In this document: positions 1-64,000 of the stretch, piece after piece
How the letters are laid out: each line of letters starts with the position of its first letter
Numbering within the stretch: position 1 is the first letter of the stretch
Virus record (IMG/VR): IMGVR_UViG_3300012347_000211
Location: 58,555-122,554 of that record
Direction: 5' to 3' (one strand)
Length of the DNA: 64,000 nucleotides
Source of the DNA: a virus
Program-made: the position numbers and the translations under genes
Notes under the pieces: generated by a model
Databases searched by the model: none
Told to the model about the DNA's origin: nothing
The model's input: only the letters and a program-made list of their open reading frames with translations

Positions 1-2523
1 GAAATCTACGCCAGTACGGACTGCAACGAAGTTCAACTGGATAAAGTTGATCGACTTAGCAGGCTTGATGTAGATATCGCCAACGAATTCGTTGCGGTCA
101 ATTACTTCGCCAGTGTTGTTTGTAGTATCGCAAACGACCTTGAAGTCGTAGATACCACGACGACCCTGTACGTCGCGTAGGAATGGTTCAACCAATGCAC
201 GGAACTGAGCACGTGTGAAGTCATCGTTGAATTCGAACAATGTGAACTTAGCTGCTGTTGCAACTGCCTTCTCAAGCACGATGAACAAACGACGTACGTT
301 AATACGATCGAATGCGCTTGGCTTGTTGAGCAATGTCTTGTCACCAAACAAGATCACGCCTTGACCAGGGAAAGCAACAACTGGGTTGACGCCTGCCTTG
401 TAAAGGATATCGCGCTCAGCCTTATCAGGGTTGAAAGCGAGCTTAACAACGTTCTTGATCTGACCGCGGTTGAAACCAGCTGGAGACCACCATGGATCAC
501 GCAAGTCATCAGTACGTACGCACAAACCACCAGTATCGCCGTTCAACGGGATCCAACGGTATACGTCGTTGTACTTGTCGTATTGGTACTTGTAACCGGA
601 GTCAAGCACAGCATAAGAAGTGCTACGCAACGAGTTACGGAAGTTCACTACGTTTGTTTCTTCAGATCCATCTGACACACGAACGACGTCGTCTTTGTCT
701 GGAGAAATGAATACCACGCAATCTTTACGCTTTTCGGCAACGTTGTCGATCAGGTAGTTAGCCAATTGACCGAAGTTGTCGTTCGATGTACCACGAGCCT
801 TACCAGCAAGGAGCAACGAAACGTCAACATCTTCAGCAGAAGCGAACAAGTCATATGCACGAGTCAAGTCACCGATAGCGATAGTCGATTCGTCGGAACC
901 GTCTTGGCCTTGAGTAAATGATAGCGACAATGGCTTTGTATTGGTGGAAGAAGCGATTGTACGAGCGTTTGCAGAAGCTGCGCCGGCACGATCGTTAGCA
1001 AACCATACGTATTGCGATGCGTCGTTGATTACAGTCTTGTAGTAGTTTACAGCGCCGTCTTTGGTCTTAGCATCAGTTGCACGTGAAAGTCCAGAGAACA
1101 CTTCAACAACTGTACCTGGGATACCAGAAACTTCACCATCTTCGTCTACAACCACAACGTGAACTTCATCAACAGCGGCGGTGTTACCGAAGCTGGTTAC
1201 ATATTCGCTGGTGCCTGGAGCAACAGAAACGTTGTTGTAGTATTCCCACTTACGGGTCAACTTGTTAGTAGCTTCAACAGAAGTGTCGAAAGCTGTAGCA
1301 AGTGTGTATTGGTTATCTGTAGTGATTGTGAAAGAAGCAGCTGTCGAGTTGACAGTCAATCCGCTAACAGCAGTAACTTTCAGATATTGCTTACCGATAG
1401 ACGAGTTACCAACTTCAACCACATCACCGATAGTGAGCGAGTTGAGGGTAGTGTTAGCTGTCGTGGTTGGCAAACCATCAACAAAACGTCCTGCGATACG
1501 AGCAGTAGCAGCGCTGGTTGCACCAACGATGTTGTAGCTACCTGCAGTGTACAATGCCCAAGCAGTGTTCTGACCTGTGGTAGACGACACGGTGATTGCA
1601 GTGGAGTTTACAGCAGAAACTGTACCCATAGCCACGTTAGCAGTACCGTTAGATTGGTATACTGTTTCAGCAACTTGCCATGTACCGCTGATGTTTGTAA
1701 CAGTCAATACGCCGTTTTGTGCGTTTGCCTGAACAACAACGTTCAATTGAGTAGCGCCAACAGCCATGCTTGCTTTAGTAGCAGTGCCGTCGATGAAAGA
1801 GTTACCAGCTAGGATTTGGTCGGAAGAGTATGCTGCTGCAGAGTCGCAAACAGAAATCTTCAACGAGTTACCAATGCTTCCTGGATACTTAGCGATGTAC
1901 TGGACATCAGTATCGTCATCCAATGTCGCACCAAACTCTTTATAATCATAGTCGTCAGTATTCTTGACGGTGTAGTTATAGATGTTTGTGACGATACCGG
2001 AGTTAGCAACAGCCGACTTAACGATTGTTGTATCTTCTGTAACCAACGTAACTGCAGTGTTAGTGCTTGCGTTGATCAAGTTTGCGGAAGTGTTGAACAC
2101 ACCTTGAGTGCTTGTCGAGTTGATGGTAACTGCAGTTGCGTTAACAGTAAGAACTGTACCGACAGCGGAGTTAGCACCAGACGCAAAGCGCTGATATGCT
2201 GGTTGACCAACAGTAAAGCCTGTATTAGAAGCGATATTGATAGTGATCACACCAGGATTGGTGGTTTTAGCTGCACGTGCGACGTACAACTTATTACCGT
2301 AAGCCAAGAAGTTGGCAGCGGTAAAGAATGTTTCAGCGTTAAATGTTGTCGGCTTACCGAAACGAGCAGCAAGCTCAGACTCGGTACTGACTAACGAACG
2401 GGTATCTACAGGACCCCAACGGAACGCGCCAGCGATGGCACCTTCCGTAGAAGAGACTGCAGGGACAACCGTAGTTAGGTCAATTTCGGACACATTTACG
2501 CCAGGACTGACTTGAAATGGCAT
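1..2523 (-). CDS. gp18: Tail sheath protein, 3'-truncated by window edge, >=841 aa, with inserted beta-rich modules
   Basis: Absent from the ORF track because it runs off the edge. Manual translation starts MPFQVSPGVNVSEIDLTTVVP at ATG 2523, contains FLTAANFLAYGNKLYVARA, and ends ...KPAKSINFIQLNFVAVRTGVDF at position 1, the typical T4-like sheath C-terminus. Directly follows gp17. Confidence 0.96.
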   Translation of the reverse strand, partial: MPFQVSPGVNVSEIDLTTVVPAVSSTEGAIAGAFRWGPVDTRSLVSTESELAARFGKPTTFNAETFFTAANFLAYGNKLYVARAAKTTNPGVITINIASNTGFTVGQPAYQRFASGANSAVGTVLTVNATAVTINSTSTQGVFNTSANLINASTNTAVTLVTEDTTIVKSAVANSGIVTNIYNYTVKNTDDYDYKEFGATLDDDTDVQYIAKYPGSIGNSLKISVCDSAAAYSSDQILAGNSFIDGTATKASMAVGATQLNVVVQANAQNGVLTVTNISGTWQVAETVYQSNGTANVAMGTVSAVNSTAITVSSTTGQNTAWALYTAGSYNIVGATSAATARIAGRFVDGLPTTTANTTLNSLTIGDVVEVGNSSIGKQYLKVTAVSGLTVNSTAASFTITTDNQYTLATAFDTSVEATNKLTRKWEYYNNVSVAPGTSEYVTSFGNTAAVDEVHVVVVDEDGEVSGIPGTVVEVFSGLSRATDAKTKDGAVNYYKTVINDASQYVWFANDRAGAASANARTIASSTNTKPLSLSFTQGQDGSDESTIAIGDLTRAYDLFASAEDVDVSLLLAGKARGTSNDNFGQLANYLIDNVAEKRKDCVVFISPDKDDVVRVSDGSEETNVVNFRNSLRSTSYAVLDSGYKYQYDKYNDVYRWIPLNGDTGGLCVRTDDLRDPWWSPAGFNRGQIKNVVKLAFNPDKAERDILYKAGVNPVVAFPGQGVILFGDKTLLNKPSAFDRINVRRLFIVLEKAVATAAKFTLFEFNDDFTRAQFRALVEPFLRDVQGRRGIYDFKVVCDTTNNTGEVIDRNEFVGDIYIKPAKSINFIQLNFVAVRTGVDF

Positions 2524-2566
2524 ATTGATCTCCCTATAGTAAAGGTTATACTTTTAGACTTGTGTA

Positions 2567-2574
2567 TATTTATA
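2567..2574 (-). promoter_or_regulatory. T4-type late promoter TATAAATA upstream of gp18
   Basis: tatttata on + strand, in the gp17-gp18 intergenic gap ~45 nt before the gp18 ATG. Confidence 0.85.
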
Positions 2575-2591
2575 AAATACCCGTTTACTAC

Positions 2592-4229
2592 TTATTGCAG
2601 TGTGTAAGCGCGCTCACCAGGATCGCCATCGAATAGCAACCATCTGTCATCATTGACCGACATGATTATGTCGTCACCTAGTGGCTGCTTATCGTCGATA
2701 ATGCCAAATGGTGTCAAGTCGTCTTCGAGCATTTTCTGATTTGTCTCAGAGAATGATCTGCGGAAATCGTTATTGATTACCTCTTTTATATAGGGTTGGT
2801 TAATCATCCAGGATAACAACACCAAAGTCATTACCAAGTCATCGTTGCCATCTTCAGCTTCGAATGACTCGCCCTTTGCAGAGAATCTATAGAGTTCTTG
2901 CAGAATTTCGTGATCGTTGATGAACAGTCTATCCGACTCAATCAACGTTTTAAGGACACTGCAGCCAATCTTCTTCACGGTCTTCGATGTCTTTACACCG
3001 ATCTGCATTTGCTGTCCAGCAAAGCCGCCCGAGATGGTTTGGCTTCCTCTCTCATTCGATGTGAATAGAGTGTTCTCATATTCCAGATCGTAATAAAGAA
3101 TGTCCGCTACCTGTTTACCAATGTCGTTTGATTCAACGAGTACCAACGCATTGTTGTAATGTCTCGCGAACTTGTATACGATATCTGGATACAATAGAGA
3201 CGAAATCCTGTTGTTCCTATACCGAGCAACCACCTGATATGGGAAGCTCGTTATGTCAGTTACTGTGAAGGCTGAATAATCTTGTCCAAGTGCTCTTGAC
3301 GAGTCAACTACAATAGCATATAATCGCTCTGCGGCTGGTTCAGAATATACTTTAATATCTGAGTTCTGATGAATAGGATTGTTGTAAGTTAGCCTCATCA
3401 ACACGTTAGCGTCGATCAGCGTATTAGAAGAACCCAAGAATTCACATTCGTATTCCTGACGGAACTGCTCCGCAGATGTGTTGCGGATCGTTTCTTCTTT
3501 CCATCTTTCATCACGGCCAGGCACGCCAGACCAATGAACACTAACTCTCTTGTAGTCGTTTCGGCCTTCCTCACTATCCTTCCAAATCTTATGAAACATA
3601 TTCATACCGTTTGGCGTAGATGTGATCAATACCTTAGATGTCTTACCAGAAGAGATTGTTGGGTACACAGAAGCGAAGAACTCGTCCTGCAGAGTGTTCT
3701 GCACGAAAGCAAATTCGTCAAGGTAGATCAGGTTCTGAGACGTACCACGAATAGCACTGGATGATGTAGCAGATGCAATGATCGAAGACTTGTTCGCCAA
3801 TTCGATGTTGCCCTTGTTCCATTCGACGATGCCTTGCTGAATCCATTTAGGTAGATTCTCATAAGCGAATTGCAGACGGCTAAGAATTTCACGAGCCTGT
3901 GATAGCTTGTTAGCCAAGATAGCGATCGAGAAGCCTTCGTTAAACAGCACATACCATAATAGCAGACCAACAATAGCCGTTGTCTTACCACACTGACGTG
4001 GCATCTTACACACAACGAAACGATTAGCGATTGCTGTGTTGAAGATTTCCTTCTGAAACTCATATGGGCGGAACGGAACCACACCATCATCAACGCTGAT
4101 GATCTTTACATAGTTTGTGATGAAGTACTCAGCATCCTCTGCACACTTTGCATACTCGACAATTTGTTCGGCAGAGAATTCAAGAACGTCTCTGCTAGAG
4201 GAGAGGTTCTGGTTACCATTATAAGACAT
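2592..4229 (-). CDS. gp17: Terminase large subunit
   Basis: Walker A MPRQCGKTT, Walker B LIYLDEFAFV, ITSTPNG motif, FRQEYECEFLGS, nuclease acidic motifs (VDSSRALGQDYS, NDDLVM). 545 aa with no visible intein or intron. Confidence 0.97.
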   Translation of the reverse strand: MSYNGNQNLSSSRDVLEFSAEQIVEYAKCAEDAEYFITNYVKIISVDDGVVPFRPYEFQKEIFNTAIANRFVVCKMPRQCGKTTAIVGLLLWYVLFNEGFSIAILANKLSQAREILSRLQFAYENLPKWIQQGIVEWNKGNIELANKSSIIASATSSSAIRGTSQNLIYLDEFAFVQNTLQDEFFASVYPTISSGKTSKVLITSTPNGMNMFHKIWKDSEEGRNDYKRVSVHWSGVPGRDERWKEETIRNTSAEQFRQEYECEFLGSSNTLIDANVLMRLTYNNPIHQNSDIKVYSEPAAERLYAIVVDSSRALGQDYSAFTVTDITSFPYQVVARYRNNRISSLLYPDIVYKFARHYNNALVLVESNDIGKQVADILYYDLEYENTLFTSNERGSQTISGGFAGQQMQIGVKTSKTVKKIGCSVLKTLIESDRLFINDHEILQELYRFSAKGESFEAEDGNDDLVMTLVLLSWMINQPYIKEVINNDFRRSFSETNQKMLEDDLTPFGIIDDKQPLGDDIIMSVNDDRWLLFDGDPGERAYTLQ

Positions 4230-4232
4230 AGA

Positions 4233-4643
4233 TTAGGAGTTGTTCTTTTCTTTGAGCATCTTTAGGAGCTCAGCAGTAGAACCAACAAACATATTATTAT
4301 TGGTCACTTGTTTGTTAGGCCCACTCTCGTCTTGCTTGAGTAGGTCCTTCTTGCGCTTCTGCAATTCCATCAAGTCTTTGTTTGCAGCAACGAGTGAGTT
4401 CATTAGTGTAGCCACAACTTCGTAGCTACGGGGATGCTGAGACTGTGCTGCAACATCTAGGATACCAGTCAGAGCTTCTTGACCCTTTTCGATCGTGCTC
4501 ACTAAGTTGCCACGGGCATACTCAAAGTCATCTGAGATCTGTGTTGGATCTACTTGAGTTATATTGACCGCAGGCAGAACTTCTTGCATCGGAGCAAGAT
4601 CCAGTGTTCTGCTAATTGGGTCATCTTTCGGTTCACTCATCAC
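4233..4643 (-). CDS. gp16: Terminase small subunit
   Basis: DDFEYARGNL...HPRSYEV...NNNMFVGSTAELLKMLK signature; lies between gp15 and gp17. Confidence 0.93.
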   Translation of the reverse strand: MMSEPKDDPISRTLDLAPMQEVLPAVNITQVDPTQISDDFEYARGNLVSTIEKGQEALTGILDVAAQSQHPRSYEVVATLMNSLVAANKDLMELQKRKKDLLKQDESGPNKQVTNNNMFVGSTAELLKMLKEKNNS

Positions 4644-5434
4644 GTATTCCTTATCACAATATGTCCATAATCTGTACTTGGGTCAATCGCAGAAGGGTCG
4701 ATTGTTATTGCCACGTTCGATGTCGCGGTACCATTAGCCGTCTGCCCAGGCTCAAATGCCATAGAAGATAGCAGCTCAACTTCGCTTGTGGTATCATCGA
4801 AGAAGTTGGTCGTAGCAAGATGAATGAGACCGCTCTTCTTAACAGGACCGTAAAAGTAACCTTTGACGATGAAGTCTAGCGTCCAGATAATAGCCTGACG
4901 CTCGAGGAAGTTGCCTTCGTATGTATCTTGCGAAGTAACGTTGATTAATACGATCGGGATGTCCATCGTGATCCCCATTTCAGGAATCAGATTAACAGTC
5001 GGTGTGAATTCTGGTGTAAAGTACGGAAGGATTTGTTCAACGATCTTCGATCCGTCCTCTGCGTTCTTCACTGCAATATACAGAGTGAACGACATATCAT
5101 ACGGTACAGGAACGTATTGTGAATTGAATTGTGTCGGCGAAGCTTGCTTAAACACCTTGGTTGGTGTTGTTAGTTTGCGGTCAGGTGCGTAGTTCAGAGT
5201 GTTTAGCTCAAACCCCATACGCGGCATTCTGATAGCAGTAGCGGTATCCAAACGAAGGTCATTCGTGATACGAGCGAGCATCTTTTCTTTTGGTCCGTAT
5301 GCAATAGGAACCTTCAACGTCTCGATCGGATTATTAGACGCGTCTGTGCGAGTAATGTAGATGTCGTTGAATAGGGTACCGAATAGCGTAACATACTTAC
5401 GCATCGTGCCGTGGTAAAAGTCGCTTCCGAACAT
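4640..5434 (-). CDS. gp15: Tail sheath stabiliser / tail terminator
   Basis: FYHGTMRKYVTLFGTLFNDI, VPIAYGPKEK, PVPYD, IVEQILPYFTPEF motifs; synteny. Confidence 0.94.
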   Translation of the reverse strand: MFGSDFYHGTMRKYVTLFGTLFNDIYITRTDASNNPIETLKVPIAYGPKEKMLARITNDLRLDTATAIRMPRMGFELNTLNYAPDRKLTTPTKVFKQASPTQFNSQYVPVPYDMSFTLYIAVKNAEDGSKIVEQILPYFTPEFTPTVNLIPEMGITMDIPIVLINVTSQDTYEGNFLERQAIIWTLDFIVKGYFYGPVKKSGLIHLATTNFFDDTTSEVELLSSMAFEPGQTANGTATSNVAITIDPSAIDPSTDYGHIVIRNT

Positions 5435-6159
5435 TAGAATCTCGTTTCGCTGAATGGGTTGATCTCAGAGAAGTCTAAGAAGTCGTCTGATTCAGATTGG
5501 ATTACGTCATTGTCGGCACTAGTATCGATCGACTCGATATCGAATACTTCTTGTACAAGCTGTCCACCATCTTCGTTTAGAAGTTCGAACCCATCTTCCT
5601 GCAATAGCAGGTCGTACGTAATATCCGTGGAGTACTCTTCTGTAAATGCGTCGATCTCGTCTACGCCAGTGTTGAAGAATTCGTTGCTGTATTCCATCAG
5701 TTCGCATGTCAAGTCAAATGCTTGCAGTGAACCCATTTGATAGAACACACCTTCGTGCTCTACAAACTTGATCTGATATAGCTTGTGAGTGAGCGGGAAG
5801 TAGATCACATCGCCTTCACGTGGGCGCGGAATAGCAAGCTCACTACCAACCTCATCAGCAAACACTCTACGTGCTACTGTGAATGTGATCTGGTCTCTGA
5901 TTTGGATGTTGAATTTAGACAAGAAATCACCATCGCCACCAAACCCTTCCACGTTCTTGATATACATCTCGATCGGGAATGCTGAATCGAACGTAGACGC
6001 TTGTGCGTCTTCGCCGTATATTTGATCGTACCTGGTGATCGATCGTGGAAGGTAATACAGGTCGTGGCCGTATATTCTGATCGACTCAATGACGAGATCC
6101 TCGATAAGCCCTTGCTCCATCGAGGATACGAAATTGTTGAAGAAGAAATTAGTTGCCAC
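5434..6159 (-). CDS. gp14: Neck protein
   Basis: EQGLIEDLVIESIRIYG.D.YYLPR, IEMYIKNVEGF, RPREGDVIYFP, C-terminal DFSEINPF. Confidence 0.94.
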   Translation of the reverse strand: MATNFFFNNFVSSMEQGLIEDLVIESIRIYGHDLYYLPRSITRYDQIYGEDAQASTFDSAFPIEMYIKNVEGFGGDGDFLSKFNIQIRDQITFTVARRVFADEVGSELAIPRPREGDVIYFPLTHKLYQIKFVEHEGVFYQMGSLQAFDLTCELMEYSNEFFNTGVDEIDAFTEEYSTDITYDLLLQEDGFELLNEDGGQLVQEVFDIESIDTSADNDVIQSESDDFLDFSEINPFSETRF

Positions 6160-6162
6160 GAA

Positions 6163-6906
6163 TTATCCGATCATGTCCATTACTGGAAGGCTGTAGCTGT
6201 TGATCATCTCAGCTTCCATAGCCTTGATCTCTTCAGCAGCGTCGTCCAGGATCTTCTGACCGTTGAACTGAACGCCACCAGGCAGCTGCATGCCGATAAA
6301 CTTAGTGAGGTTTGCACCCCATTGATATTTGATTTTCGCGGTTGCGTAGTTCTGCAACCAACGGTCGCCCCATGCATCAGTGTAGATGTCTGGATCTACT
6401 ACTTGATATGCATCAACGATGATGAAGGAACCTTCTTTGAGGGTATTCCAATCCATGTCGATGTTCAATCTGTTCATGTGGCGGTTGTAACGGATAGGCT
6501 GTTTGCCTACCAACAACTCTTGAATGATACCAAGATGCTGCATCGTCATGTAGTACGGGATCATCGAAACAGACGTCAGTGTATACAGGTCGTTCAGAGC
6601 AATCTGGTACCTAATGTTGAACAAGTCATCTGCTTTGACCGCAGGATCGCCAATGTTAAAAATACTAACAGCGCCAATGATGTTCTCTGGCAACATGATG
6701 TATTTGTCGATCTTATTCTGGGCTGTAATCTGGTGCTTGTAGTAAACACGCTCGGATCCATCGAAGTGGTAGTCCCAATAGTAACGCAAAGCTTCATCCA
6801 CGCGGTCATCCACTTGATCGTCATCCACGTTGATTTCGATCACAGGTTTGCCTAGCTTGCGCAAGCAATACTCTTTGAATTCGTCTTTTGTTGTTGGGAC
6901 TGCCAT
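6163..6906 (-). CDS. gp13: Neck protein (head-tail adaptor)
   Basis: KEYCLRKLGKPVIEINVDDDQVDDRVDEAL, WLQNYATAKIKYQWGANLTKF..QLPGGV. Confidence 0.95.
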   Translation of the reverse strand: MAVPTTKDEFKEYCLRKLGKPVIEINVDDDQVDDRVDEALRYYWDYHFDGSERVYYKHQITAQNKIDKYIMLPENIIGAVSIFNIGDPAVKADDLFNIRYQIALNDLYTLTSVSMIPYYMTMQHLGIIQELLVGKQPIRYNRHMNRLNIDMDWNTLKEGSFIIVDAYQVVDPDIYTDAWGDRWLQNYATAKIKYQWGANLTKFIGMQLPGGVQFNGQKILDDAAEEIKAMEAEMINSYSLPVMDMIG

Positions 6907-6926
6907 ATTTGCTCCTGGTTATCGGG

Positions 6927-6934
6927 TATTTAGT
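6927..6934 (-). promoter_or_regulatory. Probable late promoter variant (ACTAAATA) upstream of gp13
   Basis: tatttagt on + strand, 20 nt before the gp13 ATG, upstream of a GGAG Shine-Dalgarno. Confidence 0.6.
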
Positions 6935-6953
6935 TTAGTTAAATTCCCAGCCC

Positions 6954-8078
6954 TCATACCCCCACAGATGTGTCCGTCACGCCGATGTAGTGATTTCCAG
7001 ATGCAGCAAACTGCATCCATTGGGATCCTGCTACAGGGGGAAGTATAGACCTATCCGATTGGGACGTGTTGTTGCTCGTCCACTGTGTTATCTGTCCCGT
7101 CACATCGCGCGCATATGTCTTTCCGAGCCACGCCCCCGACCCATATACACTCACCCATCTATTATGAGACATGATTTGTACTGGACTAGAACCATAAGAT
7201 ACGGTCTGTGTCTGACCTTTGCCCCAAGCCCACATAGTTCCATCGGTCTTGAGCGCTATCATGCTTCCTCCGGTTGGGGCAAGCTCAGCAGAACATACAA
7301 TCTGCTTCCAGTTGTTGCCACCAGCGATGGTTTGTACTGGACTCGATTTGTCGGTAGTAGTGTTGTCGCCAAGTTCGCCGTTGGCGTTATAACCCCACCC
7401 CCATAGTGTACCGTCGGTTTTGATTGCGGCCATGCCGCCGTTTCGTGCTAGCGCAAACTTCCAGTTCGTACCTCCCCCAGTAATTTGAGCAGGCTGCGAC
7501 ACGTTGGTGGTGGCGTTCTGACCGAGGTTTCCGTAGGTACCACTACCCCATGTCCACAATGTGCCGTCAGTCTTAATGGCAGCGGCCCCTGAAGTTCCTG
7601 CAGACACAAATCTCCACCCTGTGGATGCAACCACTTGCACAGGGCTAGATCTTCTCTCTGCAAAGCTGGAGAGACCTAGTACATAGTTGCCATTCGACCC
7701 CCACGCCCACAATGTGCTATCGGACTTGAGACCCACAGTGTGGTTTTGGCCTGCGCATATGGTTATCCACCTTCCGGTACTAATCACCTTTACTGGAAAT
7801 GAGTTGGCCACAGTTGTCCCATCACCAAGCTCGCCAAATGAGTTGGACCCCCAAATCCAAGCCGTCCCGTCTGTCTTGATGTATGCCCCATTCCTCCATC
7901 CGCTGAACACACTATCAACTGTAGTCTGTGTAGTAGTACTAACATTACTATGGACGATTGTGATAGATTGGCGTTTGGCACCACCAGCTAGTTCTGGGTA
8001 GTATGCAGTTAATGCCTCATATGTCAGATACACATCCGAGAGATCTGCGTTTGCTATTTTAAACCCTGTATTTGCCAT
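6954..8078 (-). CDS. RCC1/BLIP-II-like beta-propeller repeat protein
   Basis: Repeated ~52-aa units AIKTDGTLWxWGxNxxGxLG...SSPVQ; 374 aa. Confidence 0.85.
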   Translation of the reverse strand: MANTGFKIANADLSDVYLTYEALTAYYPELAGGAKRQSITIVHSNVSTTTQTTVDSVFSGWRNGAYIKTDGTAWIWGSNSFGELGDGTTVANSFPVKVISTGRWITICAGQNHTVGLKSDSTLWAWGSNGNYVLGLSSFAERRSSPVQVVASTGWRFVSAGTSGAAAIKTDGTLWTWGSGTYGNLGQNATTNVSQPAQITGGGTNWKFALARNGGMAAIKTDGTLWGWGYNANGELGDNTTTDKSSPVQTIAGGNNWKQIVCSAELAPTGGSMIALKTDGTMWAWGKGQTQTVSYGSSPVQIMSHNRWVSVYGSGAWLGKTYARDVTGQITQWTSNNTSQSDRSILPPVAGSQWMQFAASGNHYIGVTDTSVGV

Positions 8079-8094
8079 TATTGTTCCGTTCTAA

Positions 8095-8460
8095 TCATTC
8101 GTTTGGCAGCTCGATCCAACTCAGACTATCCTCATCCCAGTTGTAGATCTTGCCATCATCTGGCATTGGAATTGGAGCTTCCCACAAGCAGGTAGTGTCA
8201 TTCAGCATCCAGCTAGCGAATGGCTTAGCGAATATGAAAGCATCTCTGACTTGATCATATGTCCCGCCGATCGATGCATAGTTCATTCTCAGTGCTTCGC
8301 CACCGTCGGGTACTCTGTCTGGGCCATAGTGGACCCCGCCCAATGTATTATATGATGTCTGAATCCACTGATGTCTATCAGGAAAGGTATCTATAATCGA
8401 CTGATCAGCAACGATAATCTGCGTCACGATGTTGTTTTCAACTTTTGCAAAATGTGCCAT
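8095..8460 (-). CDS. Conserved phage hypothetical protein of the type that follows Gly-rich fibre genes (possible fibre assembly chaperone)
   Basis: MAHFAKV..NIVTQIIV, WIQTSYN, LRMNYASIG.TYD..RDAFI, WEAPIPMP motifs recognised by eye; tightly coupled to neighbouring genes. Confidence 0.7.
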   Translation of the reverse strand: MAHFAKVENNIVTQIIVADQSIIDTFPDRHQWIQTSYNTLGGVHYGPDRVPDGGEALRMNYASIGGTYDQVRDAFIFAKPFASWMLNDTTCLWEAPIPMPDDGKIYNWDEDSLSWIELPNE

Positions 8461-8468
8461 ATTATTCC

Positions 8469-10547
8469 TTATGCTGAGAATGGATATCTGATAATAACGA
8501 TTCCGGAACCACCTGCGCCGCCAACAAATCCTGCGTTATCATCAGCGCCGTTGCCGCCATCACCAGTGTTACCTGCCGCTGCTGCACCACTCGTGCCACC
8601 ATATGCATCACCACCTTGGCCTCCAGTCGAGAATGTACTAGATGCTCCAACAACAGAGCTCCAAGAGCTATACGAGGAATTTCCAGTTCCGCCAGCACCA
8701 CCAGCACCTGCCACGCCGTTAGTTACAGCACCACCACCACCGGAACCACCTAAGCCAGGTGTTGCGCCACCGTTCTTGCCAGTACCTGTACCGAGGCCTG
8801 GCGAAGTGCCACCACCACCACCAGGACCAACTTGGCCACCACCACCACCTGAACCGTTTGGTGCCACGCCGTATCCAGCTGTACCAGACCAACCGCCAGA
8901 TCCACCACCACCGCCAGATGATCCTAGTGCACCAACAGACGTTGTGCCTCCTGTGGATCCCATCGATGTCTGACCTGGAGCTCCTGCACCGCCTGCGCCA
9001 ATAGTAACAAGATACGTAGTAGCTGTAATAGGAGTTGTTATGAAACTGAATCCTCCAGCACCACCACCGCCGCCACGCTTAGCACCACCACCTCCGCCAC
9101 CACCAACGATCACAGCTTCAATGGTCGTGCCGCCAGCAGCAACTTGTGTTACAACGAAGTTAGTAGTTGACGTGAACATGTGGTACTTGTATCCACCAAA
9201 TGTTGCAGTTGTTCCGCCCGTAGCAATAGTTATAGGAGCAGTTACGTCTGGATAATTAACAGCAAAGAACCCTTGCTCAGTGGCTTGCACCTGCGACCAC
9301 ATTGCGCCATATGCGCCACCGATCTGAACCGGGCTAGATCTCGATACTCCACCAGTGCCTAGTCCGAGCTGGCCTTCATTGTTGTATCCCCAAGCCCACA
9401 AAGTGCCGTCCGACTTACATGCTGCGGTGATCACTTTTCCAGCAGATACCTGCTTCCAGTTGGTGCTACCAGACACAGTTTGTACAGGACTCGATCTATT
9501 AGTTGTGCTATTGTCACCTAAGTTTCCTTGGAGATTGAATCCCCATGTCCATAGTGTACCGTCGGTCTTAATAGCAGCAGTGTGTCCGAAACCACACGAC
9601 ACCTGTCTCCAAGATCCTCCAGATACTGTTTGTACCGGGCTAGACGTACTTGTAGTAGAACTGTTACCCAACTGTCCAAATACGTTCCATCCCCAACTCC
9701 ACAACGTGTTGTCGGACTTGATGGCGGCCATATGGTATGCACCAACAGACATGGTTCGCCATGTTGTGCTACTACCCGTAACTTGGCCTGGCACTGAACC
9801 AGACTCATCACCAGCAGTACCTCTTCCGAGTTGGCCATAATCATTAGGTCCCCATGTCCACAATGTGCCATCGTCAAGAAGGCCTGCAGAGTTGGTCCAA
9901 CCGCTATAGCTCATCACAGCGATACTCTTCCAGTTAGCAGAAGATGGTGACGGAGTGAGAGTAGGGGATCGGTTTGTTCCATATCCACCAAGTGGCGAGA
10001 TACCCACACCTAACCATCCAGTTAATCCGCCACTATACATCTTCGTTACTGGAACACCAGTAGAATAATCACGAACGATGTAGTATGATGCATCACGCGT
10101 ACTAGCTGCGCTAACAATATACGGTTGAGTGTAGTTGATAGTGTTTGTATTGACGCTACCTGTTATGGTCGGATCAGAAAATAACGCACCGTTTTGGTAT
10201 GTTGTGTCGTTAGTGTCTGGACCGAGGGTCATCTTATCATTCAACCCAACAGCAAATAAAGTACCGTCGTTGCGAGGGATAAGGTCAGCGCCAGACACCA
10301 AACCATATTGATATGCCTGGCTTACGCCACCCTGGTGAAGTGCCCAATTACCAATGTTGGATATCCTTGCAGGAGCAGCGGGTGCGCCAGGGTCCGGCCC
10401 AGTGAGCACACTCTTTCCGAACCTCCACAATTCGCTACCAACGTCTTGTGGCTTAGCCAACATGGACAATCCCGCACGACGGACGAACAGATCCGCAACG
10501 TCAATTGAGGTGTTGGATACTGGGTCGTAAATTTTAAAGTTGGACAT
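8469..10547 (-). CDS. RCC1-repeat protein with C-terminal glycine-rich adhesin-like domain
   Basis: RCC1 repeats in the middle; C-terminus ATGG...YKYHMFTS...VGGGGGGG...GGAGG...GGSGIVIIRYP, the typical Gly-rich phage fibre-tip domain. Confidence 0.82.
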   Translation of the reverse strand: MSNFKIYDPVSNTSIDVADLFVRRAGLSMLAKPQDVGSELWRFGKSVLTGPDPGAPAAPARISNIGNWALHQGGVSQAYQYGLVSGADLIPRNDGTLFAVGLNDKMTLGPDTNDTTYQNGALFSDPTITGSVNTNTINYTQPYIVSAASTRDASYYIVRDYSTGVPVTKMYSGGLTGWLGVGISPLGGYGTNRSPTLTPSPSSANWKSIAVMSYSGWTNSAGLLDDGTLWTWGPNDYGQLGRGTAGDESGSVPGQVTGSSTTWRTMSVGAYHMAAIKSDNTLWSWGWNVFGQLGNSSTTSTSSPVQTVSGGSWRQVSCGFGHTAAIKTDGTLWTWGFNLQGNLGDNSTTNRSSPVQTVSGSTNWKQVSAGKVITAACKSDGTLWAWGYNNEGQLGLGTGGVSRSSPVQIGGAYGAMWSQVQATEQGFFAVNYPDVTAPITIATGGTTATFGGYKYHMFTSTTNFVVTQVAAGGTTIEAVIVGGGGGGGAKRGGGGGAGGFSFITTPITATTYLVTIGAGGAGAPGQTSMGSTGGTTSVGALGSSGGGGGSGGWSGTAGYGVAPNGSGGGGGQVGPGGGGGTSPGLGTGTGKNGGATPGLGGSGGGGAVTNGVAGAGGAGGTGNSSYSSWSSVVGASSTFSTGGQGGDAYGGTSGAAAAGNTGDGGNGADDNAGFVGGAGGSGIVIIRYPFSA

Positions 10548-11193
10548 CTGTAGTGTTCCACTCTACGAGGACAGGATCTTGTTCTACATCTTGCAGGTCT
10601 TGGTGAGTCGTTGCTTGATCTACTAATCCCAGCAAACGGCGCTCGTTGTCGTACGCGTCTTGCACATGAGTATGAACTGCATCAGCAATGGTCTTAAAAT
10701 CTTCCTTGGTTAGATCTATCCAACCCTCGCTGAATTTCCATGCTTTGTCGTTACCAAGAGCATAAAGGATAGCCCACTGATCACGATCTTCGCGCTTCGT
10801 TGAAACTCCGACATTGGTTCCTGATATCGCAACGGTAGTCCCTGAACGCTCACGGTTCCAACGAGCATTAGCAATATGAGCTTTGTAGTTTGGTTTAGCG
10901 GCTTCCAACGGTAGCTCTGAAACTTCAAACCAATATTCAGCTACGTCGCTTGAGAAGTTCCAAAACGGGCCGGTGAGGGTTTCTGATAGTGGGTGGTACG
11001 ATGGACGTGCGCGCTCAATGGCCGCCATAATCTTTGCGGAAGACCCAATATTGATAGGATCATTGTCGAATTTGCTCTGTGGAAGTACTGCCACTATATT
11101 CAACTCTTGTTGAATCTCTGACTGAAATACGTTGCGGTTCCATGACGATGGCCCCCATATCACTTGGCCATTATTTACTAGAATGTATTGCAT
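10534..11193 (-). CDS. DUF4376-like domain protein (fibre-associated)
   Basis: C-terminal KAHIANARWNRERSG...STKREDR...WKFSEGWIDLT...AVHTHVQDAYDNE resembles DUF4376; N-terminal GP..WN...F motif. Confidence 0.65.
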   Translation of the reverse strand: MQYILVNNGQVIWGPSSWNRNVFQSEIQQELNIVAVLPQSKFDNDPINIGSSAKIMAAIERARPSYHPLSETLTGPFWNFSSDVAEYWFEVSELPLEAAKPNYKAHIANARWNRERSGTTVAISGTNVGVSTKREDRDQWAILYALGNDKAWKFSEGWIDLTKEDFKTIADAVHTHVQDAYDNERRLLGLVDQATTHQDLQDVEQDPVLVEWNTTDVQL

Positions 11194-11207
11194 GTTTATT
11201 TCCTAAA

Positions 11208-14200
11208 TTATTTTACGTATTCGAGCGCAAATGTGGTGCCGCTGGAGCCTAGACTTACTTGTCTCCAGTTTGTTCCACCAGCTACTGTTTGAACAGGGCT
11301 AGATCTGTTTGTTATGGTGTTGTCGCCAAGTTGGCCAAGATTATTAGCCCCCCACATCCACATTGTACCATCGATCTTAACTGCGCCTGTAGTACCGCTG
11401 ATTGTCGATACCTGCTTCCAGTTAGTGCCTCCAGTTATAGTTTGGACAGGGCTCGATCTACTTATTGTGGTGTTGTCGCCAAGTTGTCCGAATGCATTCC
11501 AACCCCATGTCCAAAGCGTGCCGTCTGTTTTAATAGCAGCTATGCTCGAGCCAGATGATACCTGTTTCCAGTTATTGCCGCCAGCTATTGTTTGGTTCGG
11601 ACTTGATCTATTTATTGTTGTGCCGTCGCCGAGCGCACCATTTGTGTTGTACCCCCATGTCCAAAGCGTGCCGTCTGTTTTAATGGCTGCTGTGTTGTAT
11701 TCAGACATACTCACCACCATCCAGTTTGTTCCACCAGCTACTGTTTGAATAGGGCTAGATTTGTGTGTTATGGTGTTGTCGCCAAGTTGGCCATATGCAT
11801 TATACCCCCATATCCATAGAGTACCGTTAGTCTTAATTGCTGCTGTTGATCCGCCACTACAACTAACTTGCTTCCAGTCAGTGCCACCAGCTATGGTCTG
11901 AACAGGACTAGACTTTCTGGCAACTGTACCATCACCAATTCCCCCAAAGAAGTTGTATCCCCAACACCACAACGTGCCGTCCCCCTTGATCGCTGCAGAC
12001 GCCCAGCCAGAGGAGCTCGCTCGCTTCCAGTCGTTGCCCGCAGCAATCGTTTGTATGGGGCTAGACTTGTTGACGACTGTATTGTCAGCAAGTTGGCCGT
12101 CGGAGTTCAACCCCCAATTCCACAGAGTGCCGTCTGATTTAATTGCGAGCGTTGAGTGTAACCCACCTTCTACTCGCCTCCAGTTTGTTCCACCAGCTAC
12201 TGTTTGAACAGGGCTAGATCTGTGTGTTATGGTGTTATCACCCGCAGCGCCACGGTCGTTGGCCCCCCAGGCCCACAATCTACACTCATTACTCAGCGGG
12301 TAGCTGTAGTATTGCTCGAATTCGGTAACAGGAATGAATTCTTCGTTCGGATTGAATCCGAGAGGATTAGAAGTATTCCACCATCCCTTTGCATCATTGG
12401 TCATTGTGCCTGCTCGCAATGCAATTGTGGTTTCGAACCCTACAGCGACTTCGGCCCACCCAGCTCCCGCCGCAACGTTTTGCTGCGGGCTTGTTTTTGA
12501 CGTCGTTGTTCCGTCGCCGTGCTGACCATTACTATTGGATCCCCATGCCCATAGTGTACCGTCGGTTTTAACCGCAGCGAAGAAACTGCTACCCGTAGCA
12601 ACCTGCTTCCAATTAGTACCCTTGGCGATTGTCTGAACAGGACTCGATTTGGAAACGAATGAGCCGTCACCGAGGTATCCACTATCGTTGTATCCCCATA
12701 CCCATAGTGTGCCATCTGTCTTAACAGCTGCAGCCCTATATGATCCGTGAGCCGATACTTGTTTCCAGTTCGTACCACCCGCGACGGTCTGTGTAGGTGA
12801 TGATTCATATGTAGTAGAATTGGTGCCGAGTTGGCCATATGTGTTATTACCCCATACCCACAACGTACCATCAGTCTTGATCGCTGTGGCCCAGCCGTCA
12901 GCAAGAGATATTTGCTTCCAGGTAGTGCCTCCGCCTGTAACTTGAATTGGACTAGATGCTAATCCTTGTCCAACAGTTGACCCCCAAGTCCACAGTGTAC
13001 CATCAGTCTTGATCGCTGCTGTTGCTAGTGTGGCAACAGATACGCTGCTCCACGTTCCGCCTGATACAATCTGCACTGGACTCAGTCGAGTGGAGGTTGT
13101 GTTGTCTCCCAACTCACCATACTCGTTGCGGCCCCATAACCACAACGTACCATCAGTCTTGATAGCGGCAGCATGATCTCGTGCTAAGTCGACACTTCTC
13201 CAGTTATATCCCTTAGAGATGGTCTGGATAGGGCTGGATCGGTTGGTAGGCGATCCGTCGCCGGTAATGCCAAAGTCACCTGACCCCCACAACCACAATG
13301 TACCATCAGCTTTGATGCCTGCGTGCGTACGTCCAGTACCAGCAACAGAAACCCAATTGGCGCCGCCTGCAATCGTCTGGACAGGGCTAGATTTCTCTAT
13401 TGTTGTACCGTCACCGAGTTGTCCAAGGTTATTGCGGCCCGCCACCCAAATTCTCGAATCGATCGGTGACGCGGTAGTTCCATACGGCCCAAATCCATCT
13501 GGCCTCGACGCAGGTGTTATGGATTTGCTCGTTGTAGGGTAAGCGTTGGTTGTTAGGTTAAACGGAACTATCGATTGTCCAATAACGGCCGTTGATACTG
13601 CCGTGGAAGGATATAGGTTCGCCTGATAGTGTAGTCTGATATCCCATTTATCGCCGCTACTAGAAGTAGCAATATATGTATCACCGATGGCAGTAAACAC
13701 TCCATCGTTCCACACAACACTCTTCCATGTATCTGCATACAGTTGGATAGGATTCTGATTGACAATGGATTGGATGTATTGGTTAGGGTGGGCAGTATCG
13801 ACCTCCACTAATCCGTCCGCTCTCAATATTACAACAGGGTACGGTGCTTCAGCCGGCACAGCAACACCAACGATTTGATTATTGGATGATGCGCTCACTC
13901 GAGCTAGATTGGTAGTCGTGCTTATTCCGACGTTTGCGTCTACGGTAGCACACCACCTGATCATATCTCCAGTCGACTTACCGACTGTGACAAACCAACC
14001 GCCGCCGCCAACGGGCTTCGTGAATCCAACGGCCTCTGTGGTATCTACAATATCACCAAGAGTGTCTTGGGCTAGTGGTTTACCTTGATCGCTCACTGCG
14101 GTACCGAGGTAGTAGTTGCTGATACTGACCTCGGACCCTGGTACAACTTTGCACCTAGTAACAATCGTATCTGTTGTTGATGTTGTATCCCATGGGCGTG

Positions 14201-16112
14201 TAGCGGAGATAGTACCCACGCCTGATTGATACCCGACCGTGTTGGCTGAAATGCTGCTTACCAGATTTGCTGCAAGCTTTTCTGTCATTCCCAAGAATGT
14301 TTGAGGAAGTAGCTGATTGCGCCACAACCCGTTAGCTGGATTTTCAGAATAGATGACACCAACTTTACCGCTAGTATCGTATACCAGATGGAAAAATCCT
14401 GTTCCTGGCATCGACGCCATAGGCTTGTTTGACTGGACCGAGAATATGTTATACGATGTAGGTAGATGCGATACACCTCTATTCCATGCAGTATTTGGGG
14501 TAGGCAAGGTCATTACCCCACCTTGGTTGCTTGGAATTAACAACACAGATGAAGTCGTAGCGTTTGCTCCTATAGCAACACTAGAGATGTTGGCGGTATT
14601 AGCGGGTCTGTCGATGAATCCATCGGACGGACGCGATGTATGAGAAAACACCCTCGACCACCATGGTCCGGATGAAGGCAGCAGTCCGTCTCTCCTGGTC
14701 CATGTCGCTGTTGTATTGGCCGTGCATGTGTAGAATGACGTAGAGAAGTTTCCAGCAATTGCAACAAACTCATCTGTAGGGGCGTGGTACACAACATCAC
14801 TCCAATATAGTGCTGTGGTTGTGTTGCCCACTGCCACAGAGGCCCACGTCTGTCCTCCATCTACGGATCTAGCAAAAATGGCCGAGTTGGTGGCCGGGTC
14901 ATTAGACTTAGATACAGCAATGACGACGTTTGCGTTTTGTGGAGTGTATCCTGGAACAGTTGATACTGTAACCAACTTGTCCCAATAGTGTTTGGATGTA
15001 TTCGCCAATGCTGGAAGTGCTACTGGTGAACTCCATGTACCATATGTGTTGTTTGACCCATATGGTTTTGTTATAACATATCCTGGCACGACTGTTGGAA
15101 AGCTCGGATTAGGAGTGCGCATCATTGCGATACTTCTGCGCGTACCAGCATTGTATACAGCAGACGCGAACGATGTTGCGTTCGCAGTGTTTGGTATAGA
15201 AACTGTGCTGAAGGTGCTGAGTTTGTTGTTCGCAAAATCATACTTAGCATACGCCAATATGTGTGCATTAGCGCCCTGGAACGTACCTGTAGACGGAAAC
15301 ATCGTCATCCACAAATCTGTTCCCGTCCCGTCATATTCGTCTGTAATCATATCCACAAATCCAGCAACGTGGGTGGATTGATCTACTGGGATAGTGTAAC
15401 CTGTACCTGGTCGCAACCAATTGCTCGATCCGATATTGTTGCTGCTGATTCCTGTATACGCATACATTATGGAAAGAGGGTACGAGCTGGACGCACGAAC
15501 AATATACAACTCACCTACGATCGGAGATGGAAAAATATTAACGTTGTATTTAATGCTATCGATAACTGCGCCACTTAGCGCCCCGTTAGCATTAATGCCA
15601 GAGTAACTGATAGAGTATGGAGGAGACACGTGCAGCTCATTAGCTCCCGTGTTACTATTATATCCTAGGATTACTACTGTATTTTGAGTGGCCGTGTTTA
15701 CTGTCGAGTTGCCAACTGCCCCGAATGTGACACATGCGTCGATCGGAATGAACCCATCAGGAACGCTCGATTCCCTATTCATTAAAGACAGATACCCCTG
15801 TTCAAACGTGAACTTTGGATCTGACGCCCCGCCAGGTACAAACCCAGCGCTCATGCCAACATAGTTTACTCGAGGAGCCTTACCGTCTACTTGGTAGTCA
15901 TATGCAACGCCGAGTGTGGAAGTTCCATACAGAAGAGGAGCTGGACCGACTGTATTGGAAGCTGCTGCTACAGATCCAAACAACGAGGTGAACGATTGAG
16001 GGATGTCCACATTATAGCTTACACCCACACCACCAACTACCGAAATTCCTGAGTTAGGAAACGGGGTTGGTGTATTGGAAATAGTGAAGCCACCAGTTGA
16101 GATTCTTGCCAT
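11208..16112 (-). CDS. Large multi-propeller protein: N-terminal BNR/sialidase-like beta-rich region plus two tandem RCC1 propellers
   Basis: Asp-box-like RSVDGGQTW in the N-terminal half; about 13-14 RCC1 repeats in the C-terminal ~750 aa, split into two blocks by a non-repeat linker (GFNPNEEFIPVTEFEQYYSYPL). Confidence 0.82.
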   Translation of the reverse strand: MARISTGGFTISNTPTPFPNSGISVVGGVGVSYNVDIPQSFTSLFGSVAAASNTVGPAPLLYGTSTLGVAYDYQVDGKAPRVNYVGMSAGFVPGGASDPKFTFEQGYLSLMNRESSVPDGFIPIDACVTFGAVGNSTVNTATQNTVVILGYNSNTGANELHVSPPYSISYSGINANGALSGAVIDSIKYNVNIFPSPIVGELYIVRASSSYPLSIMYAYTGISSNNIGSSNWLRPGTGYTIPVDQSTHVAGFVDMITDEYDGTGTDLWMTMFPSTGTFQGANAHILAYAKYDFANNKLSTFSTVSIPNTANATSFASAVYNAGTRRSIAMMRTPNPSFPTVVPGYVITKPYGSNNTYGTWSSPVALPALANTSKHYWDKLVTVSTVPGYTPQNANVVIAVSKSNDPATNSAIFARSVDGGQTWASVAVGNTTTALYWSDVVYHAPTDEFVAIAGNFSTSFYTCTANTTATWTRRDGLLPSSGPWWSRVFSHTSRPSDGFIDRPANTANISSVAIGANATTSSVLLIPSNQGGVMTLPTPNTAWNRGVSHLPTSYNIFSVQSNKPMASMPGTGFFHLVYDTSGKVGVIYSENPANGLWRNQLLPQTFLGMTEKLAANLVSSISANTVGYQSGVGTISATRPWDTTSTTDTIVTRCKVVPGSEVSISNYYLGTAVSDQGKPLAQDTLGDIVDTTEAVGFTKPVGGGGWFVTVGKSTGDMIRWCATVDANVGISTTTNLARVSASSNNQIVGVAVPAEAPYPVVILRADGLVEVDTAHPNQYIQSIVNQNPIQLYADTWKSVVWNDGVFTAIGDTYIATSSSGDKWDIRLHYQANLYPSTAVSTAVIGQSIVPFNLTTNAYPTTSKSITPASRPDGFGPYGTTASPIDSRIWVAGRNNLGQLGDGTTIEKSSPVQTIAGGANWVSVAGTGRTHAGIKADGTLWLWGSGDFGITGDGSPTNRSSPIQTISKGYNWRSVDLARDHAAAIKTDGTLWLWGRNEYGELGDNTTSTRLSPVQIVSGGTWSSVSVATLATAAIKTDGTLWTWGSTVGQGLASSPIQVTGGGTTWKQISLADGWATAIKTDGTLWVWGNNTYGQLGTNSTTYESSPTQTVAGGTNWKQVSAHGSYRAAAVKTDGTLWVWGYNDSGYLGDGSFVSKSSPVQTIAKGTNWKQVATGSSFFAAVKTDGTLWAWGSNSNGQHGDGTTTSKTSPQQNVAAGAGWAEVAVGFETTIALRAGTMTNDAKGWWNTSNPLGFNPNEEFIPVTEFEQYYSYPLSNECRLWAWGANDRGAAGDNTITHRSSPVQTVAGGTNWRRVEGGLHSTLAIKSDGTLWNWGLNSDGQLADNTVVNKSSPIQTIAAGNDWKRASSSGWASAAIKGDGTLWCWGYNFFGGIGDGTVARKSSPVQTIAGGTDWKQVSCSGGSTAAIKTNGTLWIWGYNAYGQLGDNTITHKSSPIQTVAGGTNWMVVSMSEYNTAAIKTDGTLWTWGYNTNGALGDGTTINRSSPNQTIAGGNNWKQVSSGSSIAAIKTDGTLWTWGWNAFGQLGDNTTISRSSPVQTITGGTNWKQVSTISGTTGAVKIDGTMWMWGANNLGQLGDNTITNRSSPVQTVAGGTNWRQVSLGSSGTTFALEYVK
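11266..12237. repeat. Near-identical nucleotide repeats between RCC1 blades
   Basis: ccagtttgttccaccagctactgtttgaa[c/t]agggctagat[c/t]tgt[t/g]tgttatggtgtt at ~11266, ~11721 and ~12180; accccatgtccaaagcgtgccgtctgttttaat at ~11502 and ~11652. Confidence 0.85.
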
Positions 16113-16116
16113 ATGT

Positions 16117-16163
16117 CGGTTTCAGGAAAAGTTTAATCTGTGTATTTATATTTCCTGAAACCG
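16117..16163 (-). promoter_or_regulatory. Late promoter TATAAATA (16143-16150) inside a perfect 13-bp inverted repeat overlapping the translation initiation region
   Basis: cggtttcaggaaa (16117-16129) and tttcctgaaaccg (16151-16163) flank tatttata; the proximal arm ends 4 nt before ATG 16112. Confidence 0.8.
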
Positions 16164-16168
16164 TATAA

Positions 16169-17605
16169 TCACTGGGTCAGCTTGGTCAACTCCGCAAGTG
16201 GCTCTGCCCAGGTACGTGGCTTTTGTTGGCGCAGGATGGTCACATGATCGCCATACCACGGACTAACACTTCCGGAATGCGACCACACATAGTATGCTGA
16301 GATCGGAATCATTGCATATGTTTTCTTGCCAATTGCAGCAGCAGCGTGCAATACAGACGTGCAAGACGTGATTACGAAATCCATATTCTCGATTGCGCCA
16401 AGCGTGTCTTCCCATGAGTTGAGTTGGCCGGACATATCAATAATGCCAGGAAAATCTTTCAACTCATCGAGTCCTGTGTCTTTTTGAATCGAGTAGAAGT
16501 CAGCATCGATGTGCTTCACCGCTTCGTATAGGTCCTTGAGACGGAACGACCTATGCAGATCATGGTCATATGCTGGATTGCCCTGCCAACGGATAGCAAT
16601 CTTTTTGCGACCATTGCTCTTCTGAACGTTGATGGCTTGGCCTTTCACATATTCAGGATCAGCTTTCAAATACGGACCGTGCCATAGATCCTCATACTCC
16701 AACCCCATCACGATAGGGATGTGCATCGACTGAGCGTAGAATACTTCACCGGATTCTTCTATCTGCGTCAGAGACGTGATGGTATCGACGCCGTTACGAG
16801 CAAACACTTCCAGCAGATCTTTGCGTTCGTTGTATGAATTGAACCAGTATGGACGCATTCCCAATTTGCGAATGTGGTCAACGAATCTGACGTTGATAAT
16901 CTCATCACCGATTCCAGCTTCTGCGTGCAAGATAACAGGACGGCCAGGATATGCCTTACCATCCCATTTGGTGTATGTGTTCTTTCCTTTGCGGTTGTTT
17001 TCTGCATCAAACTTCAACGCATTGTCTCGTGCAAAGATGGACTCGGTGTTCCAGATCTTCATCTTAGCACCCTCTTCTAAGAAGAGTCGCATTCCTTCTT
17101 GGAATTTGTCGCGATAGAGAAAGTATGTACCTAAGTTGAATTTAATCTTGTTGGTCGTCTCGTCACTGAGATCGGGAGCGGTGGTTAGCACATGAGTCAA
17201 GATAGATTCAGCGTTATCCTTCTCATTCAATAAGAAGTACGAGTAGGCTTTTTCCAATTGATTGTCAACATCGTTTGGAATTACCTTCTCGTTTTGGAGA
17301 ATGTATCTCATTGCCTTCTCAGGATAGTTGGCGTGGTTGTAGACGTTGATTAGGTTAGTCCTTGCGACGTACGCCATTTGAGGACTGCCAGCAAGAGTCA
17401 GAGTATGTTCGCTGTACTTCATTGCTTTGTCGTAGTGCTTCAGGTCGAAGTAGCACTTGGCTACATTATCATATTGGGCATAATTCTGAGCACGCTTGGC
17501 GAATTCATCAACAACTTCGAGAGCAAGGTCTTTACGACCAAAATGATTGAGCGTAGCGACGAACGGTGATAGGTCGTTCATTCCTTGTGGTTCTTTGGTA
17601 CTCAT
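16169..17605 (-). CDS. TPR-repeat + GT-B glycosyltransferase (GT9-like, FlmG/FlbA-type architecture)
   Basis: Helical TPR-like N-terminus; WDGK...ILHAEAGIGDEIINVRF (EQGxGD-type motif), IAIRWQGNP...HRS, WEDT...IENMDFVITSCTSVLHAAAAIGKKT. Confidence 0.82.
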   Translation of the reverse strand: MSTKEPQGMNDLSPFVATLNHFGRKDLALEVVDEFAKRAQNYAQYDNVAKCYFDLKHYDKAMKYSEHTLTLAGSPQMAYVARTNLINVYNHANYPEKAMRYILQNEKVIPNDVDNQLEKAYSYFLLNEKDNAESILTHVLTTAPDLSDETTNKIKFNLGTYFLYRDKFQEGMRLFLEEGAKMKIWNTESIFARDNALKFDAENNRKGKNTYTKWDGKAYPGRPVILHAEAGIGDEIINVRFVDHIRKLGMRPYWFNSYNERKDLLEVFARNGVDTITSLTQIEESGEVFYAQSMHIPIVMGLEYEDLWHGPYLKADPEYVKGQAINVQKSNGRKKIAIRWQGNPAYDHDLHRSFRLKDLYEAVKHIDADFYSIQKDTGLDELKDFPGIIDMSGQLNSWEDTLGAIENMDFVITSCTSVLHAAAAIGKKTYAMIPISAYYVWSHSGSVSPWYGDHVTILRQQKPRTWAEPLAELTKLTQ

Positions 17606-18147
17606 GGCTTCACCACCACCAATTTAATACGAAGGTCGCTGTATACGTTGTTGATCTGCTTGGACATTTGGTGTAGTTGCTCGTACTTGCCTTGCGCAGC
17701 TAGTTCAGCATAGTCCTGATCTACTACAAAGTCGTACTCAAGAATCTCAAAGTCAACATCACAGAACAATCCAAACCCAGATGATGAGTTGTGATGTTCG
17801 ATGTGCCACTCGTTATACTTCTTGCTGAACTTGCGCAACATCTCGATAGTGATCGGACGGCGGTGAGTAGGATCACCGAAGAAGTTTTCGTGGCGGTGGT
17901 GTGGGACTTCGATGTCAATGATTGCACCATCTTTACAGATACGGTACAGCTCTTTCATAAAGTCCAAGAACCCTTCACCAATGTGCTCAAAAATATGATG
18001 AGCCTTTACCTCATCCACCGAAGAGTCTTCGAGCGGAAACTTATCCGTCTCTATATTCATCACGATATCAGGATTCGTTGATGCGTCTAGGTCGACGTTC
18101 AGGAACCCCTCGAATTTTTTAAAGCCGCCACCAATATTAATTTTCAT
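17602..18147 (-). CDS. Class I SAM-dependent methyltransferase
   Basis: INIGGG motif I, LNVD, FPLEDSSVDEV...HIFEHI, ELYRICKDGAIIDIEVPH, DPTHRR. Confidence 0.85.
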   Translation of the reverse strand: MKINIGGGFKKFEGFLNVDLDASTNPDIVMNIETDKFPLEDSSVDEVKAHHIFEHIGEGFLDFMKELYRICKDGAIIDIEVPHHRHENFFGDPTHRRPITIEMLRKFSKKYNEWHIEHHNSSSGFGLFCDVDFEILEYDFVVDQDYAELAAQGKYEQLHQMSKQINNVYSDLRIKLVVVKP

Positions 18148-19003
18148 ACTTTATCACCGTATACATTGTGTTATTTTGTTTTACCCATTCGTCTAGGTAT
18201 TCTTTAACATCAGGTCTCATTGGACCGTCAATCTCTATCACTTTCAAGAACTGCCCCTGCGGAGAATTCTCTACTGATATCATCACGCCACTCTCTGTTG
18301 GCTTCAACCATTCCTCAATGATTCCCTGCGACCATGCGCATTGATACTTCCTACATGTTTCAGGGCGTGTCTCGTATGTAGTACACTTCTTTTCCTGCAA
18401 ATAGAAACACTTCTGCTTGTTGCCGAATGGTTTGCCAAACGCTTCGCCTATCAGATGACCTTCGCAACACAGAGTGCAATCGCCGCATGGCCTCATTTTG
18501 ATCGGTGTGTTGTCTTTTGCAGTAAGTCTGTATACCTGTATCATACCATCATTCACAGAATGGAACAACCAGGGCCTGAAGATGATTCCTTCGTTTGGGC
18601 CAAGCTGGATATTGGTAGTCAGGTCCCAATCGAATAGGTTGTTGTAGTTGAGTCGGTACTCATCTAATGCGCTCCTGGCGCCACTCTTATGATTGAAGAA
18701 ATTGACTGTTGTGCTTCTTGGGTCTAGGTTTATTAAGAAGATCCAGTCACCAGGTGTGCTGAAACTTTCAAAATGAATTCCGTATCTTGGGCGTCTGAAA
18801 ACTCCAGACAGGTCATCTACAACAACCACGTCCTGAGCAAGCATCTTGCTGAATATCGGGTCGAGTCCTTGGATCACGTGGTTAAAGTTATCTACTTCGT
18901 CGCCATGCTCTTTGGGGACAAAGGGAAGACTGAGCGCTAAGTTGTATAGCGTGTCTACATCTTGCGGTGCAAAGAAGTCATCTGCATGCAATAGTTTAAT
19001 CAT
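18137..19003 (-). CDS. Fusion of a DUF6445/2OG-Fe(II)-oxygenase-like domain and a CxxCxxCC (YkgJ-type) Cys-cluster domain
   Basis: N-terminal DDFF, IHFE...IIFRPWLFHS (putative H-x-E...H triad); C-terminal CGDCTLCC...CFYL...CTTYETRPETCRKYQCAW. Confidence 0.7.
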   Translation of the reverse strand: MIKLLHADDFFAPQDVDTLYNLALSLPFVPKEHGDEVDNFNHVIQGLDPIFSKMLAQDVVVVDDLSGVFRRPRYGIHFESFSTPGDWIFLINLDPRSTTVNFFNHKSGARSALDEYRLNYNNLFDWDLTTNIQLGPNEGIIFRPWLFHSVNDGMIQVYRLTAKDNTPIKMRPCGDCTLCCEGHLIGEAFGKPFGNKQKCFYLQEKKCTTYETRPETCRKYQCAWSQGIIEEWLKPTESGVMISVENSPQGQFLKVIEIDGPMRPDVKEYLDEWVKQNNTMYTVIKYEN

Positions 19004-19015
19004 TCATCACTCCAT

Positions 19016-19049
19016 AAAAAAAGGTGCTGTCCTTTCGGAGCAGCACCTG
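19016..19049 (-). terminator. Rho-independent terminator
   Basis: Minus strand AGGTGCTGCTCC-GAAA-GGACAGCACCT followed by a T-run, just after the stop at 19067. Confidence 0.85.
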
Positions 19050-19057
19050 TATTTATA
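19050..19057 (-). promoter_or_regulatory. Late promoter TATAAATA abutting the terminator and pointing into the oxygenase-MTase-GT genes
   Basis: tatttata on + strand at 19050-19057. Confidence 0.75.
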
Positions 19058-19066
19058 ACAAGCTGA

Positions 19067-22000
19067 TTAAGCTTGAGCTTCCGTCCACGATACGCGAGCC
19101 AGAATGTTTCTTGTTACACCTTCGAGGTTAGTAACAACCAAACTCACAACGTCAGGACCATCTGGATACATGTTCAGTGTACCAGCAGATGATGCAGAGT
19201 TCGATGTAACGTTTGTTGTACCGCCACCCAAGATACTGTTACCCAAGTCACGAACCAAATCCAAGTTACGCAATGTGTTGGTGTAAGTGTTGTTACCTGG
19301 ACCGTCGGTGTAGAACGAGTAGATCGACTCACCACCGGACATTGTAACGCCTGCTGGGAATACTGCTACTTGAGCCAACGAAGCTGGGTTGTTGTTAGCT
19401 TGAACGAATGTGTTGCTGACAGATGTTGCACCGTTAACAATCAACTCACACAAGAAACGGCCATCAGACAAGAAGTCCAAGTTACGCAAAGTCAACTGCA
19501 TGCGGTTGATAACTTCTTTGATACCGAGCACGCCAGACACGCCGTTATCAACGGTTGGTGCAATGCGCAAGCTCAACAACGTAGCACGTTGGCCAGTTGT
19601 AACAGCAGTAGCGGTTGGCATACCGACCGAGAACACGAACGACTTATCGTCATCGTAACGACCGTCCATAATGACCGAAGAACCCCAGTGGCTAACCAAT
19701 GGTGAGAACTGTGGTGCGTGACCTTGGACAGCGATAGGAGCAGTTTCGCTGTATGTGTGAGTGGTAGAAGCACCAGCTGCACCCATTGCGAAGAATGTCA
19801 TCGTTACGCCAGTACCGGTCAGCAAAGCACCTTGGTTCAACGTGATCGTTGTTGGTCCAAGAGACACAATCCACGAACCTGTCGCGATACCGTTACCTTG
19901 CACGTACATACCTGGTTGCAATGTTGCAGTAGAAGCAGCAGACATCACAGCGCTACCAGTGGTAGTGTTAACAGCCAATGTGCCGCCAGCCTTACCACGA
20001 GTCAGACCAGTAAACTCCGTTGCAGTCTTACCTGTGTAGTAGCAGTATTCGTATGCTGTTGGGTTAGCGATCAACAACGAACCAGCGGTTGGGAAGCCAT
20101 CTGTACTAGCAACAGTCAGCGTAGTTCCACCAGCAGTAGCAGTATTCATATGCTGTTGGGTTAGCGATCAACAACGAACCAGCAGTTGGGAAGCCATCTG
20201 TGCTAGCAACAGTCAGCGTAGTTCCACCAGCAGCCAACGTTGCCATCATGCGAGTGGTGTATCCGTTTGTGTTGGTTTCGTAACGAGCTGGCAAGTTACC
20301 AGAGCGCATGTATGCTTCGAGGTTGATGTTGTTGTTAACCAAGCGGTGAGCGTATGTAACTTCACCACGACCGTCTTTAAAGCCGTAACGAATTGCGCCA
20401 GCACCGTACCATGAGTAGTCCATGTACAACATCTGGATACGACGTAGGTCGATGTTGTAACCAGTTGGGCCTGTGCCATCAACACGATCGATGTTCCACG
20501 CACTTTGTGGGATCTTAGTATCGATTGTCTTGCTGAAGATAGACTTCATACCACCAGTCATAGAGACGCCACGGTATTCTGGCAGGATAGTCATCGACGT
20601 ATCGCTCAGAATGTTTTCAACACGGTACGACATACCACGGATCACAATATAGTCGCCAGTATTCAATTGGCGGGCAAATTGTGTGTTGGTACCAGTTACT
20701 ACAGCAGAGTTCTGAGTACACACGACGGTACCAAGCATTTGCTGTGTGGAGTTTCTACGAACAGCCCACAGTGTTTGGCCATCATACTCGTAGAAGAAGC
20801 CGTTTTGTTGGTCGAACATACCAACACGAACAGAAGCGTGGTACCAGTTGTTGACGATAACAGTAGGAACGCTACCAGAAGCCAATGCAGGTGGCTCGCT
20901 TAGTGCGCTGTAACGGAATGTATATGGATCTGGAACTTCCGAAATCACGAATGTGCCATTGAACGCCGAACCGGCTGGCAAGCAACCTTCGATGGAAATG
21001 CTGACGCCTGGCACCAATTGGTGGGCGGCCTTTGTAACAACAGTGACGGTGAACACAGAAGCTGTGATCGACTCGATGTTGAAGTTAGGCTTGATAACAG
21101 CACCAGTAGAGAACTGGATACCCTTACCGGATTGGTAACGGAAGTAACGACGGGTCTGACGAGCCATTGTTAGGTTGTGCGAAGCTGCTGTGGTGCTATA
21201 TTGTACGCCGCCGTCGAATGGACGGTGGTAGAATGTACCTTCTGGACGAACGTGGATTGAACCGCCAGTCAAAGCACCTGTAGGCGTTGTTGTAGACAAG
21301 AATGTGAACGCGGTTGAGTTAATAACCCCAGACACAGGCCAGGTTCCGATAGGGTTACCAGAAGTAGCAATCGATGTGTTACGAACCATCACATAGTTAC
21401 CAACACGCAATCCATGGACAGTGTTAGCAGTGATCGTAACAGCATTACCAGAAATTGTGTTAGCGGTGACGCCGAATGAGTTACTTGTGTAAGCGCCAGG
21501 TGATGTTGTAACAGTTGCGCTGCCGTTAGCAAACACAAGAGTTTGACCCATGCTGTAAATGTTGGCAGTAGCAGGAGCTTCACGCTTCATATCGTATGTG
21601 AACGACGCACCAGCAGACACACCGCTAACAACATAGAAGCCATCAGCAGGAGCATATGTGGATCCGTTGATGTATACTGGGTGGCTAGCAATAATGTTGG
21701 TGGTTGTTGGTGTTCTTACTGTAACGGTACGGCTGTTAGCAGTAGTATCCATAGCAGTAATCGTCGCGTTTGGTGCCTGTGGCAACACATAGAACGATGA
21801 ACGGTTATTGACCAGCTGGACGTTTTCCCACTTCGTTGGTTGTAGACCATATTCAAAGTCGGTATCGATCAACGATTGTGGTTGCGACGTACGGAACTTA
21901 CCAACTGGGTCCATCAGCTGCTCAGAAGGAGCAAAACGTTGATACAGCTCATCCCAGATAATCTGGAGAGTGTCAGTCGAGCTCATCGATGTAGTGTCAA

Positions 22001-22211
22001 AGTTCAACACAATGGTTGTAGTGTTGTTTGATGTATCGAGTGTGTATGATGTTGCCTTCAGAGCTGGGTCTGAGAAGTTAAGAATAGGTGTGCCTGAGGT
22101 AACGTTGGTGATCAACACCATGCGTTCTTGTTGTACGAGACGCGGCAACACGACCGTTCTCGTAGATGGCGTAAATGTGTAATTAGTTTCAAGTAGTACT
22201 CTACGTGACAT
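19067..22211 (-). CDS. Large beta-rich virion structural protein (~1015 aa), split into two ORFs by a 97-bp tandem duplication
   Basis: ORFs 20106-22211 and 19067-20149 share the duplicated peptide AGGTTLTVASTDGFPTAGSLLIANPTAYEYCY. Removing 97 bp gives 3048 nt in one frame. Conserved motifs DPVGKFRTSQPQSLIDTDFEYG, RQTRRYFRYQSGKG, YMRSGNLPARYE, HWGSSVIMDGRYDDD. Confidence 0.8.
20038..20233. repeat. 97-bp tandem duplication with three substitutions
   Basis: Copies begin at 20038 and 20135; differences at 20051/20148, 20087/20184 and 20105/20202. Confidence 0.95.
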
Positions 22212-22231
22212 GTTTTAATTCTCCGGTTATT

Positions 22232-23593
22232 TTAGAAAGTGTCTAATGCAATAGCAAGGGGGTGGAACGGGTATGTAGTCGGCGCTGGAAGGTTAGCTGC
22301 TGATGTAGTCTGCGTGCTGTTCAACAGACGACCAGTAAAATCAGCTGTTGTTGCTGGTGCCTTCGAGAACTGTACTGTTCCGTTTGCGTTGACTTGGATA
22401 TCTCCAGTCTCTAACACAACAGGGATACCATTGCAGTACATGTACCCAGTGTAGTATACCTTGCGTTTGTGGACTTTTTGAGCTCTGTTGTTGATGAATA
22501 TCATCATTTGCTCAGGTGCAACGAGCGCTGGCGTAATAGCTTCGCCATTGTTCACAGTAAACCTAAACACTCTTTGGACGCCATTGAAGATTGGCGCATC
22601 GATATCATGCACGTTCATCGCATCGCCACCATTGAAGGTGACGTTGCCGGTAACATTCAAGTCTCCGACATTCAGTGTTTTGGTCGTTGTGTTACCAAAC
22701 CCAAGCACAGCGTCTATTGTTGGGTTTGGTGAGTCATACCAGAACACAGCTGATCCATTAGAGGTCAGATATGCTCCGTTGGATCCCGTGGTGCCGTTAG
22801 CCGAGATTCCGCCACTGAATGTGATGGTGTTCGAGAATGTTAGCTGTGCGTTTGCAGATTCAATTCCAGATCTTGGAATAGCAAAAGCTGTTGCGTTTGT
22901 GTATGCAGATACTGCTGCATCATATGCACGCTTAACAGAGTTGGCTGTCGCTGCATGTGTGGAGCTTACGTTAGCGATACCGTCAACGAGCTGCACGATA
23001 CCAGCCTGTGTGGTATTAGCTGCATTCAGTCGTGCGTTCGGAACGGTTCCGTTAGACAGATTCGAAGCATTGGCAGCGAATGTGACTGCGTTGGTGTACG
23101 CAGTGTTAGCTAGCGTGATCGTGTATGCAACAGCGTTAGAGTATGCAGCACCAGCGATTGTGGCAGCATACGATACAGCATTGGAGTACGCAGTGTCAGC
23201 TTTTGTGTTAGTGTATGTTACACTGTTCGAATATGCTGCAGCAGCCTTCGTGTCTGCATATGTTGCAGCATTGGAATAAGCAGTAGCAACACCGAGAGCT
23301 GCTTGAGCAGCAAGGTCATATGCAGTCTTAACTGCGTTTGCTGTTGGTGCAATTGTGATGCTGGTGTTACCAACATCATCGACTAAACGCAAGATACCAG
23401 CAGCGGCAGTAGTACCGGCTGGCAAGCGAGCAACGTCAACTGTACCTGTTGAAAGGTTAGTTGCGTTCGTGTAGAAGTCTGGCGACTGTCCACCTAAATT
23501 GTTTGCATTTTCGGCTGAGGTAGTAACGTGTCCGTTCGCATTGATTACGACCACGTCCCCTACCGTCAAGCCTGACTTGACTTTGAATGTCAT
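22232..23593 (-). CDS. Tail fibre-like protein with phage fibre repeats and a 15-residue coiled-coil stalk
   Basis: Two ANTTQAGIVQL...AATANSVKRAYD-type fibre repeats (Phage_fiber_2-like); five AY[S/T]N[A/S] repeats at 15-aa spacing. Confidence 0.75.
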   Translation of the reverse strand: MTFKVKSGLTVGDVVVINANGHVTTSAENANNLGGQSPDFYTNATNLSTGTVDVARLPAGTTAAAGILRLVDDVGNTSITIAPTANAVKTAYDLAAQAALGVATAYSNAATYADTKAAAAYSNSVTYTNTKADTAYSNAVSYAATIAGAAYSNAVAYTITLANTAYTNAVTFAANASNLSNGTVPNARLNAANTTQAGIVQLVDGIANVSSTHAATANSVKRAYDAAVSAYTNATAFAIPRSGIESANAQLTFSNTITFSGGISANGTTGSNGAYLTSNGSAVFWYDSPNPTIDAVLGFGNTTTKTLNVGDLNVTGNVTFNGGDAMNVHDIDAPIFNGVQRVFRFTVNNGEAITPALVAPEQMMIFINNRAQKVHKRKVYYTGYMYCNGIPVVLETGDIQVNANGTVQFSKAPATTADFTGRLLNSTQTTSAANLPAPTTYPFHPLAIALDTF

Positions 23594-23623
23594 TTCTCGT
23601 CCCTATTTAAATCAGAGAAAATG

Positions 23624-26600
23624 TTAAATTAGTCTTCTAAACTTGAAGTTGTAACTTGCAGTTCCTGATCCTATGTATGTTCCGGATATTTGAAGTTTAA
23701 TATATCCGCCGCTCTGACGCAGCGTTCTCAGGAATAGTGACTCGCCGTGAGTTGTGTCACCTGTACTGTGGAGGACAATTTCATCCGCCGTTGTTTCGTT
23801 TGTAGTGGCTCCATACCATGAAACCATACCGGTATATATCTGATTGTTACTTCCGCCAACACTACGGTCATCAGCAGTGAGCTGAACCATATACGATCCA
23901 GTGGTCATGTCTGAACCGATGATGCCAGTATCAACCCACGATGTGTTGATTGTCAGCGTCTTGGTGAACGACGCTAGACCGAAGATATCAGCTGTTGATG
24001 TTGAATCAGAACGTACGAATTGTGTAGAGGTTACACCATCCAACAAGTCAGCGTTCAGGTTCGTTACCTTGGTGGTACTTGTAACGACCAAAGGTGCAGT
24101 GCCATCAGCGACTGTAGATACCAAACGCGAACCAACTACGTTGGCTGACGCATTAACAAAACCAGTGATTGTTGTGTTACCAGCAGCGAATGTATTGCTT
24201 ACGCTAACTGCAGCTGTTGTGGTTGCGCCACGGGCAGTAACAGTGCTGAATGTATCCGTGGAATATATGTTAACCGTTCCGCCAAGGCCAATCACGCCGC
24301 TGTTAGAAACAACTACGTTATTACTTGCATTGAAGGTGATTGTGGATGATACCAAAGCACCGACAGGGATAGATGAAAGACCTGCGCCGTTACCGACGAA
24401 TGCGCTACCAGTATAAACGTTGCCAGCGATACCGACGCCACCTGCAACAACCAAAGCTCCAGTAGTAGAGTTTGTAGCAGATGTTGTAGATGTGATCTGG
24501 ATATTACCAGATACCAGCGCAGCAGCTTTGAATGAAACGTCAGACGGATCTACAGCGTTCGATGTTACATCGCCGGTATAACCTTCAAACAAGTACCACT
24601 TCTTTGTGACAGAATCACGAATGAAACCTGTCTGTGCGTTGCCGGTGCCTGGATCATATTGACCAACCAAGCCCATATCGACTGTGTCGGCAGTGTTGTT
24701 TGCAGCAACCTGAACGACGCTATCAAGTACGTTCAGAGTCGCAACGTTGATCGATGTGGTGATACCGGTAACAACCAAGTTGCCTGAAACTACGACGTTG
24801 CCGTTGAATGTTGCAGTGCCGTTGACGGTCGCATTCGCACCAACATAAAGCTGTTTAGCGACTCCCAATCCACCAGCAGTGGTAATGGAACCTGTAGTTG
24901 TATTTGATGTGTCAGCGGTGTTGCTGACTTTTACGGAACCAGCAACATTTAGGCGTTGGGCTTCATCAACAGACAGAGCCAACGTAGAAGCGCCGTCATC
25001 TTTCTTGGTGTATAGTTTTGCTACGCCGCCGAGGCTAGATGTCGAACCATTGGCAGTAAACTTCCAGCCAGCCATCTCTGCATATGCAGGTGTGCCGCCA
25101 GTATATGCGTATCCGGTATACTGACCAATGAAGTCGCCGCTTTGGCTAACGGATGGGCTTGCTTCTGTACCACGCGATGTGGATACAGTAAAGCCAGATG
25201 TCTTGCCGATCGTTGAATCGTCTGTTCCGCTGTTTGGAACATACGAGTCGATCTGGTATGTAATGTTGATCGTGTCAGTCGAAGTAGTGTCTGCACGAGG
25301 ACCGACAGTGAACTTAGTATTCGAGAAGGTATCGGATACACCATCAAGGTATCTGAAGTTGGTCGAGTTGCCCGAAACAACTTTGCCACCGCCATTCAAG
25401 AACAACACAGAGCCGTTGCTCAGCGCGTTCATGGTCAACGCACCAGTCACTGAGAAGTTATTAGCTCCTGTGATTACTGCATTGAAGGTGTTGCCGTCCG
25501 AAGCAGTTACAGATAGTGTGTTGTTAGTGATTGCATAAGATGCACCATTGACAACAGCGAATGGGACACTTTCAGCATTAGTAACTTGGCCTTTGGCATT
25601 GACGGTGAGAACAGCAACCGCTGTAGTGTTTCCGTATGTGTTAGCTACAACACCAGTATCAGCAATCGTTAAGGTAGCATCGCCCGCTGAGCTGGTAACA
25701 TCTCCATCAAATGACGGCAAGCGGCCTGCTGGAAGAGTGCCAGAATCAAAGTTAGAGGCGTTAGCTGCAAAGATCAACGCGTTGGCGTATGCTGCATCAG
25801 CAACTGTGTTTGCGTAGATGATAGCGTTAGCGTATGCATCTGCTGCAAACGATGTTGCATTAGTGACTGCGTTTGCAGCCAGATCATATGCACGCTTAAC
25901 TGAGTTTGCAGTAGCAGCGACAGTGATGCTTGTGTTAGTTACGGAGTCTACCAACTGAACAGCACCAGCGGCTGTTGTGTTTGCGGCTGGCAGATATGTT
26001 GCAGCAACTGTACCAGAGGTTACAAAGTCGCCGCTGATGTTGCCGTAGAAGTTAGTTGCAGTGACTGTACCATTGACAATAAGCGTATTCGAGCCACTGG
26101 AGGTCAATGTCATCTTGCGGTCGGTATTTGCTACGCCACCAACAAAGAATCTAACTTGGCCACTATCACCTTGAACGAAGTCTAGGTTGCCGCCAAGGTT
26201 CAGCAAGTATCCATCAAGCTGCTCAGCAAATGAGAAAGCAGGATCACCATATCCGCTACTCGACTTGCCCATGTCGATGTAGTTGGAGATGTCTGTTCCG
26301 TTATCAGCAGTGATAACGAAATCAGCAGATGCGCCAGCCTCGTCACTCAAGTTCTGGATAGCGACTTGAATGTATGTGTTTGATGTATCCGTAATCTGAA
26401 CCAACGGAGTGGTCAGAGTAGCACCACCTTGACCAATAGTCAAAGGAGCTGTAGTTACGTCTGTTGCAATACCGATACGCTTGTTGGTAGTATCAACAAA
26501 CAACGAGTTGCTAGAGAAGTTGACATTACCATCGATAATATGAGATCCGCCGCCTGTAGGAACAGATACGGTCATTTTACCGTAAATGTTGACGTTCGCG

Positions 26601-27790
26601 ACGTTCGATTGGCCAGTAATGTTTACTGTATTTGCAAACACGACAGCACCATTGACGGTACCGCCGTCTACTTTAGACAGCGCAGTGTTAGCTAGAGTGT
26701 TGGCCGCAATGGCCGCATCATATGCAGTCTTGACAGCATTTGCGGTCGGTGCAATCGTGATACTGGTGTTGTTTACTGTATCTGTAAGTCGAACAATACC
26801 TGCCAACGTAGTGTTAGCTGCATTCAATAGAGCGTTGTTTACAAGTCCACTAGACAAGTATGTTGCATTGGCTGCAAGATATGCAGCGTTGTTGTATGCT
26901 TCTGAAATGCGCAGATCGAGCGTCTTAGCAGTATTAGCAGTCACCGCATACGTGACGCTGCTGTTAGTCACACCATCAAGCAACCCCTCGAATACACCAC
27001 CTGTTGGTAGCACGAGGCTTGATGCGATCTTTAGATCAGCGACTTGGAATCTGTCAGCCGTCTCGTCCCAAATAAATTGAGCGTTCGTCTGAGCACCACG
27101 GTTGATAATGATACCAGCATTTTGTGTTGGTTCAGTCACGCCAGACACATCAGCATTCAACGTGATCAGGTTATCCCCGATGTTCAACTCAGTTGTGTTG
27201 ATATACGTCGTGTTGCCGGTTACTGTAAGGTTTGCGTTGATTATGACATCAGCATCGAATGTTGTTACAGCTGAAACATCCAGAGTGCCGCCAGTAAACG
27301 CGACGTTGCCAGTTGCAGCAATACCGTTAGCGGTTAAGTTGCGGCTAACGACTAAATTGTTGGATGTTGTTGTTCCACCTACCGCCAAGTTGCCGCTTAC
27401 GGACAAATCAGTGTATGAAAGCGATGCAGCTTGAAGATTCGCAACAGTCAACGTATCAGCAACTACTAGGTTGTTGACACTTACTGTGTTTGCAAGTCTG
27501 ACTGTGTAATCAAAATTGGTAGTGTTAGCAACCACCACCTGGCCAGTATTTGCGCTGGTAAGTGTGGTAGGGGCACGGTTGATCCATTGGCTAGTAGTAT
27601 TACTATAGGCAATGATATTGTCGCCGCTAACGTTGGTTAGGGTAACGTCTGTGAGTTGGCCAAGCTGCGATACACCACCGCCAAGGGTGGTTTTAAGCGT
27701 GACAGGTGATACGGCTTCAAGAGCGCCGGAACGTTGTCTGACTTTGATTGTTGGACGTAGGGTCGTGAGATTTAAATTTGTGTTCGCCAT
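23624..27790 (-). CDS. Long tail fibre-like protein
   Basis: 1388 aa, T/A/N/G-rich; fibre repeats (ANTTLAGIVRL...APTANAVKTAYD); LTVTGNTTYINTTELNIGDNLITLN, TTGALVVAGGVGIAG and NLNADLLDG motifs common in phage fibres. Confidence 0.8.
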   Translation of the reverse strand: MANTNLNLTTLRPTIKVRQRSGALEAVSPVTLKTTLGGGVSQLGQLTDVTLTNVSGDNIIAYSNTTSQWINRAPTTLTSANTGQVVVANTTNFDYTVRLANTVSVNNLVVADTLTVANLQAASLSYTDLSVSGNLAVGGTTTSNNLVVSRNLTANGIAATGNVAFTGGTLDVSAVTTFDADVIINANLTVTGNTTYINTTELNIGDNLITLNADVSGVTEPTQNAGIIINRGAQTNAQFIWDETADRFQVADLKIASSLVLPTGGVFEGLLDGVTNSSVTYAVTANTAKTLDLRISEAYNNAAYLAANATYLSSGLVNNALLNAANTTLAGIVRLTDTVNNTSITIAPTANAVKTAYDAAIAANTLANTALSKVDGGTVNGAVVFANTVNITGQSNVANVNIYGKMTVSVPTGGGSHIIDGNVNFSSNSLFVDTTNKRIGIATDVTTAPLTIGQGGATLTTPLVQITDTSNTYIQVAIQNLSDEAGASADFVITADNGTDISNYIDMGKSSSGYGDPAFSFAEQLDGYLLNLGGNLDFVQGDSGQVRFFVGGVANTDRKMTLTSSGSNTLIVNGTVTATNFYGNISGDFVTSGTVAATYLPAANTTAAGAVQLVDSVTNTSITVAATANSVKRAYDLAANAVTNATSFAADAYANAIIYANTVADAAYANALIFAANASNFDSGTLPAGRLPSFDGDVTSSAGDATLTIADTGVVANTYGNTTAVAVLTVNAKGQVTNAESVPFAVVNGASYAITNNTLSVTASDGNTFNAVITGANNFSVTGALTMNALSNGSVLFLNGGGKVVSGNSTNFRYLDGVSDTFSNTKFTVGPRADTTSTDTINITYQIDSYVPNSGTDDSTIGKTSGFTVSTSRGTEASPSVSQSGDFIGQYTGYAYTGGTPAYAEMAGWKFTANGSTSSLGGVAKLYTKKDDGASTLALSVDEAQRLNVAGSVKVSNTADTSNTTTGSITTAGGLGVAKQLYVGANATVNGTATFNGNVVVSGNLVVTGITTSINVATLNVLDSVVQVAANNTADTVDMGLVGQYDPGTGNAQTGFIRDSVTKKWYLFEGYTGDVTSNAVDPSDVSFKAAALVSGNIQITSTTSATNSTTGALVVAGGVGIAGNVYTGSAFVGNGAGLSSIPVGALVSSTITFNASNNVVVSNSGVIGLGGTVNIYSTDTFSTVTARGATTTAAVSVSNTFAAGNTTITGFVNASANVVGSRLVSTVADGTAPLVVTSTTKVTNLNADLLDGVTSTQFVRSDSTSTADIFGLASFTKTLTINTSWVDTGIIGSDMTTGSYMVQLTADDRSVGGSNNQIYTGMVSWYGATTNETTADEIVLHSTGDTTHGESLFLRTLRQSGGYIKLQISGTYIGSGTASYNFKFRRLI

Positions 27791-27799
27791 GGATTCCTC

Positions 27800-28126
27800 T
27801 TAACGGGTCACTTGAGGCGTCACAGTCACAATTCCTTCGACAATTCTTGATACAGTATTTCCAGAACGGAGTTCAACATCATATACGTAGCGCCCACTAG
27901 CCAAGCTTGCTGTTTGGGTTGCAGTCATCTCCAAGACGACTGAACTAGATGTTGTATTTATAGAAGCAGTAAACGCAGTAGAAGACGAAGAGGTATAGGT
28001 CTTTCTCATCTGCGATGTTGCGGTAAACCCCGTCAAATCAACGGGGGTATCGCTCATATCGGATATATCAAGGTTGATAAGGAACGTGGCTCCTTGATCA
28101 ATAACGAGGTTTGTTTTTACCGCCAT
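27800..28126 (-). CDS. Small Ig-like virion/fibre connector protein
   Basis: NLVIDQGATF...DLTGFTATSQMRK...GRYVYDVEL...RIVEGIVTVTPQVTR, a family common in T4-like phages. Confidence 0.72.
   Translation of the reverse strand: MAVKTNLVIDQGATFLINLDISDMSDTPVDLTGFTATSQMRKTYTSSSSTAFTASINTTSSSVVLEMTATQTASLASGRYVYDVELRSGNTVSRIVEGIVTVTPQVTR
27955..27962 (-). promoter_or_regulatory. Intragenic late promoter TATAAATA upstream of the 1388-aa fibre gene
   Basis: tatttata on + strand ~165 nt upstream of ATG 27790. Confidence 0.55.
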
Positions 28127-30485
28127 CTGTAATGTCGTCCAATTTTTGTTTTAGTTCTTTGATAGATTCGATAATGACAGGGATCAACATTTGGTAAGAT
28201 ACGCTCTTCATTCCCTGTTCGTTGGTTCCAACAGCTTCTGGGAAAGGCTTCTCAACCTGTTGTGCTGACACACCATACTGTTTCTTATCGTCGCCGATAA
28301 AGTTGTACAGATAACCAGTAATTTGCTCAAGTTTGTCGAGCGCATTACTGATAGGCACAAGGTTTTGCTTCAATGTAACGTCAGACGTAGAATAGAAGTT
28401 GTTTGCGTATATATCCGCCGTAGAATTGCGCTGTGCAATTGTGTTCGCCACCGCGGCGATGCTTGCTCCGCCTGCAACAGCAGATGTCACGACATACTTC
28501 CATGTGGATGTGTTCGCTACTTCTAATTGGTCCAATTCAGTGTTGAATCTCATGTACGCGGTGCGGTTGAGAGTCGGACGGTTGAATGTATTACCAAATG
28601 GCATGCCGATTGCAGTATTGCCGTTGAATGTTGCCCAGCCGGATCCGTATATCGTGGTCGTGCCTAGGTTTAATGTACCCATTAGCCCGTCGATACTGAC
28701 GTTTGCCATACCGATTCCGGTACCATTGAACCATAGGCCGGTTTGGTTGATTGTGGCGTTGGCGGTCGAGTTGCCGGCTGTGAATCCAGCAGTCGATACC
28801 GATACGTTTGCATTTGGGCTGACAAATGATACTAACGGGTAGCCAGTAGCGTTAGCAGTAAATGCCGCAGCAATAGTATTGCTTGCCGTAGTACCTGTAA
28901 TGATTGAGAATGATGTGCTATTTGTAACAGTTCTTGTCGATGTGTTGGCAGCAATCTGAATATCGATTGGGGTAATAACAGTGTTTGTGGTTGCGTGCGA
29001 GACGCGCAACATTACGTTTGCATTACCAGCAGCAGACGCGACAATTTGTTGTGTCGCGTTTGCTGCGTTAGTTACTCTAAACGATCCAGTGTTCGCATCG
29101 CCCGCAATGACTGCCCATGACGCATTAGCGATCCCATTAGAACTGATGCTGAACGTCCTAGCTCTAAATTCTCCAGCAAAGGTGCTATTAGCCGTTTGCA
29201 TGCCGAGACTACCCACAGTTGCGTTGCTAACGCCTCCCGAATCCGACATAAACATAGCACTGTATCTACTAATATTCACACCTAGGCTACTACTGCCCAG
29301 TTCGATAACTTCCGGGGTAATGTATATGGCGTCAGCGGTCGATGCAACATACACATATCCGTTAGCCACAGTAGTGGCGAAGCCGCCGTTTGCTGTATTA
29401 CCTGCAACCATGCCGGTCGATGTGATTGTAGTGTTGCTAGTATTGTTACCGACGTAAAATCTGGCTGGAGTTGTGTACGCCATGGACGTGGTATTTGCGA
29501 CGGTCAGTTGCGTGGCCCTGAGGTCAGCCTGTACAGTTGAATTGCCGATGAAGAAGTATGAACCGACGTTCATAAACGCAGCAACTCCAGATCCAAACAC
29601 AACATTGCCCTCCGCTGTAGTAATGCCCTTGATTACCAGCGCGTTTGCTGTCAATTGCGAGCCATTAACAACAACGGTGTTTGAGAATGATGCAGCCTTG
29701 GTAACAACAAGTTCTGTATTTACAGTAGCCGATGTACGGCCAAACGACAGAGTATCCACCACATCCAGCGCACCATTGGCGGACGTCGTGTTGGCACCAG
29801 ACGATACAGTCAGCGTGCCAGTGTTCTGGCTATGAGCAATGAGCATCGCATATGGATACGATGTGTTGCTGAGGCTGGTATTTGAAGTCTCGTCCCAGTT
29901 GAATGAGATGGCATTAGCGCTGATTCGGACTGGCCCAGAATTTTCAGAGGCCATGCTGATTTCAATAGCATGTACGTCACCAGACGTTTGTTCCATTGTG
30001 ATGGTGCCACCATCGACGAACAACTTCTTGTCGTTTGAGAAAACAAACTGACCTTCGTTGATGTCTACGTTGCCGCTGATTGCATGCACCGCACCATTGA
30101 CCGTTAGATCACCAGCAGTCATGCTGAAATTGCCAACCTGGATAGCAACGTTGCTGTTCTGATACGTTGCAACTACATTAGCTACAACCACCTCTGTGGT
30201 GTTGGCTGAGATGAACGAATCTGTGTTTCCTACATGAGCGGTACCAGAATCAACCGACGACACAATAACAGCGTTACCGGTCAACGTACCGTCAATTTGC
30301 ACGTTGGCAACAGCCACAGCTATGTTGCCGATGGTAAGTGGATGTAGTGTCCTTACTACGGTGGAGTTGGCAATGAAGCCACCATCAGTTGTAAACAACA
30401 CTCCTCCAACCTCAACGTTGGACGTTAGTTGAGCGTCTCCTGCGACCAGTAAGCCATTCTCGGCCTTAAATCTTGTATCTGCCAT
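28098..30485 (-). CDS. Tail fibre/spike with C-terminal intramolecular chaperone (Peptidase S74-like)
   Basis: C-terminal TSDVTLKQNLVPISNALDKLEQITGYLYNF...GVSAQQVEKPFPEAV...SVSYQMLIPVIIESIKEL. Confidence 0.85.
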   Translation of the reverse strand: MADTRFKAENGLLVAGDAQLTSNVEVGGVLFTTDGGFIANSTVVRTLHPLTIGNIAVAVANVQIDGTLTGNAVIVSSVDSGTAHVGNTDSFISANTTEVVVANVVATYQNSNVAIQVGNFSMTAGDLTVNGAVHAISGNVDINEGQFVFSNDKKLFVDGGTITMEQTSGDVHAIEISMASENSGPVRISANAISFNWDETSNTSLSNTSYPYAMLIAHSQNTGTLTVSSGANTTSANGALDVVDTLSFGRTSATVNTELVVTKAASFSNTVVVNGSQLTANALVIKGITTAEGNVVFGSGVAAFMNVGSYFFIGNSTVQADLRATQLTVANTTSMAYTTPARFYVGNNTSNTTITSTGMVAGNTANGGFATTVANGYVYVASTADAIYITPEVIELGSSSLGVNISRYSAMFMSDSGGVSNATVGSLGMQTANSTFAGEFRARTFSISSNGIANASWAVIAGDANTGSFRVTNAANATQQIVASAAGNANVMLRVSHATTNTVITPIDIQIAANTSTRTVTNSTSFSIITGTTASNTIAAAFTANATGYPLVSFVSPNANVSVSTAGFTAGNSTANATINQTGLWFNGTGIGMANVSIDGLMGTLNLGTTTIYGSGWATFNGNTAIGMPFGNTFNRPTLNRTAYMRFNTELDQLEVANTSTWKYVVTSAVAGGASIAAVANTIAQRNSTADIYANNFYSTSDVTLKQNLVPISNALDKLEQITGYLYNFIGDDKKQYGVSAQQVEKPFPEAVGTNEQGMKSVSYQMLIPVIIESIKELKQKLDDITDGGKNKPRY

Positions 30486-30493
30486 TCGTTACC

Positions 30494-31738
30494 TTATTTG
30501 ATCAAATTGACTAGCAACTTAACCGATGAGTTATCAACAGTTTGCTTGAATCGTAGATTGACTACGCCACCTGTAACGACAGCAGAGAATACTCCCACGT
30601 TTGCTGTATTAGGTGCAGCTACTGTACCGTATGATGTAATGTATACGTTTGTGCCGCCATTGTGGGCGACAAGCAGTTTGACAATCTGCGTGCCTACTGT
30701 GATGTTCTTTGCGACAGCAGTTACTTCTGCGGCCGAATAAGAGCTCTTTGTGAATGTGTATACGTTCATGGCAGCTGATGTGCCAGTGCCTATGTCAGTA
30801 TTAGATACCGTGACTTGCTGGAAATCTTCGGTGAAGAATACACCACCATTGAAGTTTACAGTATTAGCGAATGTGGTATTTGCACCAGTAGCATATACGT
30901 TAGCTTGAATTTCAGCAGCGGTCGTGCCGATAATCACATTGCCTCCACCAGCGATTGTGGTGCCAGACATATTGATTGTGATGCCCGCTACGTTTGCACG
31001 GGTACCTGTGACGTTCAAGTTAGCAGTCACATTCAGTGTGTTACCACCGATCGTAGAAGTCGTACCAACACCATCGTTCACTACACGGACGCCAAAAACA
31101 CTACTGTTACCGATTGCAGTGTTTGTGCTGAATATAGCAACGTTGCCAGCATTGACAGCAAACCTAGTTACGGCATTGGAGGTAACAGAATTAGCAATCG
31201 TGTTCAATGTCTCTACGGTGAAGCTTGCTGCGTTACTTGTAGACACCACGTTGAATAGTTTCGTACCTGTACCAGCGATGTTCCATACGGCAAAGTCACT
31301 AACGACGTCGAGTTTGGTTGTATCGATTGTAGCGTTTGTGCCAGAGATGAAGATGTTAGCAACACCGGATCCAACAGCAACGTTTCCGTTGAATGTCGTT
31401 GGAATCGCAACGTTCATCGTTTTGTTGGTACCACCAATGGTGACGTTAGCTTGTGTGCTAATGACATTGAGATATGTTCCACGAACATCGATATTTGATG
31501 TGCATGTCAGGGTCGCGCTAGTAGTAACATTACCACCACGGATCGTTTCGGTCGCTGTCAGCGTATTTGCGGAGAAGATACCATTGACGTATGCATTACC
31601 AGACGTCTGACCCCCCGCCGTATTAGGTGCAGTGGTGACAGCGAGCGTCGAAATGATATCGAGCCCGTAGTTGGTTTTGGTAATCCACGATTCGAATGTA
31701 TCCGAGATCGCGTAAACGTTGGAAAGGTTAAATGCCAT
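30494..31738 (-). CDS. Virion structural / short fibre-like protein
   Basis: N-terminal SDTFESWITKTN motif typical of T4-like fibre attachment domains; N/T/V-rich beta body. Confidence 0.65.
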   Translation of the reverse strand: MAFNLSNVYAISDTFESWITKTNYGLDIISTLAVTTAPNTAGGQTSGNAYVNGIFSANTLTATETIRGGNVTTSATLTCTSNIDVRGTYLNVISTQANVTIGGTNKTMNVAIPTTFNGNVAVGSGVANIFISGTNATIDTTKLDVVSDFAVWNIAGTGTKLFNVVSTSNAASFTVETLNTIANSVTSNAVTRFAVNAGNVAIFSTNTAIGNSSVFGVRVVNDGVGTTSTIGGNTLNVTANLNVTGTRANVAGITINMSGTTIAGGGNVIIGTTAAEIQANVYATGANTTFANTVNFNGGVFFTEDFQQVTVSNTDIGTGTSAAMNVYTFTKSSYSAAEVTAVAKNITVGTQIVKLLVAHNGGTNVYITSYGTVAAPNTANVGVFSAVVTGGVVNLRFKQTVDNSSVKLLVNLIK

Positions 31739-31951
31739 TTATAGTCTCTTGCAAATTTCTTGGAGCATGTTCTTGATATCTTGGACGTCTTGCTTCAATG
31801 TGTTAACTTCATCGCTCAGGCTCTCACGAGCTAGACGCTCAGCGCGCTGTTGCTTGTATTGAGCCATGCTTTGTTTGTTTGTATTTATGATGGCCTTTGA
31901 ACGGGGATCCCGCGCAAAGCCATCAGCATCAGTCTTAAAATATTCCGTCAT
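31739..31951 (-). CDS. Small coiled-coil protein conserved downstream of DUF4815 genes
   Basis: ARDPRSKAIINTN...EVNTLKQDVQDIKNML; abuts both neighbours. Confidence 0.75.
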   Translation of the reverse strand: MTEYFKTDADGFARDPRSKAIINTNKQSMAQYKQQRAERLARESLSDEVNTLKQDVQDIKNMLQEICKRL

Positions 31952-31952
31952 G

Positions 31953-34900
31953 TTAGATCATTACAGCAATTGCTCTCATATCACTGACCACCGGAACGGT
32001 GATTTGATTGTCAGCTCTCAGCACAATCTTTACAGCAAGATATTTATATCCTGAGTATTGAGCTGTTAGCGTGCCATCGCTTGCGGCACCGTGGTAGACA
32101 GCAATGTAGCCCGGAGACGTTCTGTTGTATCGGAACGATCCTCTTGGCTGCGTTACCTTCTCTACCGTTGCACCTGCTAGGGTGAACGAAGGAGCAGAAT
32201 CAACTGCAAATTGTGAGGAGTTGGATACCGCAGTAACTGTTCTGATGTCGTAGTCGTCGTTAGTAGCAACAACCAAGGTACCGTTTGCTGCTGTGCTATC
32301 AGCCTTAACCAATTTCACAAGATCGCCAACCACCAACTCACTATCAACACGAGCTGTGCTATCCATGATAACTGTGGTGCTACCAGTAGAAGTGTTGGCT
32401 TTGCCGGTCATTCTCAGAGACGGAAGTGTCTTTGGAAGGACGTACACATACTCTTTGAAGTCGCCAGAATTTCCTGGGTTGCCATATAGACCTGCTGTAG
32501 CAGCAGTCTTTTCGAGCAATGTCCATTCCTTATTCGATGCCACTTCAGCATCACCTTCGTGGATTACGCGAGTGTATACGTCAACGTCTGTTCCGAGCGG
32601 ACGGTATGCAGTGATGTATACCTTCAAATCTTCTGCTTCATATTGATCGGCAAGTTCGATGTACTTGGAGATGTACTTGTTCTTGCTCACACCAAAGCGT
32701 TGAGTCTCGTTCGGGTGGAATTCGACAAACGTCTCAACAGGAACACCGCCCGTCGTTGGCTTAGAGATTGTCACGACGTTACCGTTGACCGCTGTCACGA
32801 CAGCGTCTGTAGGAATACCTAGACCACGAATACCCATACCAGCCACGACACGAGTGCCGTCTGTAATAGCGACTGTAGTAGATGTCGTGCTATATGTGGC
32901 GAGCTGTCTGAATGTGGTGTAGTTGTCGATCTGGTTAGCAATCAATTCCAACGAGATAGGCGAAATGTCAACTGCTGGCGATGCCAAGCTGACACCAGTC
33001 TGCAAGTTTTCCGACATCTTGAATGATGTCACAACGGACGAGCCATTGATTTCGTTCGAACGGCTCTTCAACACAGATGTGAATGGAAGAGCTGTTGGTC
33101 CTGCATCCTCGCCTGTCGTAGCGCTAAGGATAGTCTCGTTTGGCTTAGCAGTCTTGTATGTGCGTGTCAACGATGTACCTTGTGGAGCCATTGTTTCGAT
33201 CTTTGGTTCAACATATTGGTATGTGATGTCATCGATCGATGCAACGTTAGCCACGCCAGATCCAAGAGCACATACAATTGCACGGCCAGAGTCGGCATTG
33301 AGGAGTACGTGTTGTGATTGGACGAACTTGTTAGTCGAATCGCTAGCAGTAGACTTCTTCAAATACAGCTTCTGATCATTGATACGGTAACGGTCAACCT
33401 CGCCAGTAATAACCTTCATGTAGTTTACAGCACTGAGTGTGTTAGCAGCTGGAACTGGATTGATCTGGCTGAACTTAGGTCCCTTGCTGATCTTGATCTG
33501 GCTATCGTTGGAGATAGAGGATACCTTGACGATATCATAAACGACCGAATTGAGTTTTTGGAACTCTGTAGCAGTCGTGATTGCAGCTGTTACTGGAGCG
33601 TCCAATGTTAGGTTAGTTGTGTTGCTGATGTTGATAACTTGGCGCACATGGTTGGAAACCAACACGTGGTCGCCAATCGACAGTTCGCTAGTAAAGTCAG
33701 TACCAGTGCCCACTAAGTTGGCAGCGGTTGTAGTAGCCTTAACAGTACCTGTCAAGTTTGCGCTTGGATCAAGACCGTATGTTAGCAACAAGCTATCGCC
33801 TGTATTGAGCGTCGATGTGAATGATGTGTTAGTACCAGACACGATGAAGTCGTTCGTTGCATTTGCTGCTGATGTATCCAATGTGCCTGGCTGGTATGAT
33901 GTGCTCTTCTGAGCAACCACATCGCCACGATCGAATGAACCAGTAGGGTTTGCCAATGTCAAGAATTCATAGTTATCGTGAGTGAACGAAGCGGCGCCAG
34001 TAGTAGAACCACTGAAGTCAGCCTGATACATCGTAAACTTCAAGTCTTCGAATGAGTGTGGGTTCCATGCTGTGTTGTTCACAGATGTAAACATTTGTCC
34101 TGTACCCCAATCGTTCTTCGCGACCAAGTTAGGGTTAGTGACGTCTGAGTTACCAGCTTCGCCTGTCCACACATAGAAGTCTGGGCAGAGTCCGTCAGGG
34201 ATCACAACGATACAGTACTCTTCGCCTGATTTCAAGAACACAGGAGAATCGAACGTGAACGTAGTTGGCTTTGATGCATCATCGGATGCATTGATCAATT
34301 CGGTTGGCAACCACTTACGGCTGAATGGAATCAACTGTTGTCCTGGATACCCGTTAATGGTACTTCTGATCTGGATGGTCACACCCTTATCATTGCTGAC
34401 AGACTTTGTAGCGAAGTACAGATCGATCTTGGTGATATACACACCCTCAGTCGATGTCTTCAGTGCGTCAGGCACCTTAAATGTTTGTGCAACAGGATCG
34501 CCACCGCATGATGGAATTGTCCAAGATGATGTAGTGGTGAGTACAGTAGTACCAACTTTACCAGTAAACGATGTATACAACTTAGTATCAACGCTCTCCA
34601 ATTTCTTGGTGGAGATTGTTACTTGTTGGTTGTCGACATCGAGGTTGTATGCAACGTACTTTGCGTTGGTGAACGAAATCGAAGCCTCTTCTGATCCGAT
34701 GTTGGATACGTCGATGATCTTGATCTTGCGTTCGCCGACGTAGAATGTGTCAGCAGGAATCGAGAAGATACCAGCCAATTGACCACGGTCGTCGGTGCGG
34801 AGTTCGCCACCTTTGATGCCTGTTGGCACGATGGTCGCGTTATCTACAGGGCCACCAGACAGGCTGCCGATGTATTTTGCTGGAACGGTGTGAGCATTCA

Positions 34901-37900
34901 CATCCACATCATCAAAGTAGATGTAGTGGCGAGTATTTGGACGCAGGCCAGTAGCCAAGAAGGTTACTGGGTTAGCGCGCATGAATGGTTTGAACTGTAC
35001 GCTAGACACAGACGAGAAGTTTGCGTCATTGGTTGTAGTGACGGGACCACCAGTGATGTTGGCCTTCTCGATGATGCCCATCTGATCATACGATGTCAGA
35101 GTGGTCTGAGTAGCAGTACTACCAGATACAGACACTGAGCTAACAGAACCAGTCTGCTTCAAAGACTGTACTGTTGTCTTGCCATCCATCAGCTTGAACG
35201 CAGCGTTGACAGCGTCGATTACTTCGTTCTGAGCTGCAGCAAGGTCGATTGTTACGTTGACAGGAGCGATGTCCTTATCATACTGGCCATCGAACTTAGG
35301 ATACAAGAACAACTGGCCTTTGAATCTCCACAATTCACCCGCGATGTTTCTCTCGTTTGTTCCATATGTCTGTGACAACAATGGCTTGTGGGTGTATGGG
35401 AGAGTAACCAATTCTGAGTGGCCTCTGACGTTGGTTGTTTCAGAACCAATCGTTGTGTCGAACTTCAAGTCGACGTCTTCAGCACGGACACGAGGACGCA
35501 GTACGCCGTTCTTTGTATCAACGAAAGCGCTGAATTCAGAGTCGGCCAAATTAGACACACCAAAGTCTTCGAAGGAATCAACCAAGAATCCATTGAGTGC
35601 GGTTTGGTTTTGTGTGGAGTCTTTTGTCTTTGACTCTAGACGATTGAGCAACGAATAGTATTCGAGACGTTCAATGCGCTTATCGAAGTTTCCGATTTCC
35701 TTCATAGTGTAACGCTTTTGTTGGCGTGACACAGATGCTTTGACAGCTAGGTCAGTTCTATTCACAGCACCAGCGCTGATAGGATCAAGCGACGGATATG
35801 GTGGAACGTTGATTGTAGCCAACAGCATTGAGTTTGGCGGAGTGTTCGGTTCTTGTGGGTTCAGTGAAGGCTTACCTTCGATGAATGTCAACGAACCGCC
35901 GTTCAATGGGTCGAATTGAGCGCCAAGAACAACCTTATCTACACGCGACTGATATACTTCCAAATCAGCAATCAAGTACTTAGTTGGTGATGGGAAGTAG
36001 TTTGGCGACACAGAGATTGTTTCAGTAGCTGACGGATCAACTGTTGCTCCTGCCAATGAGGTAGCCACAGCATTAGCTGTGTTAGCGACTAGAGGACGGA
36101 AGTCTATAGAGTTGCGCAAATCATATACAGCGCCGTCTCTGTTCGATACGAACACTTCAATCTCTTCAGTAGTGATAGCGATTGTGTTTGCAGATTGGTT
36201 GACGTCATCGATAGGATACGATGCTGGGCCAGCAAAGTATGCGCCACCAGTAACATCAGAGTGGCCGTAGTATGTGTCCAACTTAACAACCAAGCTAGCG
36301 CCAGTTGTGTTTACAGTGGATCCTGGCTTCTTCTTCAACGAAGATAGACCATACAAGTTGTCGCGTTGACCGTTATCCAATTCAAATTGGCTTACGTAGT
36401 TCGTAGTGTTTGCGGCATAGTTGTTAGCCGATCCAATATACACACCAGTGATTTTGTGTGTATCAGGAATACCCAAGCACCAAGGACCATTCGGCTTAGT
36501 AGTTGTAGCTGCAGTAGAGATCTTTACCAGCACATCCTTTTGCAGTTTCTTGGTACGCAATGGTGGGTTGGCAACCTTGGCATTGTAGTATGCGGTTGTT
36601 GGCATCGGCGATGCTAGTGTTGCGCCGATGTACGTTAGACCCAAATCAGCAGTTACTGTGTTTGCGCTATTGACGCGAATAGTAGCAGCTGTCCTGTTCA
36701 GCAAGTTGATTGGCTGATACTTAGGGAAGTAGATCGCCACGTTACCGGTCATCGCAGCCGCATAGTTAGTATCGGTATACAACTTGAGGTTGGATTCGAT
36801 CTGCGTGATACGCTTAACGACAGTAGCTGTTGTGTTGGCAATCGCAATGAAGTCGCCGACAGTGAATGCTGTAGTAAACGTGGTACCTGTACCTGTAACA
36901 GTGTTGCTACCAAGTGTTACAGCAGCGCTCCAACCAGCAAGGTTGCTTGTTTGGGTGTTTGCTGTTGGGATGAAGATGAAGTCGTTCTCTTCTGTTGTTG
37001 ACAGCACTGTACCAGGTGTGTATGGGAATGTTGTATCAGAAGATGAGAATGTAATCTGGACATTGCCAGTAGACGCGAAGGTAACACCAGTGTTAACTGT
37101 TCTGTATACCAGCGTTGCGTTGTTGGTAGACTTGAGTGCACCTGCACCAACTGGGAACACGAGACCGTCTTTGTTGACGTCGTATAGTTTTGCCTTTTGG
37201 ACTGAGCTATTACCAGAAGTTACCACGTCAGCTGCAGCTAGACTGGAGATACCAATCGAACGAGCTGATTCAAACGACTTGCCTGGATTCATCTTTACGT
37301 CATACAAGTACATGCGGTACTGGCCTTGAGGTGTACCTGGAATACCTGAATCATATTCAAGACCACGCAAACGCGCAGTACCGATACTACCTGTACCGGT
37401 TGGAATATTAGCACCATAGTTTGTGCTATTGGCTGCCTGCATTGCAGTGCTGTAGATAACAACGTTTGCAGACGATACAGGATTGAACCCGCTACCGGCT
37501 AGGTTATTAACATACACAAAGTTGCCAAAGTTTGTAGAGATGTACTGAGACTCGATCAATTGAGTGTCAGTAGACTTACGCATCGGGAAGCGGTAGTTGT
37601 TGAAGATTTCTGTACGGATACCTTGGACATAACCAACACCCGGAGTCACAACAGCGTTCAAGTGCGTTGTGTTAGCAACCAATGCGTCGCCAACCAAATC
37701 AAACTTCTCTTCTGCATACACGCCGAATGGGGTAACAACATAGTCGCCGCTCTCTTCGGATGTACGTTTTGCAGCCTCGGTGCTGAACGAGTTGTGAACA
37801 GTTTCGAGTTGAGTGCGTACTGGGTATCCATTTTGGAATTCAACCAACGTGAGGAACTCTGTATCAGCACGGGCTTCGTCTGGAGACAACACAACCAATT

Positions 37901-38933
37901 TTGGGATCAGTTGCAAGCGGTCTGCGCCAGGAGCCATTTCGTTTGTGGATCCAGCAGAGTTATCAAGGAGCGTGTCGTCCGAGTAGCTATTGATAACAGC
38001 TTCGGTGGTACTGAAACCCACGAATGCGTTGTTTGGTTGGCCATCTGCGATTGAACCATACTTGGACACCACCAATGTTTGTGGTGACACGTGCAGGAAG
38101 TGACCCTTCTGGAAGATCGTACCGTCGCTAACAGTAGCGGCGTAAGCTACGCCAACTGGATCAAAAGATGAATTCGCTACAACGAGTTGACCCAAGTAGT
38201 TGATGGCTGCGAGTTGAGCATCGATACCTGTGGTCGTATTGATCAGTACAGTAGGTGGGTTAACATAACCAGCACCCTTGTTAGTCACCGTAACTGTGCG
38301 GACTGTACCGTTAGCGTGCGTTGTTAGTGTGGCTTTAGCGCCTGCACCGCTATCGTTGTTTGCAACGAATTCGATAGTGTCTGTGTTAGAATATCCTACA
38401 CCACCCGCAACCACTTGCACAGACTCAACTGTACGGATACGGTTGTATGCTGTGAGGGTGTTGTTAGCCGAGTATGACTTCACATCGAACGGCTCGCCGT
38501 TGGTGTATGTCGATGTTCCAGTGTTGATATACTTAACGTATAGCGTGTTCAAGTCTGGAGCCAATGCTGTCAAGCCGCCCGCTTGATTAACAACTACAGA
38601 CTGAAGTCCATTGGTCGAGATTAGCAAAGAGTTTGCGAACGCATCTACGTCCACAGAGGTGCCGTTTAGTTGCTGATCTGCTAACTTGACGTAGTTGTAA
38701 TACGAGTCAAATGTGATGTTACATCCACGCAGAATGGTACCGCGGCGATATACACCATCACCAAAGCGTTCAACCTGGCTCTGCAACATTGCTTGGAGCT
38801 GGTTCAACTCACGCGCCTGGACAGCTACGCTAGGCTTAAAGAGCACTCGATGATAGTTATTCGCTTCTGCATTAGAAAAATCATCAAAATATGGAGCACC
38901 AGCAAGTGTGGTGTTCTGGATAGCTAATGGCAT
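31953..38933 (-). CDS. VrlC-like / DUF4815 large baseplate-associated structural protein
   Basis: APYFDDF...YHRVLFKPSVAVQARELNQLQAMLQSQVERFG, KRYTMKEIGNFDKRIERLEYYSLLN.LE, DPVAQTF, EDLKFTMYQADF; 2326 aa; follows gp8. Confidence 0.88.
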   Translation of the reverse strand: MPLAIQNTTLAGAPYFDDFSNAEANNYHRVLFKPSVAVQARELNQLQAMLQSQVERFGDGVYRRGTILRGCNITFDSYYNYVKLADQQLNGTSVDVDAFANSLLISTNGLQSVVVNQAGGLTALAPDLNTLYVKYINTGTSTYTNGEPFDVKSYSANNTLTAYNRIRTVESVQVVAGGVGYSNTDTIEFVANNDSGAGAKATLTTHANGTVRTVTVTNKGAGYVNPPTVLINTTTGIDAQLAAINYLGQLVVANSSFDPVGVAYAATVSDGTIFQKGHFLHVSPQTLVVSKYGSIADGQPNNAFVGFSTTEAVINSYSDDTLLDNSAGSTNEMAPGADRLQLIPKLVVLSPDEARADTEFLTLVEFQNGYPVRTQLETVHNSFSTEAAKRTSEESGDYVVTPFGVYAEEKFDLVGDALVANTTHLNAVVTPGVGYVQGIRTEIFNNYRFPMRKSTDTQLIESQYISTNFGNFVYVNNLAGSGFNPVSSANVVIYSTAMQAANSTNYGANIPTGTGSIGTARLRGLEYDSGIPGTPQGQYRMYLYDVKMNPGKSFESARSIGISSLAAADVVTSGNSSVQKAKLYDVNKDGLVFPVGAGALKSTNNATLVYRTVNTGVTFASTGNVQITFSSSDTTFPYTPGTVLSTTEENDFIFIPTANTQTSNLAGWSAAVTLGSNTVTGTGTTFTTAFTVGDFIAIANTTATVVKRITQIESNLKLYTDTNYAAAMTGNVAIYFPKYQPINLLNRTAATIRVNSANTVTADLGLTYIGATLASPMPTTAYYNAKVANPPLRTKKLQKDVLVKISTAATTTKPNGPWCLGIPDTHKITGVYIGSANNYAANTTNYVSQFELDNGQRDNLYGLSSLKKKPGSTVNTTGASLVVKLDTYYGHSDVTGGAYFAGPASYPIDDVNQSANTIAITTEEIEVFVSNRDGAVYDLRNSIDFRPLVANTANAVATSLAGATVDPSATETISVSPNYFPSPTKYLIADLEVYQSRVDKVVLGAQFDPLNGGSLTFIEGKPSLNPQEPNTPPNSMLLATINVPPYPSLDPISAGAVNRTDLAVKASVSRQQKRYTMKEIGNFDKRIERLEYYSLLNRLESKTKDSTQNQTALNGFLVDSFEDFGVSNLADSEFSAFVDTKNGVLRPRVRAEDVDLKFDTTIGSETTNVRGHSELVTLPYTHKPLLSQTYGTNERNIAGELWRFKGQLFLYPKFDGQYDKDIAPVNVTIDLAAAQNEVIDAVNAAFKLMDGKTTVQSLKQTGSVSSVSVSGSTATQTTLTSYDQMGIIEKANITGGPVTTTNDANFSSVSSVQFKPFMRANPVTFLATGLRPNTRHYIYFDDVDVNAHTVPAKYIGSLSGGPVDNATIVPTGIKGGELRTDDRGQLAGIFSIPADTFYVGERKIKIIDVSNIGSEEASISFTNAKYVAYNLDVDNQQVTISTKKLESVDTKLYTSFTGKVGTTVLTTTSSWTIPSCGGDPVAQTFKVPDALKTSTEGVYITKIDLYFATKSVSNDKGVTIQIRSTINGYPGQQLIPFSRKWLPTELINASDDASKPTTFTFDSPVFLKSGEEYCIVVIPDGLCPDFYVWTGEAGNSDVTNPNLVAKNDWGTGQMFTSVNNTAWNPHSFEDLKFTMYQADFSGSTTGAASFTHDNYEFLTLANPTGSFDRGDVVAQKSTSYQPGTLDTSAANATNDFIVSGTNTSFTSTLNTGDSLLLTYGLDPSANLTGTVKATTTAANLVGTGTDFTSELSIGDHVLVSNHVRQVINISNTTNLTLDAPVTAAITTATEFQKLNSVVYDIVKVSSISNDSQIKISKGPKFSQINPVPAANTLSAVNYMKVITGEVDRYRINDQKLYLKKSTASDSTNKFVQSQHVLLNADSGRAIVCALGSGVANVASIDDITYQYVEPKIETMAPQGTSLTRTYKTAKPNETILSATTGEDAGPTALPFTSVLKSRSNEINGSSVVTSFKMSENLQTGVSLASPAVDISPISLELIANQIDNYTTFRQLATYSTTSTTVAITDGTRVVAGMGIRGLGIPTDAVVTAVNGNVVTISKPTTGGVPVETFVEFHPNETQRFGVSKNKYISKYIELADQYEAEDLKVYITAYRPLGTDVDVYTRVIHEGDAEVASNKEWTLLEKTAATAGLYGNPGNSGDFKEYVYVLPKTLPSLRMTGKANTSTGSTTVIMDSTARVDSELVVGDLVKLVKADSTAANGTLVVATNDDYDIRTVTAVSNSSQFAVDSAPSFTLAGATVEKVTQPRGSFRYNRTSPGYIAVYHGAASDGTLTAQYSGYKYLAVKIVLRADNQITVPVVSDMRAIAVMI
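32041..32048 (-). promoter_or_regulatory. Intragenic late promoter TATAAATA at the 3' end of the DUF4815 gene
   Basis: tatttata at 32041-32048, ~90 nt upstream of ATG 31951; a second variant CATAAATA at 31882-31889. Confidence 0.5.
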
Positions 38934-38944
38934 TTATGTCCTCT

Positions 38945-40714
38945 TTAAAACTCTAAAATAACTTTGATTGTTTCTGTCTGGCCGTCGTTCTTTGCGACTG
39001 GAGATTTATTGTCTATGTATAACACTTCTCCAGACCCGACTACGAGGTCACCGGCTGTTACTGCGCCAGCAATTGCGGTCACGCCACTAGACTCACCACG
39101 AATTGTGATGTTGGCTCCTGGTGCTGCTGTACCTATGTTAACAAACTTACCACGGATATCTGTCACATTCAATACAGTACTGTTGGCTGTATAGATGTAT
39201 GCATTTGCAGGAGAACCTGATTGAATCACCTTCTCATCTTGGTCAAATGATCCTGAAGCAATGGCAAATTCGAGTTTGGATGTCTGATCAAAGTATGTTT
39301 CTTGGCCACTCACCGATGACACAACGGCGTTTGCGTTCGGCGCCGTTTGACCAACCACTGAGTAACCGCTTCTGAAATAACCGAGCACATCTGTCAAACG
39401 TAGCACCGTGGTTCCAGTAGAGACAGTAACAATGCCGGTTGCACCAGTAGTATCTTGTGTTACCACGTCGCCTTCAATGAAGTCGGCCGTAGCGTCCAAC
39501 GTCAATTGTACGTCAGCAAATAATGGGCTCCTGAGGACACCAACTGTTCTGAAGTCGTTGACGTCTCTAACCTTGCCACCAGAATCAACTGAGCTGAATT
39601 TGGTGGAGATGCAGATGGAATTGCTTCCCAGCTCAATAGCTGGGTTGCTTCCGTGACCAGTATATGGCCCAACGATAGGGCGGATGGTGGCCGTGTTAGA
39701 TAGACCACCCGTATTACCGACCACAGTTGCTGTGGCCCAAGTATACGATTCGCCGTGCGTGGTGATTTCAATAGACGATATTGTGTTGCCCGCTGCTGCA
39801 TTCACTAAAGCACGCCCCGTGAATCCACTTCCGTCACCGACAAGAACTACAGCTGGTGTAATTTCATACCTCGATGATGTATTTGGTGTCAAGTCGAATG
39901 CAGAATCGATCTTAATGCGACGTGCTGCGCCGACTGCATAATAAGTATCAATCGTCCTGATCTGTCCTTGGCCTTTGCCTTCAACAATCTTAACGGCACA
40001 ACCGTCGTAGTAGTGTGCGTTAGATGATGCTGTAGTTTCAATTGCAAATAACAGTGGATCGTTATCTACTGAGATTGCTTGGATCAGACCGCTGTTGTAT
40101 GATCCATAATCCGATCCACCCTTTGTTAGCGCAATGTAGTCGATACTACCAGACACAGAGTTGCCAGACACATCAGCGTTAGGTACTACAGGAATCGTGC
40201 CAACTGTATGGAACTTATTGTACTCTACTTGGCTGACGCTAAACATATACTTCCAAATGTAACCATCTGGGCGTGTTTCATATCCTGCAAATTCCGCTGC
40301 CGATGTTGCAGTGAGGCTAGGTGCCACGGTCGAGATGGCACGGCCGTTATTACCAATGCACAAGAATACGTCTCTTGCAGTGCCACGCTTAACGACTACG
40401 TAGAATTCCTTGTTGAACAAATCAGCATCGGTGTCGTCGTAAAAATCATACACCTTTCCAGAAGTCCATTCGATATCACGAATCAGATATGCAATGTCGT
40501 TACCAGTAACATGCTTACCGCAGATCATATTGCGGTACTGATCATATAACGAACCTGTCAGGCTGAGGTTGACGTCTGGTGGTACCGCATCCCCTGCTTG
40601 GTATGGCAAGTGACGTGCGAGGTACACAAAGTGAGGGGAGGTATTGCTAGCAACCGATTGCTTGAATAATTCCGCTTGTCTTACTCGCAGGTTATTGGTA
40701 ATTTGTTTTGGCAT
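38945..40714 (-). CDS. gp8: Baseplate wedge subunit
   Basis: WTSGKVYDFYDD, FYVV...VFLCIGNN, DGYIWKYMF, GHGSNPAIELG, NDFRTVG, SGEVLYIDN...QTETIKVILEF. Confidence 0.9.
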   Translation of the reverse strand: MPKQITNNLRVRQAELFKQSVASNTSPHFVYLARHLPYQAGDAVPPDVNLSLTGSLYDQYRNMICGKHVTGNDIAYLIRDIEWTSGKVYDFYDDTDADLFNKEFYVVVKRGTARDVFLCIGNNGRAISTVAPSLTATSAAEFAGYETRPDGYIWKYMFSVSQVEYNKFHTVGTIPVVPNADVSGNSVSGSIDYIALTKGGSDYGSYNSGLIQAISVDNDPLLFAIETTASSNAHYYDGCAVKIVEGKGQGQIRTIDTYYAVGAARRIKIDSAFDLTPNTSSRYEITPAVVLVGDGSGFTGRALVNAAAGNTISSIEITTHGESYTWATATVVGNTGGLSNTATIRPIVGPYTGHGSNPAIELGSNSICISTKFSSVDSGGKVRDVNDFRTVGVLRSPLFADVQLTLDATADFIEGDVVTQDTTGATGIVTVSTGTTVLRLTDVLGYFRSGYSVVGQTAPNANAVVSSVSGQETYFDQTSKLEFAIASGSFDQDEKVIQSGSPANAYIYTANSTVLNVTDIRGKFVNIGTAAPGANITIRGESSGVTAIAGAVTAGDLVVGSGEVLYIDNKSPVAKNDGQTETIKVILEF

Positions 40715-40720
40715 AATCGT

Positions 40721-43700
40721 TTATAGGGAAGCATCCACGGACACAATATTAGCTGTGTAGGTAATCGATCCGTTTGCGTTTGTTTGTGATATTGTAAGAC
40801 CTGGCACAATTGAGATGTACGGTGTAACGCTGTTGTTGACGACGTTAGTGATCTTTAGTGTATTTAGGCTACTGTCTTGCAAGGTGTGTCCAGTCTGGTT
40901 TGCACCTGCAGTCAACGAAACACGTGGGCCACCGATTGTATTTGCGAGAGCTACCACAGTAGTATTAGCAAATTCCACATAGTATGTTGTGTTGCTCGTT
41001 AGACCACCGATAGCTGTGTTGCCAACAGCAACCTTGTATGTGAGTGGTTCACCAATCGTCACAGTAGCACCAAGCGATGTCTTGATATAGCTGTTGTTGC
41101 CGGACTGCACCAAGTAGTGTCCGTTACCTTCACCGACAGATGTCAATGCTACACGGCTTCCACCTTGGGTGGATGTAAGAGCAATGTGTGTCGCGTTGGC
41201 AAACTGAACGAAGTAGCCTGTGTTATTGGACAATCCCGTAACTGCAGTGTTACCAACATCGGTGATGTAAGTTACCGCATCACCAGTGCTAAACGCGGAA
41301 GCATTAGCAGTAGCAATTGTATTACGATCTCCATAAGACGAGAATGTGTGACCACGCTCTGTCTTACCTCTAGCGAGTGGCAAGCGGATACCAACAAATT
41401 GCGCAGAAGTTACAGCAGTGTTGGCTGGCGTGACGTTGGTCGAAAATACGTTGGAGCTCGAAACGAAACGTCCAACAGCAGATGCCGCATTGATTGTCAG
41501 GTATCCAGTATTGACGTCGATCACTGTACCAACAGCACTGTTTGCAGAACCTTCTTTTCTCTGATACACAACATCATTGACGTTGAAACCAGTAGAGGAT
41601 GCTACTTGAAGGACGATGTCCATGTTATTAGCAACAGCAAAGAGAGTGTTATTTGCAAATTGGACGTAGTATGTTTCGTCTGGTGTAAGGCCAATCATCG
41701 CAGTGTTACCACTACGGACCGTGTACAATACCTTATCACCAACTTCGAATTGTGTCGAAGGCGCGATGAACGTACTGCTTCTTCCAGACGAACTCAACAC
41801 ATGACCAGGGCTATTTGCGCCAGATTGTGTCAGCGTAATACGAGTACCACCAGCAGTATTAGCTAGAGCAATAGCGGTTGAGTTTGCAAACTGGACAAAG
41901 TATGATGTATTGGCATCCAGGCCACCGATCGCATTCACATCGAATGACGGTGGGTAGTATACTACCTCATCGCCAGCAGACATGGATCTTGCCAACGGTG
42001 TCAGGATAACGCTACGGCTTCCGATAGCTGTAAATGTGTGGCCAGTCTCAGATGAGCCGCTCGTCAAATTGATACGATCGCCATCGACTGTGTTGGCCAA
42101 TGTGATTACGCTGTTGTTGACAAACTGAACGTAGTACTCGCCGTTTGCTCTTAGTCCGCCAATCGAAGTGTTGCCAGCATCGACTGTGTATAGCACTTTA
42201 TCGCCAACAGCAAAAGAGTTGGCAGATGCTAGAGTGATGTAGTTGGTGTTACCATCTTGCAAAGAGACTACATGAGCATTACCAGGAGTCAGCGATTGAG
42301 CTACTGACAAACGTACACCAGTTGGTGTTGCAGCAAGTGCAATAGATGTAGCGTTAGCGAATTGGACGTAGTATGAAGTACCGTTAGCCAATCCAGATGC
42401 TGGTGCGAATCCAGCATTGACATTATATTTAACTAGGTCACCAACATTAAATCCTGAACCAGCCGCAGTAGCGATTATACTCTTGTCGCCGACCTGGGTC
42501 AACAGGTGCCCTTGTTGAGTTGAACCTTTTGTTAGAGTAGTACGACGACCGCCACCAACTGACGCGTCGCCCAAATTCAAGCTTAGGTGTGTGTTGTTGG
42601 CAAACTGAACTGTGTATACCGATCCACGGTTAACTGCAGCCACAGATGTGTTTGTGGTTGAGTTGGCGAATACGTTTGCGCTAGTAACAAATGTGCCTTG
42701 TAGTGTGGAACCAGCCAGAAGGACGGTGGTAGCACCAACGGCAGCTACAGTAGCAACGCCAGTGTTTGCAGATCCGCCAGCGCGTTGCCATACAGGGTTA
42801 CCGACAACGAATCCTACATTAGAACCAACCGACAGGGACACGGCGTTGATAATCAAATCAGGAATTGGCGTGGTACCAGCGGCCACATCATATACCACTT
42901 GATCACCAACAGTAAACTTGTTTGCATCAGCGGTGGCGATAGTAGACTTGAGATCTTCACCAGTGATTGAGTGTCCGTTGGATGTAGTTGCACCACGGAC
43001 CAGACCGATACGACCACGAGACACAGCAGTCAACTGATGTCCCAATTCACCAACACCAGATGCGGTGATGATGCGTGTACCACCATTAGTAGCTGACAAT
43101 GACACAGTAGTTGTGTTTGCTGATTCGATGTAATACGTTTCGCCAGACACGAGGTTTGCAAGTGCTGTATTTCCGCCAGCGACTGTGTAGTATACTGCGT
43201 CGCCCACATCAAATAGTGAGTTGGCGTTGGCAATAGTAATGGTGCTATTTGCTCCACCACCAGAACCGCCTGTCACAGATGTAGATGCATTGAAGTACAC
43301 GTTGGTGCCGACTTTACCAGTAAGCATTTGTGTAGCCAATGAGATTCGGTCAGTGTCAATTGTAGAGTGTACATAGTAGATTTGGTTGTTAACCAATCCG
43401 CCGATCGCGGTGTTGCCAGCGTCGCTGATGTAGCGCACACGTTCACCTGGATTGAACAGGTACGCGTTTGCTGTTTGGACGGTGCTGATGCCAGACAGAT
43501 AATGTCCAGTCTCAGTGTTGCCCTTATTAGACAACAACAGACGTGGTCCGCCACGAGTAGCGGACAGAGATACGGCTGTCGAGTTCGCAGTGTCGATGTA
43601 GTAAATTGCAGTGGTATTCAAATCCACTAGCGTTGTGTTGCTAATCGATGCAGAGTATTGCACAGGATCGCCTGGCTGGAATCCGGCAGCACCTGATGTA

Positions 43701-46700
43701 ACGATTGTGCTGTTGGCGCCAGTCATAAAGCGAATGACGTGTCCTGATTCTGTCTTACCCTTGGTGAGAGGGATACGTGCAGCTCCTGTCATGTCGACAG
43801 ACGACAACGCAACGTTTGCTGCAGAGTTGATAATCAGGTTGGCCGTGGTTGTGAACATACCAGACAACCCTCTTGTGGTGACTGTAATGGTATTTCCGTT
43901 GACTTGCGATACAGTACCGACAGCCGTATTAGTGTTGTTGCCAGTAGCGCCTGCACGTTGATACACAACGCTACCGTTGGTGATTGCTGTACCGAACGCG
44001 GTTGTCAATGTTACAGTGTTACTGGACGACAGAGCAAATGCAGTGGTATTAGCAAACTGAATGTAGTAAACAGTATTCTTAGTCATTCCACCAACAGCAG
44101 TGTTACCAGAATTGACGCTGTAGAACAACGGATCGCCTACAGCAAATAATGTATTAGCATTCGTTTTGGTAATAGTGCCCAAGCGCGTTGTCGCTAGGGT
44201 ATACTGCTGTGTGAAGCTGTATGATACCGATGCGCTATTGGTGAATGGTTGAACCGGTGCAATCAGAGCAACACGACCGCCGCCGTAGTTGTTTGCAAGA
44301 GCGAACACCGTCGAGTTAGCAAACTGGACATAATACGTTGATTGTGCTAGTTGTGTGTTGATCAGGGTAGGAATGCCTTTGACAGCAGACGTTGTTATCT
44401 TGATCGCTTGTCCTTCAGACAAGTATGTGTTGGCATCAGCGAGCTTGAATACGCTGTTTGCGCCAGTGACGCTCATGCCAGTCAACCCATAGAAATGAGC
44501 AGTTCTTGCAGATTTGAGATTATTAAAGGCGACCGGCGATGACCTGAAAATGCTGGACATTGGATCAGGCAGCGTCGATGGAGTAACCGATACGCGGTTA
44601 TTGAACGAGCGAATAGCAACGTTCGATCCGACTGTTCCGATCATTAGGTTGCTTCCAGGGATCAGAGAACCAAATGCTGTCTGATAGCTGTTAGCGAATT
44701 CGCCTTCGATGGTTGATGCGTCTACTATTACAGTCTTATTGCTTGTATTCGCATCGTTAACATAGAGAACCGTTCCTTTAGCTGTGTTTGCTGCGGATAG
44801 TCTGTCGGCACGTTGGAATACAGTTGCGCCGTTAGCAATCGACAACGACGAGTTGCCAATTTCAAATATGTAAGGCATCCTTGTAGCAGACATTGTAGTG
44901 CTAACAGTTGAGCTTACCACGACATTTGCAGTAGTAATAAAGTTTGCGTACGTCGCGCCCACGATGCCGAACAATGCTGCGTATGATTGGAACGCTTGCT
45001 GTTCTGCAGCTGTATATTCGATCGTGACGACGTCGTTGAACACACTTGCAACTCTACCAATTGCAGTGACGTTGTTTAGTGTGATTGCAGTTGAAGGAGG
45101 GATTGTGTTTGGTGCGATTACGTTCTTACGGTCCGCGGACAAGTACATTGTGACGCCAGCACCTGGCAGTGTGTCGCCGTTCATTTGATACACATAGTTG
45201 CCAACAACGAATCCTGTGTTGGATCCTACTACGATTTCAAACTTATTTGTGAACGCGAGATGGGTAGCATTAGCAGATTGAACTTTGTATGAATATCCAT
45301 TCACCAGACCCGCGATAGGGTATTTGTCTGTGTTTACATACAGCGCCACATCACCCGCCACAAGCGATTGCGATGCCAATGGAGCGACATTTACAGACAG
45401 CTTATTGTTTGTGCTATCTACGCCACCAGCAGTAGATGAAGTGTAGTGCCAAGGAGTAGTAGTACACTGAGACGTTCCGGTCATCGTAGTCGACACAGCG
45501 TTTGCTGCAATATCGATAGTCAGGATAGATCCAGTGACGTCTGTATTGGAGTTGAATGTGGTGTTGGTAGACAGACGGACGCCAGTATTGGCATTGAAGT
45601 TCAATACGGTCGCTGGGGTCACGCCAGCATTGGCTGTGAAGTATTCCACAGTACCGGACGTGATTTGATTTGGATCGAATGATGCAGTGAAGCCTGGAGT
45701 GATATCCGATACGCCATCGAATGTGAATGCCACGCCGTTAGCCACGTCTGCCTGAGCATCGAATGTGTCGACCACACCGGAGACCACGTTGCTGGATCCA
45801 TCAAACGTGAGATTGATACCCTCGATCACATCGGTGTTTGCGTTGAATGTATATGCGCTACCTGTAGTAACGGATGTTCCACCATCAAACGTAGCCGCTT
45901 GCCCACCCACAACATTGGTGCTAGCATTAAACGATACCGATACAGGAGATGTAATCTCGATCAGTGTTCCTGTGATGGTTCCAGATGTGTTTGGTGTATC
46001 TTGAATCACTACAGTGTTGCCGCCCACAGTGAAGTTGGCTACATTGGACACCTCAACAGTAAAGAATGCGTTGGATTCTGGGGCCGTGGCCTGGCTGTTT
46101 GCTACGCTTTGGCTAACAACAGCACCGAACATACGAGTGCCTGCGACGTGAACGCTTTCCTTGACTTTTGCTTCGTAAATGTCTTTAGACAACGAAGATT
46201 GGATTTCGTATGAGTACTCTTGGTAGTAATCGCTGTCCTGCAACTTCTTTTCGCTGCTAACAAATCCGTCAATTGTGTTCCAACGTCCTTCGCCCACGCC
46301 TTGGTTGAGCAATTCAACTTGTGCAGTAGCGACGTATGGGTTGCCTTCAGCGCTCAGTGTTACGATTTCGCCGTGTTGGTATGCCACGCCAGAATCAAGA
46401 ACGGATACGGTGGTGACAGTTCCACGGGCATTACCGGCGTCTGTGCTCACAATAGAGTTGTTGCCCATCACTGGAGAGTTGTCTAGTTCTTGAGCCGACA
46501 CGACGTTTGCAGTGGCGGTAGATGTAACGCCAGTAATGGTACGGCCAGCAACGAATCCTGTACCGAAGAACTTTCGGCGAACTCTAATACCATCTGTGCC
46601 CGACGATACAATGATGCCGCGCATCAGCGAGTCAAATGTCGCGTTAGCGGAGCTGTTGACGTTGCTGGTAACTACACCAGACGTCAATCCAACCACACCA

Positions 46701-49348
46701 TTGCTTGTATCAAACGTTGCGCCAACCACCGCGAGGCCATATTGACCGTTAGTAGCATGGACGGAACCAACTGATACAGTGTATGGGGATAGTGTTACGT
46801 CCTGGGTCAACACAGTACCGTATACCCACACACCATCGCTACGCTCTTGCACAACACCTTCGCCTGCAGCAAACGATGTGTTGCCTGTGAATGTGTCGAA
46901 CTCTACGTTGCTGAATGTGATCGTGTAGTCTTGTGTAATTTCCTCGCCCACAACAAATGATCCAACTGTATCAGTAGGAACAATCAGCTCTTCGCGGATG
47001 TCAGCACCAGCAATAGCTTTTTCGATGATAAGCACCACTGGATCAACTGTGTTCAAGTTACCTGGGTTGATGTTAGCGATGGACGCAATGCTGCCAATCA
47101 ATGTGTTGGTATAAGAGAGCGCGTCGATGATCAAGCTGCTGCTATTAGCAGCCACGTTGCCAGAGAATCCAAATCCAAACTGAACAACTGGGATCAATGA
47201 TGCGCCAGTTCCACCAGTCGGTGTAGCGAACGGCACACTACTGTAGCCGCTACCTGAGTTGTTGACTACTGCATTGGTGATCGTGCCGGATCCATTTGTA
47301 GTGATGGTAATTGTACCATCAGTAGTTGGGTTGCCACCAGTGAGTGTGATGTTGCCGTTTGTGTATCCTGAACCACCGGCCACGATAGAAACAGACGTAA
47401 CGATACCTGCGTCAGCAGTCACGCCCGGTATGGTCAGAGCAGTCAGCGTGGATGTGCCAGGCGTTACGTTAGCTGAATAAATCAATTCGCCTTGTACCAG
47501 TGCGCCTTGCAGTGTAGTGAAGGCTACAGTGGCATTTGCACCAGTGATGCTAACGATTGTTCCTACTGCCGTGTTTGTTGAACCGCCGACGCGTTGATAA
47601 ACCTTATCATCGACGTTGAAGTTCGTGTTGGAGCTCAGAGTGATTTCAACATCGTGGTTGCGGATCCAAAGATCTGTGAACGGGATTCCGTTGTAGTTGT
47701 TTCCACTCAATTCGTCTGTGTTGATGTACACATATTCAGAATCGACGATGTTGCCAACTTGGAAGCCGCCAGGTTCGCCCGAGCTTACTGTAGATACGTT
47801 TGCGTATGCATTAGACACGACGCCGATCACATGAGCAGCCTCATTAGGCTTGAATGGATAGCTTGGAGAAACTGCATACAGCCCAGCATATGCTGTGTTT
47901 CCGCCGATGTACAATCCAGATGCTGTGCGGTCTTGTTTAGCGCCAGTAGAGGTTGCCAATACTACACTGAGGCTAGATAGAGCGTTCGTTGTGTTGGCCA
48001 TCCAGTAGTCTGTGATTGACAGGTTAGCTGCTGGCTCATCGTATGTGGCGACACTAACTACGTTTGCGGTAGTTGCACGACTTGTTGTATATACAGTTGC
48101 GTTCGATACGAACTCACCGAATCTGCGGTCGATGAAAATGTGTGTTGTATTTGCACCCACAACTTCACCCACGGCTGTATTGGACCCGATGGTGTTCTGA
48201 TATACCAAGTCACCAGGACTGTATGTGCCTGTTGTTGTGTCTCCAGCAACAACTGTATCCAATTGGATCAAGTCTGTTGTGTGATCAGATAGCAATAGCC
48301 ATCCAGATGCACCTGCCTGTCCGTATTCAACTATCACGCCCGTAGATACGATTGTATTTGCGACGTCGACACCGATGACATACGATCCAGGAATGAAGCT
48401 GGATGTAGCAGAAGCGAATCCTACGTTACTCAGTGGCTGACGAATCTCTTCAAGTTGGTTGAATCCTTCTGAAGGAACGAAACGGTTCCATGGACGCAGG
48501 TTAGTGATTCCGAGAACCTTCTCAGACACGTAGATCGAAGGTGTTAGACTGTAGCCATATCCACCATCTACGAGGTCGTAGCTAACTTGACCGGATTGGT
48601 TTTGAATGGATGTTACACGAGCCTTGCCGCCATGACCAGACTCAGAAGAGATGACATCGAGCACTTCGCCGACGTTATATTCTCTGCCTTTAGACTTGAT
48701 GATCAGGTTGGTGACGGATCCAATGATACGAGGAGCATCTTCAAAGGTACCATCGTTCGTGATAACTTCGCCATATTCAAATAAGCCACGCACGCTGGAT
48801 AGTTGGATCATGTCGAATACAACAGATCCTAACTTGCGGCGGGATACAGATTCAACAATAGCACTAGCACCAGACTGGCTACCTGTGATTTGTTTACCAA
48901 CTAACGTCTCAGCTTTGGACGTGACCGTAACTTCCAAATATTTTGGAACTTGGTAAATGGCAGATGAAGGTTTGAATACATCGTCGCCGGGCCAATACAC
49001 CTCGGCTTCTTCGCCGTATACTAGCTTAAACAGCAACTTGATCGCACGCACAGATCCCTTTGATCTGTATATGTCGAGGCTGTGCTTAACAAGGGTTCGT
49101 TTGTCTGTCTCGTTAAGTAGAGCGAATCCAGGAAGAAACTTTTCCTTGTAGCTTGGCAGGAACTCTTCCGGTGTAAGATCGATGTCAAAGTACTCAGGAA
49201 TCTTGCGACTGTGGTACAGAGCGTTACCAGTGGACTCGAGCCACTCATAGTATGTCTTTACGAAACTAACTAAGAATTGTCCCTCTTCGCGATATACAGC
49301 AGGAAACTGTTGTTCGACTAGAGGAGCAATTTTACCCTTTGAAATCAT
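40721..49348 (-). CDS. gp7: Giant baseplate wedge initiator with long repetitive C-terminal appendage
   Basis: N-terminal LVEQQFPAVYREEG..LVSFVKTYYEWLE, YRSKGS...LFKLVYGEE; KLQDSDYYQEYSYEI...VHVAGTRMFG motif, followed by ~1790 aa of repeats; lies between gp6 and gp8. Confidence 0.88.
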   Translation of the reverse strand: MISKGKIAPLVEQQFPAVYREEGQFLVSFVKTYYEWLESTGNALYHSRKIPEYFDIDLTPEEFLPSYKEKFLPGFALLNETDKRTLVKHSLDIYRSKGSVRAIKLLFKLVYGEEAEVYWPGDDVFKPSSAIYQVPKYLEVTVTSKAETLVGKQITGSQSGASAIVESVSRRKLGSVVFDMIQLSSVRGLFEYGEVITNDGTFEDAPRIIGSVTNLIIKSKGREYNVGEVLDVISSESGHGGKARVTSIQNQSGQVSYDLVDGGYGYSLTPSIYVSEKVLGITNLRPWNRFVPSEGFNQLEEIRQPLSNVGFASATSSFIPGSYVIGVDVANTIVSTGVIVEYGQAGASGWLLLSDHTTDLIQLDTVVAGDTTTGTYSPGDLVYQNTIGSNTAVGEVVGANTTHIFIDRRFGEFVSNATVYTTSRATTANVVSVATYDEPAANLSITDYWMANTTNALSSLSVVLATSTGAKQDRTASGLYIGGNTAYAGLYAVSPSYPFKPNEAAHVIGVVSNAYANVSTVSSGEPGGFQVGNIVDSEYVYINTDELSGNNYNGIPFTDLWIRNHDVEITLSSNTNFNVDDKVYQRVGGSTNTAVGTIVSITGANATVAFTTLQGALVQGELIYSANVTPGTSTLTALTIPGVTADAGIVTSVSIVAGGSGYTNGNITLTGGNPTTDGTITITTNGSGTITNAVVNNSGSGYSSVPFATPTGGTGASLIPVVQFGFGFSGNVAANSSSLIIDALSYTNTLIGSIASIANINPGNLNTVDPVVLIIEKAIAGADIREELIVPTDTVGSFVVGEEITQDYTITFSNVEFDTFTGNTSFAAGEGVVQERSDGVWVYGTVLTQDVTLSPYTVSVGSVHATNGQYGLAVVGATFDTSNGVVGLTSGVVTSNVNSSANATFDSLMRGIIVSSGTDGIRVRRKFFGTGFVAGRTITGVTSTATANVVSAQELDNSPVMGNNSIVSTDAGNARGTVTTVSVLDSGVAYQHGEIVTLSAEGNPYVATAQVELLNQGVGEGRWNTIDGFVSSEKKLQDSDYYQEYSYEIQSSLSKDIYEAKVKESVHVAGTRMFGAVVSQSVANSQATAPESNAFFTVEVSNVANFTVGGNTVVIQDTPNTSGTITGTLIEITSPVSVSFNASTNVVGGQAATFDGGTSVTTGSAYTFNANTDVIEGINLTFDGSSNVVSGVVDTFDAQADVANGVAFTFDGVSDITPGFTASFDPNQITSGTVEYFTANAGVTPATVLNFNANTGVRLSTNTTFNSNTDVTGSILTIDIAANAVSTTMTGTSQCTTTPWHYTSSTAGGVDSTNNKLSVNVAPLASQSLVAGDVALYVNTDKYPIAGLVNGYSYKVQSANATHLAFTNKFEIVVGSNTGFVVGNYVYQMNGDTLPGAGVTMYLSADRKNVIAPNTIPPSTAITLNNVTAIGRVASVFNDVVTIEYTAAEQQAFQSYAALFGIVGATYANFITTANVVVSSTVSTTMSATRMPYIFEIGNSSLSIANGATVFQRADRLSAANTAKGTVLYVNDANTSNKTVIVDASTIEGEFANSYQTAFGSLIPGSNLMIGTVGSNVAIRSFNNRVSVTPSTLPDPMSSIFRSSPVAFNNLKSARTAHFYGLTGMSVTGANSVFKLADANTYLSEGQAIKITTSAVKGIPTLINTQLAQSTYYVQFANSTVFALANNYGGGRVALIAPVQPFTNSASVSYSFTQQYTLATTRLGTITKTNANTLFAVGDPLFYSVNSGNTAVGGMTKNTVYYIQFANTTAFALSSSNTVTLTTAFGTAITNGSVVYQRAGATGNNTNTAVGTVSQVNGNTITVTTRGLSGMFTTTANLIINSAANVALSSVDMTGAARIPLTKGKTESGHVIRFMTGANSTIVTSGAAGFQPGDPVQYSASISNTTLVDLNTTAIYYIDTANSTAVSLSATRGGPRLLLSNKGNTETGHYLSGISTVQTANAYLFNPGERVRYISDAGNTAIGGLVNNQIYYVHSTIDTDRISLATQMLTGKVGTNVYFNASTSVTGGSGGGANSTITIANANSLFDVGDAVYYTVAGGNTALANLVSGETYYIESANTTTVSLSATNGGTRIITASGVGELGHQLTAVSRGRIGLVRGATTSNGHSITGEDLKSTIATADANKFTVGDQVVYDVAAGTTPIPDLIINAVSLSVGSNVGFVVGNPVWQRAGGSANTGVATVAAVGATTVLLAGSTLQGTFVTSANVFANSTTNTSVAAVNRGSVYTVQFANNTHLSLNLGDASVGGGRRTTLTKGSTQQGHLLTQVGDKSIIATAAGSGFNVGDLVKYNVNAGFAPASGLANGTSYYVQFANATSIALAATPTGVRLSVAQSLTPGNAHVVSLQDGNTNYITLASANSFAVGDKVLYTVDAGNTSIGGLRANGEYYVQFVNNSVITLANTVDGDRINLTSGSSETGHTFTAIGSRSVILTPLARSMSAGDEVVYYPPSFDVNAIGGLDANTSYFVQFANSTAIALANTAGGTRITLTQSGANSPGHVLSSSGRSSTFIAPSTQFEVGDKVLYTVRSGNTAMIGLTPDETYYVQFANNTLFAVANNMDIVLQVASSTGFNVNDVVYQRKEGSANSAVGTVIDVNTGYLTINAASAVGRFVSSSNVFSTNVTPANTAVTSAQFVGIRLPLARGKTERGHTFSSYGDRNTIATANASAFSTGDAVTYITDVGNTAVTGLSNNTGYFVQFANATHIALTSTQGGSRVALTSVGEGNGHYLVQSGNNSYIKTSLGATVTIGEPLTYKVAVGNTAIGGLTSNTTYYVEFANTTVVALANTIGGPRVSLTAGANQTGHTLQDSSLNTLKITNVVNNSVTPYISIVPGLTISQTNANGSITYTANIVSVDASL

Positions 49349-51138
49349 TATAGACGCTCCGGCGTGATTGTGATGTAAATGTCTGACGCTTTGATTTTCA
49401 TAATCTTATTCTGTGTCGCCACAACATCCTTCTGCTCAGGTACGATGTAAAACTGAATTCCATCACCTGCATACTCGCTTACAGTCAAGCTAGGAATAAC
49501 AATCGTTCCTGTATTGTAATCGATCGTTCCCACATCTTCACGAATGATCGTGTGCGACGTTGGAGTCAATTTGACTAGTCGTAAAACACCCGAACCGTTA
49601 TCCTCGAAGCTGATACCATCGGTACCTTCGAATGTGAACGTGGAAGAAGTCACAGACTGCTCATCGACATACAAGTGAGTGGTGTTGCGCTCTGCCAAAC
49701 GTCTGACTGCATTCTTAAACGCGATCGTGATCTTGTTGTCTGCATTGACCGTTGGCACATATGTTATATATGGGCGAATAATCAGATCGTTACTGAGGAT
49801 TGAGTTGTCAGCCACATCGATTGCGGACGACAATTGACTTCCGCGCAAAGTGACAGCAAAGTCATCAAGGTATTGCGTTGAGTAGTTAATGATTGCAGAC
49901 TTCGCTACCAATTCGATGTCTTGTTGTGACAATGTAGTTGAGTTGACGTTATATCGAACGTTGCTTCTCACATCGACGTACATGAATTCAGGATCAATGA
50001 TCACAGGATCGATTGACAACGAGCAGCGGTCACGGAGATACTGCAAGTATTCGTTCTTCTTGTATTCAGGTACACCATCGGCGTCCTGGACGTCGACTGA
50101 GACAAGGACCTTGCCGAAACGTGGTGGCTCTGCATCTTCACCACCATACACGTTGACGGAAGTGATTTCTGGATATGTGTTAAACAACAAGGACTTGTAG
50201 TCGGCTGTAGTCACAGCACGTTCTTGTGTTTGGAAATACTTCGGAGCGTTGAATCGGATAGACTCAATACTTTCAGTTGTGATTCCTCCGGTGGCGGACT
50301 GCACGGTGTTAATGATGACATTGGAGTGTCCGTCGATCGTTGTATCAACAGAGAACACAGATGCGCCGTTTGGCAGTTCGCCTGCGCTTGTTCTATAGGT
50401 GGCTGTGATTACAGCACCGTTCTTTGGACGACGTCCCAGATCACCAGAAGAGAACACGATCTCGTACTTCTGAGATTCAGCGGCCTGCAAGAAGCACACT
50501 TGGCTTGTTGCAATAAGACCGAACAGTGAAGTACCCACTGTGTATTCTAGAGGATCGTTTGCATCATCTTCCAACACCGTAACGAACAAGCTGCTCGTAT
50601 CAATAGCAGGGTCGGTAAGAACAAAGCGCTGAGTAGTCTCAGAATAATCCATTACAAACACATCACTAGTGAACGGTCCCTCATAGATAGCGACGTTGGC
50701 TGCAACGAATGTGTTGTTGGTAGACGTCAGGATCCTGTTTTCTGGAAGCGTAAACGTGAACGTGTTTGCACCAACCTTGGATGTGAAGCTCAACCCCTTT
50801 GGCAGAATGACCGTGTTAGGAGAGTTGGTTGGTGTGATTTGAATGTCGATGTTTGCTCTAGATGAACGGAATGAGCGCGGAACGTAGTTCAGCGACTTCG
50901 CGTGCGAGACAACACTGTCACGCGACTGTGCCGTGTCCAAGAACATCTCGGTCGACATCATATTCATGTAGAATGAGTTGATGTACGTGTTGTATGCTAG
51001 TAGGTCGATGAGGACGCTGATGTTCGATCCGTCAAAGTCGACATCTTGGAAACGCGCCTGGGAGCGCATATACGTCTTGTAATTTTCTTTGAGTGTATCA
51101 AAGTCTAAGTCGATTAGACTTACGGCTGTGTTTGCCAT
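49348..51138 (-). CDS. gp6: Baseplate wedge subunit
   Basis: LDFDTLKEN...DFDGSNISVLIDLLAYNTY, RDSVVSHAKSLNYVPRS, ESIESIRFNAP...QERAVTTADY, VYGGED. Confidence 0.95.
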   Translation of the reverse strand: MANTAVSLIDLDFDTLKENYKTYMRSQARFQDVDFDGSNISVLIDLLAYNTYINSFYMNMMSTEMFLDTAQSRDSVVSHAKSLNYVPRSFRSSRANIDIQITPTNSPNTVILPKGLSFTSKVGANTFTFTLPENRILTSTNNTFVAANVAIYEGPFTSDVFVMDYSETTQRFVLTDPAIDTSSLFVTVLEDDANDPLEYTVGTSLFGLIATSQVCFLQAAESQKYEIVFSSGDLGRRPKNGAVITATYRTSAGELPNGASVFSVDTTIDGHSNVIINTVQSATGGITTESIESIRFNAPKYFQTQERAVTTADYKSLLFNTYPEITSVNVYGGEDAEPPRFGKVLVSVDVQDADGVPEYKKNEYLQYLRDRCSLSIDPVIIDPEFMYVDVRSNVRYNVNSTTLSQQDIELVAKSAIINYSTQYLDDFAVTLRGSQLSSAIDVADNSILSNDLIIRPYITYVPTVNADNKITIAFKNAVRRLAERNTTHLYVDEQSVTSSTFTFEGTDGISFEDNGSGVLRLVKLTPTSHTIIREDVGTIDYNTGTIVIPSLTVSEYAGDGIQFYIVPEQKDVVATQNKIMKIKASDIYITITPERL

Positions 51139-51564
51139 TTATCGGATCCTATCTAAAAACATGGTCATCGTTACTGGAGTCACGCTATTTATCAGCGTGT
51201 AAGTCAGCTTGATGTTGTACGTCTGCAATTCAATGTCTGGCTCTACCACGACACTGACTAGTTGAATTCTTTTCTCGTGATTCCTGATCGTATCTTCGAT
51301 TGCTGTCTGAATCATAATAGCCGTCATCGCTGAAGGATTTTCAAACAGGGCGTATCTGACATTCGATCCGATAGACGGCTGGAATGGACGCTCGTACATA
51401 TCAGTCAACAAGAGATTTTTGATAGCGGCAGTGATTGCTTGCTCGTTACGGACACGAATCACATCACGTGTGTTTGGATGAATGTCCAAATTAGAGCTGA
51501 AGTCGCTAAAGAGATCGTTTGGCTTTGAAACGACCTGATATTTTTCGGCATTGAATGTTGCCAT
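51139..51564 (-). CDS. gp25: Baseplate wedge subunit
   Basis: AIKNLLLT...ERPFQPSIGSNV...LFE...IRNHEKRI; precedes gp6. Confidence 0.92.
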   Translation of the reverse strand: MATFNAEKYQVVSKPNDLFSDFSSNLDIHPNTRDVIRVRNEQAITAAIKNLLLTDMYERPFQPSIGSNVRYALFENPSAMTAIMIQTAIEDTIRNHEKRIQLVSVVVEPDIELQTYNIKLTYTLINSVTPVTMTMFLDRIR

Positions 51565-51565
51565 G

Positions 51566-51856
51566 TTAATCTCCTACGTATACGTTACCTGACCCAGCTT
51601 CAGATTTTGGGTTACAGTGTGGTCCGCCCGGAATCGGACATAGCGAGTCAGGGGCGGCGTTGTCACCGACATTGACAACCTTTTTGCCACCGATGTATAC
51701 ATTCTTGGTGGCAGCGATTAAATTACCACCGCCCTCAGAGTTGGGGTCGCCATCTACTGACCACAATAGGCCATTGACGAATACATTTTTAGCTTGTGCA
51801 GAAATTGTGGTAGCTCCACAATTCCTTGCGTCGGTGTCTCTGTGTGCGGCTGGCAT
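51566..51856 (-). CDS. PAAR-family spike tip protein
   Basis: MPAAHRDTD...CGA, NVFVNG, NVYIGG, HC.P...GSGNVYVGD; directly after gp5 (T4 gp5.4 equivalent). Confidence 0.88.
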   Translation of the reverse strand: MPAAHRDTDARNCGATTISAQAKNVFVNGLLWSVDGDPNSEGGGNLIAATKNVYIGGKKVVNVGDNAAPDSLCPIPGGPHCNPKSEAGSGNVYVGD

Positions 51857-52575
51857 TATGGGTTCAGGTCTATCTTCGGAGCTTTGAGTGTCATGTTACC
51901 CTTAGACTCAAGGGTGTATGTGCCGTCAACCACCATATTCACATTGCCCTTAACATGGACATTCACGTTCCCTTGGATGTATACATCTTCGTTTCCAGCG
52001 ACGATGTGATAATTGTCGTTCGCGACTTTATCAACTTTGCGGCCATTGGGCGCAACTTCCGTGTAGGTTCCGGCTTTATGGTATATATGGATGCGCTCGG
52101 CACCTGGCGTGTCGTCGACCTCAATTATGTGCCCACCTTCAGTCTTAACGACCTTGTTGTATGGATACTTTGCTCCAAAAGCCGATGCTGGTTCGGGACC
52201 GATTGTGGTTTTAGCGATGCTGCTTGTTCCGCGGGCCTCACTTGGAACGTCGTGGCCGCTTTTAGGGATACCAGCAAGTGTTCCAAGAACAATCGGCATT
52301 TGCGATTCACCGGCATCGGCAAAGAATCCAAATACTGTCGTTCCTACCACCATACCTGTAGGAGATCTTCCAATCTCGGACATGCCAGCACTCGTTGGAG
52401 GCATAATAACGGTGGCCCAATGCAGGTCACCGGTACCGACTAATGCTTTTTGTTGGGGGTGGGTGTTGTAGATACGAACTCTTACGCGCCCAAGCATCTT
52501 GTCGTCATCTCTGTCCTCTACTACACCAAAGAACCATCTGAATCCATCAGCGCCAGCTTTTGTTGCAATTCCCAT
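51856..52575 (-). CDS. gp5: Baseplate central spike, short form (OB-fold + beta-helix, no lysozyme domain)
   Basis: WFFGVVEDRDD..LGRVRVRI, YPYNKV..TEGGHIIEVDDTPGAERIHIYH..GT, then VxGNxxxxVxG repeats. Start placed at ATG 52575 to avoid overlap with the upstream gene. Confidence 0.9.
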   Translation of the reverse strand: MGIATKAGADGFRWFFGVVEDRDDDKMLGRVRVRIYNTHPQQKALVGTGDLHWATVIMPPTSAGMSEIGRSPTGMVVGTTVFGFFADAGESQMPIVLGTLAGIPKSGHDVPSEARGTSSIAKTTIGPEPASAFGAKYPYNKVVKTEGGHIIEVDDTPGAERIHIYHKAGTYTEVAPNGRKVDKVANDNYHIVAGNEDVYIQGNVNVHVKGNVNMVVDGTYTLESKGNMTLKAPKIDLNP

Positions 52576-52576
52576 A

Positions 52577-53830
52577 TTATAATCTTCCCTTAATGCTCTT
52601 GTTGCCGCCCTTTGCGAGCTCACATGCCACTCTCATCACAGGCTCACCTTGAATCGTGATGTGATATGCAAGTTTGGTGATCATGTAGTAGCCAGTTTGT
52701 TTGGTGTCGGTCTCTACTTCACCGGTTGTTCCTGTTGGCTTTTGAATATTGAGATACAATACCTTGCCTGCTTCCAGGTTGGTGTCTGCGTGGAATGTTA
52801 CTTCCACAAGGTTCTGAAACAGCAATGTGGAATAAGCCAACTTCTGTCCCAAGTAATCTATATGAGATTCTGGGCGCGTCGAATCTTGTAGCGCGAAGAA
52901 GTTTAGCGATCCGCCCTTTGATTGGTTGGCGATGAATGCTGATGTATTAAACGCACCATCAGTCACCTTATCGATTCGACTCTTAAGTCCGTTCATATTG
53001 ACGTTGACTTCACTGAACGACTTGGTAATTAAATCAAACTTCTGCATCTTGTTGAAAAATGCACCATTCTCAAGCTTCGTCGCTGAGTCATGGTTTGTAG
53101 TAACGGTATATGAAATCAACGACCCCCACGCATCACCCTGATCAACAGAAGCGTCTGGCATCTGATTGTTGCGGTACGTCTTTGTGATCTCATCCACGTT
53201 GCCCTTCTTCGCTTCCATGAATCTGGTTGCGATATCTACAAAGTAGAATCCCCTCGACGTCTCATAGAAGAAGAATGGCGAGAATGGATATTCGTTGGAC
53301 ACAGCCTTCTGGCGCACAAAGTCGATTGCACGCAAAGGATTGAGGTTAGGGATGATTGTTTGATGCACACCCTTGGATCCGGTGTACACTAGCTTCTTAG
53401 GCGATTTCAAGAAACTGGTCACCATATCCTTCACAACAGCATCGTATGTTGCCATGTAACCTTTTTGCACTGAGATGCTGTAGTTTGTGAACATCTCCAT
53501 GCTGATACCTTGGAGCGTATATGTTGAGCTTCTGTTCTGATCGCTCATTGCACCATCGCCCATACCGTGCAGGAAGAACTTATACTTCACCTTGCTGGCG
53601 TTTGGTGCCTGGATAGTAACGTCGAGAACTTCTTCACCGATGAATGGCATATCATGCGACAACGCCAACGCATCATGGATAACAACTGCACACGTAACAA
53701 GCGGCGATGATATATCTTCGAAAATGGACAGAGACATGATCTGATCCTTGATAGGAATCGACACTGTCCCAGAGATGTTGGTGAGTACCACATCAAATGC
53801 TACTAGCGTATCTAACGACTGCTTGCTCAT
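52577..53830 (-). CDS. Baseplate hub protein (gp27-like)
   Basis: LSIFEDI...PFIGEE, IPNLNPLRAI, FFFYET..GFYF, TGYYMITKLAYHI; lies between gp53 and gp5. Confidence 0.72.
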   Translation of the reverse strand: MSKQSLDTLVAFDVVLTNISGTVSIPIKDQIMSLSIFEDISSPLVTCAVVIHDALALSHDMPFIGEEVLDVTIQAPNASKVKYKFFLHGMGDGAMSDQNRSSTYTLQGISMEMFTNYSISVQKGYMATYDAVVKDMVTSFLKSPKKLVYTGSKGVHQTIIPNLNPLRAIDFVRQKAVSNEYPFSPFFFYETSRGFYFVDIATRFMEAKKGNVDEITKTYRNNQMPDASVDQGDAWGSLISYTVTTNHDSATKLENGAFFNKMQKFDLITKSFSEVNVNMNGLKSRIDKVTDGAFNTSAFIANQSKGGSLNFFALQDSTRPESHIDYLGQKLAYSTLLFQNLVEVTFHADTNLEAGKVLYLNIQKPTGTTGEVETDTKQTGYYMITKLAYHITIQGEPVMRVACELAKGGNKSIKGRL

Positions 53831-53831
53831 A

Positions 53832-54686
53832 TTATTGTTCGGCGCCTAGTTTTTGCTCGAGATCTTCTTGAACGAATCGCGCATACATCTTATCAACCAG
53901 TCTGATACTCTTTAGGTTGTCGTTGGCTTCGAGTTCAGAGTCATATGCTTCCACGCCAACCCAATACGTCAGTTCTTCTTCTGGAATACAGCGTGTAACG
54001 ATGTCGTATGACGTGACGGTGGACGTCACTTCTGTATCAGGGCATGCTACAGTACCACCAACAACAAACGCGCCTGTGATAGACCTAACTTTGAGATGGT
54101 CTGCACCGACCATAGCAATCGTGCCACTAGCGACCAATTCGACGCCATCGTACTGATTGATGTAGTCGCCTCTAGCGAATCCTGTAGTAGATGCCACGCC
54201 AACCTTCGATACTAAATTTGTGTTGGATGTCCAATCAAGCTCTTTGCGCACATACAACGAGTCGGAGTATGCGTCTTTAGGACGCCAGTATTTGCGCTGC
54301 CCGGCGGATAGTGATTGGTACACTTGTGATGTAATAGTACGACCATCAGACTCCCAATTGACTTTGTAGTGATCAATCGTCTCCATTGCCTTCGAGATCG
54401 ATCCATACTTTTCTGTGATGTATGTGTCGAACTGTCGTGACGGCAGATACCAACCGTAGTAAGGATCTTGGATATTGTTAGCGAAGTAGATCAACCAATC
54501 GTAGTACGGAGTCTTGTAGTAGTCATAAGAGATCGTATCTGGACGCTGCCCTTCAGTTACATCAAAGTCATAATACAGCTGCGCTGAGCGTAACGCATCT
54601 TGTGTCAGATGCACGGACCTGATGATATCACGGCATACCATGCCGTTTTGATATACGAGAGGAAACGATGTGAAGAATTTAGCCAT
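53832..54686 (-). CDS. gp53: Baseplate wedge component
   Basis: FFTSFPLVY, V.EGQRPDTISYDYY...YDWLIYFANNIQDPYYGWYL, YDSELEAND..KSIRL. Confidence 0.88.
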   Translation of the reverse strand: MAKFFTSFPLVYQNGMVCRDIIRSVHLTQDALRSAQLYYDFDVTEGQRPDTISYDYYKTPYYDWLIYFANNIQDPYYGWYLPSRQFDTYITEKYGSISKAMETIDHYKVNWESDGRTITSQVYQSLSAGQRKYWRPKDAYSDSLYVRKELDWTSNTNLVSKVGVASTTGFARGDYINQYDGVELVASGTIAMVGADHLKVRSITGAFVVGGTVACPDTEVTSTVTSYDIVTRCIPEEELTYWVGVEAYDSELEANDNLKSIRLVDKMYARFVQEDLEQKLGAEQ

Positions 54687-54692
54687 ATGTTA

Positions 54693-55709
54693 TCAGATGC
54701 TTTCCGAGTAATTCGATGGGCGCTCTGGAAGAGGAACAACCTCAAAGTCTTCGCGAGTGAAGATCTTGGTTTCTTGTAATGTGACCGAGAAATCCATTTC
54801 AGTAGGAGTCTGGCTACCTCTGAAGAATGAAGGAACGCCATTAGGCGCATAGTTGACCTTCATGTCGGTCACTACGCATGTCTTAAACTTAATCATTTCA
54901 TTTAGGATCGACGGACCCAATTGAATATCACAAAGGTCTGGAAACGTCAGAGCGAATTCTTGTTTTCCTGGAAGCATGCGTTGTTTGAATGCGTTGATAA
55001 TCTTAATCAACGTCACAGAGTCTGTGTATGTTTCTGGAGCGAATTTCCACGAGAATGTCAGAGTACGTAGAGCAGGGCTTTGGTATGCTACGGCCAAATG
55101 TGGGTTTGGTGTAGTACCGGCCATCATGTCAAACCCTGCACCGACGGTTTCGCCAAGGCCACGGAGAGCTGTACTGGCAGTTGATCTTGCCAATGATCCG
55201 TCCTGGATACCGCGCTTCACGCGATCGCTGAAGTTGCCGCCAGTTGCAGCAGCGACGTCTTTGAATCCTCCGCCTGCTTGGTATGAATTGATACCCTCAT
55301 TCAACGAAGTCATTAGCAAGTTGCCCAATTCACCCATTGCCAAGCGGTTGTTGTATACCGATTGGAACCCTTCAGCGAGTCCTGCTGGCATGGGCAACAT
55401 AATGATTTGTTCATGTGAAAGTTGAACATCCTTCAACGCACTTTCGCGGTCGTACGGTGCAAACTTAAAACAGATGTAGTAGATCTGCTCTTCGGCAGGA
55501 TACTGCAATCCCGGCTTCATTCCGAGAGTCTTGGATGTGGGCGGCTTTGTTGATGCAGCAGCCGTAGGTTTTGCTGCCACTGTTGGTTTAGCGTACATCT
55601 GCCTCGCTTGGGCAGCGGTTGGGCCACCCTGGCCGCCTCGGCCGCCACCGACTGGCGACGGGTCGGGACTGCCTCCAGTGTAACTGCCCATTGCGTCGTA
55701 TTCTGCCAT
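54693..55709 (-). CDS. gp48: Baseplate tail-tube cap
   Basis: IMLPMP, NPHLAVAYQSPALRTLTFSWKFAP...I..FKQRMLP, FKTCVVTDMKVNY.P.G, LQETKIFTREDF. Confidence 0.85.
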   Translation of the reverse strand: MAEYDAMGSYTGGSPDPSPVGGGRGGQGGPTAAQARQMYAKPTVAAKPTAAASTKPPTSKTLGMKPGLQYPAEEQIYYICFKFAPYDRESALKDVQLSHEQIIMLPMPAGLAEGFQSVYNNRLAMGELGNLLMTSLNEGINSYQAGGGFKDVAAATGGNFSDRVKRGIQDGSLARSTASTALRGLGETVGAGFDMMAGTTPNPHLAVAYQSPALRTLTFSWKFAPETYTDSVTLIKIINAFKQRMLPGKQEFALTFPDLCDIQLGPSILNEMIKFKTCVVTDMKVNYAPNGVPSFFRGSQTPTEMDFSVTLQETKIFTREDFEVVPLPERPSNYSESI

Positions 55710-55716
55710 CTAAATA
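55709..55716 (+). promoter_or_regulatory. Probable late promoter variant TCTAAATA, 6 nt before the gp4 ATG (leaderless transcript)
   Basis: tctaaata-tatcct-atg; no room for a Shine-Dalgarno in the 13-bp divergent gap. Confidence 0.55.
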
Positions 55717-55722
55717 TATCCT

Positions 55723-56163
55723 ATGAGTTTAAAAGGTTACTTCCGCCCACGAAATCCGTCTAAGTACAAAGGCGATCCTAAGAATATTGTCTATCGCAGT
55801 TCTTGGGAGTTAAAGCTAATGGGCTATTTAGACAGCCACCCTGACGTATTGGAATGGTCAAGTGAAGAGATCATTGTTCCATACAGATCGCCTTTAGACC
55901 GCAAAATACACCGATACTTCCCGGATTTCTGGGTAAAGAGGCGTAGCGCTACTGATGGTTCTGTAGAGGTGATTGTAATAGAGGTGAAGCCACTCAAAGA
56001 AACCATGGAGCCCAAACCACAGACAAAGATGACCAAACGATATCTACGAGAGGTCGCCACGTGGGGTGTAAATCAAGCAAAATGGAAAGCAGCAGAAGAA
56101 TTCTGCAAAGATAGGAACTGGAAGTTCATCAAAATGACAGAGCAACAATTGGGAATTAAATAA
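55723..56163 (+). CDS. gp4: Head completion nuclease
   Basis: KGYFRPRNPSKYKGDP.NIVYRSSWE, WSSEEIIVPY, HRYFPDF, IEVKP, NQAKWKAA. Confidence 0.93.
   Translation: MSLKGYFRPRNPSKYKGDPKNIVYRSSWELKLMGYLDSHPDVLEWSSEEIIVPYRSPLDRKIHRYFPDFWVKRRSATDGSVEVIVIEVKPLKETMEPKPQTKMTKRYLREVATWGVNQAKWKAAEEFCKDRNWKFIKMTEQQLGIK
55825..55832 (-). promoter_or_regulatory. Probable late promoter variant TCTAAATA within gp4, driving the gp48 baseplate operon
   Basis: tatttaga on + strand, ~115 nt upstream of the gp48 ATG. Confidence 0.5.
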
Positions 56164-56765
56164 TGGCTGATATTTTTCAACGCACACTGAAAAAGGCAAT
56201 CGATACGCGCAATGTGGCCGGAAAGGCCGTAGATGCCACCAACTGGCTGCGCCAAACTGCATCCAAAGCGGCCAGCCGCCACGTTAGCCCAACCCGCATC
56301 ATGTCTCAAAAACAAATGATGACACGCGCTAGAGGTGGCATCACCATCGGTCAGATGTATCTGTTTGCTTATGATCCGAAGCACAAAAAGACGTTACCGT
56401 ACTACGATAGATTTCCGTTGATCTTCCCATTCGATTATGCAGACGGCGGGTTCTACGGGATCAACCTCCACTACCTATCACCACAACACAGAGCGCAGTT
56501 GATGGATGCCTTATACGGGCTTATCAACAACCTAGACCAGGATGAAACCACACAGCTCCGTCTGTCCTATCAGATTCTCAAGAGATCATCCAAGTTCAAA
56601 TACTTTGCACCGTGCGTGAAACACTATCTAAATAGCCACGTGCAGTCTCCTTTCTACTATATCAACCCTGACGAATGGGACGCAGCTCTATTCCTGCCGC
56701 TACAACGATTCGAAAAAGCAAGCAGCAGCAAAGTCTATGTCGACTCAATAAACAAGGTAAGATAA
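56163..56765 (+). CDS. gp2: DNA end protector protein
   Basis: GQMYLFAYDPKHKKTLPYYDRFPLIFP, GFYGINLHYL, PCVKHYL, EWDAALFLP..RFEK. Confidence 0.94.
   Translation: MADIFQRTLKKAIDTRNVAGKAVDATNWLRQTASKAASRHVSPTRIMSQKQMMTRARGGITIGQMYLFAYDPKHKKTLPYYDRFPLIFPFDYADGGFYGINLHYLSPQHRAQLMDALYGLINNLDQDETTQLRLSYQILKRSSKFKYFAPCVKHYLNSHVQSPFYYINPDEWDAALFLPLQRFEKASSSKVYVDSINKVR
56627..56634 (+). promoter_or_regulatory. Probable intragenic late promoter variant TCTAAATA upstream of gp54
   Basis: tctaaata near the 3' end of gp2, ~135 nt before ATG 56770. Confidence 0.45.
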
Positions 56766-56769
56766 CAAA

Positions 56770-57651
56770 ATGGCAACAAGAGGTGTAAGCGCTATTGGCG
56801 CAGTAACTACTGGCGTAGGCGTAGTTGGTACCGCACTCGGTCTGTTTGGAAACAAGTTCGACAGGAAAGGCGAATACGCTTCGCTGTCTAAAAGTGTAGC
56901 TGCTGAGATTACAAAAAGAGGCGTGCAGCAATCGAATCTTGGTATTGCTATGATCAGCATGCCAAAGATCATGCAGAAGCGCTACAACTTGCGCCAGACT
57001 GTTATGAGCGTAATGAACTACGTCGAGGCGTTCAACGTTCCTGGGCGTGCATTGCAAACGTCCGAACACCGCCGTCAAGGTGTAGGTCCAATGTACAGGA
57101 TGCCTGTAGGATCAACAACACAGAACACCACAACACTCACGCTGATCAGCGACGGCGAGGGAAAGTTCTATAAATTCTTCTACCTGTGGATGGCTAGCAT
57201 TGTGCGCACCGAGGGGATGAAGAAGTCCTGGGACACCCCAGACAGCCACGGAACGCTTCCATACGAAGTATCATATTTCAATGAATATGCCTCGACTGTT
57301 AAGTTCATCGAAGCAAACACACGTATGGACATTATTACTGAAACGGAATTGCTCGGTGCGTATCCTGTTTCAATTTCCGAAAAACAAATGAATTGGAACA
57401 ACACTGGTCTGATGCAATTCACTGTTGAGATGGCTTACCGTCATGTGAATGTGGTCGACTTGGAAGAGAAGGTGTTGACATTCAAGAACACAGCTACACC
57501 AATTAAAACAGGTCTCGTGGCTACACTAATTAAAGCTGGCAATGCTGTACAGCTCCTCCGCTCGATCAAGAGTTCTGGTGGTAGTACCGTGACAGGCATC
57601 GCAGCTGCGGGCGCATCAGCGCTCAGCTCTTTGGGCGGCATTAGTCGTTAA
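56770..57651 (+). CDS. gp54: Baseplate tail-tube initiator (gp54/gp19 tube fold)
   Basis: VEAFNVPGRAL, FFYLWM..I, Y..EY...V, LLGAYPVSISE..MNW...LMQFTVEMAY; lies between gp2 and gp26. Confidence 0.72.
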   Translation: MATRGVSAIGAVTTGVGVVGTALGLFGNKFDRKGEYASLSKSVAAEITKRGVQQSNLGIAMISMPKIMQKRYNLRQTVMSVMNYVEAFNVPGRALQTSEHRRQGVGPMYRMPVGSTTQNTTTLTLISDGEGKFYKFFYLWMASIVRTEGMKKSWDTPDSHGTLPYEVSYFNEYASTVKFIEANTRMDIITETELLGAYPVSISEKQMNWNNTGLMQFTVEMAYRHVNVVDLEEKVLTFKNTATPIKTGLVATLIKAGNAVQLLRSIKSSGGSTVTGIAAAGASALSSLGGISR

Positions 57652-57677
57652 TTTTTTTATTTTAAACTGAGGTTATT

Positions 57678-58385
57678 ATGGGCTTACCAAAAATTTCACA
57701 TCCAACATTCAATGTTGTGATTCCTTCTACAAAAGCAAAGGTCCGCATGAGACCTTTTTTGGTACGTGAAGAAAAGATTCTATTGCTTGCACAAACATCT
57801 GAAGATCCAACTGATATCTCAGAAGCAATCAAGCAAGTAATTAACAACTGTGCGATCGATACAGTCGACGTCGATCAGTTTACTACATTCGATTTGGAAT
57901 ACACGTTCTTGAAACTACGTGCGCGTTCTGTTGGTAACATCATCGAATTGAAGTACACAGATCCGATCGATGAGAATGTATACGACATCGCAGTGAACTT
58001 GGATGACGTCGAGATTATCAACGACCCTGCTCACACCACTAAGGTCGAATTCACAAAGACGTCTGGTCTGATGTTGCGATATCCAAAAGCAGACATGGCT
58101 GGCGATCTGAAGAACATTCAGACTGAGGTCGACTTGCTGTTCAGCATCGTGAAGTATTGCATCGAAAAGGTATACGACGAAGAGGACGTATACAACATCT
58201 CTGACTTCAGTGAAGAAGAAGTTGATGATTTCGTCAACGAACTCACAGTGGACACATTCCAGAAGATTCAAAAGTTTTTCGAAACGATGCCCCGTCTCCA
58301 CTACGAAGCAAAGTATAAGACAAAGAGCGGCGAAGAACGATCCGTAGTACTCAAGACGCTAACTGATTTTTTTACATTGCGCTGA
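57678..58385 (+). CDS. gp26: Baseplate hub assembly chaperone
   Basis: LPKI..P, MRPFLVREEKILLLA, FDLEYTFLKLRARSVGN, LRYP, IQKFFETMPRL, ends L.DFF. Confidence 0.92.
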   Translation: MGLPKISHPTFNVVIPSTKAKVRMRPFLVREEKILLLAQTSEDPTDISEAIKQVINNCAIDTVDVDQFTTFDLEYTFLKLRARSVGNIIELKYTDPIDENVYDIAVNLDDVEIINDPAHTTKVEFTKTSGLMLRYPKADMAGDLKNIQTEVDLLFSIVKYCIEKVYDEEDVYNISDFSEEEVDDFVNELTVDTFQKIQKFFETMPRLHYEAKYKTKSGEERSVVLKTLTDFFTLR

Positions 58386-58549
58386 GCCACAACAACATAT
58401 CGAACTACTATTACTTGATATTCAACTTGGCTCAGCACCATAAGTACTCAATACAAGAAATTGAAGACCTAATACCATTTGAACGTGACATTTATGTTGA
58501 TATCTTAAAAGATTTCTTAGAAAAAGAAACAGAGAAAGCAAAGAAGTAA
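58373..58549 (+). CDS. gp51: gp51-like hub assembly catalyst segment with no ATG, probably reached by a -1 frameshift from gp26
   Basis: Not in the ORF track. The -1 frame reads YIALSHNNISNYYYLIFNLAQHHKYSIQEIEDLIPFERDIYVDILKDFLEKETEKAKK*, containing the QHHKYS..EIE..IP.ER.IY signature of short gp51 homologues. Confidence 0.82.
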   Translation, partial: YIALSHNNISNYYYLIFNLAQHHKYSIQEIEDLIPFERDIYVDILKDFLEKETEKAKK

Positions 58550-58550
58550 A

Positions 58551-60767
58551 ATGGCAAATCCCTTAACAGCGGTCGCAAGAGGCGCAGTAAACACAGTCGG
58601 CGATGGCGCAAAGCGCGTCAAAGATAGCCTCGCGGCAACAATGCCGAACCCAGCTAAAATGGCCTACGGGCTAGGGCTCGGTCTTGGACCGTTGATCCAG
58701 AACATCGTGAAAGAGATGAAGAAGGATAAGAAGACTGGGGACGACAAGGTCGTTAAGAAACTTGACGAAACAAAGAAGGTAGCAGAGAAGAGTCAGGGCA
58801 AGATGGATGGTCAACTATCAAAGATGACTACTCAACTTGCCATGTCTAACGCTCTGTTGAAGGAAATTCGTAACCTTCAAATCAAACAGATCGCAGCGGT
58901 AGCTAAACAAACTGGCCTGAACAGCTCAGGACGAATGATCCGCGAGTCGGATGCTAGAATCGAAGCTGCTACGGTTGCATCGATTGCTCCTCCTTCCACA
59001 TCCGAAAAAGACGGATCGACAGCTAGCGGCATCAAGACGTTACTAGGAATCGGTCTCGGCGGCATGGCCTTAGGTGAGTTGTGGAAGATGATTCCAAGCG
59101 ACACTAAGGATGAAATAAAGAAGGGCGCATCTAGTCTTGTTACTGGGGTAGCCGATCTGTGGCTAGATTCTCTAAAATCCTCTCCGGCGCTGACTTTGCT
59201 AGGCACATACATGGCTGCAAAGATGACGGGACTGGTCGACCTAGCTGTGATCACAGCCAAGACTGGTATCTTGGCCTGGAAGGGCGCGAGCAAGATCGGT
59301 GGAGCTATTGTTGGTAGTGGAGGCGGTGGTGCTCTAGCTGCACCCGCTGCCGCTGCTACAGGTAATGCTGCCAAGGTAGAAGGGGTTGGTAATGCAGCTC
59401 GTCGTATGTTCGGAATGGAGCAGCGTGTTGGTGGTGTTCCACTTTCAGAAGCGACTGCGGATTACAAAGCAGCATCTAAACAATTCGGCCACGTCCAAGG
59501 TGGTGCTCAAGTAGATGCTCAGATGGCCGCTAAGTATGGCGCAGCCAACGTCGATGCAATCAAAGCTGGAGCTGGCGGCGGAGGTGCCGTCGGTAAGGCT
59601 GCTGAGGCAGGTGCCGATGTAGGCAAGATGGCTGGCGCACTTGGCAAAGTGGCTAGCGTGGCGAGCAAAGCTCTTGGTGCAATCGGCATTGCTGGAAGTG
59701 TATACTCTGGCGTCGAGAACGCGAAAGCAGGAAATACGAAACTAGCAGCATTGGATGCGTTTTCTGCTACTACAGGTGCCGCAGCACTTACTGCTGGTGC
59801 TACTGGTATTGGTGCACCTCTTGCAGCAGGACTCGGTGCAGCATCCATCGTTTCTGGATTGGCATCGGCCATTGGATCGCAGTTTGTATCCAAGGATGAC
59901 AACGGAATTCAACCAAGCAGCACAGCTACTGGACAGGACTCTAAGTCTAGCAATATGCTGGCCGCCAACAAAGAGTTCGATTATGACAAGTACGTCAAAC
60001 TCGTTGGACAAAATGAATCCAACAACAACTACGGCAGCGACAACCAAATTGGATTCTTAGGCCGATATCAGTTCGGCAGTTCAGCATTGGAGACTCTTGG
60101 ATTATTGAAACCAGGGGCATCAGCTGCGTTTGGTGACAGAGGCGGAAATGCTGCTGTATACCACGACGAGGCGTGGGCTAATAATTTGTCACGTGAAAAA
60201 TTCTTGTCCGATCCAGCACTACAAGACGAGATGATGAAGAAGTACACGTCCGCTCATTACCAGGCATTGGAAAAGGCTGGCGTAGTTAAGCAGGGCATGA
60301 AGGGAGAAGATCTTGCATCCCGTCTATATGCTGCTCACCACGGCGGCGTTGGTGGTGCAACGAGGCTATTCCAACAAGGAAAAGACACTGGGGACTTCGC
60401 ATATGCTGGTTCGTCTGTTGGTGGATCTGCTAACAAGATGCTCGCCCAATATTCAGGCAACGCATCTACTACATCACCTTACACGCAAATGGCGAGTGGG
60501 CCTACAGGCAGCGGGTTGACGCCTTCGTCACTGACCAGCCAATCCGCAATGATGAGTCAAACGCTAGCTCAAGCCCAGACTGGATTTGATGCATTGGCTA
60601 AGCAGATGTTCGGACAATCACTCAACATCGATATGTCGAAGCACATTACTGGTGCACTCAAGGATGCAGGACAATCTGGTGGAGGATTGGCAGGGTTGAT
60701 GACAAGCAATCCAAACAACCCGATATCGAAGATGGCATTCAACGCAACCGGTATTCAAACCACATAA
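58551..60767 (+). CDS. Tape-measure-like (gp29 position) protein with C-terminal lysozyme-like domain
   Basis: Ala/Gly/Lys-rich helical protein following gp26/gp51; C-terminal VGQNES.NNY...GFLGRYQFG...LQD..M...LYAAHHGG.GGA lysozyme/transglycosylase-type motifs. Confidence 0.72.
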   Translation: MANPLTAVARGAVNTVGDGAKRVKDSLAATMPNPAKMAYGLGLGLGPLIQNIVKEMKKDKKTGDDKVVKKLDETKKVAEKSQGKMDGQLSKMTTQLAMSNALLKEIRNLQIKQIAAVAKQTGLNSSGRMIRESDARIEAATVASIAPPSTSEKDGSTASGIKTLLGIGLGGMALGELWKMIPSDTKDEIKKGASSLVTGVADLWLDSLKSSPALTLLGTYMAAKMTGLVDLAVITAKTGILAWKGASKIGGAIVGSGGGGALAAPAAAATGNAAKVEGVGNAARRMFGMEQRVGGVPLSEATADYKAASKQFGHVQGGAQVDAQMAAKYGAANVDAIKAGAGGGGAVGKAAEAGADVGKMAGALGKVASVASKALGAIGIAGSVYSGVENAKAGNTKLAALDAFSATTGAAALTAGATGIGAPLAAGLGAASIVSGLASAIGSQFVSKDDNGIQPSSTATGQDSKSSNMLAANKEFDYDKYVKLVGQNESNNNYGSDNQIGFLGRYQFGSSALETLGLLKPGASAAFGDRGGNAAVYHDEAWANNLSREKFLSDPALQDEMMKKYTSAHYQALEKAGVVKQGMKGEDLASRLYAAHHGGVGGATRLFQQGKDTGDFAYAGSSVGGSANKMLAQYSGNASTTSPYTQMASGPTGSGLTPSSLTSQSAMMSQTLAQAQTGFDALAKQMFGQSLNIDMSKHITGALKDAGQSGGGLAGLMTSNPNNPISKMAFNATGIQTT

Positions 60768-60797
60768 AAAAAGGCCCCATAAGGGGCCTTCTCTTTT
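60766..60797. terminator. Bidirectional Rho-independent terminator
   Basis: aaaaa-aaggcccc-ataa-ggggcctt-ctctttt between the convergent tape-measure-like gene and gp32. Confidence 0.9.
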
Positions 60798-61716
60798 ACT
60801 CTTCGCTAGCTAGCTTCTTGAAGAATGCGAGACCTTCGTCGTCCTCATCTTCTTCCCATGCTGGCTTTGCAGCAGCTGGTGGCTTAGGAGCAGCAGCCTT
60901 CTCTTGACGAGGTGCTTGTGCGCGTGGTGCGTCATCTTCGTCTTCAGCACGTCGGGTAGACTGAGCTGCAGAACCGTCGAGGTTCAACACACGATACAAA
61001 CGAGCCTTCAAATCGTCGTAGGACTTGAATTCCGAAGGATCCAAGAACGATTGCAAGGAGAACTCTTGCTTCCATGTAGATTCGAGTTCTTGATCAGTAT
61101 CGAACAATGGAGCAGCTGCTTCGAATTCGGATTTGTCGTAGTTACGATATCCTTCAACGTTGCGGATCTTCAACTTGAAGTTTGCACCTTCCCACAGATC
61201 GAATGGGTTGATTGCAGTCTCATCTTCAAACTCAGGGTGCATAGCGAGGTTGATCTTGTCCCAGATCTTCTTGCCGTACTGGTACAGGAATACCTTACCT
61301 TCGTTTTCTGGATGTGCAGGGTCCTTGACAACATAGATGTTGCTGATGTAAGCCAAGCGACGCTTTTGCTTACGGACTTGTTCTTGATTCTCTTTAGAAC
61401 CTGTTGCCCACAACTGGCTGTTGTACTCAGAGACTGGGTCTTTTTGGCCGAGGGTGGTAAGAGATTTTTCGATGAACCATCCGCCTGGACCTTGGAAGCC
61501 GTGATCCCAGATTCGTACGAACGGGATGTCTTCATTTGCTGGTGCTGGGAGGAATCGAATAACGGCGTAACCGTTACCTGCTTTATCTACTTCTGGCTTC
61601 CAGAAGCGATTGTCTTCTTTAGCGCCCTGTTGCGGGGCGTTGAGTTTTGTCAACTCTTGGTTGAGCTTCGCGAAGCTGTCACCGCGGTTTTTCTTGAGAG
61701 ATGAAAAGTCTGTCAT
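60796..61716 (-). CDS. gp32: Single-stranded DNA-binding protein
   Basis: DNRFWKPEVDKAGNGYAVIRFLPAP, HGFQGPGGWFIEKSLTTLG, YGKKIWDKI, GANFKLKIRNVEGYRNYDKSEF, acidic tail. Start set at ATG 61716 behind a GGAGA Shine-Dalgarno. Confidence 0.97.
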   Translation of the reverse strand: MTDFSSLKKNRGDSFAKLNQELTKLNAPQQGAKEDNRFWKPEVDKAGNGYAVIRFLPAPANEDIPFVRIWDHGFQGPGGWFIEKSLTTLGQKDPVSEYNSQLWATGSKENQEQVRKQKRRLAYISNIYVVKDPAHPENEGKVFLYQYGKKIWDKINLAMHPEFEDETAINPFDLWEGANFKLKIRNVEGYRNYDKSEFEAAAPLFDTDQELESTWKQEFSLQSFLDPSEFKSYDDLKARLYRVLNLDGSAAQSTRRAEDEDDAPRAQAPRQEKAAAPKPPAAAKPAWEEDEDDEGLAFFKKLASEE

Positions 61717-61788
61717 AGTATTCTCCATATAGACGTAGTATTAAAAATGTATATTTGTATATTTCACCATTGGCGCATAATGTACAAG

Positions 61789-61796
61789 TATTTATC
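61789..61796 (-). promoter_or_regulatory. Probable late promoter variant GATAAATA upstream of gp32
   Basis: tatttatc immediately after the gp59 stop codon. Confidence 0.5.
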
Positions 61797-62384
61797 TTAC
61801 TCGATATCGCTAAACTTGTCAATGACGATTTGTTTAGCTTTATTTTTGTCAAACTCAATGAAGGGTTTGTACTTCTTGCAAGTTTTGTAGATCGAAGGCC
61901 AGATGACCTTGTCCTCAATCCTTTTATTCCAATGACCGAAAAACTTGCAAAGGTCATTGAGGATGATCAGCGTCTCGATTGAGATCTTCTTGTGGATGTA
62001 GAGAGTAAGCAGCGTTGGGTGTTGTCCGTTAGTGACAATCACGTTCTGATCAAATGGATCCTCAATATTATTGAGGTCTTCCTTGAACATATACGTCATT
62101 GACTCCTGACGGCCGAGCCACTTCTTGTATCGTGTCTCTGCTTCCTGTTCGTTTGCTATATCGCCAACCCAAAGATCTGGTCCTGACTCAACAATGTTGG
62201 CTAGGATGTACTTAGTCGGATCTTTATGGCGTGCTAGCTTTTCAAAAAAGTGTCTGTCGTTTCTATTCTGGAACGTCTGCTTGTTTGCTCGCGTCTTTCC
62301 TTGATAACGAAAGTAATCGTATGTGTCGCTATTAAAGTGGTTTTTCAAAGCGATGTACGATTTGTATACATCATAACCAGTCAT
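61797..62384 (-). CDS. gp59: Helicase loader
   Basis: YDVYKSYIALKNHF...YDYFRYQGK...F..RNDRHFFEKLA, ISIETLIIL, KKYKPF; upstream of gp32. Confidence 0.92.
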   Translation of the reverse strand: MTGYDVYKSYIALKNHFNSDTYDYFRYQGKTRANKQTFQNRNDRHFFEKLARHKDPTKYILANIVESGPDLWVGDIANEQEAETRYKKWLGRQESMTYMFKEDLNNIEDPFDQNVIVTNGQHPTLLTLYIHKKISIETLIILNDLCKFFGHWNKRIEDKVIWPSIYKTCKKYKPFIEFDKNKAKQIVIDKFSDIE

Positions 62385-62386
62385 AA

Positions 62387-62632
62387 TTAAATAGGGAGTG
62401 TTGCGGTCTTTGGAAGGTAGTTGTTGTCCTCAGCCGACAATCGTACTTTGACCTTGAGCTTGGTGTTGCTCTTGATCAGGTCTGCAGCAGTCTCGATGTC
62501 GATACTGTTCTTTTCACAATAGTACACTACTGCGTCAATATAGTCAAGTCGTTTTTCCTTGACTGTGAGTTCGATTTGTTCAGCGAATGCCTTAGAATCG
62601 ATCAACCCATTTACTTCAATATCATCTGCCAT
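62387..62632 (-). CDS. gp33: Late transcription co-activator
   Basis: FAEQIE..VKEKRLDYIDAVVYYCEKNSIDIE....LI...LK.K....AE..NYL.KT..LPI; 33-59-32 synteny. Confidence 0.9.
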   Translation of the reverse strand: MADDIEVNGLIDSKAFAEQIELTVKEKRLDYIDAVVYYCEKNSIDIETAADLIKSNTKLKVKVRLSAEDNNYLPKTATLPI

Positions 62633-62931
62633 TATTTAAAAACCAAAAAGCCGAGCAATGCAGCCTGGATTACAAACCCGAGACTGATAGTCGTTGTTAT
62701 AAGAGTATCTCGTGTCACCAATGCTTTGATGTAAAGCAACAGGAGACCGAACCAAAGGAAAGCTACAACGTCAATGGATGGTAAGTGGTCCGACACACCA
62801 GTCAACAATCCTACCAAAGGAGGAATCGTCGCACAGTGGATAAACATTACTGCAAGCCAGCCGATCGTGTCAGCTGAAATGTCCTTGACGTACTTCACTA
62901 CTGTGTCTTTGATTTCTCGATATGAGTTCAT
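62632..62931 (-). CDS. Small three-helix membrane protein
   Basis: Three hydrophobic segments (IGWLAVMFIHCATIP, VVAFLWFGLLLLY, ISLGFVIQAALLGFLVF); overlaps both neighbours. Confidence 0.7.
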   Translation of the reverse strand: MNSYREIKDTVVKYVKDISADTIGWLAVMFIHCATIPPLVGLLTGVSDHLPSIDVVAFLWFGLLLLYIKALVTRDTLITTTISLGFVIQAALLGFLVFK

Positions 62932-63485
62932 GCTTTGTCCTTGTAGAAAATATGACGACCGATCTGAATAACTTTGTCTTTATTCCATCTTGGATTGACA
63001 TAGTCAGCGTGGTAGTACAACGCATCCTTTACACTCTTGAGTCGAAACCCTTCGAGTAGAACCATCTTAGCCACTTCTTCGCTTTCAGCATATAAGGGCT
63101 TATGTATCGGACGAACTAGGTGATTTGACTCACATAACCAAGAAAACTGACACACGACCTTATTATACGTTGTAGTCTTCTGATGGACAACGCCGCAGAC
63201 GCTGTTCGGAAACTGACCACTCTCCATTCGGTTGATTGTTACTTGCGCAACAGCAACCTTACCTTCAAACGGCTCGGATGCTGCTTCCCAGTAAATGTTA
63301 CGTGCAAGGCAGTCGAGTTGTTTTTGAATTTGCCTAGCTGACACTGCAGGAGCATCTGTCGGTGCGGATGCTGCAGCTTCTGTTCTTTGTTGAACTGCGA
63401 GGTTCAATGATAGGCCGATAATTAGAATTGCCAAAGAGAACATCGTATACTTAACGACGCGCTCTACTACTGTTGTAGTATTCAT
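62928..63485 (-). CDS. SleB-like cell wall hydrolase (Hydrolase_2) with N-terminal membrane anchor
   Basis: CLARNIYWEA..EPFEGKVAVAQVTINR...FPNSVCGVV.Q...CQFSW.C...ALYYHADYVNP.W...IGRHIFY. Start set at ATG 63485 behind GGAGA. Confidence 0.92.
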   Translation of the reverse strand: MNTTTVVERVVKYTMFSLAILIIGLSLNLAVQQRTEAAASAPTDAPAVSARQIQKQLDCLARNIYWEAASEPFEGKVAVAQVTINRMESGQFPNSVCGVVHQKTTTYNKVVCQFSWLCESNHLVRPIHKPLYAESEEVAKMVLLEGFRLKSVKDALYYHADYVNPRWNKDKVIQIGRHIFYKDKA

Positions 63486-63660
63486 TGCTTGATTCTCCGT
63501 ATTGTTTACCAATGGACGCCTAGTATACTACAACATGGTGTAGATGGCGACATGGCATTACGTAGCACGGCATAGTGCCGTATAGAGGCTGATTAGCTAC
63601 GTGGTTTGTTGTATACCCTACAAAGTGCAGGGTTCAATTGGATTATGATTATTCCATAGA

Positions 63661-64000
63661 GCTAGTTGATTCTGTTTCCAAGTTCAACTAGCAAAACTCA
63701 GATGGGGCCTATTAGGCAGCCATCAAAAAGCTTTCTTCGTTTGCTTTTACTTTAGTTTGCTTGATTAACGGTCATCGCCTACCGTGTTGCCGTCTCTAAT
63801 ATCTACCCCTGTCGAAACCATGACATCCCCATCAGAAACACTTTATAGTGGGATTCGAACCCACACATTGCTACGGTTTTTTCAGGTAGGTTTAAGCATC
63901 CTTCCCTAGCCGTCACGGTATTCCAATTCCCATGCACACAAAGTGTTTTTGGTGGAGATGGCGGGAGTCGAACCCGCGTCCAGAAGTCCTTCGCTTTGAA
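63661..64000 (-). ncRNA. ssrA: Circularly permuted (two-piece) tmRNA gene; 5' start of the acceptor piece probably beyond the window edge
   Basis: Minus strand: acceptor piece ...ACTTCTGGACGCGGGTTCGACTCCCGCCATCTCCACCA ends at 63950; 119-nt intervening segment; coding piece starts GGGGATGTCATGGTTTCGACAGGGGT at 63830. GGGGATG pairs with CATCTCC including G3.U70. Tag frame ANEESFLMAA-TAA-TAG at 63744-63712. Terminal hairpin GCTAGTTGA...TCAACTAGC at 63692-63661. Confidence 0.93.
63841..63943 (-). other. tRNA-like (pseudo-tRNA) structure in the tmRNA intervening segment
   Basis: Acceptor-like stem CTTTGTG/TATAAAG, D-arm CATGG-GAATTGGAATA-CCGTG, perfect T-arm GTGGG-TTCGAAT-CCCAC, enlarged irregular anticodon arm, no CCA. 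Confidence 0.7.

What the first reader, a model, noticed from the sequence alone, without database searches (positions are those of the whole stretch)
40721..46070. Matryoshka (recursively nested) domain architecture in the gp7 C-terminal appendage
Seen: after the conserved gp7 end motif come 11 tandem 13-14-aa segments (~45490-45940): SVSFNASTNV, AATFDGGTSV, AYTFNANTDV, NLTFDGSSNV, VDTFDAQADV, AFTFDGVSDI, TASFDPNQI, VEYFTANAGV, VLNFNANTGV, NTTFNSNTDV and a degenerate LTIDIAANAV. After a central divergent unit come 11 ~80-aa bodies of consensus I......F.VGD.V.Y....GNT.I.GL..N..YYVQFAN.T...LA...GG.R..LT.G..E.GH.L (~44480-40870). One extra copy, inserted in a loop of another body (~43020-43310), is intact and begins NVYFNASTSV. 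This shows that the short segment is the normal first strand of the domain. The array also appears to interrupt a small beta domain (N-half FTVEVSNVANFTVGGNTVVIQ...SGTITG; C-half NTLKITNV...TANIVSV at the C-terminus). Inference: each domain was inserted into the loop after strand 1 of the previous one, so the chain runs out as 11 single strands and returns completing each domain in reverse order. This would give a hairpin-topology rod ~12 domains long. The 11:11 match, with the degenerate strand next to the most degenerate body, supports this. I do not know of such deep nesting described for a baseplate protein.
Basis: partly seen in the sequence, partly recalled or inferred. Interest (0 to 1): 0.85.

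Follow-up and report, generated by a model that had tools for sequence, protein, structure and literature searches.

The report
Twelve-deep nested beta-barrel rod in gp7
The tail-baseplate protein gp7 of this phage ends in a long appendage whose chain seems to run out as twelve single strands and come back completing twelve small barrel domains in reverse order, which would be about twice as deep as the deepest domain-in-domain nesting I found in print.

Summary
ORF 40721-49348 (-) encodes a 2875-aa gp7-like baseplate wedge protein. After the conserved core end come 11 periodic ~14-aa 'xTF(N/D)xxTxV' segments plus a cryptic 12th. Then follow one complete central domain, 11 strand-less ~78-aa bodies and one intact extra copy (aa 2015-2109) inserted in a loop of body 4.

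The short segment is the first strand of the domain. In relatives, 103 complete copies in 67 of 94 proteins start with it, and its F and N are near-invariant. AlphaFold2 folds the intact copy as a small closed beta-barrel (pLDDT 91.6) with this strand included.

The nested pairing (strand i with body 12-i) is supported indirectly:
- Five lineages at 36-39% identity all keep 12 strands, a centre and 11 bodies.
- Strand and body degeneracy correlate only in the nested register (r 0.58; 2 of 5000 permutations).
- Shallow relatives read S-S-B-B.
- A two-chain fold gave weak support (0.51 against 0.00).

No model shows the contacts. The split flanking domain is only suggestive. The deepest nest I found in print has six levels (cyanobacterial RNA polymerase Si3). 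Verdict: real, a new variant of recursive domain insertion, confidence about 0.75.

The parts
40721..49348 (-). gp7-like baseplate wedge protein, 2875 aa (P0001)
   Evidence: ORF. phrog_17744 'baseplate wedge subunit' E 1.6e-148 over aa 3-612. PF23786 scores 23.7 bits, below its cut-off of 27. 40% identity to the phiM12 baseplate wedge subunit. Flanked by baseplate wedge genes.
45944..46066 (-). aa 1095-1135: possible N-half of a split small beta domain
   Evidence: Aligns to positions 8-36 of the small-domain HMM at -8.7 bits, not significant. An FxVGD-like stretch stands at the same place in P0003, P0004, P0007 and P0008.
45482..45943 (-). aa 1136-1289: eleven orphan first strands S1-S11, ~14 aa each
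   Evidence: Seven of them pass an independent PSSM threshold. The period is 13-14 aa.
44477..45481 (-). aa 1290-1624: central unit. It holds the cryptic 12th strand (~1298), the domain body (HMM hit 1324-1368), two inserted small domains (1372-1430, 1500-1558) and a last strand near 'AHFYGLTG'. It is the predicted tip of the hairpin.
   Evidence: The equivalence to the compact central domains of P0004, P0003, P0007 and P0008 is my reading of the printed sequences; the MAFFT alignment put this region elsewhere. The last-strand assignment is by eye.
40874..44476 (-). aa 1625-2825: eleven bodies B1-B11 that lack the first strand
   Evidence: HMM hits; alignments.
43022..43306 (-). aa 2015-2109: intact domain copy N (own first strand plus body) inserted in a loop of B4
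   Evidence: AlphaFold2 pLDDT 91.6, pTM 0.84.
43787..43999 (-). aa 1784-1854: small FxVGDxVYQ-type domain inserted in B2
   Evidence: Small-domain HMM hit 1781-1852, E 4.7e-21.
42629..42829 (-). aa 2174-2240: small domain inserted in B5
   Evidence: HMM hit 2171-2242, E 4.9e-27.
41393..41602 (-). aa 2583-2652: small domain inserted in B9
   Evidence: HMM hit 2580-2649, E 6e-25.
40724..40873 (-). aa 2826-2875: C-terminal tail, possible C-half of the split small domain
   Evidence: Aligns to HMM positions 24-59 at -6.2 bits, not significant. A ~45-aa tail after B11 is present in all five lineages.

Best explanation
The C-terminal 1780 aa of gp7 form one polypeptide hairpin made of twelve copies of a small, unnamed phage beta-barrel domain, nested one inside the other.

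In each of the eleven outer copies only the first strand (about 10 aa plus a 4-aa linker) lies on the outgoing chain. The next copy is inserted into the loop between strand 1 and strand 2. The twelfth, central copy is complete and forms the turn. On the way back each ~78-aa body closes its barrel with the waiting strand: S11 with B1, S10 with B2, and so on to S1 with B11.

The expected result is a rod of twelve barrels in which neighbouring barrels are joined by two chain segments. Both chain ends would sit at the baseplate and the lineage-variable central unit at the far tip.

Shown: the segments and bodies, that the segment is strand 1 of a confident barrel, conservation of the layout, and register-specific co-degeneration.

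Inferred: the intramolecular pairing, the rod shape (roughly 30-50 nm, from 12 barrels and a 14-aa strand period), outward display of six such rods per baseplate, and a role in host-surface binding or as a strut.
For: 1. The short motif is strand 1.
- jackhmmer from the intact copy against the 98 fetched proteins gives 500 domain hits in 94 proteins. Of these, 103 in 67 proteins run from the motif to the last strand.
- In the 35-row alignment, F5 and N6 of the motif are near-invariant.
- AlphaFold2 of aa 2015-2109 gives pLDDT 91.6 and pTM 0.84, with strand E2-5 and block 1-10 at pLDDT 94.

2. Orphan strands keep F-N/D in five lineages that share only 36-39% identity overall with this protein.

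3. The layout is conserved. P0001/P0002, P0003, P0004, P0007 and P0008 each have 12 periodic strands (DP segmentation), then a central domain, then 11 bodies.

4. The register is specific.
- Strand motif score against body HMM score, 5 lineages x 11 positions, gives Spearman r 0.56 for S_i with B_(12-i). Only 4 of 20000 body-order permutations reach it.
- With the PSSM and the HMM both built only from non-deep proteins, r is 0.58 and 2 of 5000 permutations reach it. The 13 other registers lie between -0.23 and +0.23. Leave-one-out values are 0.50-0.63.

5. Relatives show shallow nests. By eye on the sequences, with motif and HMM hits, the C-termini of P0013, P0011 and P0022 read S-S-B-B, and P0014 reads S-S-B-B-S-S-B-B.

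6. Two-chain fold (ESMFold2). Chain 1 was aa 2364-2875 and the partner aa 1092-1205.
- Verdict: weak support. Score 0.51 against 0.00 for the best of 3 controls.
- The mark was reached by 58 of 80 solved complexes and 2 of 110 mismatched pairs. At 0.60 or under it was reached by only 7 of those 80 and by both mismatches that passed.
- The runs agree in at least 96% of their contacts.
- Partner pLDDT is 73-74, against 31 when the bodies were replaced by an unrelated protein.

7. The intact copy sits in a loop of B4, so the two ends of the domain must be adjacent.
Against: - No tool gave residue contacts, so the pairing has not been seen directly.
- AlphaFold2 of aa 1178-1953 (S4-S11, centre, B1-B3; 10-row alignment) gave mean pLDDT 41.8 and pTM 0.28. 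The strands scored 30-39, so the planned internal control was unreadable.
- The complex score is in the band the tool calls weak. It was run in trans, so it cannot tell intra- from intermolecular pairing.
- In the window's own protein alone the co-degeneration correlation is r 0.19, not significant. The signal comes mainly from P0008 (0.88), P0004 (0.69) and P0007 (0.56).
- The lineages share ancestry and I chose the body boundaries by hand.
- All deep-nest homologues have the same count, so there is no natural variation within that clade to test.
- In the shallow clade the host domain is split after strand 2, not after strand 1. Those nests are therefore analogous rather than identical.
Confidence: 0.75

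Rival explanations
1. Intermolecular strand donation. The strand array of one gp7 completes the bodies of another gp7 copy (a domain swap, as in donor-strand pili), tying wedges together instead of forming a single-chain hairpin.
For: The only fold that placed strands on bodies was run with two separate chains. Sequence alone cannot separate cis from trans pairing. The strand-body complementarity and the count match fit this reading equally well.
Against: - A complete central domain joins S12 to B1 directly, giving a built-in turn.
- Depth-2 nests in relatives have linkers too short for anything but cis pairing.
- The antiparallel register peak is what a hairpin predicts.
- From recall of the T4 baseplate, gp7 is present once per wedge and the copies are far apart.
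Confidence: 0.1
2. The 14-aa repeats fold by themselves as a separate beta-solenoid or sheet-like stalk, and the bodies are self-sufficient domains that have simply lost strand 1.
For: A regular 14-aa period with alternating small and hydrophobic residues could in principle stack. AlphaFold2 on the inner construct did not place the strands on the bodies with any confidence.
Against: - The strand piece has pLDDT 31 when the bodies are replaced, against 73-74 with them.
- The orphan strands keep the F and N/D that are near-invariant core positions of the complete barrel.
- The strand number equals the domain number in five lineages.
- Degeneracy of strands tracks that of specific bodies.
- No Pfam repeat family matches the region at E <= 1.
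Confidence: 0.07
3. Strands do complete bodies in cis, but not in the strict nested order. Examples are local shuffling or some bodies left open, giving a more globular bundle rather than a straight rod.
For: The window's own protein shows only r 0.19 in the nested register. S7, S11 and S12 are very degenerate, so some barrels may have dispensed with strand 1.
Against: Linkers of about 4 aa between strands, and none between bodies, leave little freedom. The register test peaks sharply at shift 0 and is flat at +/-1 (0.19, 0.00).
Confidence: 0.08

Closest known systems
Si3 insertion of cyanobacterial RNA polymerase beta' (nested SBHM domains)
   Same: It shows recursive domain-in-domain insertion of one repeated small beta domain, giving an elongated body in which several domains are built from distant chain segments. 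SBHM-2 to -5 of 8 are discontinuous (PMC10895346, passages read). It is described as a six-level nest in Prochlorococcus rpoC2 (PMC13114784, abstract and passages read).
   Different: - Depth here is 12 homotypic levels, against 6 there.
- The split here is regular: exactly one strand out and the rest back.
- The SBHM fold was not among the listed fold matches, which were EF-Tu-domain-2, E1 FCCH and endosialidase-barrel like.
- The host protein is a phage baseplate protein, not a polymerase.
Beta-barrel domain of phage endosialidases (phi92 4hiz, K1F 1v0e) and the E1 FCCH / EF-Tu domain 2 barrels
   Same: - Best fold match of the intact copy is 4hiz_A residues 257-338, Z 8.2, rmsd 2.3 A, 74 residues aligned. 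UBA1 217-295 gives Z 6.4 and EF-Tu domain 2 gives Z 5.7-5.9.
- Foldseek finds 4hiz_B at E 0.097, TMq 0.61.
- The nearest ESM Atlas clusters that carry a Pfam family are E1_FCCH, score 0.91.
- From recall, the endosialidase barrel is itself an inserted domain.
   Different: There is no sequence relationship: 18% identity, no Pfam hit for the 8 copies at E <= 10 apart from chance rows, and no PDB sequence hit below E 0.36. Z of about 8 is in the range the tool calls common. No function can be transferred.
The same unnamed barrel domain in other phage tail proteins (cyanophage S-TIM5 tail fibre; S-SRM01 and Bellamy 'baseplate wedge initiator'; uncultured Caudovirales proteins)
   Same: - BFVD matches include A0A6J5M6G5 (TMq 0.89, 45% identity), A0A6J7WSY4 'baseplate wedge subunit' (0.87) and H6WG57 'tail fiber' (0.75).
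- 95 proteins among 1.84 billion representatives match at E <= 0.001.
- Many gp7 homologues carry the domain in plain tandem or in depth-2 nests.
   Different: Those copies are complete (strand directly before body) or shallowly nested. Only five lineages show the 12-deep form.
Donor-strand complementation in chaperone-usher pili (recalled, not searched)
   Same: An incomplete beta domain is completed by a strand supplied from elsewhere, giving a stiff fibre of domains.
   Different: There the strand comes from the next subunit (in trans) and the fold is Ig-like. Here the strand most likely comes from the same chain and the fold is a closed barrel.

Membership tests
T4 gp7-type baseplate wedge protein | N-terminal wedge-core sequence similarity | tested here: met
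   phrog_17744 E 1.6e-148 over aa 3-612. tblastn gives 40% identity to the phiM12 'baseplate wedge subunit'. Pfam PF23786 reaches only 23.7 bits against its cut-off of 27.
T4 gp7-type baseplate wedge protein | Position between other wedge genes | tested here: met
   Neighbours at 51139-51564, 49348-51138 and 38945-40714 all hit 'baseplate wedge subunit' PHROGs (phrog_261, phrog_219, phrog_438). Calling them gp25, gp6 and gp8 is my inference from the T4 gene order (recalled).
Recursive (nested) domain insertion, A1-B1-C-B2-A2 type | Host domain sequence interrupted by a complete copy of a domain | tested here: met
   The intact copy aa 2015-2109 lies between the two parts of B4 (HMM hits 1954-2009 and 2110-2129). 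Small domains lie inside B2, B5 and B9.
Recursive (nested) domain insertion, A1-B1-C-B2-A2 type | Distant chain segments assemble into one domain at every level (S_i with B_(12-i)) | tested here: inconclusive
   Indirect support only: equal counts, the register test and the weak-support fold at 0.51 against 0.00. No contacts were obtained, and AlphaFold2 of the inner construct failed.
SBHM domain (as in RNA polymerase Si3) | SBHM fold | tested here: inconclusive
   No SBHM or RNA polymerase chain appears among the 50 VIA rows or the Foldseek rows shown. The tool states that an unlisted family is not excluded.
Endosialidase beta-barrel / E1 FCCH / EF-Tu domain 2 barrel fold | Six- to seven-stranded closed barrel superposable over most of the domain | tested here: inconclusive
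   Z 8.2, rmsd 2.3 A, 74 of 95 residues aligned to 4hiz_A; Z 5.7-6.4 to UBA1 and EF-Tu. The tool warns that Z under 8 may mean only a common arrangement. PF16190 was not hit by sequence.
Beta-solenoid repeat (rival for the 14-aa array) | Repeats fold on their own into a stacked structure | tested here: inconclusive
   The strand piece has pLDDT 31 with an unrelated partner and 73-74 with the bodies. No Pfam repeat family matches the region. No structure of the array alone was predicted.

The most novel reading that the evidence does not exclude
The hairpin rod is a mechanical zipper. Both chain ends meet in a split base domain on the baseplate, and every barrel is closed by a strand of the outgoing chain. 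The rod can therefore only fold from the tip inwards, after the whole chain is made. Pulling the two ends apart during the baseplate's conformational switch would peel the barrels open one by one from the base. That would turn the switch into controlled extension or release of the fibre. Nothing here tests this. The evidence only shows that the topology which would allow it is likely.
Probability: 0.06. Interest if true: 0.95.

Novelty: new variant of a known kind. Interest (0 to 1): 0.75.

Why it matters
If the topology holds, this is by far the deepest regular domain nest I could find described. It has 12 homotypic levels, and up to 14 if the possible flanking domain and the small domains inside the central unit are counted. 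A 2026 survey of 48,551 insertion events singles out six levels as its extreme case (PMC13114784, passages read).

It would show that recursive insertion can build a long fibre from a single chain, with both ends anchored and no free terminus at the tip. That is a different solution from trimeric phage fibres and from beads-on-a-string repeats.

It poses a clear folding problem: no outer barrel can close until the last third of a 2875-aa chain has been made. It offers a natural system for strand-complementation and mechanical unfolding studies.

For phage biology it defines an unnamed barrel domain. The domain is rare (95 of 1.84 billion cluster representatives). It marks baseplate and fibre proteins of T4-like phages of marine and alphaproteobacterial hosts, and it places the lineage-variable unit at the predicted tip, the likely host-contact site.

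Tried and rejected
Searches and folds that led nowhere:
- DNA-level repeats: Tandem Repeats Finder found none in 40000-47000.
- Phage GenBank collection: megablast and tblastn with the appendage found nothing. Only the gp7 core matched.
- Pfam and PDB by sequence for the body: nothing meaningful. The best PDB hit was YdhK at E 0.36; the Pfam rows had E 0.04 or worse, one member each.
- AlphaFold2 of aa 1178-1953. I included surplus strands S4-S8 as an internal control. Mean pLDDT was 41.8, so it was unreadable. The alignment was shallow (10 rows), and MAFFT put the central domains of the other clade on the wrong part of the query. A three-sequence alignment tested locally was worse.
- More deep-nest relatives with other repeat numbers: one scan of viral contigs gave 4 loci. 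Their gp7 genes are short (765 aa) or carry only scattered copies of the domain. The count-tracking test inside the deep clade was therefore not possible.
- Split flanking domain: tested with an HMM of the small domain. The two halves map in the right order but with negative bit scores, so I keep it as a possibility only.
- P0015 and P0031 matched the strand array only through their own unrelated short repeats. I disregarded them.
- Literature: five searches found no description of this architecture in a baseplate or fibre protein. Supplements were not available. Subscription-journal papers are outside the library.

Full report
**Context.** The window is part of a 122.5-kb viral contig estimated 68% complete. 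ORF 40721-49348 on the minus strand encodes 2875 aa. Its first ~1090 aa are a gp7-type baseplate wedge protein:
- phrog_17744 matches at E 1.6e-148.
- tblastn gives 40% identity to the 'baseplate wedge subunit' of Sinorhizobium phage phiM12 and to Caulobacter phage Cr30.
- PF23786 scores just under its cut-off, 23.7 against 27 bits.

The genes on both sides also hit baseplate-wedge PHROGs. Calling them gp25, gp6 and gp8 is my inference from the T4 order. The relatives in the phage collection end shortly after the conserved 'DSDYYQEYSYEI' motif (aa 1038 here). The 1780-aa appendage has no match in that collection.

**Observation.**
- Aa 1136-1289 hold eleven segments with a 13-14-aa period.
- A PSSM made from 83 first strands of other proteins finds 7 of them, plus the one at aa 2017, and nothing else in the protein, at a threshold of about one hit per shuffled protein.
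- Eleven ~78-aa bodies fill aa 1625-2825.
- Bodies 2, 5 and 9 each carry one ~70-aa small domain (E 5e-21 to 5e-27).
- Body 4 carries a whole extra copy of the repeat, aa 2015-2109, that begins NVYFNASTSV.
- There is no DNA-level repeat.
- I add a twelfth, cryptic strand ('PWHYTSST', aa ~1298) in front of the central domain. It is clearer in P0008 ('FVFNAASS') and P0004 ('TTFHTTSS').

**The short segment is strand 1 of the domain.**
- An exhaustive HMMER search of 1.84 billion cluster representatives found only 95 proteins at E <= 0.001, so the domain is rare and unnamed. There is no Pfam family and no PDB sequence match.
- Within the 98 fetched proteins, jackhmmer gives 500 domain hits in 94 proteins. 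Of these, 103 in 67 proteins run from the 'xTFNANTxV' motif through the last 'GHxL' strand.
- In a 35-row alignment the motif's F and N are two of the eleven near-invariant columns.
- With that alignment AlphaFold2 folds aa 2015-2109 at mean pLDDT 91.6 and pTM 0.84. The motif forms strand E2-5 and the first ten residues average pLDDT 94.
- The fold is a small closed beta-barrel. The best structural match is the inserted beta-barrel domain of phage phi92 endosialidase (Z 8.2, rmsd 2.3 A, 74 residues), followed by E1 FCCH and EF-Tu domain 2 barrels. Foldseek alone gives nothing at E <= 0.001.
- BFVD holds the same domain in predicted structures of uncultured phage proteins, a cyanophage tail fibre and cyanophage 'baseplate wedge initiators'.
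- The ESM Atlas neighbours are unnamed phage clusters, with E1_FCCH the nearest named one.

**Which body does each strand complete?** Four lines point to the nested order S_i with B_(12-i).
- *Conserved layout.* Five lineages (P0001/P0002, P0003, P0004, P0007, P0008), 36-39% identical to this protein overall, each have twelve periodic strands, one central complete domain and eleven bodies, followed by a ~45-aa tail. What sits at the centre differs: two small domains in the window's lineage, and a ~170-aa Tyr/Arg-rich repeat in the P0003, P0007 and P0008 lineages.
- *Co-degeneration.* Strand quality and body quality decay together only in the nested register. Spearman r is 0.56 over 55 pairs, reached by 4 of 20000 permutations of body order applied to all lineages alike. 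With scoring models built only from non-deep proteins, r is 0.58 and 2 of 5000 permutations reach it. The other 13 registers lie between -0.23 and +0.23, and leave-one-lineage-out values are 0.50-0.63. The window's own protein alone gives r 0.19, so the signal is a family property.
- *Shallow nests.* A second gp7 clade carries the domain in plain tandem and, at its C-terminus, in depth-2 nests that read S-S-B-B (P0013, P0011, P0022) or S-S-B-B-S-S-B-B (P0014). This is my reading with the hits. There the host domain is split after strand 2 rather than strand 1.
- *Two-chain fold.* Folding aa 1092-1205 against aa 2364-2875 as two chains gave weak support. The score was 0.51 (0.51, 0.51, 0.49) against 0.00 for the best of three controls. 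The mark was reached by 58 of 80 solved complexes and 2 of 110 mismatched pairs, but at 0.60 or under by only 7 of the 80 and by both mismatches that passed. The runs agree in at least 96% of contacts. Partner pLDDT is 73-74, against 31 when the bodies were replaced. No contacts were released, and a trans fold cannot tell cis from trans.

**Geometry (inference).**
- The intact copy is inserted in a loop, so the start of strand 1 and the end of the last strand must be adjacent.
- The inner nest replaces the 8-residue strand-1-to-strand-2 linker.
- Fourteen residues per step can span one barrel.
- This predicts a straight rod of twelve barrels with doubly connected neighbours, roughly 30-50 nm long. 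Both ends sit at the baseplate and the variable centre at the tip.

**Limits.**
- AlphaFold2 on the inner 776 aa failed (pLDDT 41.8), with a shallow and partly misaligned alignment.
- The claimed split small domain at the base maps in the right order on the small-domain HMM, but with negative scores.
- No deep-nest homologue with another repeat number was found.

**Comparison.**
- The nearest known thing is the Si3 insertion of cyanobacterial RNA polymerase. It has eight SBHM domains, four of them built from distant segments (PMC10895346, passages). A 2026 survey of 48,551 insertion events calls it a six-level nest and presents it as the complex extreme (PMC13114784, abstract and passages).
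- The gp7 appendage uses a different fold, is twice as deep, is regular (one strand out, the rest back) and builds a fibre.
- Five literature searches found no description of it. Supplements and subscription journals were out of reach.

**Verdict.** It is a new variant of recursive domain insertion, and a structure determination is worthwhile.

Noticed in passing
P0003 aa ~1236-1375; P0007 and P0008 equivalents: In three deep-nest lineages a ~170-aa Tyr/Arg-rich imperfect repeat ('PVYxTRxIYRxE...') lies between the 12th strand and the central domain, that is at the predicted tip. The window's protein has two small FxVGDxVYQ domains there instead. The tip is the variable part.
   Followed up: partly
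window 31953-38933 (-): The 2326-aa neighbour downstream of the gp8-like gene hits phrog_358 (unknown function, E 6.8e-277). An earlier first-reader note (e1-6136699) reports a three-level nested insertion in it at 33320-33970.
   Followed up: no
P0013 aa 1646-1827, P0011 aa 1633-1819: In the shallow gp7 clade the host barrel is split after strand 2: the 'FNxxxxV' motif plus a 'DxIxLxI' hairpin precede the insert. In the deep clade it is split after strand 1. The two kinds of nest may therefore have arisen independently.
   Followed up: partly
P0003 aa ~2050-2125; P0007, P0008 and P0009 equivalents; window gp7 aa ~650-720: A 'GxGYxNDxI...GxGYxxxP' module, which looks Ig-like by eye (not tested), is inserted in body 4 of three lineages. 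A similar stretch occurs in the gp7 core of the window's protein.
   Followed up: no
window gp7 aa 378-433 and 569-635: Two further full copies of the small FxVGDxVYQ domain lie in the gp7 core (E 1.8e-15 and 3.9e-23). The same module is used as an insert in the core, the central unit and three bodies.
   Followed up: partly
P0019 (194 aa): MAFFT aligned the same last strand to either of two bodies of this small protein. This hints that one barrel is inserted before the last strand of the other, which would be a third insertion site in the family. P0005 and P0013 also seem to show it.
   Followed up: no
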